Assembly (NCBI RefSeq): GCF_964194025.1
Contig: NC_134468.1
Span: forward strand, 71,114,001-71,178,000
DNA: 64,000 nucleotides
Reading direction: 5' to 3'
Source: Convolutriloba macropyga
Lineage: Eukaryota
Part shown: positions 1 to 64,000 of the stretch, piece by piece
How the letters are laid out: each line of letters begins with the position of its first letter
How positions within the stretch are numbered: position 1 is the first letter of the stretch
Notes under the pieces: model-generated
What the model saw: only the letters and a program-made list of their open reading frames with translations
What the model was told of the DNA's origin: nothing
The model's database searches: none
Made by a program: the position numbers and the translations under genes

Positions 1-183
1 TGCTGTACTGCACGATTCTGCCGAATGGTCCAGGATACTGTTAGATGTTACCAAATTTTCCCAGCTCATGTTTCATGGTTTAACTGGGTTAATCTTTTTT
101 GTTCTTATTAAACTTTTCCATCCTCAATTTTTCAAAAGACTAGACTGCTAATCATTTTTTGATATTGTAATCTAGAAAAAAGA

Positions 184-650
184 ATGTCTCTCGTTGTATT
201 TGATGTTGAGTGCTTGGAGGGGAAAATTGTTAAGGAGTTGGGTGTTTTCAAGGACGGAATTGTTTTGGGATTCAATTTCCTGCCACCCAAAGACTACCAA
301 CCTACTTTTCAAGCAAGGTGGAACACTAAAAATTTACATGGGATCAATTGGAGCAGTGGAAAACTGGAAAATATTGAGTTGTCATCAATCATTCACCATT
401 ATTGTTCACCTACAACAGAATACTTTGCGAAAGGTTTGGAGAAATGTAATCTCCTCTGAAATTACTTTTGTAAAGATGTGGAGAATCTAGATGATCTTGG
501 TTGTCCAAAAGTTTCCAAACTTCTCAACAATTTGGATACTGACTGGGATTGCAGCAACTATCCGTATCGACAGGAAAAATTTTTCACTGTGCAGAGAAGA
601 ACGCTTATGCTTTCGGAATTGGGACTCTTGATCATTTTGATAACGTATAA
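184..650 (+). pseudogene. Disrupted copy of the DEDD-like nuclease gene (left arm)
   Basis: Same sequence as 4301..4768, but with TCA>TGA at 457-459 and a 1-nt deletion near 575-585. It appears in the ORF track as 184..459 and 478..666. Confidence 0.9.
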
Positions 651-1249
651 TATTTTTAAATTCTAATTGTATTTGTGTTCGTTTTGTAATTAGTTTTTTT
701 TATTTTACTACTTTTTAAACCAGAGAAAGGTCGCATTGGAATATGTTTAGCTCGCTGCATATTATATGATGGCATAATAATGCTAGAAATTGACTAGTTT
801 TCAAAATAATAATAGAGATTTCTTTTGAAATTGGGAACCAAGAAATTTCAGTTTAAAAGGTCACAGTTAAATGAAATATTAAAAATTAATTTAAAAAACA
901 TTCGAAAGTTTCAAAAACTGGAGATTTGAAAAGGAGAAATATTTAAAAAACACAATTTTTATTGAGAACCTCATGTCAAAAACGATATTTTGAATCAACA
1001 TGTATTTAAAAAAAACCACTATAAAAAAATTTAATTGAACAAAAGTAGCTTAAAAACATCAAAAACTAACAAACCGAAAAAAAATCAATATACACGTTTT
1101 TTGTTTAAAACTTCATGTAATAAAAAACTGTACGTTTTTCTATGTTAAACAATGCAAGATAGTGCCTTAAAAATTTGTTTTAAACACAAAACAATAAAAA
1201 AAAATTAAAATGATAATGTATAAAGATTACGTATAGCCCATTTTACCTC

Positions 1250-1720
1250 AAATCCCAAAGACGTTCCTCACAGCATAATACCCAAGCTGTTCACGCGAGG
1301 GGGTTTAGCAAGATAATCCCTAAATATTAAATTAGTAAGGTCATTTACCCATTCCCATATTGCGCTTTAATAAGGTAAATTTCCAAAGACGTACCTGACA
1401 GCATGACACCCAAGCAGTTCACATAAAGGGGATCAGCAAGATAGTGCCGTAGCAACGAATCAGTAAGGTCGTTTACCCCTTACCATATTACACTTTAATG
1501 ATGTAAGTTTCCGAAGTCGTACCTCACGGCATGACACGCAAGCTGTTGACACGAGGGGGATTAGCAAGATAATCCCTTAATATTAAATTGGTAAGGTCAT
1601 TTACCCATTCCCATATTGCAGTTTACTAATGTAAATTTCCAAAGACGTGCCTCAGAGCATGACACCCAGGCTGTTCAAACGAAGGGGATTAGCAAGATAG
1701 TGCCTTAACAACAAATTTGT
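1250..1720 (-). repeat. 128-bp tandem repeat, ~4 units (left-arm mirror of 3230-3690)
   Basis: Reverse complement of the unit CTAATCCCCTTCGTGTGAACAGCTTGGGTGTCATGCTGTGAGG..., repeated four times. Confidence 0.9.
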
Positions 1721-1934
1721 TAGAATGAGTCATATGTTCACCAGAAGGAACTAGGGGTATTAGTAGGTATTAAAGAAACAGCGGGTATCCAACTGTTGGG
1801 ACATAAGCTAATTACTCAATATCATGGGTCTTTTATGAATTGGGTATATATTGAATTAGATATTTTATAGTAAAATTGTGAATTGGGTATATATTGAATT
1901 GGGTATTTTTATGTAAAATTTTGAATTTAATTAT

Positions 1935-3000
1935 TTTGTTTGAAAATGTTTTACTAAAATAGTTTTTAATCAAAGATTTCGTTTTCTACATAAGGTTTTT
2001 ATCGAAAAATGTAAATTTTAATGTTTTTTATTTTTCTATTTTTCCATTTTTCAGTTTTTGAAGTTTTTCCAATGTAAAATTTTCATTTTTATTGTTTTTT
2101 ATTAAAAAATATTGTTTTACTAAAATAATTTTTTTTTCAAAAATGTCGTTTTTTACATAAGAGTTAACAAAAAATGTAAATTTTGTTGTTTTTTGTTTTT
2201 CTATTTTTACATTTTTCAGTTTTTGAAGTTTTTCAATGCAAAATTTTTAAATTAATTTTTTTCATTAAAAAGTGTCGTTTTACTAAAATAATTTTTTTTC
2301 AAAAATGTCGTTTTTCATATAAGTTTTTTAACAAAAAATGTAAATTTTGTTGTTTTTTATTTTTCTATTTTTACATTTTTCAGTTTTTGAAGTTTTTTAA
2401 TTGAAAATTTTCAACATAATTATTTTTTTATTAAAAAATGTCGTTTTACTAAAATATTTTTTTTTCAAAAATGTCGTTTTTTACATAAGGTTTTTAACAA
2501 AAAATGTAAACTTTGCTGTTGCTTATTTTTCTATTTTTACAATTTTCACTATTTGGAGTTTTTTTTTCATGTAAAATTTTCAATTTAATTATTTTTTTCA
2601 TTAAAAAATTTTGTTTTACTAAAAAATTTTTCTTTCAAAAATGTCGTTTTTTACATAAGTTTTTTGACAAAAATTGTAAATTTTGTTGTTTTTTATTTTT
2701 CTATTTTTCCATTTTTCAAATTTTGAAGTTTTTCATTTACAATGAAAAAACTTCAAAAGCTGAAAAATGGAAAAATAGAAAAATAAAAAACAACAAAATA
2801 TACATTTTTGGTTAAAACCTTATGTAAAAAACGACATTTTTGAAAAAAACTATTTTAGTAAAACATCATTTTTTAAAGAAAAAAAAAATGGAAAAATAGA
2901 AAAATAAAAAACACTAAAATTTACATTTTTCGATAAAAACCTTATGTCGAAAACGAAATCTTTGATTAAAAACTATTTTAGTAAAACATTTTCAAACAAA
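1935..3000. repeat. AT-rich ~165-bp tandem repeats flanking the palindrome apex
   Basis: The marker AAAATGTCGTTTTT recurs at about 2141, 2302, 2468 and 2638. There are about 5 T-rich units before the apex and about 1.5 inverted A-rich units after it. Confidence 0.85.
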
Positions 3001-3229
3001 ATAATTAAATTCAAAATTTTACATAAAAATACCCAATTCAATATATACCCAATTCACAATTTTACAATAAAATATCTAATTCAATATATACCCAATTCAA
3101 AAGAGACCCATGATATTGAGTAATTAGCTTATGTCCCAACAGTTGGATAACCGCTGTTTCTTTAATACCTACCAATACCCCTGATTCCTTCTGGTGAACA
3201 TATGACTCATTCTAACAAATTTGTTGTTA

Positions 3230-3690
3230 AGGCACTATCTTGCTAATCCCCTTCGTTTGAACAGCTTGGGTGTCATGCTTTGAGGCACGTCTTTGGAAAT
3301 TTACATTAATAAACTGCAATATGGGAATGGGTAAATGACCTTACTAATTTAATATTAAGGGATTATCTTGCTAATCCCCCTCGTGTGAACGGCTTGCGTG
3401 TTATGCCGTGAGGTAAGACTTCGAAAACTTACATTATCAAAGTGTAATATGGTAAGGGGTAAACGACCTTACTGATTCGTTCTTAAGGCACTATCTTGCT
3501 TATCCCCTTTATGTGAACTGCTTGGGTGTCATGCTGTGAGGTACGTCTTTGGAAATTTACCTTATTAAAGCGCAATATGGGAATGGGTAAATGACCTTAC
3601 TAATTTAATATTTAGGGATTATCTTGCTAAACCCCCTCGCGTGAACAGCTTGGGTATCATGCTGTGAGGAACGTCTTTGGGATTTGAGGT
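3230..3690 (+). repeat. 128-bp tandem repeat, ~4 units, alternating variants
   Basis: The CTAATCCCC-like marker lies at 3243, 3371, 3499 and 3627, an exact 128-bp period. Confidence 0.92.
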
Positions 3691-4300
3691 AAAATGGGCT
3701 ATACGTAATCTTTATACATTATCATTTTAATATTTTTTTTTATTGTTTTGTGTTTAAAACAAATTTTTTAAGGCACTATCTTGCATTGTTTAACATAAAA
3801 AACAATGAAAAACGTACAGTTTTTTTTACATGAAGTTTTAAACACAAAACGTGTATATTGATTTCTTTTTTTTTCGGTTTGTTAGTTTTTGATGTTTTTA
3901 AACTACTTTTGTTCATTTAAATTTTTTTATAGTGAATTTTTTTAAATACACGTTGATTCAAAATATCGTTTTTGACATAAGGTTTTCAACAAAAATTGTG
4001 TTTTTTAAATTTTTCTCCTTTTCAAATCTCCAGTTTTTGAAGTTTTCGAATGTTTTTTAATTTAATTTTTAATATTTCATTTTACTGTGACCTTTTAAAC
4101 TGAAATTTCTTGGTTCCCAATTTCAAAAGAAATATCTATTATTATTTTGAAAACTAGTCAATTTCTAGCATTATTATGCCATCATATAATATGCAGCGAG
4201 CTAACCATATTCCAATGCGACCTTTCTCTGATTTAAAAAGTAGTAAAATAAAAACAATTAATTACAAAACGAACACAAATACAATTAGAATTTACAAATA

Positions 4301-4768
4301 TTATACGTTATCAAAATGATCAAGAGTCCAAATTCCGAAATCATAAGCTTTCTTCTCTGCACAGTGAAAAGTTTTTTCGTGTCGATACGGATAGTTGCTG
4401 CAATCCCAGTCAGTATCCAAATTGTTGAGAAGTTTGGAAACTTTTGGACAACCAAGATCATCTAGATTCTCCACATCTTTACACAAGTGATTTGAGAGGA
4501 GATTACATTTCTCCAAACCTTTCGCAAAGTATTCTGTTGTAGGTGAACAATAATGGTGAATGATTGATGACAACTCAATATTTTCCAGTTTTCCACTGCT
4601 CCAATTGATCCCATGTAAATTTTTAGTGTTCCACCTTGCTTGAAAAGTAGGTTGGTAGTCTTTGGGTGGCAAGAAATTGAATCCCAAAACAATTCCGTCC
4701 CTGAAAACACCCAACTCCTTAACAATTTTCCCCTCCAAGCACTCAACATCAAGTACAACGAGAGACAT
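4301..4768 (-). CDS. 155-aa DEDD/DnaQ-fold nuclease-like protein of Polinton-type elements
   Basis: Intact ATG-to-stop ORF. It has an N-terminal hydrophobic strand plus D-x-E (VVLDVE), KELGV, LPP, HGINW, AKGLEK, NLDDLGCP and a C-terminal C..H..HCA cluster. This pattern matches ExoI-like DEDD proteins; the fold is inferred from motifs only. Confidence 0.7.
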   Translation of the reverse strand: MSLVVLDVECLEGKIVKELGVFRDGIVLGFNFLPPKDYQPTFQARWNTKNLHGINWSSGKLENIELSSIIHHYCSPTTEYFAKGLEKCNLLSNHLCKDVENLDDLGCPKVSKLLNNLDTDWDCSNYPYRHEKTFHCAEKKAYDFGIWTLDHFDNV

Positions 4769-4800
4769 TCCTTTTTCTAGATTACAATATCAAAAAGTGA

Positions 4801-5130
4801 TTAGCAGTCTAGTCTTTTGAAAAATTGAGGATGGAAAAGTTTAATAAGAACAAAAAAGATTAACCCAGTTAAACCATGAAACATGAGCTGGGAAAATTTG
4901 GTAACATCTAACAGTATCCTGGATAATTCGGCAGAATCGTGCAGTACAGCAAGTAATCGAAAAACTTTCAATCTAGTAAAGAAAAAGTCAAGAAAGGAAC
5001 TTGCTTAACCAATAAGTCCTCCAAGAGGAAATTTTTGGTCATTTTAATCGGAATTTGTATTTTTGTCCCATATTTTACAGGCTGATAAAAAAGAGTTTTT
5101 GCGTTTTTCATTTTCGGGAAACCATGAAAG
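4801..5130 (-). pseudogene. Decayed phospholipase A2-like gene (viral/Polinton-type HD motif)
   Basis: One minus-strand frame reads FPLGGLIG*ASSFLDFFFTRLKVFRLLAVLHDSA (TAA at 5005-5007, HD at 4936-4941). This resembles the parvoviral-type YxGPG...HD spacing. The 3' part is mirrored at 1-151. Confidence 0.4.
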
Positions 5131-6379
5131 TATGTTTCCGTAACAATTGAATATGTTGACAAGAATGAAACTACCAAAAGATATGACTGGAACTACCACT
5201 TTTGGTAGTTACTTTTGGTGAGTTGAGCAAAAGATGAGATCTGGAAGCAGAAAATAAGAAAACCTGGATGAATAAGGGTAACTGAACAATGTAAGGGTAA
5301 AAAAACAAATGACTGAAATATCTTGAAAATTAACCTCGATATATCGAGCCAATGAAACTTAATTAAAACACAGAAGATTTGGGAACAAAAAACCTCGTAG
5401 CCAATAAGATCCTATAAAACATTTTGTTAAGTCAATGAAAGTTGTGTAGAAAATGATTTAGTGTTTATGTCATTTCTGTTTTTAGTATGGTCACGTGATG
5501 TTAGTAATGAGTTTTTCATTAGTCAAGTGAGGGAGAGTATAGCGAGGCATACCAGCAAGCTAGATTGTACTAAGGTTGGTTCCGACAGACTTTAGTGAAG
5601 TGTTTTTAACAGCCGACGCTTTCTGTACCTCTTCCATTGGATCTTGCTCAGTATCCGTAGAAAAACACGACAAGGGAGCTGTTTTGTCAAATTTTTTAAT
5701 GCCAAACTTGGGGTCAATTGCGTTTTCTTCTTCTCTATTTGCAATAAAATTCTCTGTCAGTGACACATTTTCCACTCGTCACAATCCTTATCAGGTTTCT
5801 GCAAATTTTCGAAGTCGTCAGACAAACACCAGAGGAATTTAAGTTCTCTCTCCTGCTCAGAAAATCCGAGTAAATTTTTATACATTGGTCTATAAGCAAA
5901 CTCATAGTCACAAAAACGGACGAATCTGCTTAGTTCCATGTTGTCTGAGACTTGTAAAGTTTTGTTTTCGATGTGGGTCGCATGAGTTCAATGACCCATA
6001 CAATACCTAGGTATCTGTAATTCGGTAATTGTGGTAATCATACGTCTTAGTTGACCTACATTTTGTTGAGCGGCTCCCTTGCAAGGATGAAATCACCTAA
6101 TTGTCCGTATTTGCGAAGACAGTATGACGTGATTTTTTTGGTATTAGGACTTAATTGATACATTTACGACTAAATTCTAACGATAGTGAAAAATTCCTGA
6201 TAAATTTGTGCTCATAAAACCTCTATCGATCACCTGAGAAGATTCGTTCTTACAAAGAAGATGTCAAAAATGATGTTTGTAAGATCACTAAATAATTGGA
6301 TTGACAGAATGAATTTAAATAAATACAGATGATGGCAAGTTGTATAATTTTTGATATATTTTGGATAAATATTTGATAA

Positions 6380-7310
6380 AATTTTGTTATATTGCTTATA
6401 ATTTAGGTGTTTTTCGACAATACTAAAGAAAATTGGGTAAAATTTGAGTATTTTTGACAAGATTCAGCTACTTTTGGTAAATATAAGTGGCAGGAATTGG
6501 ACAGTTTTTAATAGAATTTTTTCGGTTTTGATAGGAATTAGGTTTTTTTTTGGCAAAAATGTAGTTTTTTTTGGTAAGAAATGGCTATTTTCAACCTGTA
6601 TTGGTTAATTTCTTTTAAGGTTTTGGAAAGTGTTTGTCAGAATTGGGCATTTTTTTCAAGAATTGGGGATTTTTTTTATCAAGAATTGGGTATTTTGGCA
6701 AGAATTGGGCATTTTTAAGCAAGATTTTGATATTTTTTGGCAATAATTGGATAATTTTTCGTAATAATTGGCTTTTTTGGCAGCATTTGGGTACTTTTTA
6801 GCAAGTTTTGTGTAGTTTTTAGACAGAATTGTGTATTTTTTTAGCATCAATTGGGTAATATTTTTGCATTTTTTGGGTATTTTTTAGATAAAATTGGGTA
6901 TTTTTGGCATGATTTGTGTGTTTTTCTCAAGAATTCGATATTTTTAGCAAGAATTGGGTATTTTTGGCAGAAATTGTGTGTTTTTAGGCAAGAATTGTGA
7001 ATTTTTCGGCAATAATTGTATAATTTTCGATAGCATTTGTCTAATTTTTGGTACTTTTTAGCAAGTTTTGGGTATTTTTTAGACAGAATTCAGTATTTTT
7101 TGGCATGACATTGGTGTTTTTCAAGAGTTGGGTATTTTTTTAGCAAGAATTGGATATTTTTGGCAAGAATTGTGTATTTTTAAGCAAGAATTTGGTATTT
7201 TTTGGTAATAATTGGATAATTTTTGGTAACAGTTGTCTATTTTTGGCAAGAATTCGGTACTTTTTAGCAAGTTTTGGGTAATTTTTAGACAGAATTGGGT
7301 ATTTTTTTAT
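6380..7310 (+). repeat. Degenerate ~20-21-bp minisatellite (GGCAAGAATTGGGTATTTTT-like)
   Basis: Dozens of imperfect copies of AGAATTGGGTATTTTT in tandem. Confidence 0.9.
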
Positions 7311-7319
7311 CTACGCGGG

Positions 7320-8150
7320 ATAATATTATTAAGGAATTATCTTACTAATCTACTTCGTGTCAACGGCTTGGGTATCATGCTGTGAGGTACATTTTTGAAA
7401 ATCAAGTAAGCCGTACGTAACTGTAAATGAGTCACCCTATCTAATTTAATAATAAAACATTACCTAGCTTATCCCCTTTGTGTGAACAGCTTGGATATCA
7501 TACTGTGAGGTGCGTCTTTGGAAATTGACATTAGTGAAGTGTAATATGGGAATGGGTAATTGACCTTCTTATTTTGTTATTAAGGGATTATCTTGCTAAT
7601 CCCCTTCGTGGGAACAGCTTGGGTATCATGTTGTGAGGTACGTCTTTGGAAATTGACATTAGTAAAGTGTAATATGGTAGGGGGTAAATGACCTTACTGA
7701 TTTGTTGTTAAGGCACTATTTTGCTAATCCCCTTCGTGTGAACAGCTTGGGTGTCATGCTGTGAGGTACGTCTTTGGAAATTGACATTAGTAAAGTGTAA
7801 TATGGTAGGGGGTAAATGACCTTACTGATTTGTTGTTAAGGCACTATTTTGCTAATCCCCTTCGTGTGAACAGCTTGGGTGTCATGCTGTGAGGTACACT
7901 TTTGAAAATTTACATTATTAAAGTGCAATATGGTAGGGGGTCAATGACCTTACTGATTCGATGTTAAGGCACTATTTTGCTAATCCCCTTCGTGTGAGCA
8001 GCTTGGGTGTCATGCTGTGAGGTACATTTTTGAAAAGTCGTACGTAACTGTAAATGAGTCATCCTAAATTATTATTGAAGGATTATCTTGCTAATCCCCT
8101 TCGTGTGAACAGCTTGGGTATCATGCTGTGAGGAGGTACATCTTTGGAAA
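7320..8150 (+). repeat. Subterminal 128-bp tandem repeat array (~6-7 units)
   Basis: The CTAATCCCC marker lies at 7596, 7724, 7852 and 7980 (128-bp period), with partial units at both ends. It is the same family and orientation as 3230-3690. Confidence 0.92.
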
Positions 8151-8785
8151 TTGGAGGGTAGGAGGCTATACCTAATGTTAATACATAGGTACTTCCTTTT
8201 ACCCCCCCCCCCCCCCCCAGCTTTGCTTAATTATTACTACTCACTTATATCTATTTAATAATAAGTCACGGTCAGTTTAGTATTACGAAAATTATACAGA
8301 TCATTTATTTCTCTGGCTTGTTCCTCTTATAAATTCATGCTGATTGTCACATAGGCGTCCACATCCCACTTTTATCATTCGTCACCACTTACTTTGTGTG
8401 TGCATTGGAGCAACTTGTGACCACTAACATATTATTCAATATCTTGTCATGTGATCACAAAATCTACAAAATGTCTAAATTAAACAAAACTTCTTTGTGT
8501 CAAGCACGCGCTGAAATTCAGTGCTCAAGACGTGAAAAATTAGCAATTATAATTATTGAAAGCGCCAGCTAGTCAAATATTAAGCGCATTTATCATCTGT
8601 CAAAAGAGCTCAATAGAATGACAAGATGTTTGACAAGAGGTCAAATTATCCAGTATAATAATTTTTGATCTTTTCAGCTCTAGAAATCTGATCACAGGGT
8701 TAATGAGCGGGTCGAAACAGATTATTTATGCTAATACTAATATGTAATTTATGCATACTTATTTATACTAGGGGGAGCTACTAAC

Positions 8786-9129
8786 CGAAACATGCTGAAG
8801 GGGTGGATGATGAGGAAGGAATGCTGTTCACATCTCTCTCGCTCCTTCACCACTGCCTTCTCAGTTCCGAAGATGCGGACTGAGAACTTGTTGACAGAGG
8901 GGTGGATGATGGTACTGACTACAGAGGCTACTTTTCCAATCATTGCATCTTTCAATCCACAATCGGACGCCACTATTGCTACTACTGCTGACGTCACACA
9001 CGAGGATAACACTACGCCTAAGTTGCCAGAAGGTGAAGATGAGGTGGAATAGGAGGATGCCAAGTTGAATTTAGTTCTGATTCTAGTGGAAGCACAGTTG
9101 ACACTTTGCAACACCTTCCTCCACTTCAT
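8786..9129 (-). CDS. HCN: HCN (hyperpolarization-activated cyclic nucleotide-gated) channel, N-terminal coding exon; remaining exons lie left of the window
   Basis: NKFSVRIFGTEKAVVKERERCEQHSFLIIHPFSMFR matches the HCN pre-S1 signature (NKFSLRMFGSQKAVE.EQERV....WIIHPYSDFR). A donor site CG|GTTAGT follows inside the Arg codon (GT at 8785-8784), where vertebrate HCN exon 1 ends. ATG is at 9129 with an in-frame TGA upstream at 9165-9163; the start codon is tentative. Confidence 0.85.
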
Positions 9130-9299
9130 CAAAGAAGACCATTCACGTAGCTGGTAACTTCTTCACGCGTCACAGTCACCACGCAACGTCAAATCTAATT
9201 CACATCACAGATCAGTTACAATTTCTCTCAATTCCTGTCAAAAATATTGCTCTCAAACACCAATTGATGTCATCTTTCAATGGACTGATGATGATTAAC

Positions 9300-9615
9300 T
9301 ATTACCACACGGTTGTTTTCGCCATCAAAAAGTTATCAAATTACGTGGCGAAGCCGAGTTGTTGATTAATTTCGAAGGGCGATAACAACCGTGTAGCAAC
9401 CAACTCTCGTTGATATCACAACCGTTGCATAACTGTGCATAATTAGCCTAGTCTCGCCACTCTTCATAGCGCAACAATTGCGACTCACGAATGCTGGGAA
9501 AAGATATTTTAATCATAAACCAGAGTTTCTACACTGTTTCAAATTTCTGTAGTATTAATCGAGCGCAAACAAGTTATTGCATCGATAAGTTATGCATCAG
9601 TTGTTATCGCCATTG
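9300..9615. repeat. Small nested inverted-repeat element (MITE-like)
   Basis: ACACGGTTGTTTTCGCC (~9307-9323) pairs with GGCGATAACAACCGTGT (~9378-9394). A second imperfect pair lies at ~9412-9434 and ~9587-9608. Confidence 0.45.
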
Positions 9616-9854
9616 GAGTAATTAAAAAAATGCTAGTGCACAGAACAACCAATAGAGTAATGAAAAGGAAGATCGATACGGAACATCGTTTTTCAAATCA
9701 ACGACTTTCAGTTAAAAAAAATTACATCGGTCACCTTCTAGCAAGTCAACAAATAGTGTTTCAGAATAAAACGAGAAAGAAGAAACAAGAAGTTTCGGCA
9801 ACGTGCATTTGCATTTAATGCTCCAACCCCGCTCTTGACCATTCTTGGATAATT

Positions 9855-12453
9855 TAATTGTTCCGACCCCTCTTGAGGTGGGAGGAACTATATACTCAAA
9901 TGGTTTTTTTTGTTCAGACAATTTTCGCCGATCAATATATTCATCGTAGAGAGTTGACACCAGTATCATTAGAAAGCTCGTTCAGCGTAGAATATGGAAT
10001 TAAAAAAGATTTATTTATTTTCGTTTTTTATAGGGAGTTACCGAGGTTTAAACTTCGGAGAAAGATAAAGGTAAATTTTGAAATTTGTTAAAATTTTTAA
10101 GAACAGTGCTGTTTATTTTAATTTTGAAGACAAAAAAGAACTGTTGATAAGTTTGATTTATTTTTTTTGTCAAAAATTTGGGCTAAAAATTTCTAAATTC
10201 AGCCTTCTTCATCAAAAACAGCACGCAAAAAGCTACTTTAGTCCTTTTTTTTTATTAAATTTACACCCAAAGTACGCCCAAAGTACACCCCAACAGAACA
10301 CTAATACAACCTTTGTAGACTCTAAAGGAGGCTATTCCTACTTAAACTTCTGTTGAGAGTGCTCTGTAAGTAAAACATTGCCGTTTTTTGCTAACTTTAC
10401 TCGTTGACAAAAGCACAGAATTAATTTTGAGTTTTTAACTAACAAATTATCCATATCTATAACAATCGAAACATTAAGTGTTTCTAATGGACGATAAGCA
10501 TTAGCGGGGCAAGATTTGGACCGATCTTGACTCTTACAATCCAAAAGAATTCGGATTGTAAACAGTCGGTCTTTTTTTTAAAAAAAAATTGATCTTTTTT
10601 TATATTAATTAAGAACAGAAGATATCAAATCAAAACTCAAGAGTGATAGGTTCAACTGGCTTCCTAAGCAGTACCAATCAAATGCATTAGATTATTATTA
10701 CTTGAAAACTTATGGTCGTTTTGACTTTTAAATTTTATTGATTTTTTAAAAAAAATTATGGCTTAATGAACTTTTTCCTCTATTTTTTTTCTTAATTTGG
10801 TCAACTTGTAGCTTAGTATCAGCAGTAAAAAATGCTATATTGATTTAAAATTTAATCGCCCCTGCGTTTTAGGCCATTTTGATATTGTTTTCTGGCTTTG
10901 ATACTACTAGTTTTCAGATTTTTTTTTATTTTAAGATATTTGACTGTTTTTCACGATTTCTAGTTTTGTCAAATTAATGACAGTTCTCATATTGCATTAT
11001 TGGCGTTAAAAAAACAGATTGAAAATATTAAAATGCTGAAAGATATTGATTATCAATTTAACGGCTTCGACACTTCTTGAAGAATTTTATTGAAATTTTT
11101 ATTTTGTCTTCGTTTTTACTTTGTCGTTTTAGACGTATAAAATTTCCTGTATAATGACAGGCTTCATTGGCTTTTCATGGAAAAAAAATGAACATTCTGA
11201 TAGTAGTAGATAACTGTTGGCTTTCATGACTTCAAAAACAATTTTTTTTCAAAATTAAAAAAAAAAATTTTTAACTTCGCAATTTTGTTCTTTTTATTGT
11301 CCTTTTTGTTGCCTAGTCTTGTTAATCACAATTCAAATATGACGTTATTTATATCAGGGGAAGAATTCAGAAGTAAAAAGTGTCACAAAATCTAATATTT
11401 TTAAAGAGTTCGTTATGACCTTAATGACTTCGACGACGGTTTTTCACAAAAAAAGTAAATTAATTTGAATTTTGTTATATTTGACGTTCTTTTTGTAGAC
11501 TCAAATATTCTGGATAATTGCAGGTCTCAGGGGCTGCCTCTGGACGAACAAATGAGTCTGTTTAATTATTTAATTTTGTAATTAATAGCTTTCATGACTT
11601 TGGAAGTAATTTCGTTTCGAAAATCAGAAGTATTACTTAATTTTGCCCTTTTTTCTTTTTTGTCTGCATGTTAGCAAGTCTCATTAATGAAAAGCTACAT
11701 ACTACATTATCGTTGTCTGAAAAAAAAGCCCAAACGAACACATTTTGAGGGCCAAAATATGGCTTTACGGCTTCGACAGCTTCTTCTGGCAACTTTTAAT
11801 CGGATTTTTGTTTGTTGTCCTTTTGTTGTTCTTTTTAGAGGCATAAAAAATTGAATACGGTCTTAAAGCCTTTCTATAAAAGCATTGGTATGCGTAGACA
11901 TTTGGGATACTTTGCTTGATGTCTAATGGTTTTCTTTACTTTGAATCTAATTGTTTTAAAAAAAATAAGCGAGTTTTATAATTTTACTGTTTTTGTTCTT
12001 TTGTCTAATTGTTACTACGCCTTTTTATGGACTGGTCCCATATGTTTTTTGGTGATTTATAAGTTACTTTGTTTAGTTACGGTTTTATCTGACGGTATGT
12101 TGATTTTGTTATTAAGTGTATTTTAAAACGGACATAAAATTTTTCATGTAATTTATGTTTGTTATTGTTTGACTTTGCTGTTCGTCTTAACTCGTTTTCT
12201 TAATATAAGCATAATTCATCAATCTAGTGCATCACTTTTTAATCCAATGACTTATATGTTTTGGCGGCTATTTTTTCGTCCATACACTATTTTTTTGAAA
12301 AATACTTGTTTTTTTTTTTGGTTTTTTGGGATTCCCAAAAATAAATTTTGCGTTTTTCTATCTGTTCCTCATTTGGTAGACAATTATGCTAAAATTGTGG
12401 ATGAGCGGGGTCGGAACCTTATGTGCAATCGCATATTATCAAGCCTCCTTGTT
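9855..12453 (+). mobile_element. Non-autonomous Helentron-like element (HINE/DINE-1 architecture), copy A
   Basis: Subterminal inverted repeats GTTCCGACCCC (9860-9870) and GGGGTCGGAAC (12407-12417), a 3' hairpin ATGTGC-AATC-GCATAT (12421-12436) and a CTTGTT end. No TSD and no coding capacity. It is collinear with 36184-38861. Confidence 0.75.
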
Positions 12454-15400
12454 TGAAATGAAATTAGACAGAAAATAAATGAGACGATTTTAAAACCTGA
12501 TGGCGAAAATTCTTACCGAACAAATACGCTAAAGACACTTTTTCTATAAGAATAACACAATTTCGTTTACATGAACAGCTTTCATTTTTTTCAGGTTTCC
12601 GCGTATTCAACGCATGATCTAACAGAGAAAATATTTTACTTGATGAGCTTCAAAATTACATCTTTAAATAGTTTCTAATTGCACTCGACGTTTTAATCAA
12701 TTATTGTAGTCGTGTGTCCTCATGTGCGCAATTTATTATTTTTCAAATTAATTGTCCATTTATGAATTCCCGAGATTTGCATGACATAAATCGCTCTCTC
12801 ATCCAGAATTGGAGGCAGTTTATTAGCAGATGTAAATAAAAAAAAAGCTAATGTGCTAATAAATGTAAATAATGGTAGTGGTGTATAATAAACATAATAA
12901 CGTCGTTTAGAGCTCTTTAGTAAATGGACTGCCCCCGTTAGCAACCCCAATCTCCAGCTAAAGCATATATATCCAGCATATAATAGAATCCAACCACCCG
13001 TTTGTCACATGAGTGCAATTGATCCAACTTCAAATGAAAAATACCAAATACTACAAGAAATTAATTTTTAATCAATGTTTTTTGCAATGGTTGCAACTTC
13101 TTTCTGGATAACTGTTGATTGAAAGGCTTAGACATCAAACAGTCAGAAAAACCCGAATCACAAGGAAACAAAATTTTAGACAATAGTATTTCGTCAAAAT
13201 AGGTGTTCTTCTTGTTAATGTTCATCTGCTATTTGAAAAACTTTTTCCAATATCTAAGCTCAAACTAAAAACCCTGTCAAATAGACAAAACAAGTGTTAT
13301 ACTTCTTTCTCATAAACAGTATTATTAACAACAAACGATTAAAATGACAAAATTACGAAAAACTTCTGTTTTTTATTCCTTAAGATCTCGTCATTTCTGT
13401 TGGAAATACTGTTTTAATTATTCGGCAACATTATCTATAAACCAATTAGGAAAATTCGTTAGAAGAAGTAACGCGGTTACTTCTTCTAACGCCAATAAAC
13501 CGCACGTTAAACGCAGTACAACGTAAGAAAAATTGAAATCTGTCTAACTAATAATTTCAGATGTTTTTAGATTCTCGTAATGTTTATCTTGGATGGAGAG
13601 ACAGAAAACTGTTTCAACTGCCATTGTAGTCCCTAAAAAAACCCTAACAAGAAAAAGCCTTGAATCAGTTCATAAACACAAATTATCGATAGTTTGTTAA
13701 ATAAAAACTCCTGAGAATATATATTTCCCAAAACTAAAAATTGTTTTAGGTGTTTTTTTACATTAAGATAGTTCTTGTGAAAAAATTGGATGAAAGTTGC
13801 ATTTTCATGGTTTCATTATCAACGAGAAAAGAAAGTTCAAAGACAACCTGTCATATTATAGCAATTGCACCAACTTTTTGAAGCGAAAAAAAAAGAAATA
13901 ACAAAATAAAAAAAGAATAATTGTCAACTCAAATAAAATTCAGCCCAAATTGACGCAAAAAAATTGGTTAATTGACGCAAATTTTATATTGTGATGACTT
14001 TATTAAGTTAACTTAAAAACAAATGACAATTTTCTCTTAAAATATGGCAGAATAGAAAAAAATCGATTAACTTCAACGCCAAAGGTGCAGTAATCTTGGA
14101 AAATATCATGCATTATTGAAACCAGCTCAGACTAATAATGACTACGGACTACATTAACCTCTTAAATTGGGAAGATTAGGAAACAGAGGAGATTTCAACC
14201 TCAAAATTAGAAAAAATCTTTCAACTCAAAGGCAACATAGATAAATTGATAAAAGCAGGCTAAAAACGGACAGTAAATGAAAATTAGTTAAAACAGTTAG
14301 ACCGAAGAAAACTGAAAACCTTTTTTCGCTCAATTTAATAATAGCAACATTAATTGAGGACAACAAATAAAGCAAAAATTGGAGAATTTTGAATCAATAC
14401 AGACAATTTTAGCTTGATTATCTTTTTGGGCAAATTTTAGTAGTATTATAAAATTGAGCTGAATATTTTAATTATGACGAAAATTTGGTCTAACAAAAAA
14501 GAAACGAATGGCAATTATTAGAATCATAGAACATACTGTAACGGTATTAAGTTAATAACATCTTTTGACAGATAATGCCTAAACGTAACCGAAAATGCAG
14601 AAATTGAACACATATTAGAAAACTTTTAAGTTCTACAACTCAACCAAGCCAACTAAAAAAATTCTTTCAATTAAAATGTGCAATACTCATAGGGCTTTTT
14701 TTATAATACTACCAAAATCTTTACGACAATTATATCGATCAGCGTAAATTGACTCAACAAAAAACAAATTGACCACAAATTTTCTCGCCCTCTCTAAATG
14801 GGTCTTTGATTTTATTAAACTTTTCATCTGAGTGTATATTGAGCCAAAATTTTTGCAATCTAAGACAAATTATGTAGTAACAAAAAACATTTCTTGCTGC
14901 TTTCTTTAGCTGGAACCGTCCGGTATTCGGGAGCTGAAAAATCAAGGATGAATAATCGTTGGATTATGTTTAATAGATAGTGTAAAACCTTTTGTCAAAT
15001 AATTTTGATCTTTTATGCGTGGTCGTTGTTTTGAAAATTTCGTCGAAATGAATGGATTAATTAAAAAATTGGATATGTGCCTCTTTTCCCCCATACCGCT
15101 ACCTTTCATAGTCCCAATTGCAAATTATGTGTAGTTATATAAGTTACTATGTAAAAACAGCATGTTTAATCTGTGAAGGGAAGAGTAGATCTGAACAGAC
15201 AACTGACTAACAAATTTTGCTTAATGGCATCATAAAGACTATGCAACAAATCTCAGGTAAGCCAACACATAGCAATAAGCTTTTCGTTTTCACCCTATTC
15301 TCTGATTACCTGAATTAATGCCAACGCTACGTAACCATTAATCCCCCATTCTTCCCCCAAACCAATTTAGTCCAAACTTATATGACTCATGTTCTCCAAG

Positions 15401-18400
15401 TCTCATTTTTTTCGACTTGTATTGCGAAGTCCTTCTATTCTTTCTTTTGCCTGTAAATTAACCATTTATTCTCTTTCAACACATTAACCGGTTGACAATT
15501 AGCAAGTATTAGTTACACACATCACGACAATACCGATAAGTTAACTTTAAAGTAACCCCAAAAAAGTTATAAAAGACAGAAAAATAAAAGATGGAAAAAT
15601 GTTTTTCGAAAAACAAACACGGATCTTCACGTTTGAAAGAAAATTAATGAGCAAAAGGTTTAGATCTTAAGTTTTCTGATTATCATTTATCAATATGCGT
15701 TTAATAATCCAAGTACACCAAATCGTGATACAATTTTGATCAAAATTGATTTTATTAAGCTATTTTCATCTGAGTGTATATTGAGCCAAAATTTTTCCAA
15801 TCTCAGACAAATTATGTTGTAAAAAACCATTTCTTGCTGCTTTCTTTAACTGGAACCAGCCGGTATTCGGGAGCTGAACAATCAAGGATGGATAATCGTT
15901 GGATTATGTTTAATAGATAGTGTAAATCCTTTTGTCAAATAATTTTGATCTTTTATGCGTTGCCGTTGTTTTGATAATTTCGTCGAAAAGAATGGATTAG
16001 TTTAAAAAATTGAATATGTGCCTCTTTTCGGCCATACCGCTACCTTTCATAGTCCCAATTGCAAATTATGTGTAGTTATATAAGTAACTATGTAAAAACA
16101 GCATGTTTAATCTGGGAAGGGAAGAGTAGATCTGAACAGATAACTGACTATCAAATTTTGCTTAATGGCATCATAAAAACTATGCAACAAATCTCAGGTA
16201 AGCTAACACATAGCAATAAGCTTTTCGTTTTCACCCTATTCTCTGATTAACTGAGCTAATGTGAACAATACGCAACCATTAATCCCCCAATCTTCCCCCC
16301 AACCAATTTAGTCCAAACTTATATGACTCATGTTCTTCAAGTCTCATTTTTTTCGACTTGTATTGCGAAGTCCTTCTATTCTTTCTTTTGCCTGTAAATT
16401 AACCATTTATTCTCATTCAACACATTAACCGGTTGACAATTAGCAAGTATAAGTTACACACATCACGACAATACCGATAAGTTAACTTCAAAGGAACCCC
16501 AAAAAAAGTTATAAAAGACAGAAAAATAAAAGATGGAAAAATGTTTTTCGAAAAACAAACAAAGATCTTCACGTTTGAAAGAAAATTCATGGGCAAAAGG
16601 TTTAGATCTTAAATTTTCTGATTATCATTTATCAAAATGTGTTTAATAATCCAAGTACACCAAATCGTGATACAATTTTGATCAAAATTGATTTTATTCA
16701 GCTATTTTCATCTGAGTGTATATTGAGCCAAAATTTTTCCAATCTCAGACAAATTATGTAGTAACAAAAAACATTTCTTGTTGCTTTCTTTAACTGGAAC
16801 CGTCCGATATTCGGGAGCTGAACAATTAAGGATGGATAATCATTGGATTATGTTTAATAGATAGTGTAACACCTTTTGTCAAATAATTTTGATCTTTTAT
16901 GCGTGGTCGTTGTTTTGAAAATTTCGTCGAAATGAATGGATTAGTTTAAAAAATTGAATATGTGCCTCTTTTCCGCCATACCGCTACCTTTCATAGTCCC
17001 AATTGCAAATTATGTGTAGTAATATAAGTAACTATGTAAAAACAGCATGTTGTATCTGGGAAGGGAAGAGTAGATATGAACAAACAACTGACTAGCAAAT
17101 TTTGCTTAATGGCATCATAAAAACTATGCAACAAATCTCAGGTAAGCTAACACATAGCAACAAGCTTTTCGTTTTCACCCTATTCTCTGATTACCTGAAT
17201 TAATGCCAACGCTACGTAACCATTAATCCCCCATTCTTCCCCCAAACCAATTTAGTCCAAACTTATATGACTCATGTTCTCCAAGTCTCATTTTTTTCGA
17301 CTTGTATTGCGAAGTCCTTCTATTCTTTCTTTTGCCTGTAAATTAACCATTTATTCTCTTTCAACACATTAACCGGTTGACAATTAGCAAGTATTAGTTA
17401 CACACATCACGACAATACCGATAAAATAACTTTAAAGTAACCCCAAAAAAGTTATAAAAGACAGAAAAATAAAAGATGGAAAAATGTTTTTCGAAAAACA
17501 AACACGGATCTTCACGTTTTAAAGAAAATTAATGAGCAAAAGGTTTAGATCTTAAGTTTTCTGATTATCATTTATCAATATGCGTTTAATAATCCAAGTA
17601 CACCAAATCGTGATACAATTTTGATCAAAATTGATTTTATTAAGCTATTTTCATCTGAGTGTATATTGAGCCAAAATTTTTCCAATCTCAGACAAATTAT
17701 GTTGTAAAAAACCATTTCTTGCTGCTTTCTTTAACTGGAACCAGCCGGTATTCGGGAGCTGAACAATCAAGGATGGATAATCGTTGGATTATGTTTAATA
17801 GATAGTGTAAATCCTTTTGTCAAATAATTTTGATCTTTTATGCGTTGCCGTTGTTTTGATAATTTCGTCGAAAAGAATGGATTAGTTTAAAAAATTGAAT
17901 ATGTGCCTCTTTTCGGCCATACCGCTACCTTTCATAGTCCCAATTGCAAATTATGTGTAGTTATATAAGTAACTATGTAAAAACAGCATGTTTAATCTGG
18001 GAAGGGAAGAGTAGATCTGAACAGATAACTGACTATCAAATTTTGCTTAATGGCATCATAAAAACTATGCAACAAATCTCAGGTAAGCTAACACATAGCA
18101 ATAAGCTTTTCGTTTTCACCCTATTCTCTGATTAACTGAGCTAATGTGAACAATACGCAACCATTAATCCCCCAATCTTCCCCCCAACCAATTTAGTCCA
18201 AACTTATATGACTCATGTTCTCCAAGTCTCATTTTTTTCGACTTGTATTGCGAAGTCCTTCTATTCTTTCTTTTGCCTGTAAATTAACCATTTATTCTCA
18301 TTCAACACATTAACCGGTTGACAATTAGCAAGTATAAGTTACACACATCACGACAATACCGATAAGTTAACTTCAAAGGAACCCCAAAAAAAGTTATAAA

Positions 18401-21400
18401 AGACAGAAAAATAAAAGATGGAAAAATGTTTTTCGAAAAACAAACAAAGATCTTCACGTTTGAAAGAAAATTCATGGGCAAAAGGTTTAGATCTTAAATT
18501 TTCTGATTATCATTTATCAAAATGTGTTTAATAATCCAAGTACACCAAATCGTGATACAATTTTGATCAAAATTGATTTTATTCAGCTATTTTCATCTGA
18601 GTGTATATTGAGCCAAAATTTTTCCAATCTCAGACAAATTATGTAGAAACAAAAAACATTTCTTGTTGCTTTCTTTAACTGGAACCGTCCGATATTCGGG
18701 AGCTGAACAATTAAGGAAGGATAATCATTGGATTATGTTTAATAGATAGTGTAACACCTTTTGTCAAATAATTTTGATCTTTTATGCGTGGTCGTTGTTT
18801 TGAAAATTTCGTCGAAATGAATGGATTAGTTTAAAAAATTGAATATGTGCCTCTTTTCCGCCATACCGCTACCTTTCATAGTCCCAATTGCAAATTATGT
18901 GTAGTAATATAAGTAACTATGTAAAAACAGCATGTTGTATCTGGGAAGGGAAGAGTAGATATGAACAAACAACTGACTAGCAAATTTTGCTTAATGGCAT
19001 CATAAAAACTATGCAACAAATCTCAGGTAAGCTAACACATAGCAACAAGCTTTTCGTTTTCACCCTATTCTCTGATTACCTGAGCTAATGTGAACAATAC
19101 GCAACCATTAATCCCCTAATCGTCCCCCCAAACCAATTTAGTCCAAACTTATATGACTCATGTTCTCCAGGTCTCATTTTTTTTCAACTTGTATTGCGAA
19201 GTCATTCTATTCTTTCTTTTGCCTGTAAATTAACCATTTATTCTCATTCAACACATTAATCGGTTGACAATTAGCAAGTATTAGTTACACATATCACGAC
19301 AATACCAATAAGTTAACTTTAAAGTAACTCAAAAAAAAGTTATAAAAGACAGAAAAAGAGAAGATGGAAAATTGTTTTTTGAAAAACAAACAAAGATCTT
19401 CACGTTTGGAAGAAAATTCATGGGCAAAAGGTTTAGATCTTAAATTTTCTGATTATCAATTATCAATATGTGTTTAATAATCCAAGTACACCAAATCGTG
19501 ATACAATTTTGATCAAAATTGATTTTATTAGGCTATTTTCATCTGAGTGTATATTGAGCCAAAATTTTTCCAATCTCAGACAAATTATGTAGTAACAAAA
19601 AACATTTCTTGCTGCTTTCTTTAACTGGAACCGTCCGGTATTCGGGAGCTGAACAATCAAGGATGGATAATAGTTGGATTATGTTTACTAGACAGTGTAA
19701 AACCTTTTGTCAAATAATTTTGATCTTTTATGCGTGGTCGTTGTTTTGAAAATTTTGTCGAAATGAATGGATTAGTTTAAAAAATTGAATATGTGCCTCT
19801 TTTCCGCCATACCGCTACCTTTCATAGTCCCAATTGCAAATTATGTGTAGTTATATAAGTAACTATGTAAAAACAGCATGTTGAATCTGGGAAGGGAAGA
19901 GAAGATATGAACAGAAAACTGACTAACAAATTTTGCTTAATGGCATCATAAAAACTATGCAACAAATCTCAGGTAAGCTAACACATAGCAATAAGCTTTT
20001 CGTTTTCACCCTATTCTCTGATTACCTGAGCTAATGTGAACAATACGCAACCATTAATCCCCTAATCGTCCCCCAAAACAATTTAGTCCAAACTTATATG
20101 ACTCATGTTCTCCAGGTCTCATCTTTTTTCAACTTGTATTGCGAAGTCCTTCTATTCTTTCTTTTGCCTGTAAATTAACCATTTATTCTCATTCAACACA
20201 TTAATCGGTTGACAATTAGCAAGTATTAGTTACACATATCACGACAATACCGATAAGTTAACTTTAAAGTAACCCAAAAAAAAACTTATAAAAGACAGAA
20301 AAAGAGAAGATGGAAAAATGTTTTTCGAAAAACAAACAAAGATCTTCACGTTTGAAAGAAAATTCATGGGCAAAAGGTTTAGATCTTAAATTTTCTGATT
20401 ATCATTTATCAATATGTGTTTAATAATCCAAGTACACCAAATCGTGATACAATTTTGATCAAAATTGATTTTATTAAGCTATTTTCATCTGAGTGTATAT
20501 TGAGCCAAAATTTTTCCAATCTCAGACAAATTATGTAGTAACAAAAAACATTTCTTGCTGCTTTCTTTAACTGGAACCGTCCGGTATTCAAGAGCTGAAC
20601 AATCAAGGATGGATAATAGTTGGATTATGTTTAATAGATAGTGTAAAACCTTTTGTCAAACAATTTTGATCTTTTATGCGTGGTCGTTGTTTTGAAAATT
20701 TCGTCGAAAAGAATGGATTAGTTTAAAAAATTGAATATGTGCCTCTTTTCCGCCATACCGCTACCTTTCATAGTCCCAATTGCAAATTATGTGTAGTTAT
20801 ATAAGTAACTATGTAAAAACAGCATGTTGAATCTGGGAAGGGAAGAGTAGATATGAACAGACAACTGACTAACAAATTTTGCTTAATGGCATCATAAAAA
20901 CTATGCAACAAAGCTCAGGTAAGCTAACACATAGCAATAAGCTTTTCGTTTTCACCCTATTCTCTGATTAACTGAGCTAATGTGAACAATACGCAACCAT
21001 TAATCCCCCAATCTTCCCCCCAACCAATTTAGTCCAAACTTATATGACTCATGTTCTCCAAGTCTCATTTTTTCGACTTGTATTGCGAAGTCCTTCTATT
21101 CTTTCTTTTGCCTGTAAATTAACCATTTATTCTCATTCAACACATTAATCGGTTGACAATTAGCAAGTATTAGTTACACATATCACGACAATACCGATAA
21201 GTTAACTTTAAAGTAACCCAAAAAAAAGTTATAAAAGACAGAAAAAGAGAAGATGGAAAAATGTTTTTCGAAAAACAAACAAAGATCTTCACGTTTGAAA
21301 GAAAATTCATGGGCAAAAGGTTTAGATCTTAAAAATTCTGATTATCATTTATCAATATGTGTTTAATAATCCAAGTACACCAAATCGTGATACAATTTTG

Positions 21401-23609
21401 ATCAAAATTGATTTTATTAAGCTATTTTCATCTGGGTGTATATTGAGCCAAAATTTTTCCAATCTCAGACAAATTATGTAGTAAAAAACCATTTCTTGCT
21501 GCTTTCTTTAACTGGAACCAGCCGGTATTCGGGAGCTGAACAATCAAGGATGGATAATCGTTGGATTATGTTTAATAGATAGTGTAAAACCTTTTGTCAA
21601 ATAATTTTGATCATTTATGCGTGGTCGTTGTTTTGAAAATTTCGTCGAAATGAATGGATTAATTAAAAAATTGGATATGTGCCTCTTTTCCCCCATACCG
21701 CTACCTTTCATAGTCCCAATTGCAAATTATGTGTAGTTATATAAGTTACTATGTAAAAACAGCATGTTTGATCTGTGAAGGGAAGATTAGATCTGAACAG
21801 ACAACAGACTAACAAGTTTTGCTTAATGGCATCATAAAAACTATGCAACAAATCTCAAGTAAGCTAACACATAGCAATAAGATTTTCCTTTTCTCCCTGT
21901 TCTCTGATTACCTGAGCTAATGTCAACGCTACGTAACCATTTATTCCCCAATCTCCCCCCCAGACCAATTTAGTCCAAACTTATATTACTCATGTTCTCC
22001 AAGTCTGATTTTTTTCAACTTGTATTGCGAAGTCCTTCTATTCTTTCTTTTGCCTGTAAATTAACCATTTATTCTCATTCAACACATTAATCGGTTGACA
22101 ATTAGCAAGTATTAGTTACACACATCACCACAATACCGATAAGTTAACTTCAAAGGAACCCCAAAAAAGTTATAAAAGACAGAAAAATAAAAGATGGAAA
22201 CATTTTTTTCGAAAAACAAAGATCTTCACGTTCGAAAGAAAATTAATGGGTGAAAAGTTCAGATCGTAAGTTTTTTGATTATCATTTTTCAATATGCGTT
22301 TAATAATCCAAGTACACCAAATCGTAATACAATTTTGAGCAAAAAGGATTTTATTAAATTATTTTCATCTGAGTGTATTTTGAGCCAAAATTTTTCCAAT
22401 CACAGACAAATTATGTAGTAAAAAACCATTTCTTGCTGCTCCCTTTAACTGGAACCGGCCGGTATTCGGCAGCTGAACAATCAAGGATGGATAATCGTTG
22501 GATTATGTTTAACAGATAGTGTAAAACCTTTTGTCAAATAATTTTGACCATTTATGCGTGGTCGTTGTTTTGAAAATTTCGTCGAAATGAATGGATTAAT
22601 TAAAAAATTGGATATGTGCCTCTTTTCCCCCATACCGCTACCTCTCATAGTCCCAATTGCAAATTATGTTTAGTAATATAAGTTACTATGTAAAAACATC
22701 ATGTTTAATCTGTGAAGGGAAGAGTAGATCTGAACAGACAACTGACAAGTTTTGCTTAATGGCATCATAAAAACTATGCAACAAATCTCAGGTAAGCTAA
22801 CACATTGCAATAAGCTTTTCCTTTTCACCCTATTCTCTGATTACCTGAGCTAATGTCAACGCTACGTAACCATTTATTCCCCAATCTCCCCCCCCCCCCC
22901 AAACCAATTTAGTCCAAACTTATATTACTCATGTTCTCCAAGTCTGATTTTTTTCAACTTGTATTGCGAAGTCCTTCTATTCTTTCTTTTGCCTGTAAAT
23001 TAACCATTTATTTTCATTCAACACATTAATCGGTTGACAATTAGCAAGTATTAGTTACACATATCACGACAATACCGATAAGTTAACTTTAAAGTAACCC
23101 AAAAAAGTTATAAAAGACAGAAAAATAAAAGATGGAAAAATGTTTTTCGAAAAACAAACGAAGATCTTCACGTTTGAAAGAAAATTCATGGGCAAAAGGT
23201 TTAGATCTTAAGTTTTCTGATTATCATTGATCAATATGCGTTTAATAATCCAAGTACACGAAATCGTGATACAATTTTGAGCAAAATGGATTTTATTCAA
23301 TTATTTTCATCTGAGTGTATATTGAGCCAAAATTTTTCCAATCTCAGACAAATTATGTCATAAAAAACCATTTCTTGCTGCTTTCTTTAACTGGAACCAG
23401 CCGGTATTCGGGAGCTGAACAATCAAGGATGGATAATCGTTGGATTATATTTAATAGATAGTGTAAAACTTTTTTGTCAAATAATTTTGCTCTTTTATGC
23501 GTGGTCGTTGTTTTGAAAATTTCGTCGGAAAGAATGGATTAGTTTAAAAAATTGAATATGTGCCTCTTTTCCGCCATACCGCTACCTCTCATAGTCCCAA
23601 TTGCAAATT

Positions 23610-23642
<33 letters not shown>

Positions 23643-23679
23643 GCGAGGGCTTATCCACTCTTTCCAAACCCAAGAGTGG
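23610..23679 (-). other. LINE 3' end: stem-loop plus (CAT)11 tail
   Basis: Perfect 8-bp stem CCACTCTT (23655-23662) / AAGAGTGG (23672-23679) with a 9-nt loop, and (ATG)11 at 23610-23642. A stem-loop plus microsatellite tail is the known L2 3' recognition architecture. Confidence 0.85.
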
Positions 23680-23689
23680 TTGTTTATCA

Positions 23690-26455
23690 TCAGAAGGCTT
23701 GACAGAAAAGGTGAGTCTTCAGCAACTTTTTGAATTCTTCCAGAGTTTCTGCCATTCGAATGTACGCAGGCAACTCATTCCATTCCTTGGCTCCTTGGAA
23801 CCTGAAACATCTGCGAGCAGCTTCTGAAGTACAATTTGGTAGCATAAAAAGCCTCTGTCTGGAAGGGCATGCCGAATTCACATTTCTTTCGAAAAGTTCC
23901 CGCAAGTAAATAGGAGCGATGGCTCGGTCAACTTTGAACATACTGCATAATAACTTGAAAGTAATCCGTTGTTTAATGGGAAGCCAGTGTAACTTTTTCA
24001 GAGCTGACTTCGAAGACGAAAACTTCGCTAAACCGAAAACGAACTTTGCAGCTGAATTTTGAACTTTTTGAAGTTTTTGAATGAACTGCTTATCCAGTCT
24101 AGTATAGATAATATTGCAATAATCCAAGCATGGTGAAATGAAGCACGATACAAGTTCTTTGCGTTGTTTAATATCAATGAACCTTTTAACAGCATACAAT
24201 TTACGCAATTGAATATAACACTGTTGGCAGACTTTGTTGACCTGTTTTTCTAAGGTAAGATTTCTGTCAAAGTGTATTCCCAAAATTTTCACAGAACTTT
24301 TTATCAGTAGTTCAGTTCCAAATAGGACAAGCTTTTCAGGAGGTTTGAAACTGGACTTGCGGTTACTGAGAAAAATGATATCAGTTTTATTCTGGTTGTT
24401 GACAAGTTTCAACTTTTTCATCATTCCAATGGTACATTGAAGCAGATTGTCGATCTCATCTCTTCCTTGTTCATAGTCAAACATCAACTGACAATCATCT
24501 GCGTAAAAATGATATGAAACATTCATTTCATCTAGCAAAGTAAAAAGCGGAGTCAGATATAATGAAAACAACAAAGGGCCCAAAATAGACCCTTGCGGGA
24601 CACCAGAAGTGCTGATTAAACTTTCCGATAAACAATTGTCGATGAAGATTTGTGAGCTTCTATGTTTCAAAAAACTTTCGAAAAAATTCAGAACTATTCC
24701 ATCGAAGCCAAACTTGTTTTTGAGTATCATCAATAAAATGTCCAGATTAACTGTATCAAATGCCGAGGTCATATCCAGCGATATGACAACAGCAGGTTTC
24801 TTTTTGTTTAATATTTCAGACACTTTTTCCAAGCAATATAAAATACTTGATTCCGTTGAATGATTCTGGCGATAGGCTGACTGGAAGCGTGGCCATAATC
24901 CATTCTTGTTGAAGTATAATTTCATCTGAGAGAGTACATGACGTTCAATTATTTTAGAAAGTAGTAGTGTGTTCGTAACCGGTCGGTAGTTTCCAAGATC
25001 GTTCTCATCATCTTTCTTGTGTAAAGGGACTATAACTCCCGGCTTCAAGGAACTCGGGAAAACTCCATGGGATAATACACAGTTAAAAAGCTCCGTGAAG
25101 GTATCAGAGAAACGATTTATTAAAAATTTCAAACGAACTGCTGGTACAACATCATGTGGTGCTGTAGAATTCGATACATGATTAAGGCTTCTTTCAACTT
25201 CCAATTGACTCAGTAACAAAAATTCAGACCAATGGTGCTGACATGTAGGTTCAAAAAATGGGATAGAGTTGTCAAAACGCTGAAAAAGACGCGTAACCTT
25301 CTGCTGGAAAAATTCATTGAAGTCCCGGGATAAAACTATGGGATTCTGGTAATTGGGGAGTTTGTTGATTTTTCTTTTGAACAATTCATCAAAAGTGAGG
25401 TATCTCAATTTGCTAGATTCATTTTGGAGACGTTTTGAAAGAAACCCATCTCGTTTTTCCTTTAGAAGATCTCTGTAAAAATACAAGTGAGACTCAAAAC
25501 GAACTTCATTCTCAGTTGATGGATATTTTTTCAAGGTTCTCTCCAACTTTCTTTTTCGGCGATTGGCTTTGACACATTCAGAATCAAAATAGCGAGGGCG
25601 ATCGGAGTGCACTAGAAAACGTTTAAAAGGAACAATTTGATCCCTAGCGGTGGCAAGCTTATTGTGAACAATATCAAATACTCCATCGATAATTTCTGCA
25701 GAAGTATTACCATTAATTCCAGAGAGGGCACTATGAAACACATCATTAAAAATCTCAGCGTATTCATAATCGTTGACAGATTTCCAATGATAACCCATCC
25801 TGTACTTTGTCTCTTTCACAGGTCGTTCAATTTCAAAGTCGAATAATAGAGCAAAGTGATCCGAGGGCAGACTTTTGTCCAGAAATATGTCAACTGAAAT
25901 TTCTCTGTTCGTTATTACTAGATCCAGTTTGTTGCCATTTACTGACGTTGCTTCACTAGGACAGCAGAATAAACCAAACTCTTCAAGGAGAGAGTTGAAT
26001 TTCAGCTGAAATGAACCGTTCTTGTTTAACGGGATATTGAAGTCACCTAAGATAAAACAATTAAAATATTGAGGTAGGTACTTGGAAACTTGGTCGGAAA
26101 ACTGGTCGAAAAAAGAAGTTATTGATCCAGAAGGAGGCCGATAAATAATGATAAAAAGAAACGTTTTGCGATAGAACGTTATTCCAAGAGATAGAAATTC
26201 CAAATGCGCTTTGAATTTGTTTTTCAGGAAAAGAGTAATTCCACCACCACGTGAGCGTGTACGAAAGACGTGAAACGAAGAATATTTACGGCCAGCTATC
26301 AAATCAATACAGTGCTTCGTTGATTCTGATATCCAGGTTTCAGTGATAGCCAAGAACGCAAAGTTATTCAGCATCAAATATCGATGTAAAAGCTCAAACT
26401 TGTTGCATATGGACCTGGCATTCCAAAGACAGCCCTTGACCGAGTATGTATTTAG
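23690..26455 (-). CDS. LINE ORF2: apurinic-like endonuclease plus reverse transcriptase (open frame of 921 codons, no upstream ATG)
   Basis: APE motifs LWNARS, ITETW, YRPP, GDFN, LDLV and SDH. RT motifs YRPV, GVPQGSILGP and YADD. L2-like C-terminus LHWLP...FKKLLKTHLF. The frame is open from 26455, upstream of the track's TTG start at 26377. Confidence 0.93.
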   Translation of the reverse strand, partial: LNTYSVKGCLWNARSICNKFELLHRYLMLNNFAFLAITETWISESTKHCIDLIAGRKYSSFHVFRTRSRGGGITLFLKNKFKAHLEFLSLGITFYRKTFLFIIIYRPPSGSITSFFDQFSDQVSKYLPQYFNCFILGDFNIPLNKNGSFQLKFNSLLEEFGLFCCPSEATSVNGNKLDLVITNREISVDIFLDKSLPSDHFALLFDFEIERPVKETKYRMGYHWKSVNDYEYAEIFNDVFHSALSGINGNTSAEIIDGVFDIVHNKLATARDQIVPFKRFLVHSDRPRYFDSECVKANRRKRKLERTLKKYPSTENEVRFESHLYFYRDLLKEKRDGFLSKRLQNESSKLRYLTFDELFKRKINKLPNYQNPIVLSRDFNEFFQQKVTRLFQRFDNSIPFFEPTCQHHWSEFLLLSQLEVERSLNHVSNSTAPHDVVPAVRLKFLINRFSDTFTELFNCVLSHGVFPSSLKPGVIVPLHKKDDENDLGNYRPVTNTLLLSKIIERHVLSQMKLYFNKNGLWPRFQSAYRQNHSTESSILYCLEKVSEILNKKKPAVVISLDMTSAFDTVNLDILLMILKNKFGFDGIVLNFFESFLKHRSSQIFIDNCLSESLISTSGVPQGSILGPLLFSLYLTPLFTLLDEMNVSYHFYADDCQLMFDYEQGRDEIDNLLQCTIGMMKKLKLVNNQNKTDIIFLSNRKSSFKPPEKLVLFGTELLIKSSVKILGIHFDRNLTLEKQVNKVCQQCYIQLRKLYAVKRFIDIKQRKELVSCFISPCLDYCNIIYTRLDKQFIQKLQKVQNSAAKFVFGLAKFSSSKSALKKLHWLPIKQRITFKLLCSMFKVDRAIAPIYLRELFERNVNSACPSRQRLFMLPNCTSEAARRCFRFQGAKEWNELPAYIRMAETLEEFKKLLKTHLFCQAF

Positions 26456-27301
26456 TCAATTTGTAGTTACTTGCTGCCCAGAATTCACAGTCTTCAACCA
26501 AGCTCGTGCCTCATCGTTCAGGAAATACCTGCGCAAGATTATATTCTCTGGCCAGGTGTCACTACACTCCACAAGCTCCGTTTTATCATCAGGGAAAATA
26601 ATGTGAAAAGACTTCACTTGTTGGTTCCGACTCGGCTGTTCTCTGCACGCTAATGGATTCAAGTTTTGGTCATTACAGTACTTGAGAAGAGAGTCTGTAT
26701 CAACTGTTACCGGAACCCGGCTAACGAAGTAATGTTTGCGTGGTGGCAACTTCAGCTTAGGTTGAACTCCTTGGAATGTCGCATTTGTTTTATTGCCTTG
26801 AAATACAGCCACCTCATTTACAGACCGCTTCCGTTTTTTGGATCTGTCACTGGTTACGGAGAAGGCGCTATCCCTTCTGTTTTTGTGAATACCAAGGATG
26901 TTTCTTGCGGGATTTGTTTCAATTACTTTCTGAGCATAGGATGGTTTATGCCAAGGGTTAGACGGAGCTTCTACGATCTCATTTCCAGTGCAGACAGTGA
27001 AAACATCTTTATCATGTGATGCAATCAGTGCTTGTTTCACTTCAGTCACATCCGATTCAATTTTATCGAGCTTTTGCAATTTGAGATTCAATTGTAGCAC
27101 AAGATTTTTAATACTTAGCTTCGAACACTCGTCACAGATCCAGTTCACAGTTCCACTCACAGGCGTGTTGCTCACAAAATTGTCGCAGTTGTTGCACAGC
27201 CCTGCAGAAGCACACCACAAACACAGGGTTCGCCAAAGTTCTGGTGTCTCATTACAGCCGGAACAGGAAATCGGGAAATGGCCATTGCCATTACCCGTCA
27301 T
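26456..27301 (-). CDS. LINE ORF1, 281 aa: N-terminal PHD-like Cys-rich finger, coiled coil, C-terminal RRM-like domain
   Basis: CSGC...CLWC...CNNC...WICDEC, then a heptad-like segment, then YFVSRV...SFHI...WPENIILRRY, typical of CR1/L2 ORF1 proteins. Confidence 0.85.
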   Translation of the reverse strand: MTGNGNGHFPISCSGCNETPELWRTLCLWCASAGLCNNCDNFVSNTPVSGTVNWICDECSKLSIKNLVLQLNLKLQKLDKIESDVTEVKQALIASHDKDVFTVCTGNEIVEAPSNPWHKPSYAQKVIETNPARNILGIHKNRRDSAFSVTSDRSKKRKRSVNEVAVFQGNKTNATFQGVQPKLKLPPRKHYFVSRVPVTVDTDSLLKYCNDQNLNPLACREQPSRNQQVKSFHIIFPDDKTELVECSDTWPENIILRRYFLNDEARAWLKTVNSGQQVTTN

Positions 27302-29894
27302 TTGTATATGAAATTATGTGTAGTTATATAAGTTACTATGTAAAAACAGCATGTTTAATCTGTGAAGGCAAGAGTAGATCTGAACAGACAACTGACTAAC
27401 AAGTTTTGCTTAATGGCATCATAAAAACTATGCAACAAATCTCAGGTAAGCTAACACATAGCAATAAGCTTTTCGTTTTCACCCTATTCTCTGATTAGCT
27501 GAGCTAATGTCAACGCTACGTAACCATTTAATCCCCAATCCCCCCCCCAAACCAATTTAGTCCAAACTTATATGACTCATGTTCTCCAAGTCTGATTTTT
27601 TTCATCTTGTATTGTGAAGTCCTTCTATTCTTTCTTTTGCCTGTAAATTAACCATTTATTCTCATTCAACACATTAATCGGTTGACAATTAGCAAGTATT
27701 AGTTACACACATCACGACAATACCGATAAGTTAACTTTAAAGTAACCCAAAAAAAAGTTTATAAAAGACAGAAAAATAAAAGATGGAAAAATGTTTTTCG
27801 AAAAACAAACAAAGATCTTCACGTTCAGAAGAAAATTAATGGGTGAAAAGTTCAGATCGTAAGTTTTCTGATTATCATTCATCAATATGCGTTTAATAAT
27901 CCAAGTACATCAAATCGTGATAAAATTTTGATCAAAATAGAAAATGAAAATTTCAGATCTCGATTTCAAAAGCTCTCACTGCGCACCAATCTCCAATACA
28001 GTAAAAGTTGTCTTCAACACCAATCTCGGGTCATCGGGTTAAAATTGTTCAAAACAATCGAGAAAATTGGGACAGATACAAAAACAAGAGTTTCGATTGA
28101 CTAACCTTGTGATCATAAAAGAACAAAACCACAATAATGGCAATGCGGCTATCTTGGCGCGAGCAGTAAACTTGTTGTATCTATCAAATAAAACCATCAG
28201 TTCACAGCATCCAGGAAGCTAAGAGATCGAGAAAGAGTATATTCTACAGCATAACCAGCTTAACTAAATTACGTTCCCTAAAGGCAGTGGATCACATTCA
28301 ATTCTGACAAATGGATCATGATTACGAGAAAATTTATTTAAGTAACCAAAATTAAAATTTTAAATTCATACCCATTTCTGCTATTTCATTATCATCGTCT
28401 TGCATCATCTACAGAACGGTAAACTCGTGAAGTACTGCAGCGCACACTACCGAAGCTAACAAAAATCTTCAAAAAATAAGAATCAATATATTTCAAAAAA
28501 TAGCAAAATTTAATTAGTTTTTCCAGTTCCCGAACTGCTGACTACAGGGCGAAATGTCACAAGAACAATCACGAATGGACAGACAAAATAATAATAGACT
28601 GCTGTAGAAGGAAAACAAAACTTTATTGTTCCAAAACAAGTCACACTCCGAGCAATTAAATTGCCAATCACTATACAGCAGTTTATAATACTTAAGAGGA
28701 GCAAAAATTTAGCACCTTTAACCCTAAAATTATTGAACAATTGAAATAATATTTTGTCGAGCATGATTATTATCGCATGACTCGCGGACCGTGACGTAGG
28801 ATTTTTTTTACAATACCTTGTTAGACATGAGCAGAAGTTAGTCTGCCTCTTGAAATTAAGCCTTGAAAAACATCTCAAACATTAAATTTTCGAAAATTGT
28901 GCTATTTATAAACACGTACAGAACTGTCAATTGCCCTCAAATTATGGTCAAGTGAAAGTTGGGTCGACTCAAATTACATTATCAGAATTTATTATAAATG
29001 ATAAAAAAATTGCATGCAAAATTGAAGAGAATAGCGTATAAGAACTCGAAGAAACAAATAAAACCTTTTAAATAATACCTGCGCTTCCGAACTAGTAAAC
29101 ATTGGAAACTAAGCGTTCTCTTCAGACGTCTGAAATAATATTAGTGAGAAACTATGGACTCGCTGAAAAAGCCAATTGAAACAAAGGAACTACACGATTT
29201 TTCCTGATAAATTTTTTTGCACAAAAATTTTTGATTTGACTCTCAAATCCGAGGAACAAAAGCGAAATCGCTGGTAACAATTCAAATCTGCTCCACATTC
29301 AAAAACAAATTAACATAGCCGGTAGATTAGCAGACAAAATCTGTGAAATATACCGTAGAGAAAGCTTGTAGTAGTTATGACAACAAAGAGCAAAGACAGG
29401 AAAAATTATCCAAAATTGAGATTCAGAGATTCTGTCTAAAACAACTATTTAAATTTGACTTCTCAAATTTCGGCAAGACAAAAATGTGTGAACGGAATTT
29501 AAAATAGCCGTAGGAATTCTGCAAACAGTAGAAGCTGACCAAGTTAACTGGTGTCATTAAAATAAATATCAACTTCCGCGTGTAAAATGAACTCCGTGGA
29601 CTCAAAAGCTTGAAAATTCCGGAAATTATTCAAAAAAAATTGAAATTATTTTTTGAATCAAATTATGATTTTCTATTGTGCTCACATATGTACACCAACA
29701 TTGCTAAAAACTTCGCGCAAGTTGTTTTCTTATCAAAAATAGAAGTGGACCCGCCTACAAAAACAAATATTTGTGAGGCAGAAAAAATTCAGCTCAGACT
29801 GTGCGGACAGAACAGTTCCTGAAAGATCACAACATCAGCTATCCAGCACCAAGGAATTAAAAAGCATGTATCTTACTGCAATTAAAACTGAGCC

Positions 29895-30295
29895 TCAGAT
29901 TGCCGGAATAGCTGCGAAATAGACTTACGTGCCGTATATTGTAGATCAAACCATAGAATTGAGTTCAAAATGTCATTGACACCGCTTAAAAACTATGTTA
30001 CAAATTTCTAAGCCATAAAAAAATTGCTCGAATTCGAATAAAACTAAATTTTCAAGTGCTATAGTCTTTTTGTTGACAGAAGTATAATCAAAATCTAATC
30101 ACTCAAATAACCTAAAATCTCTTGGTAGGGAGAGCGTGAGAAATGATTCCATGTTCGCGAATGCCGTTAGTGAGAGGAAGAACTCATTCAGAAAATAAAG
30201 ATTTTTTCCAGATTTGCTGTAAGAACAAATTTAAAACGAAAGAAGAGTATCAGACGCAAAACAAATAACCAGAACACACACCACAATATAGCTTA
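29895..30295 (+). repeat. Old dispersed repeat fragment, related to 52325-52815
   Basis: Shared collinear blocks GCCGGAATAGCTGC...TGCCGTATA and CCGTTAGTGAGAGGAAGAA.TCATTCAGAAAA. Confidence 0.7.
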
Positions 30296-33200
30296 CAACA
30301 CCTCGTCTGACAGCTTGACAGCTAAACTCATCAATCATTTACACAAAATAAAAACAATTCTCTCAACTTTCCGAACAAAACAACAACATTAACTCTCAGT
30401 TCCGATAAAAAATCAACAATCTAACACAACATCACCTACCTAGCACCAAACAAGAACCAAGACTACACCTTAGAAAAAAGGAAATAAAATAGAAAATATA
30501 GAAAATTTGCTCGAATTAAGAAAAAACCATTCCCTCCCCTTTCAGAGAAATAATACTTCCAATAGCAGCCCTGTTCCGATTTTAAAAAATTCACGATCCA
30601 GAAAAGCATCAGATCCACATACACGCAATAAGCTAATTCTTAAAAAGCGAGGTTCAGTTTATTGTAATTCACGAATGTCGTTTACCGTTCTCATGCATGT
30701 TTTAATAAAAGCAGAAAGCAACAAGTAGGGAAACCCAGCTGATTTTGTAATCAATTTGTCTCCAGCAAATAAGCACACTGAAAAAAACCATAAAAGCATT
30801 AACCGGAGTGGCTGTACGAAAAGAAAATGGTTTAAATGTAATTGAAACTGAAATGTAGTCTCTTAAAATCTAGCAATTTTATCTATTTTTTGATAATTTC
30901 GTAATAGATTTAGAACAAAACTAACAGAAAAGAATCAAACAGAACCATAAACAATAAACAAAATCGCGTAATTCAGTCGCACTTGGACGCATATTATTTG
31001 GAAAAGTTGTCGTGAAAATGATTTTTAAGAATGGCTCAAAAACAAACACAAAAACGAATAAAATTACCACAGGGACACCTGCCAACGGCAAGATTATAAA
31101 ACTAAAAGGCGAAATCCTTTCAGGGAAAATGAAACAGATGAGAAAATACCTCTCTTGTTTAGCTTAAATTTTATTACATACTTTTTTGCTCTCTCAGCAA
31201 TTTGGCATTAACAGAAAAGCACTATTCTCTTCTATTTTGAGGACTAAAACAATCTGCTTGTCAATCTGATCTGAAGTTTGACCAAAAATTTCGTTAGAAC
31301 AAGCCACGTGCATTATTTCTAAGAAAAGGCCTCAAAATTGTTCATTAGAAAAAATTTGTCGAAAAACTAACGAAGCCACTCGAAAATAAACTTCAAAAAC
31401 TGTTTCACTGAAACAGTCCAATCACAAAAAAAACATCAGAAGTGCATCACCTTGAACAGAAGATAAAAAAACCGATCAAAGATTTTTCACAAAAGTGCTC
31501 AAAATTAGTAAAATGACAAGAAACACCAAAAAAACAAAAGATCGGTAGCATAATTAAATGTAATAAAATTGAGCGAAAAATTCCCCAAAAAATAAACACC
31601 AGATAGCTTGGGCGCAGAAAATACAAATTCCCTTGACAAAGTGGATTAGAAAGGTAAAAATTGCGCGCAAAAAGTATTGAAAACAGAGGAATGACAGAAG
31701 AACAGCTCACAACAACTTAAATTCAAGTTTGCCAAAAATCAAAATATTACGACTAAAAACGGCTGAAAAGAAAGCAAAGACGACGGCTGGAAAAAAACAA
31801 AGACGACATGAAAATTCATTGGTTTAACCAACAATCTACAACGGCTTTGATCAGCAACTGCTCGCAATCACTTTTATATTAGAAACAAATAATGAGAGAA
31901 ACTCGGATCACTCAAAAAGAAGAAAGAGAGTGAAAAATTAACTCCAGAAGTCAAAGAATCTTCTAGAACAAAAGCGTCAAGCAAAAATTTTGCACAAAAG
32001 AACACACGCTTACAATAATGGCTTCAAGGTTTGTTCGAGAGCCACTAAAAAGTAGATACAAAGAATACCGACGGGAAACTGAAACAGCAAAATTCAAAAT
32101 TTGTGAACAATTTTCAGGAAAAGCTCTCTAGTCCGATTGCCATCAAATGTTCTCAAAGTATCTTTAGATCAAAATAAAAACATGGCTGAAAAGCAAGACA
32201 TAGTTAAAGAAACTTTAAAATCAACAGTTAATACGAAAAGGCCTAAAAAATTAATTCTCAGCAATAAATAAGCTCTGTCATAAAAATGTCAATAAATCTC
32301 TAAAAAAGAAGGAAGTTATTATTTTGTAAACAAAATATGCCGACACTTTATTCATCTCGATCAATTTTGTGACGAGAAACGTTATGTGATACGAATCAAA
32401 TTAAAAGCTCACTAAAGCCGAAAATGCTAACAGCAGGCAAGAATTTCATCCAAGCTGCAAAAACTTGACTAAGAATACAAAACAGCTAAACATCTAAACC
32501 TCCAGACAAGACTAAATTATGCTTAAAATCCTTCCAAAAGCACAATTAGGGGTTAATATTTATGCGAGGATACATTTGTGCTTGAACTAAAGTTTCAACT
32601 CAAACTAAACAAACTTTTAAAAAGACTAAACGAACAAAAATTCAACTCGCTCACTGAATTTTTTTTCAGACATACATTAACCGCTCTCTACTCGAAGAAA
32701 TGCACGGACAGTGTACAGCAAACTTTGTTCAAAATATTGACTAAAGCACTTGCTTTCACTCGCAGTATTGATTTTTACATCATGTTTTACTGACACTTCG
32801 CCAAGTAACAAACCGAAGATCAGCAAAACGAGTCTTTGAGTCGGAAAACAGGAAATCAGAACTCTTCCTACGATCGCAAAAAAGACGCCACCACAATACT
32901 GTTCTGGTTGTAAAACGACAGCTTCAATTACAATTTTTTGAAATTAAAAAAATACGGAGAGACCAATAATAGCCTCGCCATCGCTTCGCGAATATGAATT
33001 AAACCTAGCTTCCAGTTTTTAAAGCTCCTATATGCATGAACATTTATCTATGTTTGTTTAATTGCAAATTTGCAGTGTTTCTGTTCATTGTAGTTCAAAC
33101 CATTTTTTTGTACTTCGACCTCAATAAATGCGCACCCATTTATTGCTCTTCGAACTTTCTGTGGTTAGTCACCTAAGAAATTGTTATCACCTATTCTGTT

Positions 33201-36183
33201 GTACACGGTTCGTCAGAAAGCAAAAATTAAAATATCAATTTAGTGTTCGAGGGAGGCGAATCAAAGTCCTCCATTGTTCCAAAATATACGGCACGAGCTG
33301 GAATATGCAGCTCTCATCGTTCTCAAATTCTGTCAGTTGTTAATAACTAGGGAGCTTGACAAACAGTCAGGGTTTTCATGAAAAATATTTCAACGATTTT
33401 ATCTAGAAAGCTAAGCAAAACCGACTAACGTCGGAAGCGTTGCTTGCGAACGACTAGTGAGGGCTCTAATCTGCTGCAGCCTGCTTCAGTCGGGGGGGGG
33501 GGGACTGAAATCGCCAAGAGGGCTTCAAATGACGTCATTGGAGGTTATTGTATAACCACTAATAAAATTTTATGTGAAAAATGACACCAATTTTGGCACA
33601 TTTTTTATTTGACGTTTAGCAGTGAACTCCCGCCACTTGAGTTCAGCTGCTCAAAATTGTGCGCATGAGAGAGAAATTGAGATCATGCAAAACGAAAAAG
33701 TCAAGGGCGCAAAAGTTACTCGAAACGTCAAAATTGTCAAGCGAAAATTTTGCACAAAAAGACCGTTTATAATTGCTTCAAACTTTGTTCGAGTAAAAAG
33801 TATGAATATTTGAATTTTTTGCCACTTTCGTCATTCCTTACAAATTACAAGGTTTTGTCAACTCCCTTTACAGTCTCTAAAGTCCACACTGATTAGGAGA
33901 AGTCATACGCGGTAAAATTGCATAGTTTCGTTCCACAAACATTTTAAACTTCGCATTCATGGTATTTTACTAAAAATATTTTGAAAATACAAGAATGGAT
34001 GTTGGTTCAAGAAACAATGGACACAAAATGTGGCATTTCTAAGATTTCCTACAATTGCTCATTTTTAATTCATCTGTTTTGGTACTTCAAGTGTGTATGA
34101 AAATGGAAACATTCGTCTGGTGTAGGGTGCCTTCCATGCTTTTAAAAATTCTCACCTGAATATTTGCGTCATAAATATTTGCATCATCAATAATAAATCC
34201 AACCATCGGGACAAATGTAAACTAAAAGTGCAATTTAAATGTTCTGAAATATCCAGATGACTAGCACGGGTAAATGAGTAAATGGGCTCTCGCGTCAACG
34301 GGTCTTCAGATATCAGATAAATTTACGATGTAATGCAAATGGCCCGCATTAGGATCCCCGCATTGCCAAATTGTCACATAAAACTAAGTTGAAGAAGTTG
34401 TAAGGGAAATTAGTTTTTAGAAACTTTAATTTTGATTCTGTTCCTCAACGCTAATAGCCTTCATTGGATCTCTTTTTGATCTGTGAAGACAAATATAATT
34501 TTTAACGAATTACGTAAAAATTACAGTAATTTTTTTTTTAAAAAAAAGTAGCGCACGATGTGAGATCAGATGATCAATATCACAAGCCGATGAAATAAGA
34601 TAACAGACGCCCGAGGAAACAAACCAAGTTAAAAAATAAAATCCACGCCAAATGTCAACTAGATTGGTTGGTGAAATGAGTAACCAGATAACTAATTCAA
34701 TCAAACTGCAATCGGGCTAACTGACTCCAAAGCTATCTCGTCAGCACACCTGTCCAACAGTTTTCAAATTTGTCAAATCCAAAACAGGAGAAAGAACAAG
34801 AGGCAAAAGGGCAACAGAGGGTATATATCTTGTGTAACTCAATTAATCAATCGACGAAAATTGAAGTGATACATTTCGCGTGTTCACGTCTGTTCGGGGA
34901 GGGGTGATAGGGGTTGCCACTGAACAGACCGAAAGAAATAAGATAGAAATGTCAGCACGAGTTACAAGGTGAGATTTAAGAGTGAAAACGTGACCAATTA
35001 CCGCTTCTCAGCAGGAATGCTAAAGTGTTAGCAAGATCATTACCAACTGGCTTGTTTCTGTCACAAAATCGAACAAATAGTGTCTTTTGCGAGGGAACTG
35101 CGGTGCCAATTGAACGTTTGAGGCCTTCAATTAGAAGTGAAAAGAGGGTAACGAAGAGAGGGGAATTGTGGAATAGAGCTGAAGCAATTAAAAGTACAAA
35201 AAACAGCAAGGTACAAAATGCACAAATTGTTTCTCCCACTAGCACCTTTTAAAACAATCTTACCAGTTGTAGTTTTCAAAAGTTACAACAACACAAACTC
35301 ACAACAACAACAATAATAATAGCTGAATTTTCAATTATTCAACTGCTTATTCAGCCAATGAGGTGAAAGCAAATGGAAAAATTGAACAGCGGCGCTGTTT
35401 GGAAGCATATAGAAAAGCGCACAAGTGCATAATTTATTGAGCTGAGACCGGCAAATTACAGCGTAATCAGGCACTGTTTCCATTTAGAATGTCAAAGAGA
35501 ACTGGGAAACTTTTATCGCCGATTTTGGAAGCAAAAATGGGCCAGTGATTTGTGCCCGCCTTCCCTCGGTCAGTTCATTTGAGACATTTTAACCCATTCT
35601 ACAGCTAGTACTAACTCGATACTTTACAAACTAACTAATCTTCAAACAGTTAAAAATCTTAAATAACTATTTTCAATTACGGTCACTGTTTTTGCACCAG
35701 GTACTCGAGAAAAAGGGGATAGTTTGATAAACACTAAATTAGCTAATAAGACAACAATTGCACGTTCAAAAGGCAAATTATCAAATAACACAATATTATT
35801 GACACATTATAGGTTTCAAAACACTGCGGAAATTTCACCAGAACACTTGCGAACTAGTTACCAGATACTATTTAAATTTAATCTTACGTTTCATTACCAA
35901 AACATAGAACTCAGATCTTGTACCCAATCAATTAAATTTATCTGAATTAACTTTTGACGGCGATAGCATGTCATCTGCAACCAGTTAACATAATCAAAAA
36001 CAAAACCAGAGCCACATGCAAGCTCCTACTCGTTAATACGCCAAAAAATATTTTGAAGGTGGAGCAATCAGACAGAGAAGAAAATAGGGCACAAAAATAT
36101 CCAGTGGATAATCGATGTTGTCAACTGAGTTCACTCTTCATATCGCCATCTAATGGAACTTATTTTGCGGAGTAAAATCAACC

Positions 36184-38861
36184 TAATTGTTCCGACCCTC
36201 TTGAGGGGGAGGAACTATATACTCAACTGGGTTTTTTTTTGTTCCGTGAATTTTCGCCGCTCGATATATTCATCGTAGAGAGTTGAGACTGGTATCATTA
36301 GAAAGCTCGTCCAGCGTAGAATATGGAATTAAAAAGATTTTTTTAATTTTCGTTTTCTACAGGGAGTTATCGAGGCTTAAACTTCTGAGAAAAGAAGAGT
36401 GAATTCACGTTGTTTTTATTCACATTTTCCGGAATTTTTGCCTAAATTTTCGTCAATTTTGCTAAAATTTGTTATAATTTTTAAGAATAGTGTCGTTGAT
36501 TTTATTTTTGAAGACGAACAAGCATTTTTGATTGTTTTGATTTAATTTTTTGGTCAAAAAATCTGGATAAACATTTCAAAATTTAGCCTTTTTTCATCAA
36601 CAACAGCACGAAATAAGCTACTTTAGTCCACTTTGATTAAATTTGCCTACAGTACACCCCCAAACAACACTCATACAATCTTTGTAGACTCAGAGGGGGG
36701 CTATTTCTACTTCAGAGTCCGCAGAGAGTGCCTTGTAGTTAAACTTTGCCGTTTTTTTGCTAACTTTACTCGTTGATTATCAAAAATGCAAAATTTATTT
36801 TGAGTTTCAACTCAGAAATTATCTATATCTACAACATTCGAAAAATCAATTGTTCTTAACGGACAATAAGTATTAACAGGGGTAGTTTTGGGCCATTCTT
36901 GGACTGTTACAATCCAAAAAAAATCGGGTTGTAATCAGTCTGTCTTTTTTTTTAAAAAAAAAAGACTTTTTTTTTAATAATAAAGAACAGAACATATCAA
37001 ATCAAAGCCCAGGAGTGATAGGTCCAACCAATTCGCTTTCTAAACAGCTCCAGGCTAATGCATTTAGTTTTTTCATTGAAAGTTTATGGTCGTTTCTTTT
37101 TTAAAAATAATTGACTTTTCAATAAATAATGGCTTAATTAACTTTTCCTCTATTTTTTTCTTAATTTGTTCAACTTCCAGCTTAGTGTCAGCAAAAAAAG
37201 ACTGCTTCTTCTTTCTACTGAGTTAACATTTATTCTCGGTTGCAGTTTTAAGCCTGAAATTATTGTTTTCTGGCTTTGATACTACAAGATTTTAGATTTT
37301 TGTTTGTTTTGATATTTGCCAGTTTTTCACGTTTTCTAATTTTGTCACATTATCACATTATTGACAGTTCTCATGTCACCTTATTAGCATTCAAATTAAA
37401 GCACAATTGAACATATTAAAATCCTGAAAGATATAAATCATCGTTTTAATGGCCTCGACGCCTCTTTCTTGAAGAAATCAATTGAATTTTTTAATTTTGT
37501 CTTAACTGTCATTTATACTTTGTCGTTTCGGTCGTATGAAATTTCCTGTATAGTGATAGCTTTCATTGGCTTTTCATGGAAAGAATAGAAAAACCGATAT
37601 TCTGATATTAGCAGATAGCTGATGGCTTTTATGACTTTCAAACCCATCGTTTTCCAAAATTAAAAAAAAAACTTTTTTAACTTCGCAATTTTGTTCTTTT
37701 TATGTTTCTTTTTGTTACCTAATCTCGTTAGTTGATTACAGGTCAAATATGACATTATGGGTGTCAAGGGAATAAACGGGATTGATGTCCCAAAATCTTT
37801 TTTTAAAGATTTTGTTATGACCTTACTGGCTTCGACACCGCTTTTTCAAAAAAAAAAAATTAAATTAATTTGATTTTTGTCATATTTGACGTTCTTTTTG
37901 TAGATGCAAGAAACATTCTGGATAATTACAGGTCTCCAGGGCTTCCTTTTCATGAAAAAACGACGATATTTAAATAGCTCTTTTTGTAATTAATGCCTTT
38001 CATGACATTGAATGTAATTTTGTTTCGAAAAAAAAATTAAAAGTATTACTTTAGCACTTCGCTTTTTTGTCTACTTGTTACCCAGTCTTACTAATGAATG
38101 GCCACGTACTGCATTATAGCTGTTTGAAGAAGGCGCAATCAAATATATTTTGAGTGCCAAAATTTGGCTTGACGGTTTTGACAGCGTTTTCTGGCAAGTT
38201 TCAATTGAAATTTTGTTTATTCTTTGTTGTTCTTTTTAGCCGCTCTAAAAAATGAATAAGGTCAGGTCCTAATGCCCTTCTATAGAAGCAGTGGTAATCG
38301 CAAATTTGTGGTAATATTAATTTATTCCTAATGGTATTTATTACTTTGAAGTTAATTGTTTCAAAAAAATAAGTTAATTTTTTTTTACTTTTCTGTTTTT
38401 GTTCTTTTTTGTATAATTGTTACCAAACCTTTTTATGGACTGGTCGCATATGTTTTCTGGTGATTTATAAGTTATTTTTGTTTAGTTTCAGGTTTATCTG
38501 ACGGTATGTTGACTTTATTATTAAATTTAGTTTTTAAGAGGGACATAAATTTTTTGATGTAATTAATGTTTGTTGTTGTTGTTGTTGTTTGATTTCGCTG
38601 TTCGTTTTGACTCGCTTTCTTAATATTGACATATTACAGCAATCTAATGCATCAATTTTTACTCCACTGAGTTATTTGTTTTGGAGGTTATCTTATCGTT
38701 CATACAGAATTTTTTGAAAAAGACGGGCTTTTTTGGGATTCGCAAAAAATAATTTTTGGGTTTTTCTATCTGTTCCTCATTTGGTAGACAATTATGCCAA
38801 AATTGTGGATGGGCGGGGTCGGAACCTTATGTGCCATTGCACATTAACGAGCCGCCTTGTT
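36184..38861 (+). mobile_element. Non-autonomous Helentron-like element (HINE), copy B
   Basis: GTTCCGACCC (36189-36198) and GGGGTCGGAAC (38815-38825), hairpin ATGTGC-CATT-GCACAT (38829-38844) and a CTTGTT end. It is a diverged but collinear copy of 9855-12453. Confidence 0.75.
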
Positions 38862-39149
38862 CACTTCAGTTTTCAAAACGTTTTGGTGAGACTTTGAAGC
38901 CTGACTTTGAATATCCGTGAAACAGTTTAAGTTTTTCCCTAAGTTTATCATTTAAAACTGCGGGGCACCATTTGTCAGGGGTTGGTCGGAATAGATGGGG
39001 GACAAGGGAGGGTCGTAAGTGTTAAAAACTTCTCAATAATCTTTGATCTTTAATGGTACTATTAATTTGCAACTATATACGAACTATAAGTTCAACAATG
39101 GAAAGGCCTAATGCTCAACAAAAGAGGTCAGGGTTCCACGTGTTCAGGA

Positions 39150-39410
39150 TAACGACGAAAAAAACGACAATTTTTTGTAATAAATTGTCGTTTTTCACGT
39201 GTAAGAAATGATCGTTTTTTTCGTCGTTTCTGACGTTGATTTTTTTTTGTAAGAAATTATTGTTTTCGTAGCTTTTACTTGCAAGAAATGATCGTTTTTT
39301 TTTCCTTGTTTCTTACCTGGTTTTTTTTGTAAGAAATAGTCGTTTTTTATCGTTTTTTTAACGTTCTGTTAAGAAGTCGTTTTTTGATCGTTTTTTCATC
39401 GCTTCTTCTG
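39150..39410. repeat. Short-motif repeat cluster (GTAAGAAA / TTTTTCGTCGTTT), with a related inverted copy at ~53200-53315
   Basis: Recurrent GTAAGAAATGATCGTTTTTT motifs here, and GTAAGAAACGACGAAAAAACGA at 53214-53265. Confidence 0.55.
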
Positions 39411-42405
39411 AATGCACAAAAATCTATGAGTTTTAGAAGTCAGCGCTCACTCAGCACTTTTCCCTCAACAAATTAAGCGCTTATTCAGCTCCTCAAATAA
39501 AGTTTATCAGCGCGAGTTCAAATAATTTTTGCGAAGTCACAAAAAACTATCCAAAAAACTTTTCTTCAGTTATTTAAAAAATTTGTATTTTTCTTTTTTT
39601 TGTGAATTAATAAAATTATTGTTGACGTTGTCTTTTTATATCAGAACACACGAAACACTGACCTATATGGCGAGATGGCAACTTTTGCCCACTTCTAGAA
39701 CAAAAATTTTAGTGACAGGTAGCTACCGCTTGGGTCGAATTGCTTCCAGAAACCATTTTTTAGTCATTTTGCAAAATAGCCTAAAAATAAGAGTACATTT
39801 TATTTGCTAGATTATTTCTCCAAGAACAATATTGACTCAAATTAGATCTGTATGGTTGTATTCTGAAAAAAAAACTATAATTTCGTTGAGTTCTCTGTTT
39901 TCTCAAATTGACCTGGTCAAAGAGTTAATCAGGTGTAAGTTTGATAACAAACCGAAACTTTAGATAGTTGTCGTGTTATTTCTTAGTGAATAAAATGAGG
40001 GATTACAGTAAACTTTTTTGCTATTCCTCATGGGTGGTTGTCTGAATCATGCCGGTAAAAAACATTCGAGGCCAAAAAAAATCGACATTTTTTGGAATGT
40101 TTGGTCACACAAAAATCAATACCAAAAAATGACAAATTTAAGAAAATTGGTGAGTTATTTTTTTTCAATTAGCGGGGAGTCTCTCCATATATACTTTGTA
40201 TGTACCTTTCCGTAATTATGTTCGTGAATGTTTTGAAATGTAGTCAATTTTTACCCGATGAAACATTTATGACTAACAGCGCAATTGCCTTTTCCACCAC
40301 TTCTCGACAATGTGCTCCACTAACATGTGGAGTTTGTGTCAAAATATGTTTCAACAGATCATCTGAGCACTTTGGTGATCAAAAGTCAGCAGGTAGAATA
40401 ATAAGGTAAAGACGTGAAAATTTGTTGCCGGAATCTTCTATTTTTTCCATTTCCTTTGTTCTACTCTTTCTGAAGTTTTTTTTTGCCTGCAGTTCGCCTA
40501 ATTCATTCACAGTAACTGGACACTAGTAAATACATAAACAATTATATTTGAAAATTCGAATATTTTCCTCCGTTCTTGAAAAAGAAAATCTTATTTTTGT
40601 TAGAAAAAGAAAATTATTTTTGTTAAAACAAACTGCACCGTTCAGAGAAATTATTTTTTGTTGAAAAGTTTATTACACTTAACTTTACAGTTGAGCCTCC
40701 TTCAGATACTTCAGGGAGTTCTAGAATTAGGTTGAGTTAAATATTTGCACTGAATCCGCAAATAAGCAGGAAAAAAATTCACAACAAAAGGCTGACTTTG
40801 CTCTACAAATTTAATAATTTCTTCATCAATTCTGTATCAAATTGGATAGTTTAAAAAGAATTCTCGTTGAGTTGAGCTATTTTTACATTGAAGCAATAAT
40901 TTTCGTTCTTCAAAGCTTTTTTCAATATAAATCTGTTAACTTAATAAAGTTCAAAACTAAATATGTCTTTTCGCAATTTTTTGTAGGCTTTGTGGTGTTT
41001 TGCAGGAATGGACAAGTTTGCTTCAAAATTGTGCTCCCAGACTCAGTTAAGTTACCTGAGGCTAACAAAAACAACCATTGCACGTGGTTCAACATTTTTT
41101 TGAATTCTCGTTGATGTTTTTTTCTTGTCAAAACACACAAAACACCCTGGCCTTTGCGGAGAGGTGGGAATTTTTCGATTTTTAGTCTTCGGTGTCAAGA
41201 AACTACAGAGTGCGCTTGCATTGCATTCTAAATGACGTCCTAGGGGCATTTTAAAATTTGATAGATATTGAGTGAAATTTATGTTTTATTAGCACAAAAA
41301 TCGGGGCGCGCTTCACGTTTTTGATAATTTCTCCAAAACTTCATTACCCGATTGAACAGGTAAACGCGCGTTTTGTTGGTACTGAACTCCTCTTGCGACA
41401 CCCCAAAAACCCGCTTTAGGGTACATATATAGGTTCGTTAGACTCCTCAGTTAATGGGGAGGTACCCAATATATATTTTGTGTACCGTTTTTCGTAGTTA
41501 AAAGCCGTCAATTTTAGCCAACCGTGACCCACACATAGCGTTTTTGTCATTTGGTAGGGTACATTTATGTTGAAATGTCCCCTCGCAGAGTAAACCAAAA
41601 TTTGATTTGAAATCAGCGTGAGCCGTACCTTAATCCCTGTAAAAGGCGTTTTGTTTCATCCGTTTTTGAGAAACTGGTTCGGACACACACCACCCCATTT
41701 TGACATAATCGTGTCAGGTGCGTTTCGTGTTTCTACATATCAGACTGACAAAACAACTGACAAAAGTAGCAATGAAAAATAGTTCATTAGAGCCCTTTGA
41801 TAAATTGGATTTCCCCATATGTTTTCAGGTCCTTTCGTGGTGGAGCTAAGATGGTCAATTATGGGTTTGCAGGTCAACTCTCCTGGCTTCTGTCCAGATC
41901 GATACGGTACCTCAATGATTCAAAATTTCTTTACGATACGGTTCGATACGGTTCTCAATGATCTTTACGCTGCACATTTCGTATTGTTGTGAGAAAATAG
42001 CGAAAATAGACCGTTAGCAAAACCTAGTGTTGGACATTTTGACCGTTTCCGACCTCATATTCGCGGGAAAATTCTGCTTCAATCTCGTGGGAAAATTCTT
42101 CTTTCTGTAACAAAAATTAACGAACTTGGGCCCTGTTCTAGCACCTTTGAGCATTGGTGAACTTGTATTGTACACTGCATTCAACTATATTATACTGCAT
42201 TCAACTATATTATATATTTAATACAAATTTTTCTAAGGTGAGGGCCCCGTGACCCGATGAGATGCACATCCCCTGCTGCGTTGAGACGCCGGTTAGTCAA
42301 ATCATTGCCCTGCTGGCATTTTGTGCACCTCAATTTGGGGATGTAGTCTTTGCGGGGAAGAAATTTGAAGGCGTCTTCCTTTGAGTTTCTTTGTGCATGT
42401 GTTCC

Positions 42406-42692
42406 CATGTTAGGCTAAGGCTAATTTTCAGATATTAAAAGATAGTTATTCTTTCGTGGCCAATTCGAGTGTTAAAGAGCAAATTCTTTTTCAATCTTAT
42501 TAGCATGCTATAAGCCAAAATAACATTCCTCGTGGAATCGTTAACGTATTATAAAAATAGATACTTCCATTACTGTCCAAAGAGACCTCCAGGCGGAGAT
42601 ATTACCCGCAACTACAATAGCCACTAGAGCTCCTCTAGAGCCAACAGCTCCAAACGGAACCAGAGTCTATCTAGATATAGAGCGGGATCACA
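42406..42692 (+). repeat. 5' LTR (only the 3' ~260-290 bp match the 3' LTR)
   Basis: Aligns with ~49048-49333 and ends in GAGCGGGATCACA immediately before the TGG PBS. Confidence 0.85.
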
Positions 42693-43900
42693 TGGCTCAG
42701 TGAAAACCCCTTTAGGAGTCCCAGTGTTCTGGGAATCGGGCGCAAACCCCTCGTCCGAATGAAGCACGTGGTTTGGAACATTGAAAAACGCCATAATGGC
42801 CCGGGATAATCTCGCTGTCGATAAGTTACTTAAACTAAAACCGACACGAGCAGAGCTTTTCTACCCAACCCTCCCAACATACGAGGAAGCCTTCGAAGGA
42901 GAAACCGAAGACGGAGAACGACAAAGGGAACAAAGGAATGAAAAAAGAAAAGTGGATTGGGAGAACGAGTGTGAGCAAATTGAATACAGAGGGCCAATGA
43001 TTGATCGAATCCCGTGGGATGAAGCAGACCCAAAGGTCAAAAGCCTTATCTATCTTTCGTTGGGAACAGAAGGGTGCCGCACTTACCATCAAAGAAACCC
43101 TCATACTAGAATCGAACGCTGCACAACAAACGAATTAGTTCACGAACTTTCACTTAGGTTCACCCGACCACGGAACTTAACATTCGATCGCTTCCAGTTT
43201 TTCCGCGCAATTCAAAGCAACGAATCACTGGAAACGTTTTACAGCAGAACTCGGGTCCCATGCAAAGAACTCGGACCCGAGAACTCCGAGAAATCGGGTC
43301 CCATTCCGAGAACTCGGGTCCCATGCAAAATTAGAACAACAAGAAGATCTAGTAAAAGATCTGTTCATTTCGAACATGCATGGTTCCAATATACAAATGG
43401 AACTACTTTCGGAAGTCAGAACACCACAACAGGTGCTCAATTATGCCATCAATAGAGAGAGAGAGAGGGCAAGCGAATCAACAAGAAATTTGCAGAGCAC
43501 CCTCCAACTGGAACACAGTTACATACGTGCGCCCCAACAAACAACTGAGCACTTCAATATCACAAAACCACAAAAAGCAACCCCATGCAGAAAATGTGGT
43601 AATCCATTCAGTCTAGCACACCTCTAGATTTGCCCAGCAAAAAACCAACAATGCAATATCTGCAAGAAAATAGGCCATTATACCTCGTTATGCACAGCAA
43701 AGATGCCAGAACGAAAAACCCCTCGAAAACAGCAACTTACAACACCAGGCCAATATACGTCATCCCAAACAAGACGGGTTAGACACGTAAAACCAGAAAT
43801 CTCTCAAGAAGACTCTACAGAAGAGAGTGTAGATGCTGAGACAGCACTTTATATAAAAAGCTACACAAAGATTCGAAGATTGGGCAAATATTAACCTGAT
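42692..43900 (+). pseudogene. gag: Gypsy gag, frameshifted
   Basis: Reconstructed MAQ(S)KTPLGVPVFWESGANPSSE*STWFGTLKNAIMARD..., then QSNESLETFYSR, then tandem knuckles CRKCG...H..C and CNICKKIGHYTSLC, with stops and frameshifts. Confidence 0.8.
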
Positions 43901-46900
43901 ACGCCCAACAACCTTCCACAATCAGCCCAACGACATCCTAAATAAAAACTCCGACGGAGAGTTCTGGGTGAACACTGTAACAGACCAAGAAAAACTCCAT
44001 TGGCTCGCCGATACCGGCTCACCAAGATCTTTCATAAACACCGACAAAGCAATGGAACTAACGAAGAAAATCCCCAACGCTGCAATCCATCCATACAAAG
44101 AAAACACAAAGTACAGATGCTTTAATAACAACAGCATCCAGATTCGCGGCGTACTCCATTTGGACGTAAGTTCAGATCATGGTCGGCAAAACAATGTAAA
44201 GTACTGATCGTAGACAACAAGACAAACAACATCATGGGTTGAGACTTATTGGCAAAACTAGGGATCACACTTAACGCAAACAAACCAAAGGGTCAGCAAA
44301 TATTACAAGTTTTCAATATCTAAACGAAAAAAAACATCATAAAGTGGACACTCCAAAAATATCCACACTTATGTACAAGACTAGGTCGTTCAAAAAATCA
44401 CATAGCCCAATCAATGTTCAAAGCAAACTATACCCCGTCACAACACAAAGGCCGTAGGGTACCATTACATCTTATAGAAAAAGTCGAAAACGAACTCAAC
44501 AAACTAAACCGCGACGGACAAATAATCAAATTAGCGAAACGCCCGGACGACCTTTTCATAAGCCCAGTTGTAATCACAGTCAAAAAAGACAAAAGTGTCA
44601 AAATAGCTCTCGACTCGAAAAAGTCAAGGACGCATTACACAAGAACAAGTACCAAATGCAAAGCATCGATCACCTAATAGACTCGGTTGCCCTTTACATC
44701 TCCGAAAGGAAAAAATTACCAGGTTAATATTGGTTCTCAAAAGTAGATCTCAAATACGCATACAGCCAAATCCCACTGGATGAAACTATACAAAAACATT
44801 GCAATTTCAATATAATAGGGGGACGCGCAACAGGCACGTACCGTTTTATCAACGGATTTTACGGTTTAAGGGATATGCCAACCACATTTCAAAAAACAAT
44901 AGACAAAACACTTCAAAATAAAAAACAAAATTTGCATATCTTGACGACATTCTAGTGATAACGAAAGGAAGTCTACAAGATCACGAAAACGAGTTAGACA
45001 AAATAATGAAAAAACTTAGCAATAAACCTACAAAAATGCAAATTCGCAAAAGAAATTACATGGCTAGGTTTCAAAGTAACTCCAAACGGAGTAACCCCAA
45101 CAGAATCCAAATGTGGTGCCATCATATCTTTAGAACCACCAAAAACACTTAAACATCTACGCTCATTCATGGGATGCATTCACCATTTAATAAAACTCCT
45201 ACCAAACTTGGCAGAAATGTCAGAACCCCTTAGACCGTTACCATCAAAAGCTAATACAAAGGCACAAAACAAACTTGACTGGAATGAAAAACACACAGAA
45301 TCATTTAATGAAATAAACTACGAATTCAAAATATTACCGAAAACAAACACTTCGACACTGAAAAACAAACAAGAGTAAGATGCAACGCCAGCAAAAAAGG
45401 ACTAGAGGCATGCCTAGAACAAAAATTCGGTAATACCTGGGAACCAGTAGCATACGCTAGTAGATTTCTAAATAACTTAGAACAACGGTATAACACAAAC
45501 GAACTAGAACTACTGGCAGTGGTATGGTCACTAGAACACTTCAAATACTACTTATACGGTTCACAGTTCATTCTCCAAACGGATCATCAAGCACTACTTT
45601 CTGCCCTAAAAGAAAACAGGTGCAAAAAAAACCACATCAAAGTCGCCTAACACGGTGGGTTGACCGTCTCGTACCATTCCACTTTGCGGTCGAACATGTA
45701 CCAGGAAAAAAATATGGGCTTTGCTGACTATCTCAGTAGAAATCCAACAGGAAAGGCCCCCCTCCAACAGAAGAAGACAAATATTTTGTCAGCAATACTA
45801 TCAACGATATAACTTTCGCTCTAATTCAAAACAGCCTCGCTCCAAATGGAGCAAGCGTATCCAAAGCAGACAAGAAACAAGTCAATTATAACGACGTGAT
45901 TAATCCACTCCAAGAACACAGCGAACGAAAGAACGCTTCTTGCCTTAAACAACACAGAAAACAGTCGCTTTGTCTTACTTCTAATTCCCCATCGTTCGTT
46001 AATTCAAATTTAAACTCATTTAACAGTAAACTAATCGCCATTACAACGCGAAAAAATCTATTTAAAGAAACATTTCAAATCGCAATCAAAAAAGGCTTCC
46101 CCTCCCCAAAAAGAAAACTCCAAATGGAGCAATCTATTCCATCAACCAAAATATTGATCAATTCGAGTACACAAACTGATTATATATCAAACAACGGCAA
46201 AGGCCTAGATGCTATCGATGAGTCAAAACATGAAGATTTATTCCCCAGTTACAGTGATACCCCAACCCCACATTACCGAGAAAACTTAAACAAAGTATTC
46301 AACGAAGAGTTCATAGCAGAGGCTTCGAGAAAAGAAATGAAACCAATCATCGATTTAGTTACAGCCCAAAACTGGGAAGACCTTAAAAAAGTGAACCCTT
46401 TATACTACAAAATCCGCCGCGATTTATCCGTCAACCCCACCAATTGTTTGATTTACGACAATCGCATGGTTATCCCCAACAAATTAAAACATCTAGTGCT
46501 CGACGCTATTCACCAAAAGCACCCCGGCCAAGTGGGAATAATGGCATTAGCAAAGTTGTTATGGTGGCCTCACATCCACTCGGAGATAAAGGCGAAAGCC
46601 CAAGCATGCAAATCATGCACAGACAAAGGTAAAGATTTAAAACCCCTAATACCTAAATCACAACTAGGGTCATTACCGCCGCTCACGGAACCGAACCACG
46701 AAATCCAAATGGATTTCGCTGGTCCCATACCATTTAAGGAAAATACGCAGAATAACTACATATTAATCACGGTTGATCGCTTATCAAGATACCCACATGC
46801 CGAAACATTCCATAATTGCGACACCGAAACAGCTCTCGACTACCTCGAACGCTACTGTAAACAACATGGTATCCCTAGGTCAATAAGATGCGACCAAGCC

Positions 46901-48822
46901 CAAGCATTTAAAGCGAAAGAAGTTGAAATTTTGTGCAAAAACAAAAATATAAAACTAATCCTTGCTCCGGCTGGAGACCACAGAGGAACAGGTATGGTTG
47001 AACGACTAATTCAAACTATAAAACGACGGTTAGCCGTTCTAGAAAGACCCCAATTGGAGCAATGAAACATTAAGCACTAGGCTTGCTAGTATCATCGAAA
47101 ACATACGTCTAATACCTAACAAAACAACAAGAACAACGCCATTTGAAGAACACTTTGGACGCAAACCTAACACAGAACTCTCGAATATTGTAACTAAGCC
47201 ATCACTCGCTAACTTGTCGTACAAAAAACTCAAACTTCGTTGTTTAGACAAAAGACTCCGACATGACGCCCTAACTAATGAAGAACTGTGGAGGCGAGAC
47301 GGGAACTCCGAAGATGAGTTGGATATTCAATACAAACCCTCAGCAACAAATCCTACTACTCCGCCGGAGATAGACTCCCACGATTCGGAAAACGTGCCAC
47401 TAATCAATACTCCCACACGTAATATCAGACCTTCAGAACTACACTTCTCCATCGGAGACCACACCACTAAAATTGTATATAATAAGAAAAATATAGCTCG
47501 AAAAACAATCATGAGAAAAGCTAAAGAACCGAGACCCACACTAGCATCTCAATGGAATATAATACCAGATGGTACAATAAACGGGTACTCACCTCATACA
47601 GTAACCATAGACACTCCTAAAGGAAAAAACACAGTCATAAGAAAGAATGACATAGTTATAGCTACGGAATCTATACCACTCCCACCTCCAGAACCCAAAC
47701 CCCCCGGGTACGAAGCCACGTCTAATTCACATGGTCGCATGCAAAACCGTAGGAGAGTATAAATGTAACCAAGAAAAAATTCGTAAGTTCTGTTTAGAAG
47801 AAGCAAAAGCAGCCAAGAAGGCACAATCATCAAGCCAAGGAAACTCCCCCGGCAAAGGGCACTCCAAAAGAATCACTCAGTTGAGCCAGCCCAAACAAAG
47901 CCCTGCAAAACCAAAAGCGAAAATCGAAACTAAATGGAAGGAAAAGTTGGTGAAATTAACCACTCGTAACCAAACTCGTCATCAGACAAAATCAAAAGCC
48001 CCACCACGAGCTCAACGCGGAATGTTGAAAAAATTTAATGCATCCACACCCAAACAGTCATTCAACTACAAAGCTCAGCAAGCTGCGCTCCTGGAACCTG
48101 CCAATATTGCCTCAACAAGTAAAGCAAGTACATTTCAAGCAGCTCAACCCCCATCCGAGGTATTCAATAGATCGTTCCTTATTTTTAATTTCAATGAAAC
48201 AGACCAAAGCAACATACAAACACACTTCATTGAATCCGATAATCCCGACAGTCCACATCATCTCATACACACCAGCGACTACCCATCGGACTTTATGAGG
48301 ACGAGCCCAGACAGCTCCCCGATAAACGCGATGGAAATCAGCACTCCAGATGAAGAACACGATCAAGCTGAACCACGGCTGATCTCAATTATTCCCGCAA
48401 GTAACTCACAGATACAACAAACTCCATCTGGTGAAAAGGACGAATTCGGAGCTAACCGTGATAGCTTTGTCAAGAGCACTGCCAAAAGTGACAAAACAGT
48501 GAATAAAATCCTGTCCGCACAAGGCAAACCCATCTCGTCAACCCCGCTGTCTCAACTCTGCGTATCTCAGCCCATGGAACAATCACCACCTGCAACCAAA
48601 AAGGCTCCGGAAAATATTTACCTCGATTCCTCCAACTCGTCTCAAGACACATCAAGAGGCATCCCAGAGCAGCAAATGCCGACCCATACAGAACCCCGTT
48701 CGGAGGTATATAACAGTTCTCACAGCTCGTCGGTGTATAAAACACCGCCGTCCTCCCCGAAAAATGACTCAATCTCCGATCTAAATGATGAAGACATTCA
48801 GGAGTGGAACAAAAACTTCTAG
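43900..48822 (+). pseudogene. pol: Gypsy pol (PR-RT-RH-IN plus long C-terminal extension), multiple frameshifts
   Basis: Protease LADTGS (~44003). RT DLKYAYSQ and YLDDILV (~44936). RNase H YASRFL...ELELLAVVW...TDHQ. Integrase HPG...CKSC, MDFAGP, IRCDQ and GMVER within 45896..47065. Confidence 0.9.
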
Positions 48823-48849
48823 ACAGAAATTTTCTCGTAGAGGGGGAAG

Positions 48850-49333
48850 TGTGGTACAGAGAACGCAGTATCTCCTTGCAACAAAGCGCCTAGAAGTATT
48901 ATTTATAAACTCTTATCTCAAACTCTTATGCTATATAATTAATTTCACTATTTCACTTGTACATAGATATCTAAACCCCAAGTGGATTTAACTCTGTTGT
49001 TCACTTTCACGCCTGATTTACAGGTCCCGTTAAAGCTGCTAATGAGTCATGTTAGAGCTCAATCGCAGACAAGATATAACAGCGCTTAAAGATAATTGTT
49101 CTTTCGTGGCCAATTCAAGAGTGTTAAAGCGCAAATTCTATTTCAATCTTATTAGCAAGGTATCAGCCAAAATAACATTCCTCGTGGAATCGTTACAGTA
49201 TTATAAAAAAAGATACTTCCATTACTGTCCAAAGAGACCTCCAGGCGGAGATATTACCCGCAACTACAATAGCCACTAGAGCCAACAGCTCCGAACGGAA
49301 CCAGAGTCTATCTAGATATAGAGCGGGATCACA
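48850..49333 (+). repeat. 3' LTR, 484 bp, TG...CA
   Basis: Starts TGTGGT directly after the polypurine tract AGAGGGGGAAG and ends ATCACA. Confidence 0.9.
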
Positions 49334-49694
49334 AATACAATAAGCGAAAAAATGAAATTTCCATTTGAAAACCGAAAACTTTCCTATGGAAAAAATAGTG
49401 ATATTTTATCGGGTCAAAGAGTTGTTCAAAGTGAACCAAACTGATACGCCAGAACACCAGTAGTACTTACATTATATCTAGGCTCTAATGAAAAAAAGTC
49501 CATTTAACCTTCCTACAATTATTCTAGCCTGACAGTTCCAATTAAATCGAAATCCAAGCCGCTATTTCACTTGCATTCAAAGAACTTTTAAACAAATTTG
49601 ACTTTATCGGCTTCTATCAAGACCTGATGATATTGTTAAGAAACTCAAGGCTCCACTCAAATCTTCCTTCACACGTTGCGCCAACCCCGCCCCT

Positions 49695-50100
49695 CAAAGT
49701 CCTAATAGTAAGCAAATCCCAATTAAAGCGTCTGAATCAAGCTTTCCGTTTTCGAGCAGAAATAACTGCAAAGGAGCTCCGGGGGGCAAGCTGGATCTCG
49801 TGAAGAGTCTAAAAGATGAGATCAACCGTGATGACTTTGATGATATAATGTTGGGAGGACACGACATTACTTCCAAAAAACCAGAAGAGGACCCGTTCAC
49901 AAATTCACGAAGCAACACAAATCGTGAAAACTTTCAGAAATTATCTTAAATTCTAGCAGAAATTATCTCAATTGTTACAACTAATTGCACGAGACTCATA
50001 TCAAGCAACGAGAAAACGGATAAATCAAGTCTATGATCAATTATTTTTGCGGTAAAAACATCCAATTCAAACGGGATTCCATCTTGACTCGCTTAATGAC
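49695..50100 (+). pseudogene. SGNH/GDSL esterase-like remnant (probably a retroelement ORF1)
   Basis: KVLIVSKSQLKRL (decayed block I), then after a frameshift GAPGGKL (block II) and IMLGGHDI (block III GxND-like). Confidence 0.45.
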
Positions 50101-50569
50101 AAGGTACATCTTACGAACACATGTTACAAAACTCTTGCTTTCATCCTCAATAACATCATGGATGCCCCAGACCATTACCAGATGTGGATACTGAGCTTTT
50201 GCAAAAATTCATGTAGCTGAGCCTAGAGTCGCAACACTTTTCAGGTGCGTATTCCGCCTGTTGTAACCTTACAATTTCTTGACTTATCGCTAGAGTTTTC
50301 TCAATTATGTCATTACTTTGAGTTCCATCATTTCTGAGTTCCCGACTTACTGTTGGAATTAACCTGCCCTGAATTAAACAACAAGTTGTTTTGATCTGCT
50401 CTAATTTAGAGTTTCACCTCAATCTGCTTTTGAAATCTGGACAATATCTCTTAATCGTAACTGGCACAGCTATTACAAGCTCCTATCATTGTACGCTAAT
50501 ATTTTTCGCCTCACAGAACATCAGAGAAATGGTATTTCTCAGATGCACAGGTTACATTAAAATTGACAT

Positions 50570-51095
50570 GTTCAGAAGGCACTCGTAGGTGAGGCTCTCG
50601 TGATCAAATAACTACACCGAGAAAGTTAATTTCTGCTAATACCGTTTTTAGGAACATGCTTGTAGAGAACAATAGGAAAATGACTTCTCTTTCAATCTCC
50701 CGAACACGTCAAAATGATATGAACAGGAGGCACTCGTAGGTCAGGCTTGCGCGATCAGTTAGTTTCTCAGAACTCAGTACGTTGTCAAGTTTTGGGTTCA
50801 AAAAGTATCTATATGCAGTTTCAAGAAACCTGTTTTCCAATCTAGTCAGACTTATTCAATCGATATTATGGTCTACGCAGGACTGTTAACATCCTAGTAG
50901 GTCCTAATGCAGAACGAGATTTTGCTCTAGGTAATCTACGAAAAAGCTACTCAATACATTGTCAAACTTTGGGCTCAAAAATATCTACATACAGTTTCAA
51001 GAAAAATGTTTCTCAATCTAGTGATGGACTTATTCAAAGTATTTGGATCAATGTAGGAGTGTCACCATCATAGTAGGTTCTCATGCAGAAGGAGA
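50570..51095 (+). repeat. Two diverged local tandem duplications
   Basis: AGGCACTCGTAGGT at ~50577 and ~50728. TTGTCAA.TTTTGGG.TCAAAA...CAGTTTCAAGAAA at ~50782 and ~50959. Confidence 0.7.
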
Positions 51096-51384
51096 TTGCG
51101 AACGGTTTGTTTTTTTTTCTGAAAAGTATAGAACTTTGCTTAAAAACGTCTTAAGTTGTATAAGTCAGCTCTTCTATGTGTTTGTTTTCTTCCGGAGAGC
51201 GTTTTGAGCCAGGTTCTTCCCCAGTGCTCTGCTCTATTCTCCTATAGTTATTTTTTAATGTAACTCCACCACTTCGTTGCCAAGCCCAGGAATAAAAACG
51301 GATAAGGGTAACACAAACAGAACATACTGGAAAAATCTCAAGTCCAGTTTATTAAACTGAACTTGAGAAAAGTTTCCAACGCTA

Positions 51385-51790
51385 TTACAGTTCTATTCAA
51401 TTTTTAACAAAACTAACAGATAGGCGCTAATTAAAAAAGGAATTATTAATCTGACTTATCCAGGAAAAACGTTTGAATTTCGTTGGTAAATAATTGCTAA
51501 TAGGCTATTAACATTTTCGAAACATAGCTAATTCCAAAAATATCAAAATAGCTTTTTCCAGCACTTTTACAGTTCTATTCAATTTTTAACAAAACTAACA
51601 GATAGGCGCTAATTAAAAAAGGAATTATTAATCTGACTTATCCAGGAAAAACGTTTGAATTTCGTTGGTAAATAATTGCTAATAGGCTCTTAACATTTTC
51701 AAAACATAGCTAATTCCAAAAATATCAAAATAGCTTTTTCCAGCACCTTTACAGTTCTATTCAATTTTTAACAATACTAACAGATAGCCT
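51385..51790 (+). repeat. 182-bp near-identical tandem repeat (2.2 units, plus a partial copy at ~52089-52215)
   Basis: TTACAGTTCTATTCAATTTTTAACAA at about 51385, 51567 and 51749. Confidence 0.9.
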
Positions 51791-53495
51791 TAGCTTGAGT
51801 AGATTTAAAAACTTAGAAAAACACAGTTCGCATTTTTGCAACTATTAACCAGCGAAATACTAATGTCTTCCTAGCAAACTAGAAAAAATTCTCTGTTTTT
51901 GGAACTTACCTGCTTAGAGAAATTTCAACAAATAATTTGTTTATATTTGTATGACTTTTTTCAACAAAGCTACATTTTCAAAATTTTATTTGCTGAAAAG
52001 CATTGCATTGCATTTCCTTAACGTTCTCAAAAAGTCGAGGAGCTGCTCAAATCAAACCACACTCAACCTGAAAGTTCCACTAAGCGAGTAGGCGCTAATT
52101 AAAAAAAGAATTATTAATCTGACTTAACCAGGAAAAACGTCTGAATTTCGTTGGTAAATAATTGCTAATTGGCAAATAACATTTTCAAAACATAGCTGTT
52201 TCCACAAATATCAACGATCTGCTCAAATTACACCAAATTCGATCTAAAAGTTCCACTAGGGAAGTTGGTTCTAAATCAAACGGAATTACCCTTATAGCTT
52301 GTCTACGAAAACATAGTCGGCAGATGGCCGGAATAGCTGCAAAAGAAAAGACATGCTTGCCGTATAATAGATAGTAACAGATAGATATAAGTCGAAAAAG
52401 TTATCGACGCCGCTCAAAAAGCTAAGTTAAAAACTCAGCAATAAAATAATAAAGCTTGTTAAACTTCATTGCATAGAAGCCTTTTTCCTTAAAGGGACCT
52501 TTATTATACATAAGATTTGCTTTGACCTTTAACTAATCCAAAATAAACTTAAATGTTAAAATGAAAAAGTCATTTTATTGAGTGAGGTAAGTCACATCTA
52601 ATCAAAATGTAATCACGCGAAAAACTTTTGCTAGAGAGAGTGAAAAATGACGTCGCGCGCAAAAAAACCGTTAGTGAGAGGAAGAAGTCATTCAGAAAAC
52701 TTGACTTCTTCAGCTTTGATTTGAACAAATGTAAAACGAAAAAGAGCTTCAGACGACGAAACAAAACATTGTAAAAAATGAACTGTAATAAAAATCAAGA
52801 CAACCGCAATATAGCTCCGTTCAGCTTACAGCTTTGCAGCTATAAAAAAGGTTGGTATTTCGTTGGTTAATTTCGTTATGTTTGTGTGTGTGTGTTGCTA
52901 GATGTTGTTTTATGCGTTTTTGTGATGTTGGGATTTGTATTATAATTTTCAGCAGCTTATCTAGAGGTAATTTTTCATTTATTTCTGTAAAGGACATATT
53001 AGGGTCATGAGCCAGTCTCTGCCACCACAATCTGACCCACAACCATAGTCCTTCAATTTCATATAATTTAAAAAAGTTTCTGGTGCATTTGGTGCTATAT
53101 TTCTACATCCCGGGTACTCAAAGCTCGACGTTTAGAGTGCTCACGAACTTCGAAAATGCACCAAATTCGATCTAAACGGCAATCTCTTAAGTGAAAACAA
53201 CAACGATCCACATGTAAGAAACGACGAAAAAACGACGATCCAACTTGTAAGAAACGACTAAAAAACAATAGTTTCTGACCAAAAAAATAACAACGAAAAA
53301 CGATCAGTCTTACAACTGAAATTCCTCAACCCGGTTCGAAAACAAGGAAGTCAAAATTCAAGCCGGAATAACTTTAAAAAAAGGCAGAAAACCAATCCTT
53401 CTGCAGCTATCGAATTAACGTTTCTAAGGTATAGAAATTCTGAAGATTTGCATCAGGCTATTTTTTTTTCATAGCTGTACAATTTAATTTTTTTC

Positions 53496-53501
53496 TTTAT
53501 T
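53496..53501 (-). promoter_or_regulatory. Candidate polyadenylation signal (AATAAA) of GINS4
   Basis: TTTATT on the plus strand, about 130 nt downstream of the stop codon. Confidence 0.55.
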
Positions 53502-53628
53502 GGAAATTGACTCAATGTTCGCAAGTGTACGTAGAATCCAAGTCATATCCAGTTATAGTTCCAAAATTTCCATTCATTCTCACAGATCACCAAACCGTAG
53601 CGTTTGCAGTGTTCCATTGGTCATCATC

Positions 53629-53748
53629 TTATATGAGGCTTAGTGAGTCGTTCTCCACAAGTGGCGCGATTGTCTTGTACTTGACGAGATATTGAGTTCC
53701 TTCGGTCAGATCAACCACACCCTCAGGGTCGTTCTCATCTATTAGCAC
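53629..53748 (-). CDS. GINS4: GINS4/SLD5 last coding exon
   Basis: Acceptor TTTTAG|GTG. VLIDENDPEGVVDLTEGTQYLVKYKTIAPLVENDSLSLI* matches the SLD5 C-terminal B-domain (human ...IDLEKGSQHLIRYKTIAPLV...). Confidence 0.93.
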   Translation of the reverse strand: MLIDENDPEGVVDLTEGTQYLVKYKTIAPLVENDSLSLI

Positions 53749-56700
53749 CTAAAACTTTGCTTGTGTTTCCAAACAAAGTACACAAATCTGCAGACTCCAC
53801 TTTTATATTCAAAGCAAGGCTGAATAGTAGTTCTCTTCCATAAAAAAACAACAAGAAGGCTCGCTTTTTCTGTGCGTGGCAAATAATGTTACCGCATTCG
53901 CATTTGAAAGCATGATATATATCAAATCAATATATTTAAAATGATACATCAGAAACGTTTGTTTTAGCAACAAACATTCAGCTGAAGTTTGAAACAGAAG
54001 CAACAGAGAAAATATCGAGTTTTCCTGAAACATTGAGCCTAAACATAAACCCTTTAAATTTAATTTTTTTGGCATCATTGACGATTTTGATTCAGCTTCA
54101 TCAGTTTTTTCTATGATTCTTTGAGAAATTAAAGATTTTTAATCACTTTCAAAGTCCAATTGATGATTTCTGACTCAAGGTTAACTATTCTCAAATACTC
54201 TAATTTTATCAAAACTAACGCTTTAGTCAAAAACATTGCTAAATGTGGGTGTAGAAGTTTAACATGTTTTTATCCAGATACTCAAAAACGAACTCAAAAA
54301 TCATTAAGGAAACAGCGGCTCCACGTCACGTGTATTCAGTGAATCCCTGGTCATTTCAAGCTATTCGCAGCCGTACCACTTTTTTCTTGCAACATGCCCT
54401 AGACGGTCTTTTGGTAAAACGAAGGCATTAAACAGCATATGGAAATAAAAACAAATTTAGGCAATTGTATAAACAAGCGGCAAAAGCAGGTGAAACGAAT
54501 CAATTTTTCTGAGAAACTCATTAAGATAGCAGTATATGTCCTGAAAAGAATTAAAGCAAAGAAAAATTTCAAAATGCAATTCTGACTGATTGACTTCATG
54601 GAAACTGACTACGCAGCAAAACGTTAAAATATAAAGCATGAAAAATGCACATGAGTTTAATTTATGACAAAGCAGCAGTAAAAAATAGATTTAAATAATA
54701 AAGTGCTCAGCTTTCTTCCCACCTTTTTTCTGTGTGAAAACACAGAATTTTTGGTAGCCTATACACTTGTGAAGGTAAAAAAACTCATTGAGGCACCTTG
54801 AAAAATAGTTATAGTTTTATGCTGTAGCTTAATACTCCGAGAATATATTATAATTACAAGAGAAAGAAGGCTAAAAAATTCAAAATCTCAAAAGATACTA
54901 TCAAAATTGATAAAACCATAAGCTACATACAAAATTGGTCAAACGGAGGACGATATACTTTAGAGACCGTTTCAGATCTCTCAATAGCTTCTGTTGTGGA
55001 CAGAAAGACAAAACCTTCATTAATTAACTAAAAAAAACAACTATATTAAATATAGTTGTACAACTTGTTTGTTGGAAAAACGAGATCAAAATTGTTGAAA
55101 ACATAGAGACGGACCAATTAAAAGGCGATTTGTTTTAAGTTGCCATAAATTGAAACTCCAAAAAACTGTTAACATCAGGAAGGAAAACAAGGCAAATTAA
55201 AGAGAAAACATGTCAGAACAAAACTTTAAAAATGAAATGTGCTGTTTTGAAAAAGCTGTCGTTTCAAAGAAAGATTTCTCCATGATTATTATTAAAACTG
55301 AATGGCCAACAAGCTGCCTATTTGCAATGAATCGCTACAATGATAACCCGGCAAGCTACGAAAAAGGACTGAAAATAACTAAAAATAAATAAGACAATTC
55401 TCAAAAAAATTATTTTCACAGTCAGCAAACTATCAGAGTCATAAAAAGAGATTCATTGAAGCTAAACAGTTAAAGCTAAACAATGAAGGAACTTTGTTGC
55501 TTTTTGTCAACAGATGTGATTAAATCTAGTTTTGAAAAGGGATTAGCTCTAAAAGCAGCAGTAAAACACGGCAAGACAACAAAAATTCGCAAAAACTCTG
55601 ATTTCACTGTTATCTCAGCAATAGCTATTCTTGCCCTGAAGCTTTTTGTTCTTTGTTACTTGCGCTGCCTCAGTCTGATTAACCGTTTTGCTATCTGTTG
55701 TTCTCCCTCAAATTTGACTTCCAATTGACCTCAAAATGATATTTAATAATAGCTGACCGAGAACGTGGAGCAGCTCACAACAACCTCTATTCGTTTTTAT
55801 ACTGAATAATCCAAAAAAGAGATAAAATTTCATCAGTTACATGAAATGTGCTAAAATTTTAAAAATGTTAAAAAAAATGATCAATTTTGAAAAATGTCAC
55901 CAAACGTATCTGATTTCTTTCTCAGACAAGTCGAAACAAGTTAGAAAAATGCCGAATGAAACATTGTTGATTGGTGTTCAGTCAATTGTGCACTCAGATA
56001 AACTGCAAGCTATCGCCCAAACTCTTAGTTTTTTAGGTTCGATATGAAATATCTATAAATTATTTCGAAAATTTTCAAAAAAGTTAACCATTAGTATCAG
56101 ATCTCAAATGAGTTTCTCCCTGCCATACACAAATACTTAGAACGAACTGAATATTGGATGAAAAAATAGGTTAAAACAGGTGAGGGATGGGTTAATAATA
56201 CAAAATGTCTAAAAATTGGCTTAAACTTTTTCGCAAACTTTTTTCTCAAAAACGCATTTTTTTTGTATTTCTGTACTATATGGAGATATTGACAATGATA
56301 GGAAACTCGTCTTTCAAATATGCCCTCAAAAAACAGCTAGTTTTTGTAAATTATAGAATTTTGACAAAAATTTTAGCTAAATCTGATAAAAATTAGGTCA
56401 AACTGCCTGAAATTGTGGGCAGAAAATTGTAAAATTTTTCCCAAAAAAAGCAAAATTCTTACAATTTCTTTGTAGTGAAATTCTAGACACAGAGCTTCAA
56501 ATTCATGCCACATGTGCTAGTATGCATGCCCTCAAAAAGTGAAATCATGTCTGAACAAAGAAGAGGCTAAGTTCTCCTTTTTTTTCAAAAACTGTGGGAA
56601 CAAAAATATGAAAATAGAAAAATAAATGTTATCGACTAATACGGGGTAATTTATACACCAACGCATTGTTGGCACACTGTACATCTACAAAAAGAGAACA

Positions 56701-56852
56701 TCTATGAAGCAACACCATTTGGAACAGCTTTCTTTGAATAGAAAAAATGAAATAGCTTTTGTTTTTCAATTCGTCTTAAATAGAGGTACAACTAATTATC
56801 GAGGATGTCTGAGATAATGGTGACTTCAATTAGAGCATTTTACAGTGCCAAC

Positions 56853-57068
56853 CTGGCGTTGTGTCTGGTTGACCTTGAGGAAGACATAGTGATTCAGATT
56901 CGGTTCTCTGGCCAACAAATTCTGCTCTAGCTTCCTGATCCCGGAGGGTAGCTTGTCCAGCACCTGAGAATGCAACTGAGACTTGTACAATTGTTCTAAC
57001 TTGATCGCAAATTGCAGTTCTTCCGGTGACATTTTATTGTAAGAATGAGGCGGCTGAGATCTGTAGTG
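56853..57068 (-). CDS. GINS4: GINS4/SLD5 coding exon 3
   Basis: Acceptor TTTTTCAG|CAC and donor CAG|GTTGGC. Encodes MSPEELQFA...PNLNHYVFLKV; 216 nt, phase 0/0. Confidence 0.92.
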
Positions 57069-57364
57069 CTGAAAAACAATAACAATCATAAATTGCTTTT
57101 TTGAATTCTACCTGCTGAATAAGAAAACTGTCTAATTTTGATCCATTAAGATTGCCAGTCATCAATGACCATTTTTTTAACACCTGCAATGAATAAAACT
57201 ACCTCTTTTTAGCTTATTAGGTACAAAAACTGTGCACAGAAACGACCAAGGACAGATATTTTAAACAACATCTGTTCTGCATCTGACGACTTAGCGACAA
57301 AAATTGTCCCACCAGATAGATTAACTTACAGATGTACCCCATGTTACCAGCGTTCATCACTTAC

Positions 57365-57664
57365 TTCTAAGAGGTAAAACAAGTTCTGCTCGATTTTGTT
57401 CAGCCTCAATCGGAGATAACTGGATACGAGGTAGCGGATCCTCTGAATCTCCATCTGGTGGATCTCCATTCTCAAGTGATCTGAATCTACCCCACTAGAG
57501 GAGGAGGAAGCGCTCTTTTCTCTGATCAAATTCGCTACTCTTTCTAGTTTCTGGCCCATGGAGCTGATCTGGTCTAAGAGGCAGGTAACCAGTTCGTATT
57601 TGGAGTCTAAGAGGTCTGGTGCGAAACGCTCGTTGACCCATGCTGTTTTCAGCTGATTGATTAC
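57365..57664 (-). CDS. GINS4: GINS4/SLD5 coding exon 2
   Basis: Acceptor ATATAG|GTA and donor GAA|GTAAGT. Encodes AWVNERFAPDLL and IHQMEIQRIRYLVSSYLRLRLNKIE; 300 nt, phase 0/0. Confidence 0.95.
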
Positions 57665-58246
57665 CTATATCAGAACAGTTTCCATTTAAGCATAACTTTG
57701 TTGAATTCACTGCTCATATTCCTAATAAAAACAGTATCAAGAACAGTATCTATCATGAAAGATGCCGCAGCTATTTGTTCTACAACAATTTCCTCCCACT
57801 GACAATATGATCATCAATAATTTCTATTTAACCGCCTTAGAATTATATCAGAACTGTTTCTTTTACACCACGAACATTTTTTTTTGTTTTCATTGGCATT
57901 TTAAAAGAAAAAAGTACGCGCTTTTTCGAACTTCTAATGATCTGTGCAGCCTATCGAGAATTGGAACTAGAACATAGACCATCCTCAAGCTGTAAAGTAC
58001 CAGTTATTTATAATCTAACGGCGGAGGGACAGTTTTCGTATCTATAATGCCACGTTACAAATCTACAAAGGGTGGTTCTGAAATTTATTTTTAACCTCAC
58101 AATTGATATTCATATCGTGATATTCATATCCTTAAAGTGCAATTAGATTGCTCCATTTGTCAAATTTAAGTAACAAACAATTGACTAATCTAAACGAATT
58201 CTAAACAATTGACTAATCTACTCGAACTCTTATAAGCATTGCTTAC

Positions 58247-58543
58247 TTCTTGAGCAGACAACTCAATTTCAACATCGGCAGAATTTGTATCCACTCCGTC
58301 TGTCAACTCGGGAGGCAGTCCCACCAGATCGTCCAGAAGAGTACTCGCATAGCTCCTGTAGCCGCTCGCTGACGACTGTTGCTGCTGGCTGGTTCTATTA
58401 AACGTAGCTGAAGACGAAGGATGGTAGCTGGTCGCAGCTGATGAGAGTCCGCCACTTCTCACACTCACATGGTCAGCGCTCCCGCTGTTAGATTCGACAA
58501 CTTCAATATCATCGTCATCTTGGAAGAGAGGATCAATGTCCAT
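58247..58543 (-). CDS. GINS4: GINS4/SLD5 coding exon 1 (long low-complexity N-terminus)
   Basis: ATG at 58543, 11 nt after a polypyrimidine/CAG acceptor (AG at 58556-58555). Donor GAA|GTAAGC. The 297 nt join exon 2 in frame (ELSAQE|VINQL, compare human LTPAE-LIERL). Confidence 0.85.
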
Positions 58544-60422
58544 TAAAAAACAATCTGAAAGAGAGAAAAAAGAAAGATTGATGATCCAAAGAGAGATAAC
58601 AAACATTCATTTGAGTGTTCAATCAACGAACTATATGAAACCAATCACTATGCATTAATTAATCCCAGATTTGGGATATAGTTTTATCTTTCAAAAATCT
58701 TAAATCGGTGGGAACATGAAAACATCACTCCTTGTTTCGAAAAACTGTCCTGAATTCAATTTCAAAAGACATTTGATGAACATGGTGACCCCTTGACACT
58801 TTAAACTAGTATTGACCATACGACCACGGTAAATGAATTTGAAGAAACCACACTTACAAACATAGGAAAAACTTGAGATTTTCCTACATCCTGAGCGTCG
58901 ATCAATTTTAATATTCCTAAAATTGAAGATAGTGAGTGAGGTCTAATCAATTCTAATGATGCCGAGCAATAAAGATTAAAATTGGAGTGAAAGGACCGAT
59001 GAGTGAAAAAACATTTGCACAGCTCAGTCATTCTACCCTGATTTTATTCTGGAAACTATTGGCTCAAAATTGACCAGAAAATAAAGCTAAGGAAACTAAT
59101 CCCAAGAGCAAAATTTAACCATTAGGGATTTAGTCCCTACCAGGGCAATTAAAGGAATTGAGAAGTGAATCCAACTCATGACTACTGCTTGTTTCATTGC
59201 ATCTTGAAATCAGCATATCCTCCGATTTTGAGGTTACCATTATTTTCCAAGAAAAAGAAGTCTTGGTGGTAGAACGCCATGAGCTTTACAATAAGAGTAA
59301 ACAAGTTTACCCATTCCGGGAATTTCTCTTAAAATCAAACCTAAAACTTCAAACTTGCTATTTCCACCTAAACCACAATTTTGTACAAAAACTGGAGAAT
59401 TGGTATTGAAAAAGCTACTGTCAGAAAACCAGGAAGTGCCCATGGTTCCTAAAAGGCTCCCCGATCCCGCGTTCGAAAAACCAAGCGGAAAGAGGACAAA
59501 ACCTGTTAGTTATTGTTGAAAAATCCACTGTGGTAGATCAACAGCGTCTAGATAGCTTTGTTATTGAAAAAATAGACAATCTTTGTTTATATTTTCAGTC
59601 AAATTATATTAAGTGTCCACTGTTGGAAGGTCCTCGAAAAACCAAACCCGAAGAAGAAAAAGCACGATAGCTTGAAAAGGGATAAAACTTGACAAAACGG
59701 ATAATCATTCTTAAACGCAATTGCCATTTGACTTAAATATGAATTCGAAAAACTTGTGCTTTTTGTTAATACGTTAAATCTGACGTCGAAGCCTCTGTTA
59801 AAAGCAAGGTTACACTTAATTCAATTAGGTCACTTACTCTTTCTCTGAAGGTAGGTTTTAAATTTACATGAGATCTTTTCATTCCGAAAGCAACAGTTTG
59901 TCCGCCTTTAAGACTAAGACAGCTTTTCAACATTTCCCATTTAGATCAAAGTGCAACCAACATAACAGATGTCACATTTGTGAAGTGTTCTTTTTCACTC
60001 AAAGACGTAAAGTTATAAAACGGTATTCGTCATTATTCTGCAATTTCAAACAAAGGCAGGCCGCTTACTGCCGCGCTCTTGCCAGTCAGTACTCTCGTCT
60101 TTATTTAGTACCTTTGAACGTTAGGTTTGCCCATTGTTCATTTGGACGCCGAAATAGATAAAGATTTCGCAGTTGAACCAATTTCGGGGGTGAATAAATT
60201 GCCGAATTAAATGACAGAGATGTGAATATATACGGTGTTAAATTATAGGTGTCAAATAAACCAGGGAGAAAAAAGTAGAGACAAGCGGACACCTACCAAA
60301 TTTCAGCTCAATCGCGCAAAAATCAAACCATCAAACTGTTTTTAGAGTGATTCTACCATTAAAATTTTTGCCAACTGTCTAGTTTAAGTTAGATTATATG
60401 AAATTCTACAATATGTAATGCT

Positions 60423-62400
60423 TATAATAATAATAATAATAAATTCAAACAAATCATGGTTACCACCATCTTGGTTTTGCCCCACTTTGGGGAAGTTCAA
60501 TTTTATTAAGGTTTTCTAATGGATCCTATCCAGAAGGATAGCAGTAGTATTTAAACTTAGATATTGCTTCCGCCTCGAAGAATGTGGTCATTTCTCTTTG
60601 GAATGTATACCAGGAAAGATTGTAGGTGAATGAAAGCGCATTGTTATACTTAGCTACACGAACAAAAAACTTACTTTGCACCGCTTCCATCTAATTTCTC
60701 TAGCATAAATCAACACTTTGCCACTGGACATTGTATTGCAGTGGCGTGATTTGATATCCCAGAAATCAAGTGGATTCAGAATTGTCGGTTCGACAAGTAG
60801 TTTGTTCAACAGAAGATCTGAGAGGACCAGCTTGTACCCAATGGGCAAATAACCTTGGTTAATCAGACTTAAGCCATAGAGAGATTCCATTTTCTACAGA
60901 TCCAATTAACACATCTTCCGTGAACTTTCCCCAGACGCTGTAGTCTAACTTTACTGGGGAAACAAATATTTGATTCATAGTAGAGAACTGAAAGTAGATA
61001 ACTTTTTACAAGAAGACACTTAACATTCGCTTTTGTTTCAGCAGGCAAAACTCGTCGAATATGAGCTAGCTTCAGGAGACCTTTCTTTACAATAACGTCA
61101 AAGTGGAAGTCCTAAGAAAAGTTTTGAGAGAAATTTACGCCAAGATCTCTTATCGAATTTACCCGTTCATACTGATGTTCTCTTGCTTGAAATGAAAATA
61201 CTTGGGCAGAGCAATTCTGTAGAGAAAATTTCATATACTTGAACTTTGTGAAATTGAAACTCAAAGTTTTTTTCACTCCAAGTGGTAGCACTATCAATAT
61301 CATTTTGGGGAATTGTTTAATGGGTTTTTGAAACAACCATTTTTGTGTCGGCCGCAATAAAACTTTTCATTTAATAAAATTTCTGGTAAATCATTTATAC
61401 AAACCGAGAACTGAAACACTGTTGTGGTCCCTTGTGGTCGTCCACTGGTTAGGTTCACAAAATTCGAAGTAAAGTTTGAAAAAACTACTCGTTGTTGCGT
61501 ACCTAAAAGATACGATTTAACGAACAGGAGGAACTGTTTGTCAAAACCAAATTGAGAAAGTTTGTGGATGATAATTCTGAAGTTAATTGTGTCGAACGCT
61601 CCTGCTATAACAAGGAAACATATTGGTGTCTTTTTGCCCGCTAGCTCAGAATACAGTTTGTCGCAATAAACAAGCAGTTGAGTTATGGCTGATCGCCCAA
61701 TGCGAAAACCATGCTATTCGTCGCAGAGTTGGTTTTGAATCAGTTGTTTAAAATGTTTATACACCAATCTATCAAAAACTAATGACAAAGACGTAAGCAT
61801 CGCAATAGTTCGGTAGGATCAGAAAAACATTATATCTTAAAAATTGGCTTTGTTATTTATTTACGTAGTTCAATCAACGTGGTTCACTGAATCAATTACA
61901 AGCTCTACAACCCAGTAATAACAAGTTGATATAGGAATTTAAGATTTTAATTTCAACGTATAACTTTTGTGGTGCTGCAAAGATGTTTCGTAAACTGTAA
62001 CGCAGTCGAGATCAGATTTTTGTCAATCACTTAAAATTTGTGTGACATCTATGGTACAGCTATGGTACAGGACAATTAGCCCTACTAACATCAATGCCTC
62101 AATACATTTGACTGTACTAGTGGTTAAATATAGTAGACTCTTCTAAAAAACAAGGAGCATCGTAATTGAGTCAGCATACAAATTTTCAACCCATCTAATT
62201 TTATTTAAAGCTAACGTAAAGCTGTATATTCAAACAATGAACGCGCATGTCCACAAAAACACATGTACTTGAAAATAGTCTCCATTTAGTTTTCACTCAT
62301 ATTAGAAGAGTGGCCAGATTTACATTTTTCTAAGTTAGATTTCATAGCTTAAGTAGCTTCCATAGTAGAATAAGTTAGCTTCATCTTAATATCAACAAGC
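60423..62400 (-). mobile_element. Old, heavily decayed LINE (CR1-group) RT fragment
   Basis: Minus-strand remnants YRTIAMLTSLSLVFDRLV (~61760-61815), HGFRIGRSAITQL (~61675-61713), GRPQG...INDLP (~61385-61445) and IRDLGVNF (~61130-61153). A short (TAA)n tail lies at ~60423-60442. The right boundary is uncertain. Confidence 0.75.
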
Positions 62401-64000
62401 ATAGCTAAGATATCACAAAATAGGGCCGTAAATTCAGCAAGGAATATCATCAAATCCCCAATTGAAAAGAGTAGCGCAAAAATTTATTATCAGCTAATAT
62501 TACCCTAATTACGGGACCATAAATTCACTAAATAAGGAACACGGAATAAAGAATAAGGAAAAGCTTTAATAAGGAAATCACACTAAACAACTGTAGTTTC
62601 CAAAAAATGTTGGAAAAATACATTTATCAGATAGCCGTTCAAGAGCAGTATAATAAACTGTAGAGAACTCATGAAATCTCCGCCAAAAACAAATTATATT
62701 TATTTTCAAACCAAATTTTCAATTTATATCGTGATTTTAGACTCACACAAGGGAGCTCGGTCATATGCGCATAAGAATCGACCCCACTCATCCCCATTAT
62801 GGACTTAATAGTCTACCCAAAGAGGAAGAGACAGAAAAGTTTCAAAACTTCAAATACTGTTAAGCGAACCATTAAATGAATAATTCAATGCCGCATTAGA
62901 TGGCCGATGCCAGCTGCCATTAACGAAAATACATGACAAGAACTTAGATTTCAGATAACCGAAATTAATTACACCCAAAAGTCTATATTTAAAAGAAAAC
63001 AAACAAAATCAAAATAGCATCAGACAAAACCCAAACAGTACAAATTAGACTGTGCTGCAAAAAAATTCATGGGCCCTGGCCTTAATGAAATTCTGTAACA
63101 ATTCAACAAAACAGCAGAAAGGGTAAAACTCAAAAATAACTTTTCCTTTTTAAAATACTATTATTTTCTAGGTATCAACTGCAATCACTTAAAAGATTCA
63201 TTAATTCAATCTAAGTATTAAAACCATTAGGTATGAAATGATATCATTCAAAATACTCATTTTTTTATGCAATTGAGACATGTCATTATCCAGAAAGAAG
63301 GCATAAGACTACAAAAAGAACGAAAAGGTCAAAACTGAAATAAATTAACAAAACGGTGTCACAGCCGTTAGAACTGTAAGCAATTCACTGAAACATTAAT
63401 AAGGTTCAATTTCGCATTCCTATTCCGTCTACACGAAAATGATTTCCTCATTATAGTGATATTATGGCAAGGGAACAAAAAACCATCCTAAAATATCAAG
63501 AAGTCACATTTTTAAAATTGAGTATTATCAAAGTCAACAAACCATTCATTGCAAACAAAACACATATGACGGTGTCATTTCAGGTTGCTAGAAATGTAAT
63601 ACGAGCTCCCTTCACAGATACTAGATAAATACTGGCAGAAGTAAGACAGAAACTACAGTATTGAAACTATTAAAACTGTTGAGACATTAAAAAGCATATA
63701 ATTAAAACACAAAATCAGTACAAAAGTTGTATGCTTCAGCACAAATTGAGAAGACCTGTCGAAAATGAGACTAGGTAGCATGACAGCATCAAAAACAAAA
63801 AAAGGGTTATTTCAAAAATCCTTTCATTCTTTGGAATTGTTTAATTTGAAAGTTGTTGAAGTCTCCAGCTATGAACTGAAATCAATAGATTGGTTCATTT
63901 ATACATCTAAAGAGAAGGCGTAGTGATCTTTTATTGTCCAGAATATGTTGACGACCTACAACAAGGACAACAAATACTCTTAAAAAATAAAAATCTAACG

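Follow-up and report, generated by a model that had tools for sequence, protein, structure and literature searches.

The stretch of DNA analysed here (the window; 64,000 nt of Convolutriloba macropyga, GCF_964194025.1, NC_134468.1, 71,114,001–71,178,000 of the forward strand) opens inside an element that is palindromic along its full length and ends in AGTAGT at both sides. An earlier note on this DNA had read the visible part as a fold-back spanning a whole Polinton-like element, centred on a 3-nt loop; alignment of the inverted arms bears this out, with the loop found as CATT-TAC-AATG and the symmetry running on upstream to a left terminus, AGTAGTAATAGTTAAGC, that mirrors the right end. The predicted dimensions needed adjustment. 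The mirror arm and its terminus are present, 3,002 bases upstream of position 1 (G000:C1:71110999) rather than ~3.3 kb, and the terminus is one base off the prediction; the expected upstream target-site duplication (TSD), CACTTA, is likewise present, reading CACATA (5/6 match to the right copy, junctions as in the assembly). The whole-element palindrome, put earlier at ~11.5 kb, measures 11,243 bp because the left arm has two fewer 128-bp units than the right, and it is inexact near the centre, where ~540 bp of 166-bp units (2052–2590) are unpaired.

Features of the palindromic element and its right flank (window coordinates).
Feature	Position	Strand	Remarks
Palindromic element, part in window	1–8241		Left end 3,002 bases upstream of position 1 (G000:C1:71110999), preceded by left TSD CACATA
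Left arm, inner part	1–2051	+	Mirror of 2884–4951; mismatches 3.0%
155-aa gene, predicted exonuclease fold, left copy	184–651	+	Stop at 457–459; 1-bp indel near 573
Family-A Polinton end, inner remnant without terminus	1216–1717	+	128-bp tandem units; left arm
166-bp AT-rich repeat, 4.7 units	1948–2735	+	~540 bp without right-hand partner
Type-1 apex	2690–2790		Loop TAC 2738–2740; conserved unpaired AA (2719–2720) versus GC (2759–2760)
Right arm, inner part	2884–4951	−	Inverted partner of 1–2051
Family-A end, inner remnant	3219–3719	−	128-bp units; 89% to L023
Segment matching middle of family-B autonomous Polintons	4214–5168	−	86% identity
155-aa ORF, intact, directed at apex	4301–4768	−	Predicted DEDD/DnaQ-like 3′–5′ exonuclease fold
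Segment matching DNA upstream of 257-aa gene of family-A Polintons	5257–5562	−	71% identity
ORF2 remnant, broken	5515–6041	−	Orphan gene, ~300 aa, open in sister subfamilies
21-bp repeats	6448–7307	−	~72% to polymerase-side end of L039-type autonomous elements
Outer end	7324–8241	−	128-bp units, C-run, terminus ...TTATTACTACT; family-A type
Right TSD CACTTA	8242–8247	+	Left copy CACATA

The inner arms (1–2051 and 2884–4951) are 96.1% identical with gaps included, carrying 61 mismatches in 2050 columns (3.0%), the outer arms mismatch at 1.7%, and overall arm likeness is 97–98%; the two copies of the 155-aa ORF are separated by exactly 11 substitutions and a single 1-bp indel, as had been estimated by eye. 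That the palindrome could be a read or assembly fold-back is, like the earlier note, something we find barely credible. The element contains no N, its arms are 1.7–3.0% apart with indels, its two different flanks are joined by the 5/6 TSD, and the apex is bridged, with >31 letters per side, by short-read contigs (runs X1 and X4, two samples of one study from which the assembly may itself derive). Assembly trouble does occur elsewhere in the family: 12 of the 16 unpaired ORF2 loci break off close to the centre in a gap of 200 N, halves are sometimes scaffolded inverted, and the multi-apex loci C12 and C13 may contain some misassembly.

The arm is a mosaic, assembled from pieces of two autonomous Polinton families together with the orphan gene ORF2; the 166-bp AT-rich repeat also lies inside one end of certain autonomous elements (L035, L039/L040, L055, L059). 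No polymerase, integrase or packaging ATPase, and no match to the coding cores of helper elements, was found in the window element, whose longest right-arm frame spans 162 codons. Without replication or integration genes it is presumably mobilised in trans, as proposed earlier. The autonomous Polintons with the same ends for which the earlier note suggested searching do exist: among 20 end pairs examined (from the first 100 of 384 matches), 13 are of autonomous type; integrase and A32 ATPase matches occur in helper elements, and helper probes for these two genes match autonomous loci only. A 1473-aa helper ORF carries family-B polymerase motifs in order and on that basis is probably the polymerase, although Pfam DNA_pol_B_2 gives no match to it and none of the 77 matches to the Pfam polymerase family falls in the end pairs examined. 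Helper ORFs of 452 and 281 aa were not identified as major or minor capsid proteins.

The 155-aa product is predicted to fold as a DEDD/DnaQ-like 3′–5′ exonuclease. Its structure model (pLDDT 84) has an RNase H-like DEDD fold, and the PDB matches are mostly DEDD exonucleases, DnaQ-like ones included (best E 2.1e-4), although catalytically altered MAEL domains also score; viral structures give a best E of 1.2e-8. The best named Foldseek matches are small DEDD-fold proteins, from Drosophila-associated adintovirus 2 (E 3.8e-7, TM 0.74) and ichnovirus ORFs. Across 37 sequences of the protein D7 and E9 are nearly invariant, and later acidic residues vary. Unlike those viral proteins, the satellite gene is a capture from family-B Polintons, and among copies of the window family it is in near-neutral decay (dN/dS ~0.8, in a comparison covering within-family and family-B figures); selection on the exonuclease may have taken place either in the satellite or in its donor. 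ORF2 is so far confined to palindromes and absent from the autonomous copies examined; its relatives comprise 89 representatives, mostly fragments and none named. No Rep/HUH nickase was found, Pfam returning nothing for the 155-aa ORF or ORF2, although a distant nickase fold may yet be present in ORF2, whose model (pLDDT 33) was unusable.

The window element belongs to a large family whose members have Polinton ends and insertion scars and lack copying genes. The genome search for further apices proposed in the earlier note returned 46 exact matches (none in a control), which lie on 13 large and several small contigs, and there are at least 38 convergent gene-pair loci of the palindrome family. 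Copies W, C12, C15a, C15b, C5, C15c, C13, C4 and C15d/e are separate insertions with different flanks and TSDs; in the 26 elements with both ends detected, the TSD is exact in 21 and matches at 5/6 or better in 25. The apex is old and common to subfamilies just 78–88% alike. We therefore depart from the earlier reading of a single duplicated end lacking a unique core, a defective genome formed once, on three grounds: a mosaic arm, a shared and old apex, and many insertions with their own TSDs. A single snap-back of one Polinton end, integrated once, is accordingly very improbable, and for the window element it is refuted by an apex common to many insertions, even though the type-1 apex, made from the 166-bp unit with a natural stem of only 2 bp, looks as a chance fold-back would.

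A single-end snap-back of the kind earlier imagined for the window element does exist in this genome, at L080. This second, young and independent fold-back is 98–100% alike to L045/L046 in its non-repeat parts, and its junction is a 7-bp inverted repeat found at that locus only; it has the one parent and single template switch that define a snap-back defective genome, whereas the mosaic window arm does not.

Comparison of the family ends (n = 21) reveals that they have been traded with helper elements, the acquired end being mirrored afterwards. They display 13 combinations of terminal modules, six of which also occur in sampled autonomous copies, and the two ends of an element agree in 22 of 26 cases (shuffle mean 1.7). 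The outer 330 nt are 96–100% alike within a copy, with a median of 77–84% between copies, and four copies are closer to an autonomous end (96–98%) than to any family member. A chimaera (L070/L071), flanked by a perfect TSD, consists of a family arm and the polymerase half of a helper (99% to L021). Together with the end exchange it points, indirectly, to mobilisation by helper proteins. Since both this chimaera and the autonomous L041 have unmatched ends, end-matching is dispensable for integration.

Within copies, the arms have been equalised. In a tree of the arms (window 3760–6250) the arms of each of the 12 multi-arm loci group in a clade of their own (support 64–100); so do those of C15d/e, a single element that a scaffold gap divides. 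The numbers of locus-private substitutions present in both arms of 12 inverted pairs are 13, 14, 15, 15, 17, 24, 0, 2, 12, 4, 4 and 24, against a cross-locus control (132 pairings) with a mean of 0.28 and a maximum of 3; C13 and C3022 have almost no private variants common to both arms. Sibling copies at separate loci amount to one clear pair (C12b/C4b) and two shallow groups. At 63 nt from the loop the C12b/C4b pair has in common a variant confined to one arm, so equalisation was incomplete in some rounds.

The tip is spared from this process. A 2-nt C/T asymmetry 19–20 nt from the loop is kept in 18 of 20 apices (15 of 16 loci), and columns up to 45 nt from the loop comprise 2 mirrored versus 84 one-sided variants, compared with 24 versus 34 at 46–100 nt. 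The arms are thus re-equalised and the mismatch kept, a pattern that points to inheritance of the tip in the manner of a hairpin telomere. A sister subfamily has instead a conserved T-shaped, GC-rich tip that folds into two short GC-rich arms, with no exact match among viral contigs. In the chromosome, palindrome centres are clearly unstable, with apices deleted or duplicated at C15b, C7, C2, C12, C13, L053 and L119.

We favour, with fair though not strong confidence, the reading that these elements are helper-dependent satellites replicated via hairpin intermediates. The main competitor, which we consider rather unlikely, holds that they are ordinary palindromic non-autonomous Polintons, copied unchanged, and that gene conversion between the arms or host processing of cruciforms made the arms alike once they lay in the chromosome. 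The arm tree has a star-like shape and long private branches, sibling copies are few, and none of ~24 loci proved to be a parent carrying the private variants of a daughter copy; these features count against the satellite reading and are equally explained by equalisation after insertion. The variant pattern is patchy in C15a and C7 (runs P 0.034 and 0.065), and the cruciform that would account for the unstable centres could spare the tip too. Chromosomal equalisation fits less well with near-identical copies in which a helper-type end of several hundred bases has been substituted and mirrored as far as the TSD, as replacing and mirroring an end is easier in free molecules than beside unique flanks. 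Both-arm and one-arm variants are moreover mostly interleaved rather than lying in tracts (combined runs P 0.085). TSD mismatches number 3 in 54 bases (nine loci), a rate that would fit equalisation either before or after insertion; all three occur in copies with an arm difference of at least 1.9% and none in the four at or below 1.1%, which in these small numbers speaks against the chromosomal route.

Under the satellite reading, the extrachromosomal form is likely to be a hairpin produced by snap-back, its open end carrying a Polinton origin for protein-primed replication and its closed end the inherited imperfect loop. We infer a cycle in five steps, of which the free hairpin, the terminal protein and the extrachromosomal molecule are predictions. 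The helper terminal protein and polymerase would initiate at either end, displacing a strand that would then snap back upon itself. The stem would be homogenised before integration, by nicking or resection with re-synthesis, by mismatch repair or by cruciform resolution at the tip, sparing the ~20–45 bp adjoining the loop; putative agents are the passenger 155-aa exonuclease and an insert in the helper polymerase that resembles a nuclease. Copying around the loop would yield a double-length form for the helper integrase to insert, after which the arms would diverge and the centre be prone to deletion. More tentatively, and at somewhat less than even odds, the satellites may be distinct gene-bearing replicons whose two telomeres are unlike, one being the protein-primed end of a Polinton and the other a covalently closed hairpin (T-shaped, as in parvoviruses, in one lineage and a mismatched AT hairpin in that of the window); these would borrow Polinton polymerase, integrase and perhaps capsids, trade ends nearly every round, keep the orphan gene under selection and be stored in the germ line as an unfolded dimer.

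Polinton termini begin 5′-AG with short AGT repeats, and the satellites resemble autonomous Polinton/Maverick elements in their AGTAGT ends, 6-bp TSD (both as claimed earlier) and 11–19 kb size, and in end sequences and passenger segments common to the two autonomous families of the genome. They differ in that the inverted repeat takes up their full length (arms >5 kb meeting at a 3-nt loop) instead of forming terminal repeats (TIRs) around a unique core, and in being satellites without polymerase, integrase or ATPase that possess a conserved hairpin tip. In phage phi29 and adenovirus, template switching gives symmetrical minichromosomes, inverted duplications of a terminal origin, with hairpin replication. 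L080 shares this anatomy; those fold-backs, however, are transient laboratory products, whereas the satellites are germ-line integrated, old, subfamily-diversified, mosaic and gene-bearing. Published accounts give a range for Polintons of 13–25 kb, with TIRs of 100–1500 bp and TSDs of 5–8 bp (bioRxiv 10.1101/2023.08.22.554363), mention both template switching and sub-genomic phi29 molecules from one end (PMC4974454), and describe, for AAV, double-hairpin ITRs in flip and flop forms, the hairpin ends being inverted and inherited through replication (PMC8195378). The parvovirus/AAV rolling hairpin is matched by an imperfect tip in two orientations beside a uniform duplex, and by the T tip of the sister subfamily; unlike it, the other satellite end is a Polinton end, and the two orientations may simply reflect insertion direction. 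Whole-element palindromic Polintons were the subject of no title or abstract in the literature covered, a scope outside which lie the founding Polinton papers and Repbase (which may list palindromic non-autonomous families), and the accessible part of PMC6431247 does not contain “palindrom”.

If the satellite reading is true, these elements are hairpin-telomere parasites of a virus-like transposon, and the equalised arms and protected tip put strand displacement and snap-back on record in animals, where Polinton replication is, to our knowledge, known almost wholly by inference from gene content. The end swaps and the perfect-TSD chimaera would record recombination among co-replicating genomes, and L080-type events the birth of new fold-backs; the two tip types and the dated copy series would offer defined substrates for probing extrachromosomal replication. 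Palindromic satellites also account for a recurrent kind of assembly gap and scaffold inversion. C15d and C15e, considered as a palindrome-driven chromosomal inversion, proved instead to be a single element whose halves adjoin scaffold gaps.

The palindrome of the window is real, and is one of a family. Its inverted copies (3.0% mismatched in the arm alignment) join at CATT-TAC-AATG, and the mirror arm that the earlier note had predicted upstream of the window was found there, extending 3,002 bases to the terminus AGTAGTAATAGTTAAGC with 1.7% mismatches. The predicted whole-element mirror of ~11.5 kb stands in outline, at 11,243 bp (with no N inside); to the left of the tip, ~540 bp made up of 166-bp units lack a partner on the other arm. 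A 6-bp flank is likewise present outside the left end, reading CACATA rather than the expected CACTTA that stands on the right. Contigs of short-read runs X1 and X4 (both from one study) span the apex. The proposal of a one-off snap-back defective genome gave way on searching for other apex copies, the apex 21-mer having 46 exact matches in the 1.18-Gb genome (control, 0).

Of 648 candidates for an 800-bp arm probe, 40 were scored, and these gave at least 43 matches. All nine fetched loci with both-strand matches carry inverted arms, seven keeping the apex type of the window and two having rearranged centres, and several deletions are present in both arms of a single copy only. ORF2, a ~300-aa orphan gene, is a marker of these palindromes: its best 150 matches fall into 104 loci (38 convergent, 2 same-strand, 64 single), none of them divergent-only. 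One ORF2 relative is listed by NCBI under the acoel Convolutriloba macropyga, so that the host is probably an acoel. Sixteen single-ORF2 loci were fetched, of which four are mirrored and 12 stop at a scaffold gap, none of the 16 leading into intact core genes. At two loci (L075/L077 of C15, L124/L125 of C13), the two halves of one element are separated by ~110–135 kb, and their flanks, which are reverse complements, lie at 200-N gaps; these are contigs broken at the apex and then scaffolded inverted. Loci C12 (L002/L003), C13 (L012/L013) and C4 (L017/L018) contain either three arms or more than one apex, and may represent concatemer-like intermediates, later duplication or misassembly. At L097–L099, an internal terminus-like sequence is mirrored ~215 bp each side of a type-1 apex (the AT kind of the window).

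Coordinates of the principal features
Feature	Locus	Position	Strand
Window	G000:C1	71114001-71178000	
Left inverted copy	window	1-2051	
Right inverted copy	window	2884-4951	
Loop	window	2738-2740	
Mirrored internal terminus-like sequence	L098	6744-7172	
T-shaped tip (example)	L127	6140-6440	
Chimaera	L070/L071 (G000:C6)	L070:517 to L071:3305	
Young fold-back	L080 (G000:C7:27870824-27875766)	225-5167	
Family-B Polinton and its preceding inverted copy	L101, L091, L092, L102 (G000:C5)	near 74.99-75.02 Mb	
Tandem units	window	14821-23663 and 27250-28050	
LINE-like element	window	23690-27313	-
LTR-retrotransposon-like region	window	42763-48822	+

From end to tip, each arm comprises a family-A end that carries 128-bp units, then 21-bp repeats, a broken ORF2, a segment from family-A upstream DNA (71%), a 950-bp segment from family B (86%) bearing a 155-aa ORF, a family-A end without its terminus, and the 166-bp units; both ORFs are oriented toward the tip. 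Families A and B are autonomous Polinton groups (helpers) of the same genome, the second represented by five loci of 17.7–21.1 kb with exact target-site duplications (TSDs) at four. The 155-aa protein is modelled (pLDDT 84) with a predicted fold resembling DEDD exonucleases, its best named match being an adintovirus protein; dN/dS is ~0.17 versus family B and ~0.8 within the window family. For ORF2 the ratio is ~0.40 between subfamilies (12 non-independent pairs, 7 open copies), and no known family was found via Pfam or the names of relatives. Elsewhere, a family-B Polinton that is without a matching TSD is preceded by an inverted copy of >10 kb of its own sequence (90–93% identical), an arrangement that may reflect either nested insertion or an older fold-back.

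We observe that the arms have been re-equalised and the tip has not. When 36 arm segments are placed in a tree, all 12 multi-arm loci (one a tandem pair) form their own clades with support of 64–100, as do C15d/e. Private substitutions common to both arms number 4–24 in 10 of 12 inverted pairs (the exceptions being C13, with 0, and C3022, with 2), against three at most in 132 cross-locus pairs; shared and unshared sites are mostly interleaved (combined P 0.085), and C15a and C7 show hints of tracts. Once the loops are given a common orientation, the tip shows a GC versus TT difference 19–20 nt out, which is kept in 18 of 20 apices and at 15 of 16 loci, across subfamilies. Counted as columns, not events, positions within 45 nt of the loop are mirrored in 2 cases (both in L015) and one-sided in 84, versus 24 and 34 at 46–100 nt.

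A second subfamily has a T-shaped tip, in which two 7-bp arms, each with a loop of 3 nt, top a long GC-rich stem (~130 bp). It has 28 exact genome matches (control, 0), is carried by L025, L113, L115, L126, L127 and L130, and is absent from the autonomous loci fetched; the tips of L119 and L053 are partly deleted. In the unrooted ORF2 tree, one split (90%) divides the two tip types, and our guess is that the T was lost via a second fold-back within the 166-bp units.

Ends have been traded with the helpers. Copies 96–98% alike inside display 13 terminal-module combinations among 21 ends. When elements of every kind are counted, the two ends match each other in 22 of 26 (shuffle mean 1.7, maximum 8). 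Across the adjoining 330 nt the ends of one copy are 96–100% alike, compared with medians of 77–84% for other family members, and at C15b, C4, C3 and C3803 the closest end is an autonomous one. At autonomous and satellite ends alike (L021–L060 and window-family loci), the outermost 25 bases consist of two short modules in many combinations that do not depend on the element interior; switching of primers or ends between genomes that replicate together could account for this mix. In one chimaera a family arm is fused to the polymerase half of a helper (99% to L021); the TSD, GCATTC, is the same on its two sides, and its ends do not match each other. A separate fold-back, L080, derives from a family-A polymerase-side end (98–100% to L045/L046 outside repeats, TSD TTTGTC), and its switch lies at a 7-bp inverted repeat that flanks a 75-nt loop. 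This fold-back is likely, not certainly, real, because the only two occurrences of its junction are at this locus, one on each side of a scaffold gap.

Judged by the tests of each class, the window element, in which the machinery is missing, falls outside the autonomous Polintons and within their non-autonomous derivatives; it is a non-autonomous Polinton with a hairpin-telomere signature. Fold-back defective genomes exist in phi29 and adenovirus, and by analogy the element may work as these do. Its tip behaves like the parvovirus hairpin as described in PMC8195378, no Rep gene being found in the element. Literature searches (the founding Polinton papers and Repbase lying beyond their scope) found no paper on whole-element palindromic Polintons; the present analysis adds the passenger genes, a measurement of the protected zone, the T-shaped tip, the exchange of ends, the chimaera and a probable young, independent birth.

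We consider it reasonably probable that the family is a hairpin-copied satellite of helper Polintons. Helper-primed strand displacement would free a strand that snaps back into a half-length hairpin; the stem would be made equal before integration, copying round the loop would follow, and the helper integrase would perform the insertion. Equalisation might instead have come later, in the chromosome, an unlikely course in our estimate that fits the star-like arm tree and the lack of parent copies and accommodates the mirrored end swaps more poorly. For the hairpin-copied satellite, a candidate for acting on the mismatched stem is a weak nuclease-like insert near residues 990–1050 of the helper polymerases (Pfam E 0.046 and 0.0077; PHROG E 0.0063 and 0.00032), since VSR or HNH inserts occur in one Polinton polymerase class, according to bioRxiv 2023.08.22.554363.

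The window also holds ~ten tandem units of 937–946 bp, a further unit being split off by the LINE-like element, which has an open 921-codon endonuclease-reverse transcriptase frame with a 285-codon frame upstream; the LTR-retrotransposon-like region is broken and retains an integrase frame.

What the first reader, a model, noticed from the sequence alone, without database searches (positions are those of the whole stretch)
26377..26461. LINE ORF1 and ORF2 joined in frame by a single leaky-context stop (UGA-CUA): candidate programmed readthrough
Seen: the minus strand reads ...ACA AAT TGA CTA AAT ACA TAC TCG GTC AAG GGC TGT CTT TGG AAT GCC AGG TCC..., so ORF2 continues in ORF1's frame directly after the TGA at 26458-26456. 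Endonuclease motif I (LWNARS) lies upstream of the first in-frame ATG (26374), so ATG initiation would truncate the enzyme. ORF2 itself ends in a triple stop, TGA TGA TAA (23692-23684). Known: UGA-CUA is the readthrough context of Sindbis-type alphaviruses and of several animal genes, whereas characterised LINEs use reinitiation or translational coupling. Inferred: a 1203-aa ORF1-ORF2 fusion is made by readthrough, a gag-pol-like strategy in a non-LTR element.
Basis: partly seen in the sequence, partly recalled or inferred. Interest (0 to 1): 0.78.

Follow-up and report, generated by a model that had tools for sequence, protein, structure and literature searches.

The report
Jumping gene reads through stop
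A young jumping gene (a CR1-type LINE) has its two genes in one reading frame, split only by the leaky stop signal TGA-CTA; this six-letter signal is kept in every deeply diverged relative examined, so its copying enzyme is probably made by occasionally reading past the stop, a strategy known from retroviruses but not from this class of element.

Summary
On the minus strand, ORF1 (27301-26459, 281 aa) ends at TGA 26458-26456. CTA follows, and an endonuclease/reverse-transcriptase ORF2 (921 codons) runs on in the same frame to TGA TGA TAA. The copy is one 1203-codon frame with a single stop. The first in-frame ATG lies after the catalytic Asn motif.

The stop is not a copy-specific mutation. 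About 14 diverged lineages in this genome (ORF1 identity down to 21-29%) and 8 contigs from other public assemblies all have a single in-frame TGA followed by C. The next codon is CTA in most, CTC in three, and CCA or CAA in one each. Information content is 2.0, 2.0, 2.0, 2.0, 1.66 and 1.46 bits at these six positions and at most 0.63 bits at the 30 flanking positions.

Controls point the same way:
- ORF2 terminal stops are mixed (TGA, TAA, TAG).
- Synonymous codons at conserved residues are scrambled.
- No conserved AUG, downstream RNA structure, SECIS or 2A motif is present.
- More distant PHD-ORF1 LINEs use overlapping frames instead.

Best reading: programmed UGA-CUA readthrough giving an ORF1p-ORF2p fusion, at about 0.7. 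This is comparative evidence only; no protein or ribosome data exist. The scan had already noted the same arrangement on other DNA of this genome (s1-200755 and others).

The parts
23609..27313 (-). Full-length CR1-type LINE copy, about 3.7 kb. The 5' leader before the ORF1 ATG is only about 9-12 nt.
   Evidence: 98.2% identity over 3722 nt to a second copy at G000 C11:2988729-2992450. Contigs of four public runs break away at 27311-27315. A possible target-site duplication ATAATTT sits at 27317-27311 and 23611-23605 (seen by eye).
26459..27301 (-). ORF1, 281 aa: Cys/His zinc finger (PHD-like), coiled coil, disordered basic linker, then a C-terminal RRM-like domain.
   Evidence: AlphaFold2 model: helix 64-95 and a beta-alpha-beta domain at 188-273 with pLDDT above 90. 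The best Foldseek matches are RRM domains. Relatives' ORF1s carry PHD or PHD_Pygo Pfam hits. The query itself has no Pfam hit.
26453..26458 (-). Candidate readthrough signal: TGA (26458-26456) followed by CTA (26455-26453).
   Evidence: Across 16 lineage representatives the information content is 2.0, 2.0, 2.0, 2.0, 1.66 and 1.46 bits, against at most 0.63 bits in the flanks. The hexamer is unchanged in contigs of four sequencing runs, including variants at about 93% identity.
26423..26452 (-). Unconserved linker of 10 codons (NTYSVKGCLW) between the CTA codon and the catalytic Asn codon (AAT, 26422-26420). It contains no ATG.
   Evidence: Counting from the CTA codon, the linker length varies from 9 to 29 codons between lineages and is always in frame.
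23693..26455 (-). ORF2, 921 codons, in the ORF1 frame. The AP-endonuclease is at about 25850-26425 and the reverse transcriptase at about 24269-25021. The C-terminal domain carries the HWLPI motif.
   Evidence: Pfam Exo_endo_phos (residues 11-200), Exo_endo_phos_2 and RVT_1 (residues 479-729). Translation.
23684..23692 (-). ORF2 terminator TGA TGA TAA.
23609..23683 (-). 3' UTR with an 8-bp inverted repeat (CCACTCTT, 23679-23672, and AAGAGTGG, 23662-23655), followed by a (CAT)n microsatellite tail at about 23642-23609.
   Evidence: Sequence. The inverted repeat was seen by eye and not folded.

Best explanation
This is an intact, recently active CR1-lineage LINE. Its ORF1 is of the zinc-finger plus coiled-coil plus RRM kind (type IIIB of Metcalfe & Casane). 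Its endonuclease/reverse-transcriptase is expressed by programmed stop-codon readthrough.

Most ribosomes terminate at UGA and release ORF1p. A small fraction decode the UGA with a near-cognate tRNA, because the 3' context C-U-A weakens termination. Those ribosomes continue in frame through a short linker into ORF2 and make a fusion of about 1203 aa. Six nucleotides would therefore set the ORF1p:ORF2p ratio, as the gag stop does for gag-pol in some retroviruses. The fusion could join ORF1p multimers on its own RNA through the shared coiled coil.

Shown: the anatomy, the frame relation, and the nucleotide-level conservation of TGA-CTA against several controls.

Inferred: that readthrough actually occurs, its efficiency, and the behaviour of the fusion protein.
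For: 1. There is a single in-frame TGA in 1203 codons. The catalytic Asn motif lies 5' of the first AUG.

2. All related lineages have ORF1 and ORF2 in one frame, split by one stop that is always TGA. This holds for about 14 lineages in this genome with ORF1 identity 21-57%. It also holds for 8 contigs from other assemblies. Four of these were tested against this genome: two have at most 67-72% nucleotide identity to anything in it, and two have essentially no DNA match.

3. Position +4 is C in every case. The next codon is CTA in most, CTC in three, and CCA or CAA once each. Information content peaks only at these six positions.

4. Controls:
- ORF2's own stops in 10 lineages are TGA x4, TAA x5 and TAG x1, mostly followed by T.
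- Conserved Leu, Arg and Ser columns of ORF1 use scrambled synonymous codons.
- CTA is only 11-16% of Leu codons.
Selection therefore acts on the nucleotides, not on a Leu residue.

5. Linker length varies from 9 to 29 codons and always stays in frame. An in-frame ATG before the catalytic Asn exists in only 4 of 15 lineages. One lineage lacks even near-cognate starts.

6. The last sense codon, which sits in the P site at termination, is not conserved. This argues against restart mechanisms that depend on the P-site tRNA.

7. UGA-CUA is an experimentally established readthrough context. It gives 1.5% readthrough on its own in HEK-293T cells and more with further context, and it is used by alphaviruses (PMC4132726).

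8. Fusions appear to be tolerated. Sporadic copies carry TGG, TGT, CGA or TCA followed by CTA. Single-ORF PHD-APE-RT elements exist in CR1 and L2 (PMC4120745).

9. More distant PHD-ORF1 LINEs use a different junction. ORF1 ends in TAA or TAG and ORF2 overlaps in another frame. TGA-CTA is therefore a clade trait, not a genome-wide bias.

10. The family is young (98-100% identical copies). Elements with this junction therefore do transpose.
Against: - There is no direct evidence of translation across the stop. No RNA, ribosome-profiling or proteomic data were available.
- No stimulatory 3' structure was found. If the host behaves like human cells, efficiency may be only about 1-2%.
- There is a cautionary precedent. 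The in-frame gag-UGA-pol junction of Candida Tca2 was predicted to be read through, but reporter assays found no readthrough (PMC2194720; PMC7175516).
- LINE-1 ORF2 can be translated without an AUG by termination-reinitiation (review PMC5972666). A restart right at the stop would therefore also keep the frame.
- Four lineages do have an AUG just before the catalytic Asn.
- Lineage counts are not fully independent, because the lineages share ancestry.
Confidence: 0.7

Rival explanations
1. Termination followed by AUG-independent restart. All ribosomes terminate at UGA and release ORF1p. A fraction stay on the mRNA and resume at or next to the CUA codon, making a separate ORF2p. This would resemble the unconventional termination-reinitiation of LINE-1.
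For: LINE-1 ORF2 translation needs no AUG and depends on ORF1 translation (PMC5972666). A restart exactly at the stop would also explain why the frame is kept and why no AUG is present. Four lineages carry an AUG close to the endonuclease start.
Against: Reinitiation does not predict an invariant UGA with a C-U-A context, which are the hallmarks of weak termination. The P-site codon is not conserved. No overlapping stop-start such as UAAUG, and no downstream structure as in SART1, is present. ORF2 starts only 9-29 codons before its catalytic Asn, with no conserved start codon.
Confidence: 0.15
2. The hexamer TGACTA is conserved for a reason other than decoding. It could be a binding site on the RNA or DNA, for example for packaging, an internal promoter or an AP-1-like site. 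ORF2 would then be expressed in some other way, such as from a subgenomic or processed RNA.
For: TGACTCA/TGACTAA resembles an AP-1/GCN4 half-site (my own knowledge). The element has almost no 5' UTR, so internal regulatory sequences are plausible.
Against: A sequence motif alone does not explain three things. It always sits in frame as a stop codon exactly at the ORF1-ORF2 boundary. It is the only stop in 1203 codons. The linker indels are all multiples of three.
Confidence: 0.05
3. The stop is removed at the RNA level, for example by A-to-I editing of UGA to UGG, or it is decoded as selenocysteine.
For: UGA is the only stop codon that either mechanism could recode in this way. Sporadic genomic copies carry TGG.
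Against: No SECIS or other Rfam element is present in the element. No conserved double-stranded structure surrounds the site. The 5' neighbour of the A is G, which ADARs disfavour (my own knowledge). Neither mechanism explains the conserved CUA.
Confidence: 0.03
4. A copy-specific nonsense mutation in an element that is normally single-ORF.
For: A few relatives have a sense codon at this position (L050, L058, L071, L102, L103).
Against: Those copies are the exceptions inside families whose other copies carry TGA. All about 22 lineages sampled have TGA.
Confidence: 0.01

Closest known systems
Gag-pol readthrough in gammaretroviruses (MuLV) and nsP3/nsP4 readthrough in alphaviruses (Sindbis-type UGA-CUA)
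   Same: A single in-frame leaky stop separates an abundant upstream protein from a scarce polymerase. In the alphavirus case and in vertebrate OPRL1, OPRK1, AQP4 and MAPK10 the hexamer is the same UGA-CUA (PMC4132726).
   Different: The host here is a non-LTR retrotransposon. It has no protease to separate the fusion and no 3' pseudoknot or stem-loop. Position +7 is never G in this genome's lineages, unlike the vertebrate CUAG.
LINE-1 unconventional termination-reinitiation and SART1 UAAUG translational coupling
   Same: These are bicistronic LINE RNAs in which ORF2 translation depends on ribosomes that have translated ORF1. In LINE-1, ORF2 needs no AUG (PMC5972666).
   Different: Those junctions have a 63-nt spacer with stops (L1) or an overlapping stop-start plus a downstream structure (SART1), and they give separate proteins. 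Here ORF2 follows one stop directly in frame, with a conserved weak-termination context.
2A 'StopGo' recoding in APE-type LINEs (L1Tc, sea-urchin and other invertebrate elements)
   Same: Translational recoding is used by non-LTR retrotransposons to make two products from one frame. A relative found here, P0010, carries DIHPNPGP ahead of its endonuclease.
   Different: No NPGP motif occurs at this junction. The recoding signal here is a stop codon context, not a peptide.
CR1-lineage LINEs with type IIIB ORF1 (PHD + RRM; CR1 subgroup 4 of Metcalfe & Casane 2014, PMC4120745)
   Same: The ORF1 architecture matches, as do the APE-RT ORF2 with an HWLP-type C-terminal domain and the 3' hairpin with a microsatellite tail. 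The nearest named ORF2 homologues are bird CR1-like proteins.
   Different: That paper does not discuss the ORF1-ORF2 junction. Whether its subgroup 4 members share TGA-CTA was not testable here.
Candida albicans Tca2 (LTR element) gag-UGA-pol
   Same: An in-frame single UGA lies between the structural and enzymatic ORFs, and it was predicted to be read through.
   Different: Reporter assays found no readthrough for Tca2 (PMC2194720). Tca2 also lacks the UGA-CUA context and the deep comparative conservation shown here. It stands as a warning that the inference needs a bench test.

Membership tests
APE-type non-LTR retrotransposon (LINE), CR1 lineage | ORF2 with an AP-endonuclease followed by a reverse transcriptase | tested here: met
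   Pfam Exo_endo_phos, Exo_endo_phos_2 and RVT_1.
APE-type non-LTR retrotransposon (LINE), CR1 lineage | RT/APE phylogeny places the element in the CR1 clade against reference elements | tested here: inconclusive
   No Repbase reference set was available. The nearest named homologues are bird (CR1-only genomes), psyllid, limpet and medaka RT proteins at 22-35% identity over their best local alignments.
APE-type non-LTR retrotransposon (LINE), CR1 lineage | Type IIIB ORF1: PHD finger plus RRM | tested here: met
   The AF2 model shows an RRM-like fold with RRM structures as top matches, at weak E but TM 0.63-0.67. A Cys/His finger is conserved in the alignment. ORF1 relatives carry PHD or PHD_Pygo Pfam hits. 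The query itself has no Pfam hit.
APE-type non-LTR retrotransposon (LINE), CR1 lineage | 3' end with a short hairpin and a microsatellite tail rather than poly(A) | tested here: met
   An 8-bp inverted repeat and a (CAT)n tail are seen. The hairpin was seen by eye and not folded.
Programmed stop-codon readthrough, UGA-CUA context type | A single in-frame stop with coding sequence continuing in the same frame | tested here: met
   One TGA in 1203 codons. The frame is conserved in all lineages.
Programmed stop-codon readthrough, UGA-CUA context type | UGA followed by CUA, conserved at the nucleotide level across relatives | tested here: met
   with controls.
Programmed stop-codon readthrough, UGA-CUA context type | The downstream product cannot be made by ordinary initiation | tested here: met
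   The catalytic Asn lies 5' of the first AUG. There is no in-frame AUG in 11 of 15 lineages.
Programmed stop-codon readthrough, UGA-CUA context type | A readthrough (fusion) protein or footprints across the stop have been demonstrated | not testable with these tools
   No RNA or ribosome-profiling runs were found.
Termination-reinitiation / translational coupling (SART1, caliciviruses) | Overlapping or adjacent stop and AUG (UAAUG, AUGA), with a helper structure or an 18S-complementary motif | tested here: not met
   No AUG lies at or next to the stop in any lineage. There is no downstream structure. 18S complementarity was not tested.
2A StopGo recoding | A D(V/I)ExNPGP motif at the junction | tested here: not met
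   Absent from the ORF1 tail and the linker.
Selenocysteine recoding | A SECIS element in the transcript | tested here: not met
   An Rfam scan of 22500-28500 at E up to 1 gave only two chance-level hits and no SECIS.

The most novel reading that the evidence does not exclude
A whole, ancient subclade of CR1-type LINEs, present in this animal and in several other organisms, makes its endonuclease/reverse transcriptase only as an ORF1p-ORF2p fusion through UGA-CUA readthrough. This would be the first gag-pol-like stop-codon recoding in non-LTR retrotransposons. A bare six-nucleotide signal would set RNP stoichiometry and perhaps enforce cis-preference.
Probability: 0.6. Interest if true: 0.8.

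Novelty: new variant of a known kind. Interest (0 to 1): 0.7.

Why it matters
How LINEs translate ORF2 from a bicistronic RNA is a long-standing question. The known answers are few and idiosyncratic: L1 reinitiation, SART1 coupling, 2A peptides and the HeT-A frameshift.

A LINE clade that uses the classic viral UGA-CUA readthrough signal would add a further strategy. It would also give non-LTR elements a true gag-pol analogue, without a protease. It would offer a very small and easily mutated handle, six nucleotides, for testing how the ORF1p:ORF2p ratio and a physical ORF1-ORF2 linkage affect RNP assembly and cis-preference.

There are two further uses. It is a natural series of UGA-C contexts (CTA, CTC, CCA, CAA) for studying readthrough in a non-model animal. 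It also warns annotators that these elements are mis-called, either as two genes or under a TGA=Trp code.

Tried and rejected
- **Downstream RNA structure.** The MFE z-score is +0.43 for the 159 nt starting at the TGA in this copy. It averages about 0 for 60 and 120 nt in 15 lineages. No structure is involved.
- **SECIS or other Rfam families.** None found.
- **Copy-specific nonsense mutation.** Rejected.
- **Amino-acid-level selection for Leu.** Rejected by codon-usage and synonymous-site controls.
- **A genome-wide preference for TGA stops.** Rejected by the ORF2 terminal stops.
- **Expression evidence.** The run search found no RNA runs. Laying contigs showed only that the DNA, with TGACTA unchanged, is present in four runs from two studies.
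- **A contrast set of other LINE clades from this genome.** The contrast came instead from three external distant relatives.
- **The JGI metagenome scan.** It gave a single locus.
- **Literature.** Six completed full-text searches, of seven attempted, and six papers were checked. No report of readthrough in a LINE was found. This is absence within the held library only.
- **Organism name.** It is withheld by the tools, so I did not pursue it.
Full report
**1. Observation**

- ORF1 runs 27301-26459 (281 aa, ATG start) and ends at TGA 26458-26456.
- The next codon is CTA. The same frame stays open for 921 codons to TGA TGA TAA at 23692-23684.
- The whole 1203-codon frame contains one stop, the TGA.
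- ORF2 matches Pfam Exo_endo_phos, Exo_endo_phos_2 and RVT_1.
- The first in-frame ATG (26374) lies 27 codons past the stop. It is 3' of the LWNARS motif that holds the catalytic Asn, so AUG initiation would truncate the endonuclease.

**2. What the element is**

The copy spans about 27313 to 23609 on the minus strand.

- It is 98.2% identical over 3722 nt to a copy on another chromosome. Five copies at 94-100% identity share the junction.
- Contigs from four public runs diverge at 27311-27315. The family's 5' end is therefore only about 9-12 nt before the ORF1 ATG.
- The 3' UTR has an 8-bp inverted repeat and a (CAT)n tail. This is the usual CR1/L2-style end.
- ORF1 has no Pfam match. Alignment of 14 lineages shows a conserved Cys/His finger.
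- An AlphaFold2 model built from that alignment adds a long helix and a confident C-terminal beta-alpha-beta domain. Its best structural matches for that domain are RRMs.
- ORF1s of relatives carry PHD or PHD_Pygo hits.
- This corresponds to ORF1 'type IIIB' (PHD + RRM), reported only from the CR1 lineage (PMC4120745).
- The nearest named ORF2 homologues are bird, psyllid, limpet and fish RT proteins at 22-35% identity over their best local alignments.

**3. Is the stop a property of the family?**

A six-frame search of the window's own 1.18-Gb genome with ORF1 gave 141 matches. I examined 72 loci.

- They fall into about 14 lineages. Among the aligned full-length ORF1s, identity to this copy is 21-57%.
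- ORF2 N-terminal identities are about 25-50%.
- In every copy without an obvious indel, ORF2 is in the ORF1 frame.
- The two ORFs are separated by one stop, and that stop is always TGA.
- The next codon is CTA in ten lineages, CTC in two sister lineages and CCA in one.

A profile search with the ORF1 alignment found 2860 relatives among 1.84 billion representative proteins. Contigs encoding some of them come from nine other ENA or SRA accessions and one GenBank contig.

| Junction | Contigs |
|---|---|
| TGA CTA | six |
| TGA CTC | one |
| TGA CAA | one |
| Sense variants in decayed copies (TGG AAA; TCA CTA) | two |

Four of these external contigs were tested against this genome. Two have at most 67-72% nucleotide identity to anything in it. 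Two have essentially none. They therefore come from other organisms.

On an ORF1 tree, path lengths inside the TGA clade reach about 4.5 substitutions per site.

**4. Is the conservation at the nucleotide level?**

Across 16 representatives, information content is 2.0 bits at T, G, A and +4 C. It is 1.66 bits at +5 and 1.46 bits at +6. It is at most 0.63 bits at each of the 15 positions before and the 15 positions after. Three controls follow.

- ORF2's own terminators in ten lineages are TGA x4, TAA x5 and TAG x1, mostly followed by T.
- Invariant Arg, Ser and Leu columns of ORF1 use four to six scrambled codons. Synonymous sites are therefore saturated at this depth.
- CTA is only 11-16% of Leu codons in these ORFs, and no lineage has TTR, CTG or CTT after the stop.

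Copies in which the stop has mutated (TGT, CGA, TGG, TCA) still carry CTA. They sit inside families whose other copies have TGA. These are post-insertion decay.

**5. How ORF2 could start**

- Counting from the CTA codon, the linker to the catalytic Asn is 9-29 codons long. It is unconserved in sequence and always a multiple of three.
- An in-frame ATG occurs in 4 of 15 lineages. One lineage lacks even near-cognate codons.
- The last sense codon of ORF1 is not conserved.
- No 3' structure is present. There is no SECIS and no 2A motif.

The only conserved feature is a UGA in the weakest known termination context. UGA-CUA alone supports 1.5% readthrough in human cells, and far more with additional context. 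It is the alphavirus signal (PMC4132726).

**6. Contrast group**

Three more distant PHD-ORF1 LINEs (profile E about 1e-12 to 1e-15) end ORF1 in TAA or TAG. Their ORF2 lies in a different, overlapping frame, and one has an AUG in the overlap. The in-frame TGA-CTA junction is therefore a derived or ancestral trait of one subclade. It is not a general feature of such elements or of this genome.

**7. Interpretation**

The most economical explanation is programmed readthrough, yielding mostly ORF1p and a minority of ORF1p-ORF2p fusion. Fusions are plausible products. Single-ORF PHD-APE-RT elements exist in CR1 and L2 (PMC4120745), and sense-codon variants occur here.

The main rival is termination followed by AUG-independent restart at the stop, by analogy with LINE-1 (PMC5972666). 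It explains the frame. It does not explain the invariant UGA-C(UA) or the unconserved P-site codon.

One caution applies. The in-frame gag-UGA-pol junction of Tca2 failed a reporter test (PMC2194720). A bench test is therefore required.

**8. Novelty**

Six completed full-text searches and six papers were checked. They included two recoding/reinitiation reviews and two CR1-focused papers. None reports stop-codon readthrough for any LINE.

The reviews list the known mechanisms for non-LTR elements: SART1 coupling, L1 reinitiation, 2A StopGo and the HeT-A frameshift. I rate this a new variant of a known kind: a known element class combined with a known recoding signal in a new way.

The scan had already flagged the same arrangement elsewhere in this genome (s1-200755, with a follow-up reporting at least fourteen kinds; also s1-208282, s1-217477 and s1-214694). 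My lineage count and conclusion were reached independently, and they agree.

**9. Limits**

- No expression or translation data exist.
- The organism names of all sources are hidden.
- Lineages share ancestry, so counts are not independent events.
- RT-based clade placement was not done against reference elements.

Noticed in passing
P0010 (ENA protein, ORF2 relative at about 31% identity), residues about 68-78: A CR1/L2-like ORF2 relative carries a 2A-like 'DSGDIHPNPGP' StopGo motif in an N-terminal extension about 100 residues upstream of its endonuclease. Related LINEs therefore use a different recoding trick.
   Followed up: no
L094:1233-1255, L098:around 909, L099:1064-1116: More distant PHD-ORF1 LINEs from other sequencing runs end ORF1 in TAA or TAG. 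Their ORF2 is in another frame and overlaps the ORF1 end, and L094 has an AUG in the overlap. This contrasts with the in-frame TGA-CTA junction.
   Followed up: partly
L100:601-1749 and L101:601-1185 (ENA contigs): Public gene calls for these eukaryotic contigs do not translate under the standard or bacterial code. They were evidently called with TGA=Trp, which hides the ORF1-TGA-ORF2 junction as a 'W' inside a fused protein.
   Followed up: partly
L050, L058, L071 (this genome); L103 (JAAUXW010270067.1); L102: Individual copies have a sense codon in place of the stop. Four are TGT, CGA, TGG or TCA, each still followed by CTA. L102 has TGG AAA. They give uninterrupted ORF1-ORF2 frames.
   Followed up: partly
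window 27311-27317 and 23605-23611: A possible 7-bp target-site duplication (ATAATTT) flanks the element. The 5' leader before the ORF1 ATG is only about 9-12 nt, which leaves no room for a conventional 5' UTR promoter.
   Followed up: partly
window 23655-23679 and 23609-23642: The 3' UTR has an 8-bp inverted repeat (CCACTCTT / AAGAGTGG) followed by a (CAT)n tail whose length differs between copies.
   Followed up: no
junction position +7 in 16 lineage representatives: The base after CTA is A, C or T and never G in this genome's lineages. This is unlike the vertebrate UGA-CUAG motif. One external element (L097) does have CTA G.
   Followed up: no
window 61426-61818 (minus strand): A fragment of a different reverse transcriptase, 32% identical to residues 489-623 of this ORF2. 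It is another, unrelated LINE remnant.
   Followed up: no
window 1-8241: Earlier scan notes describe a Polinton-like fold-back element with a DEDD-like nuclease gene at the start of this window. I did not examine it.
   Followed up: no
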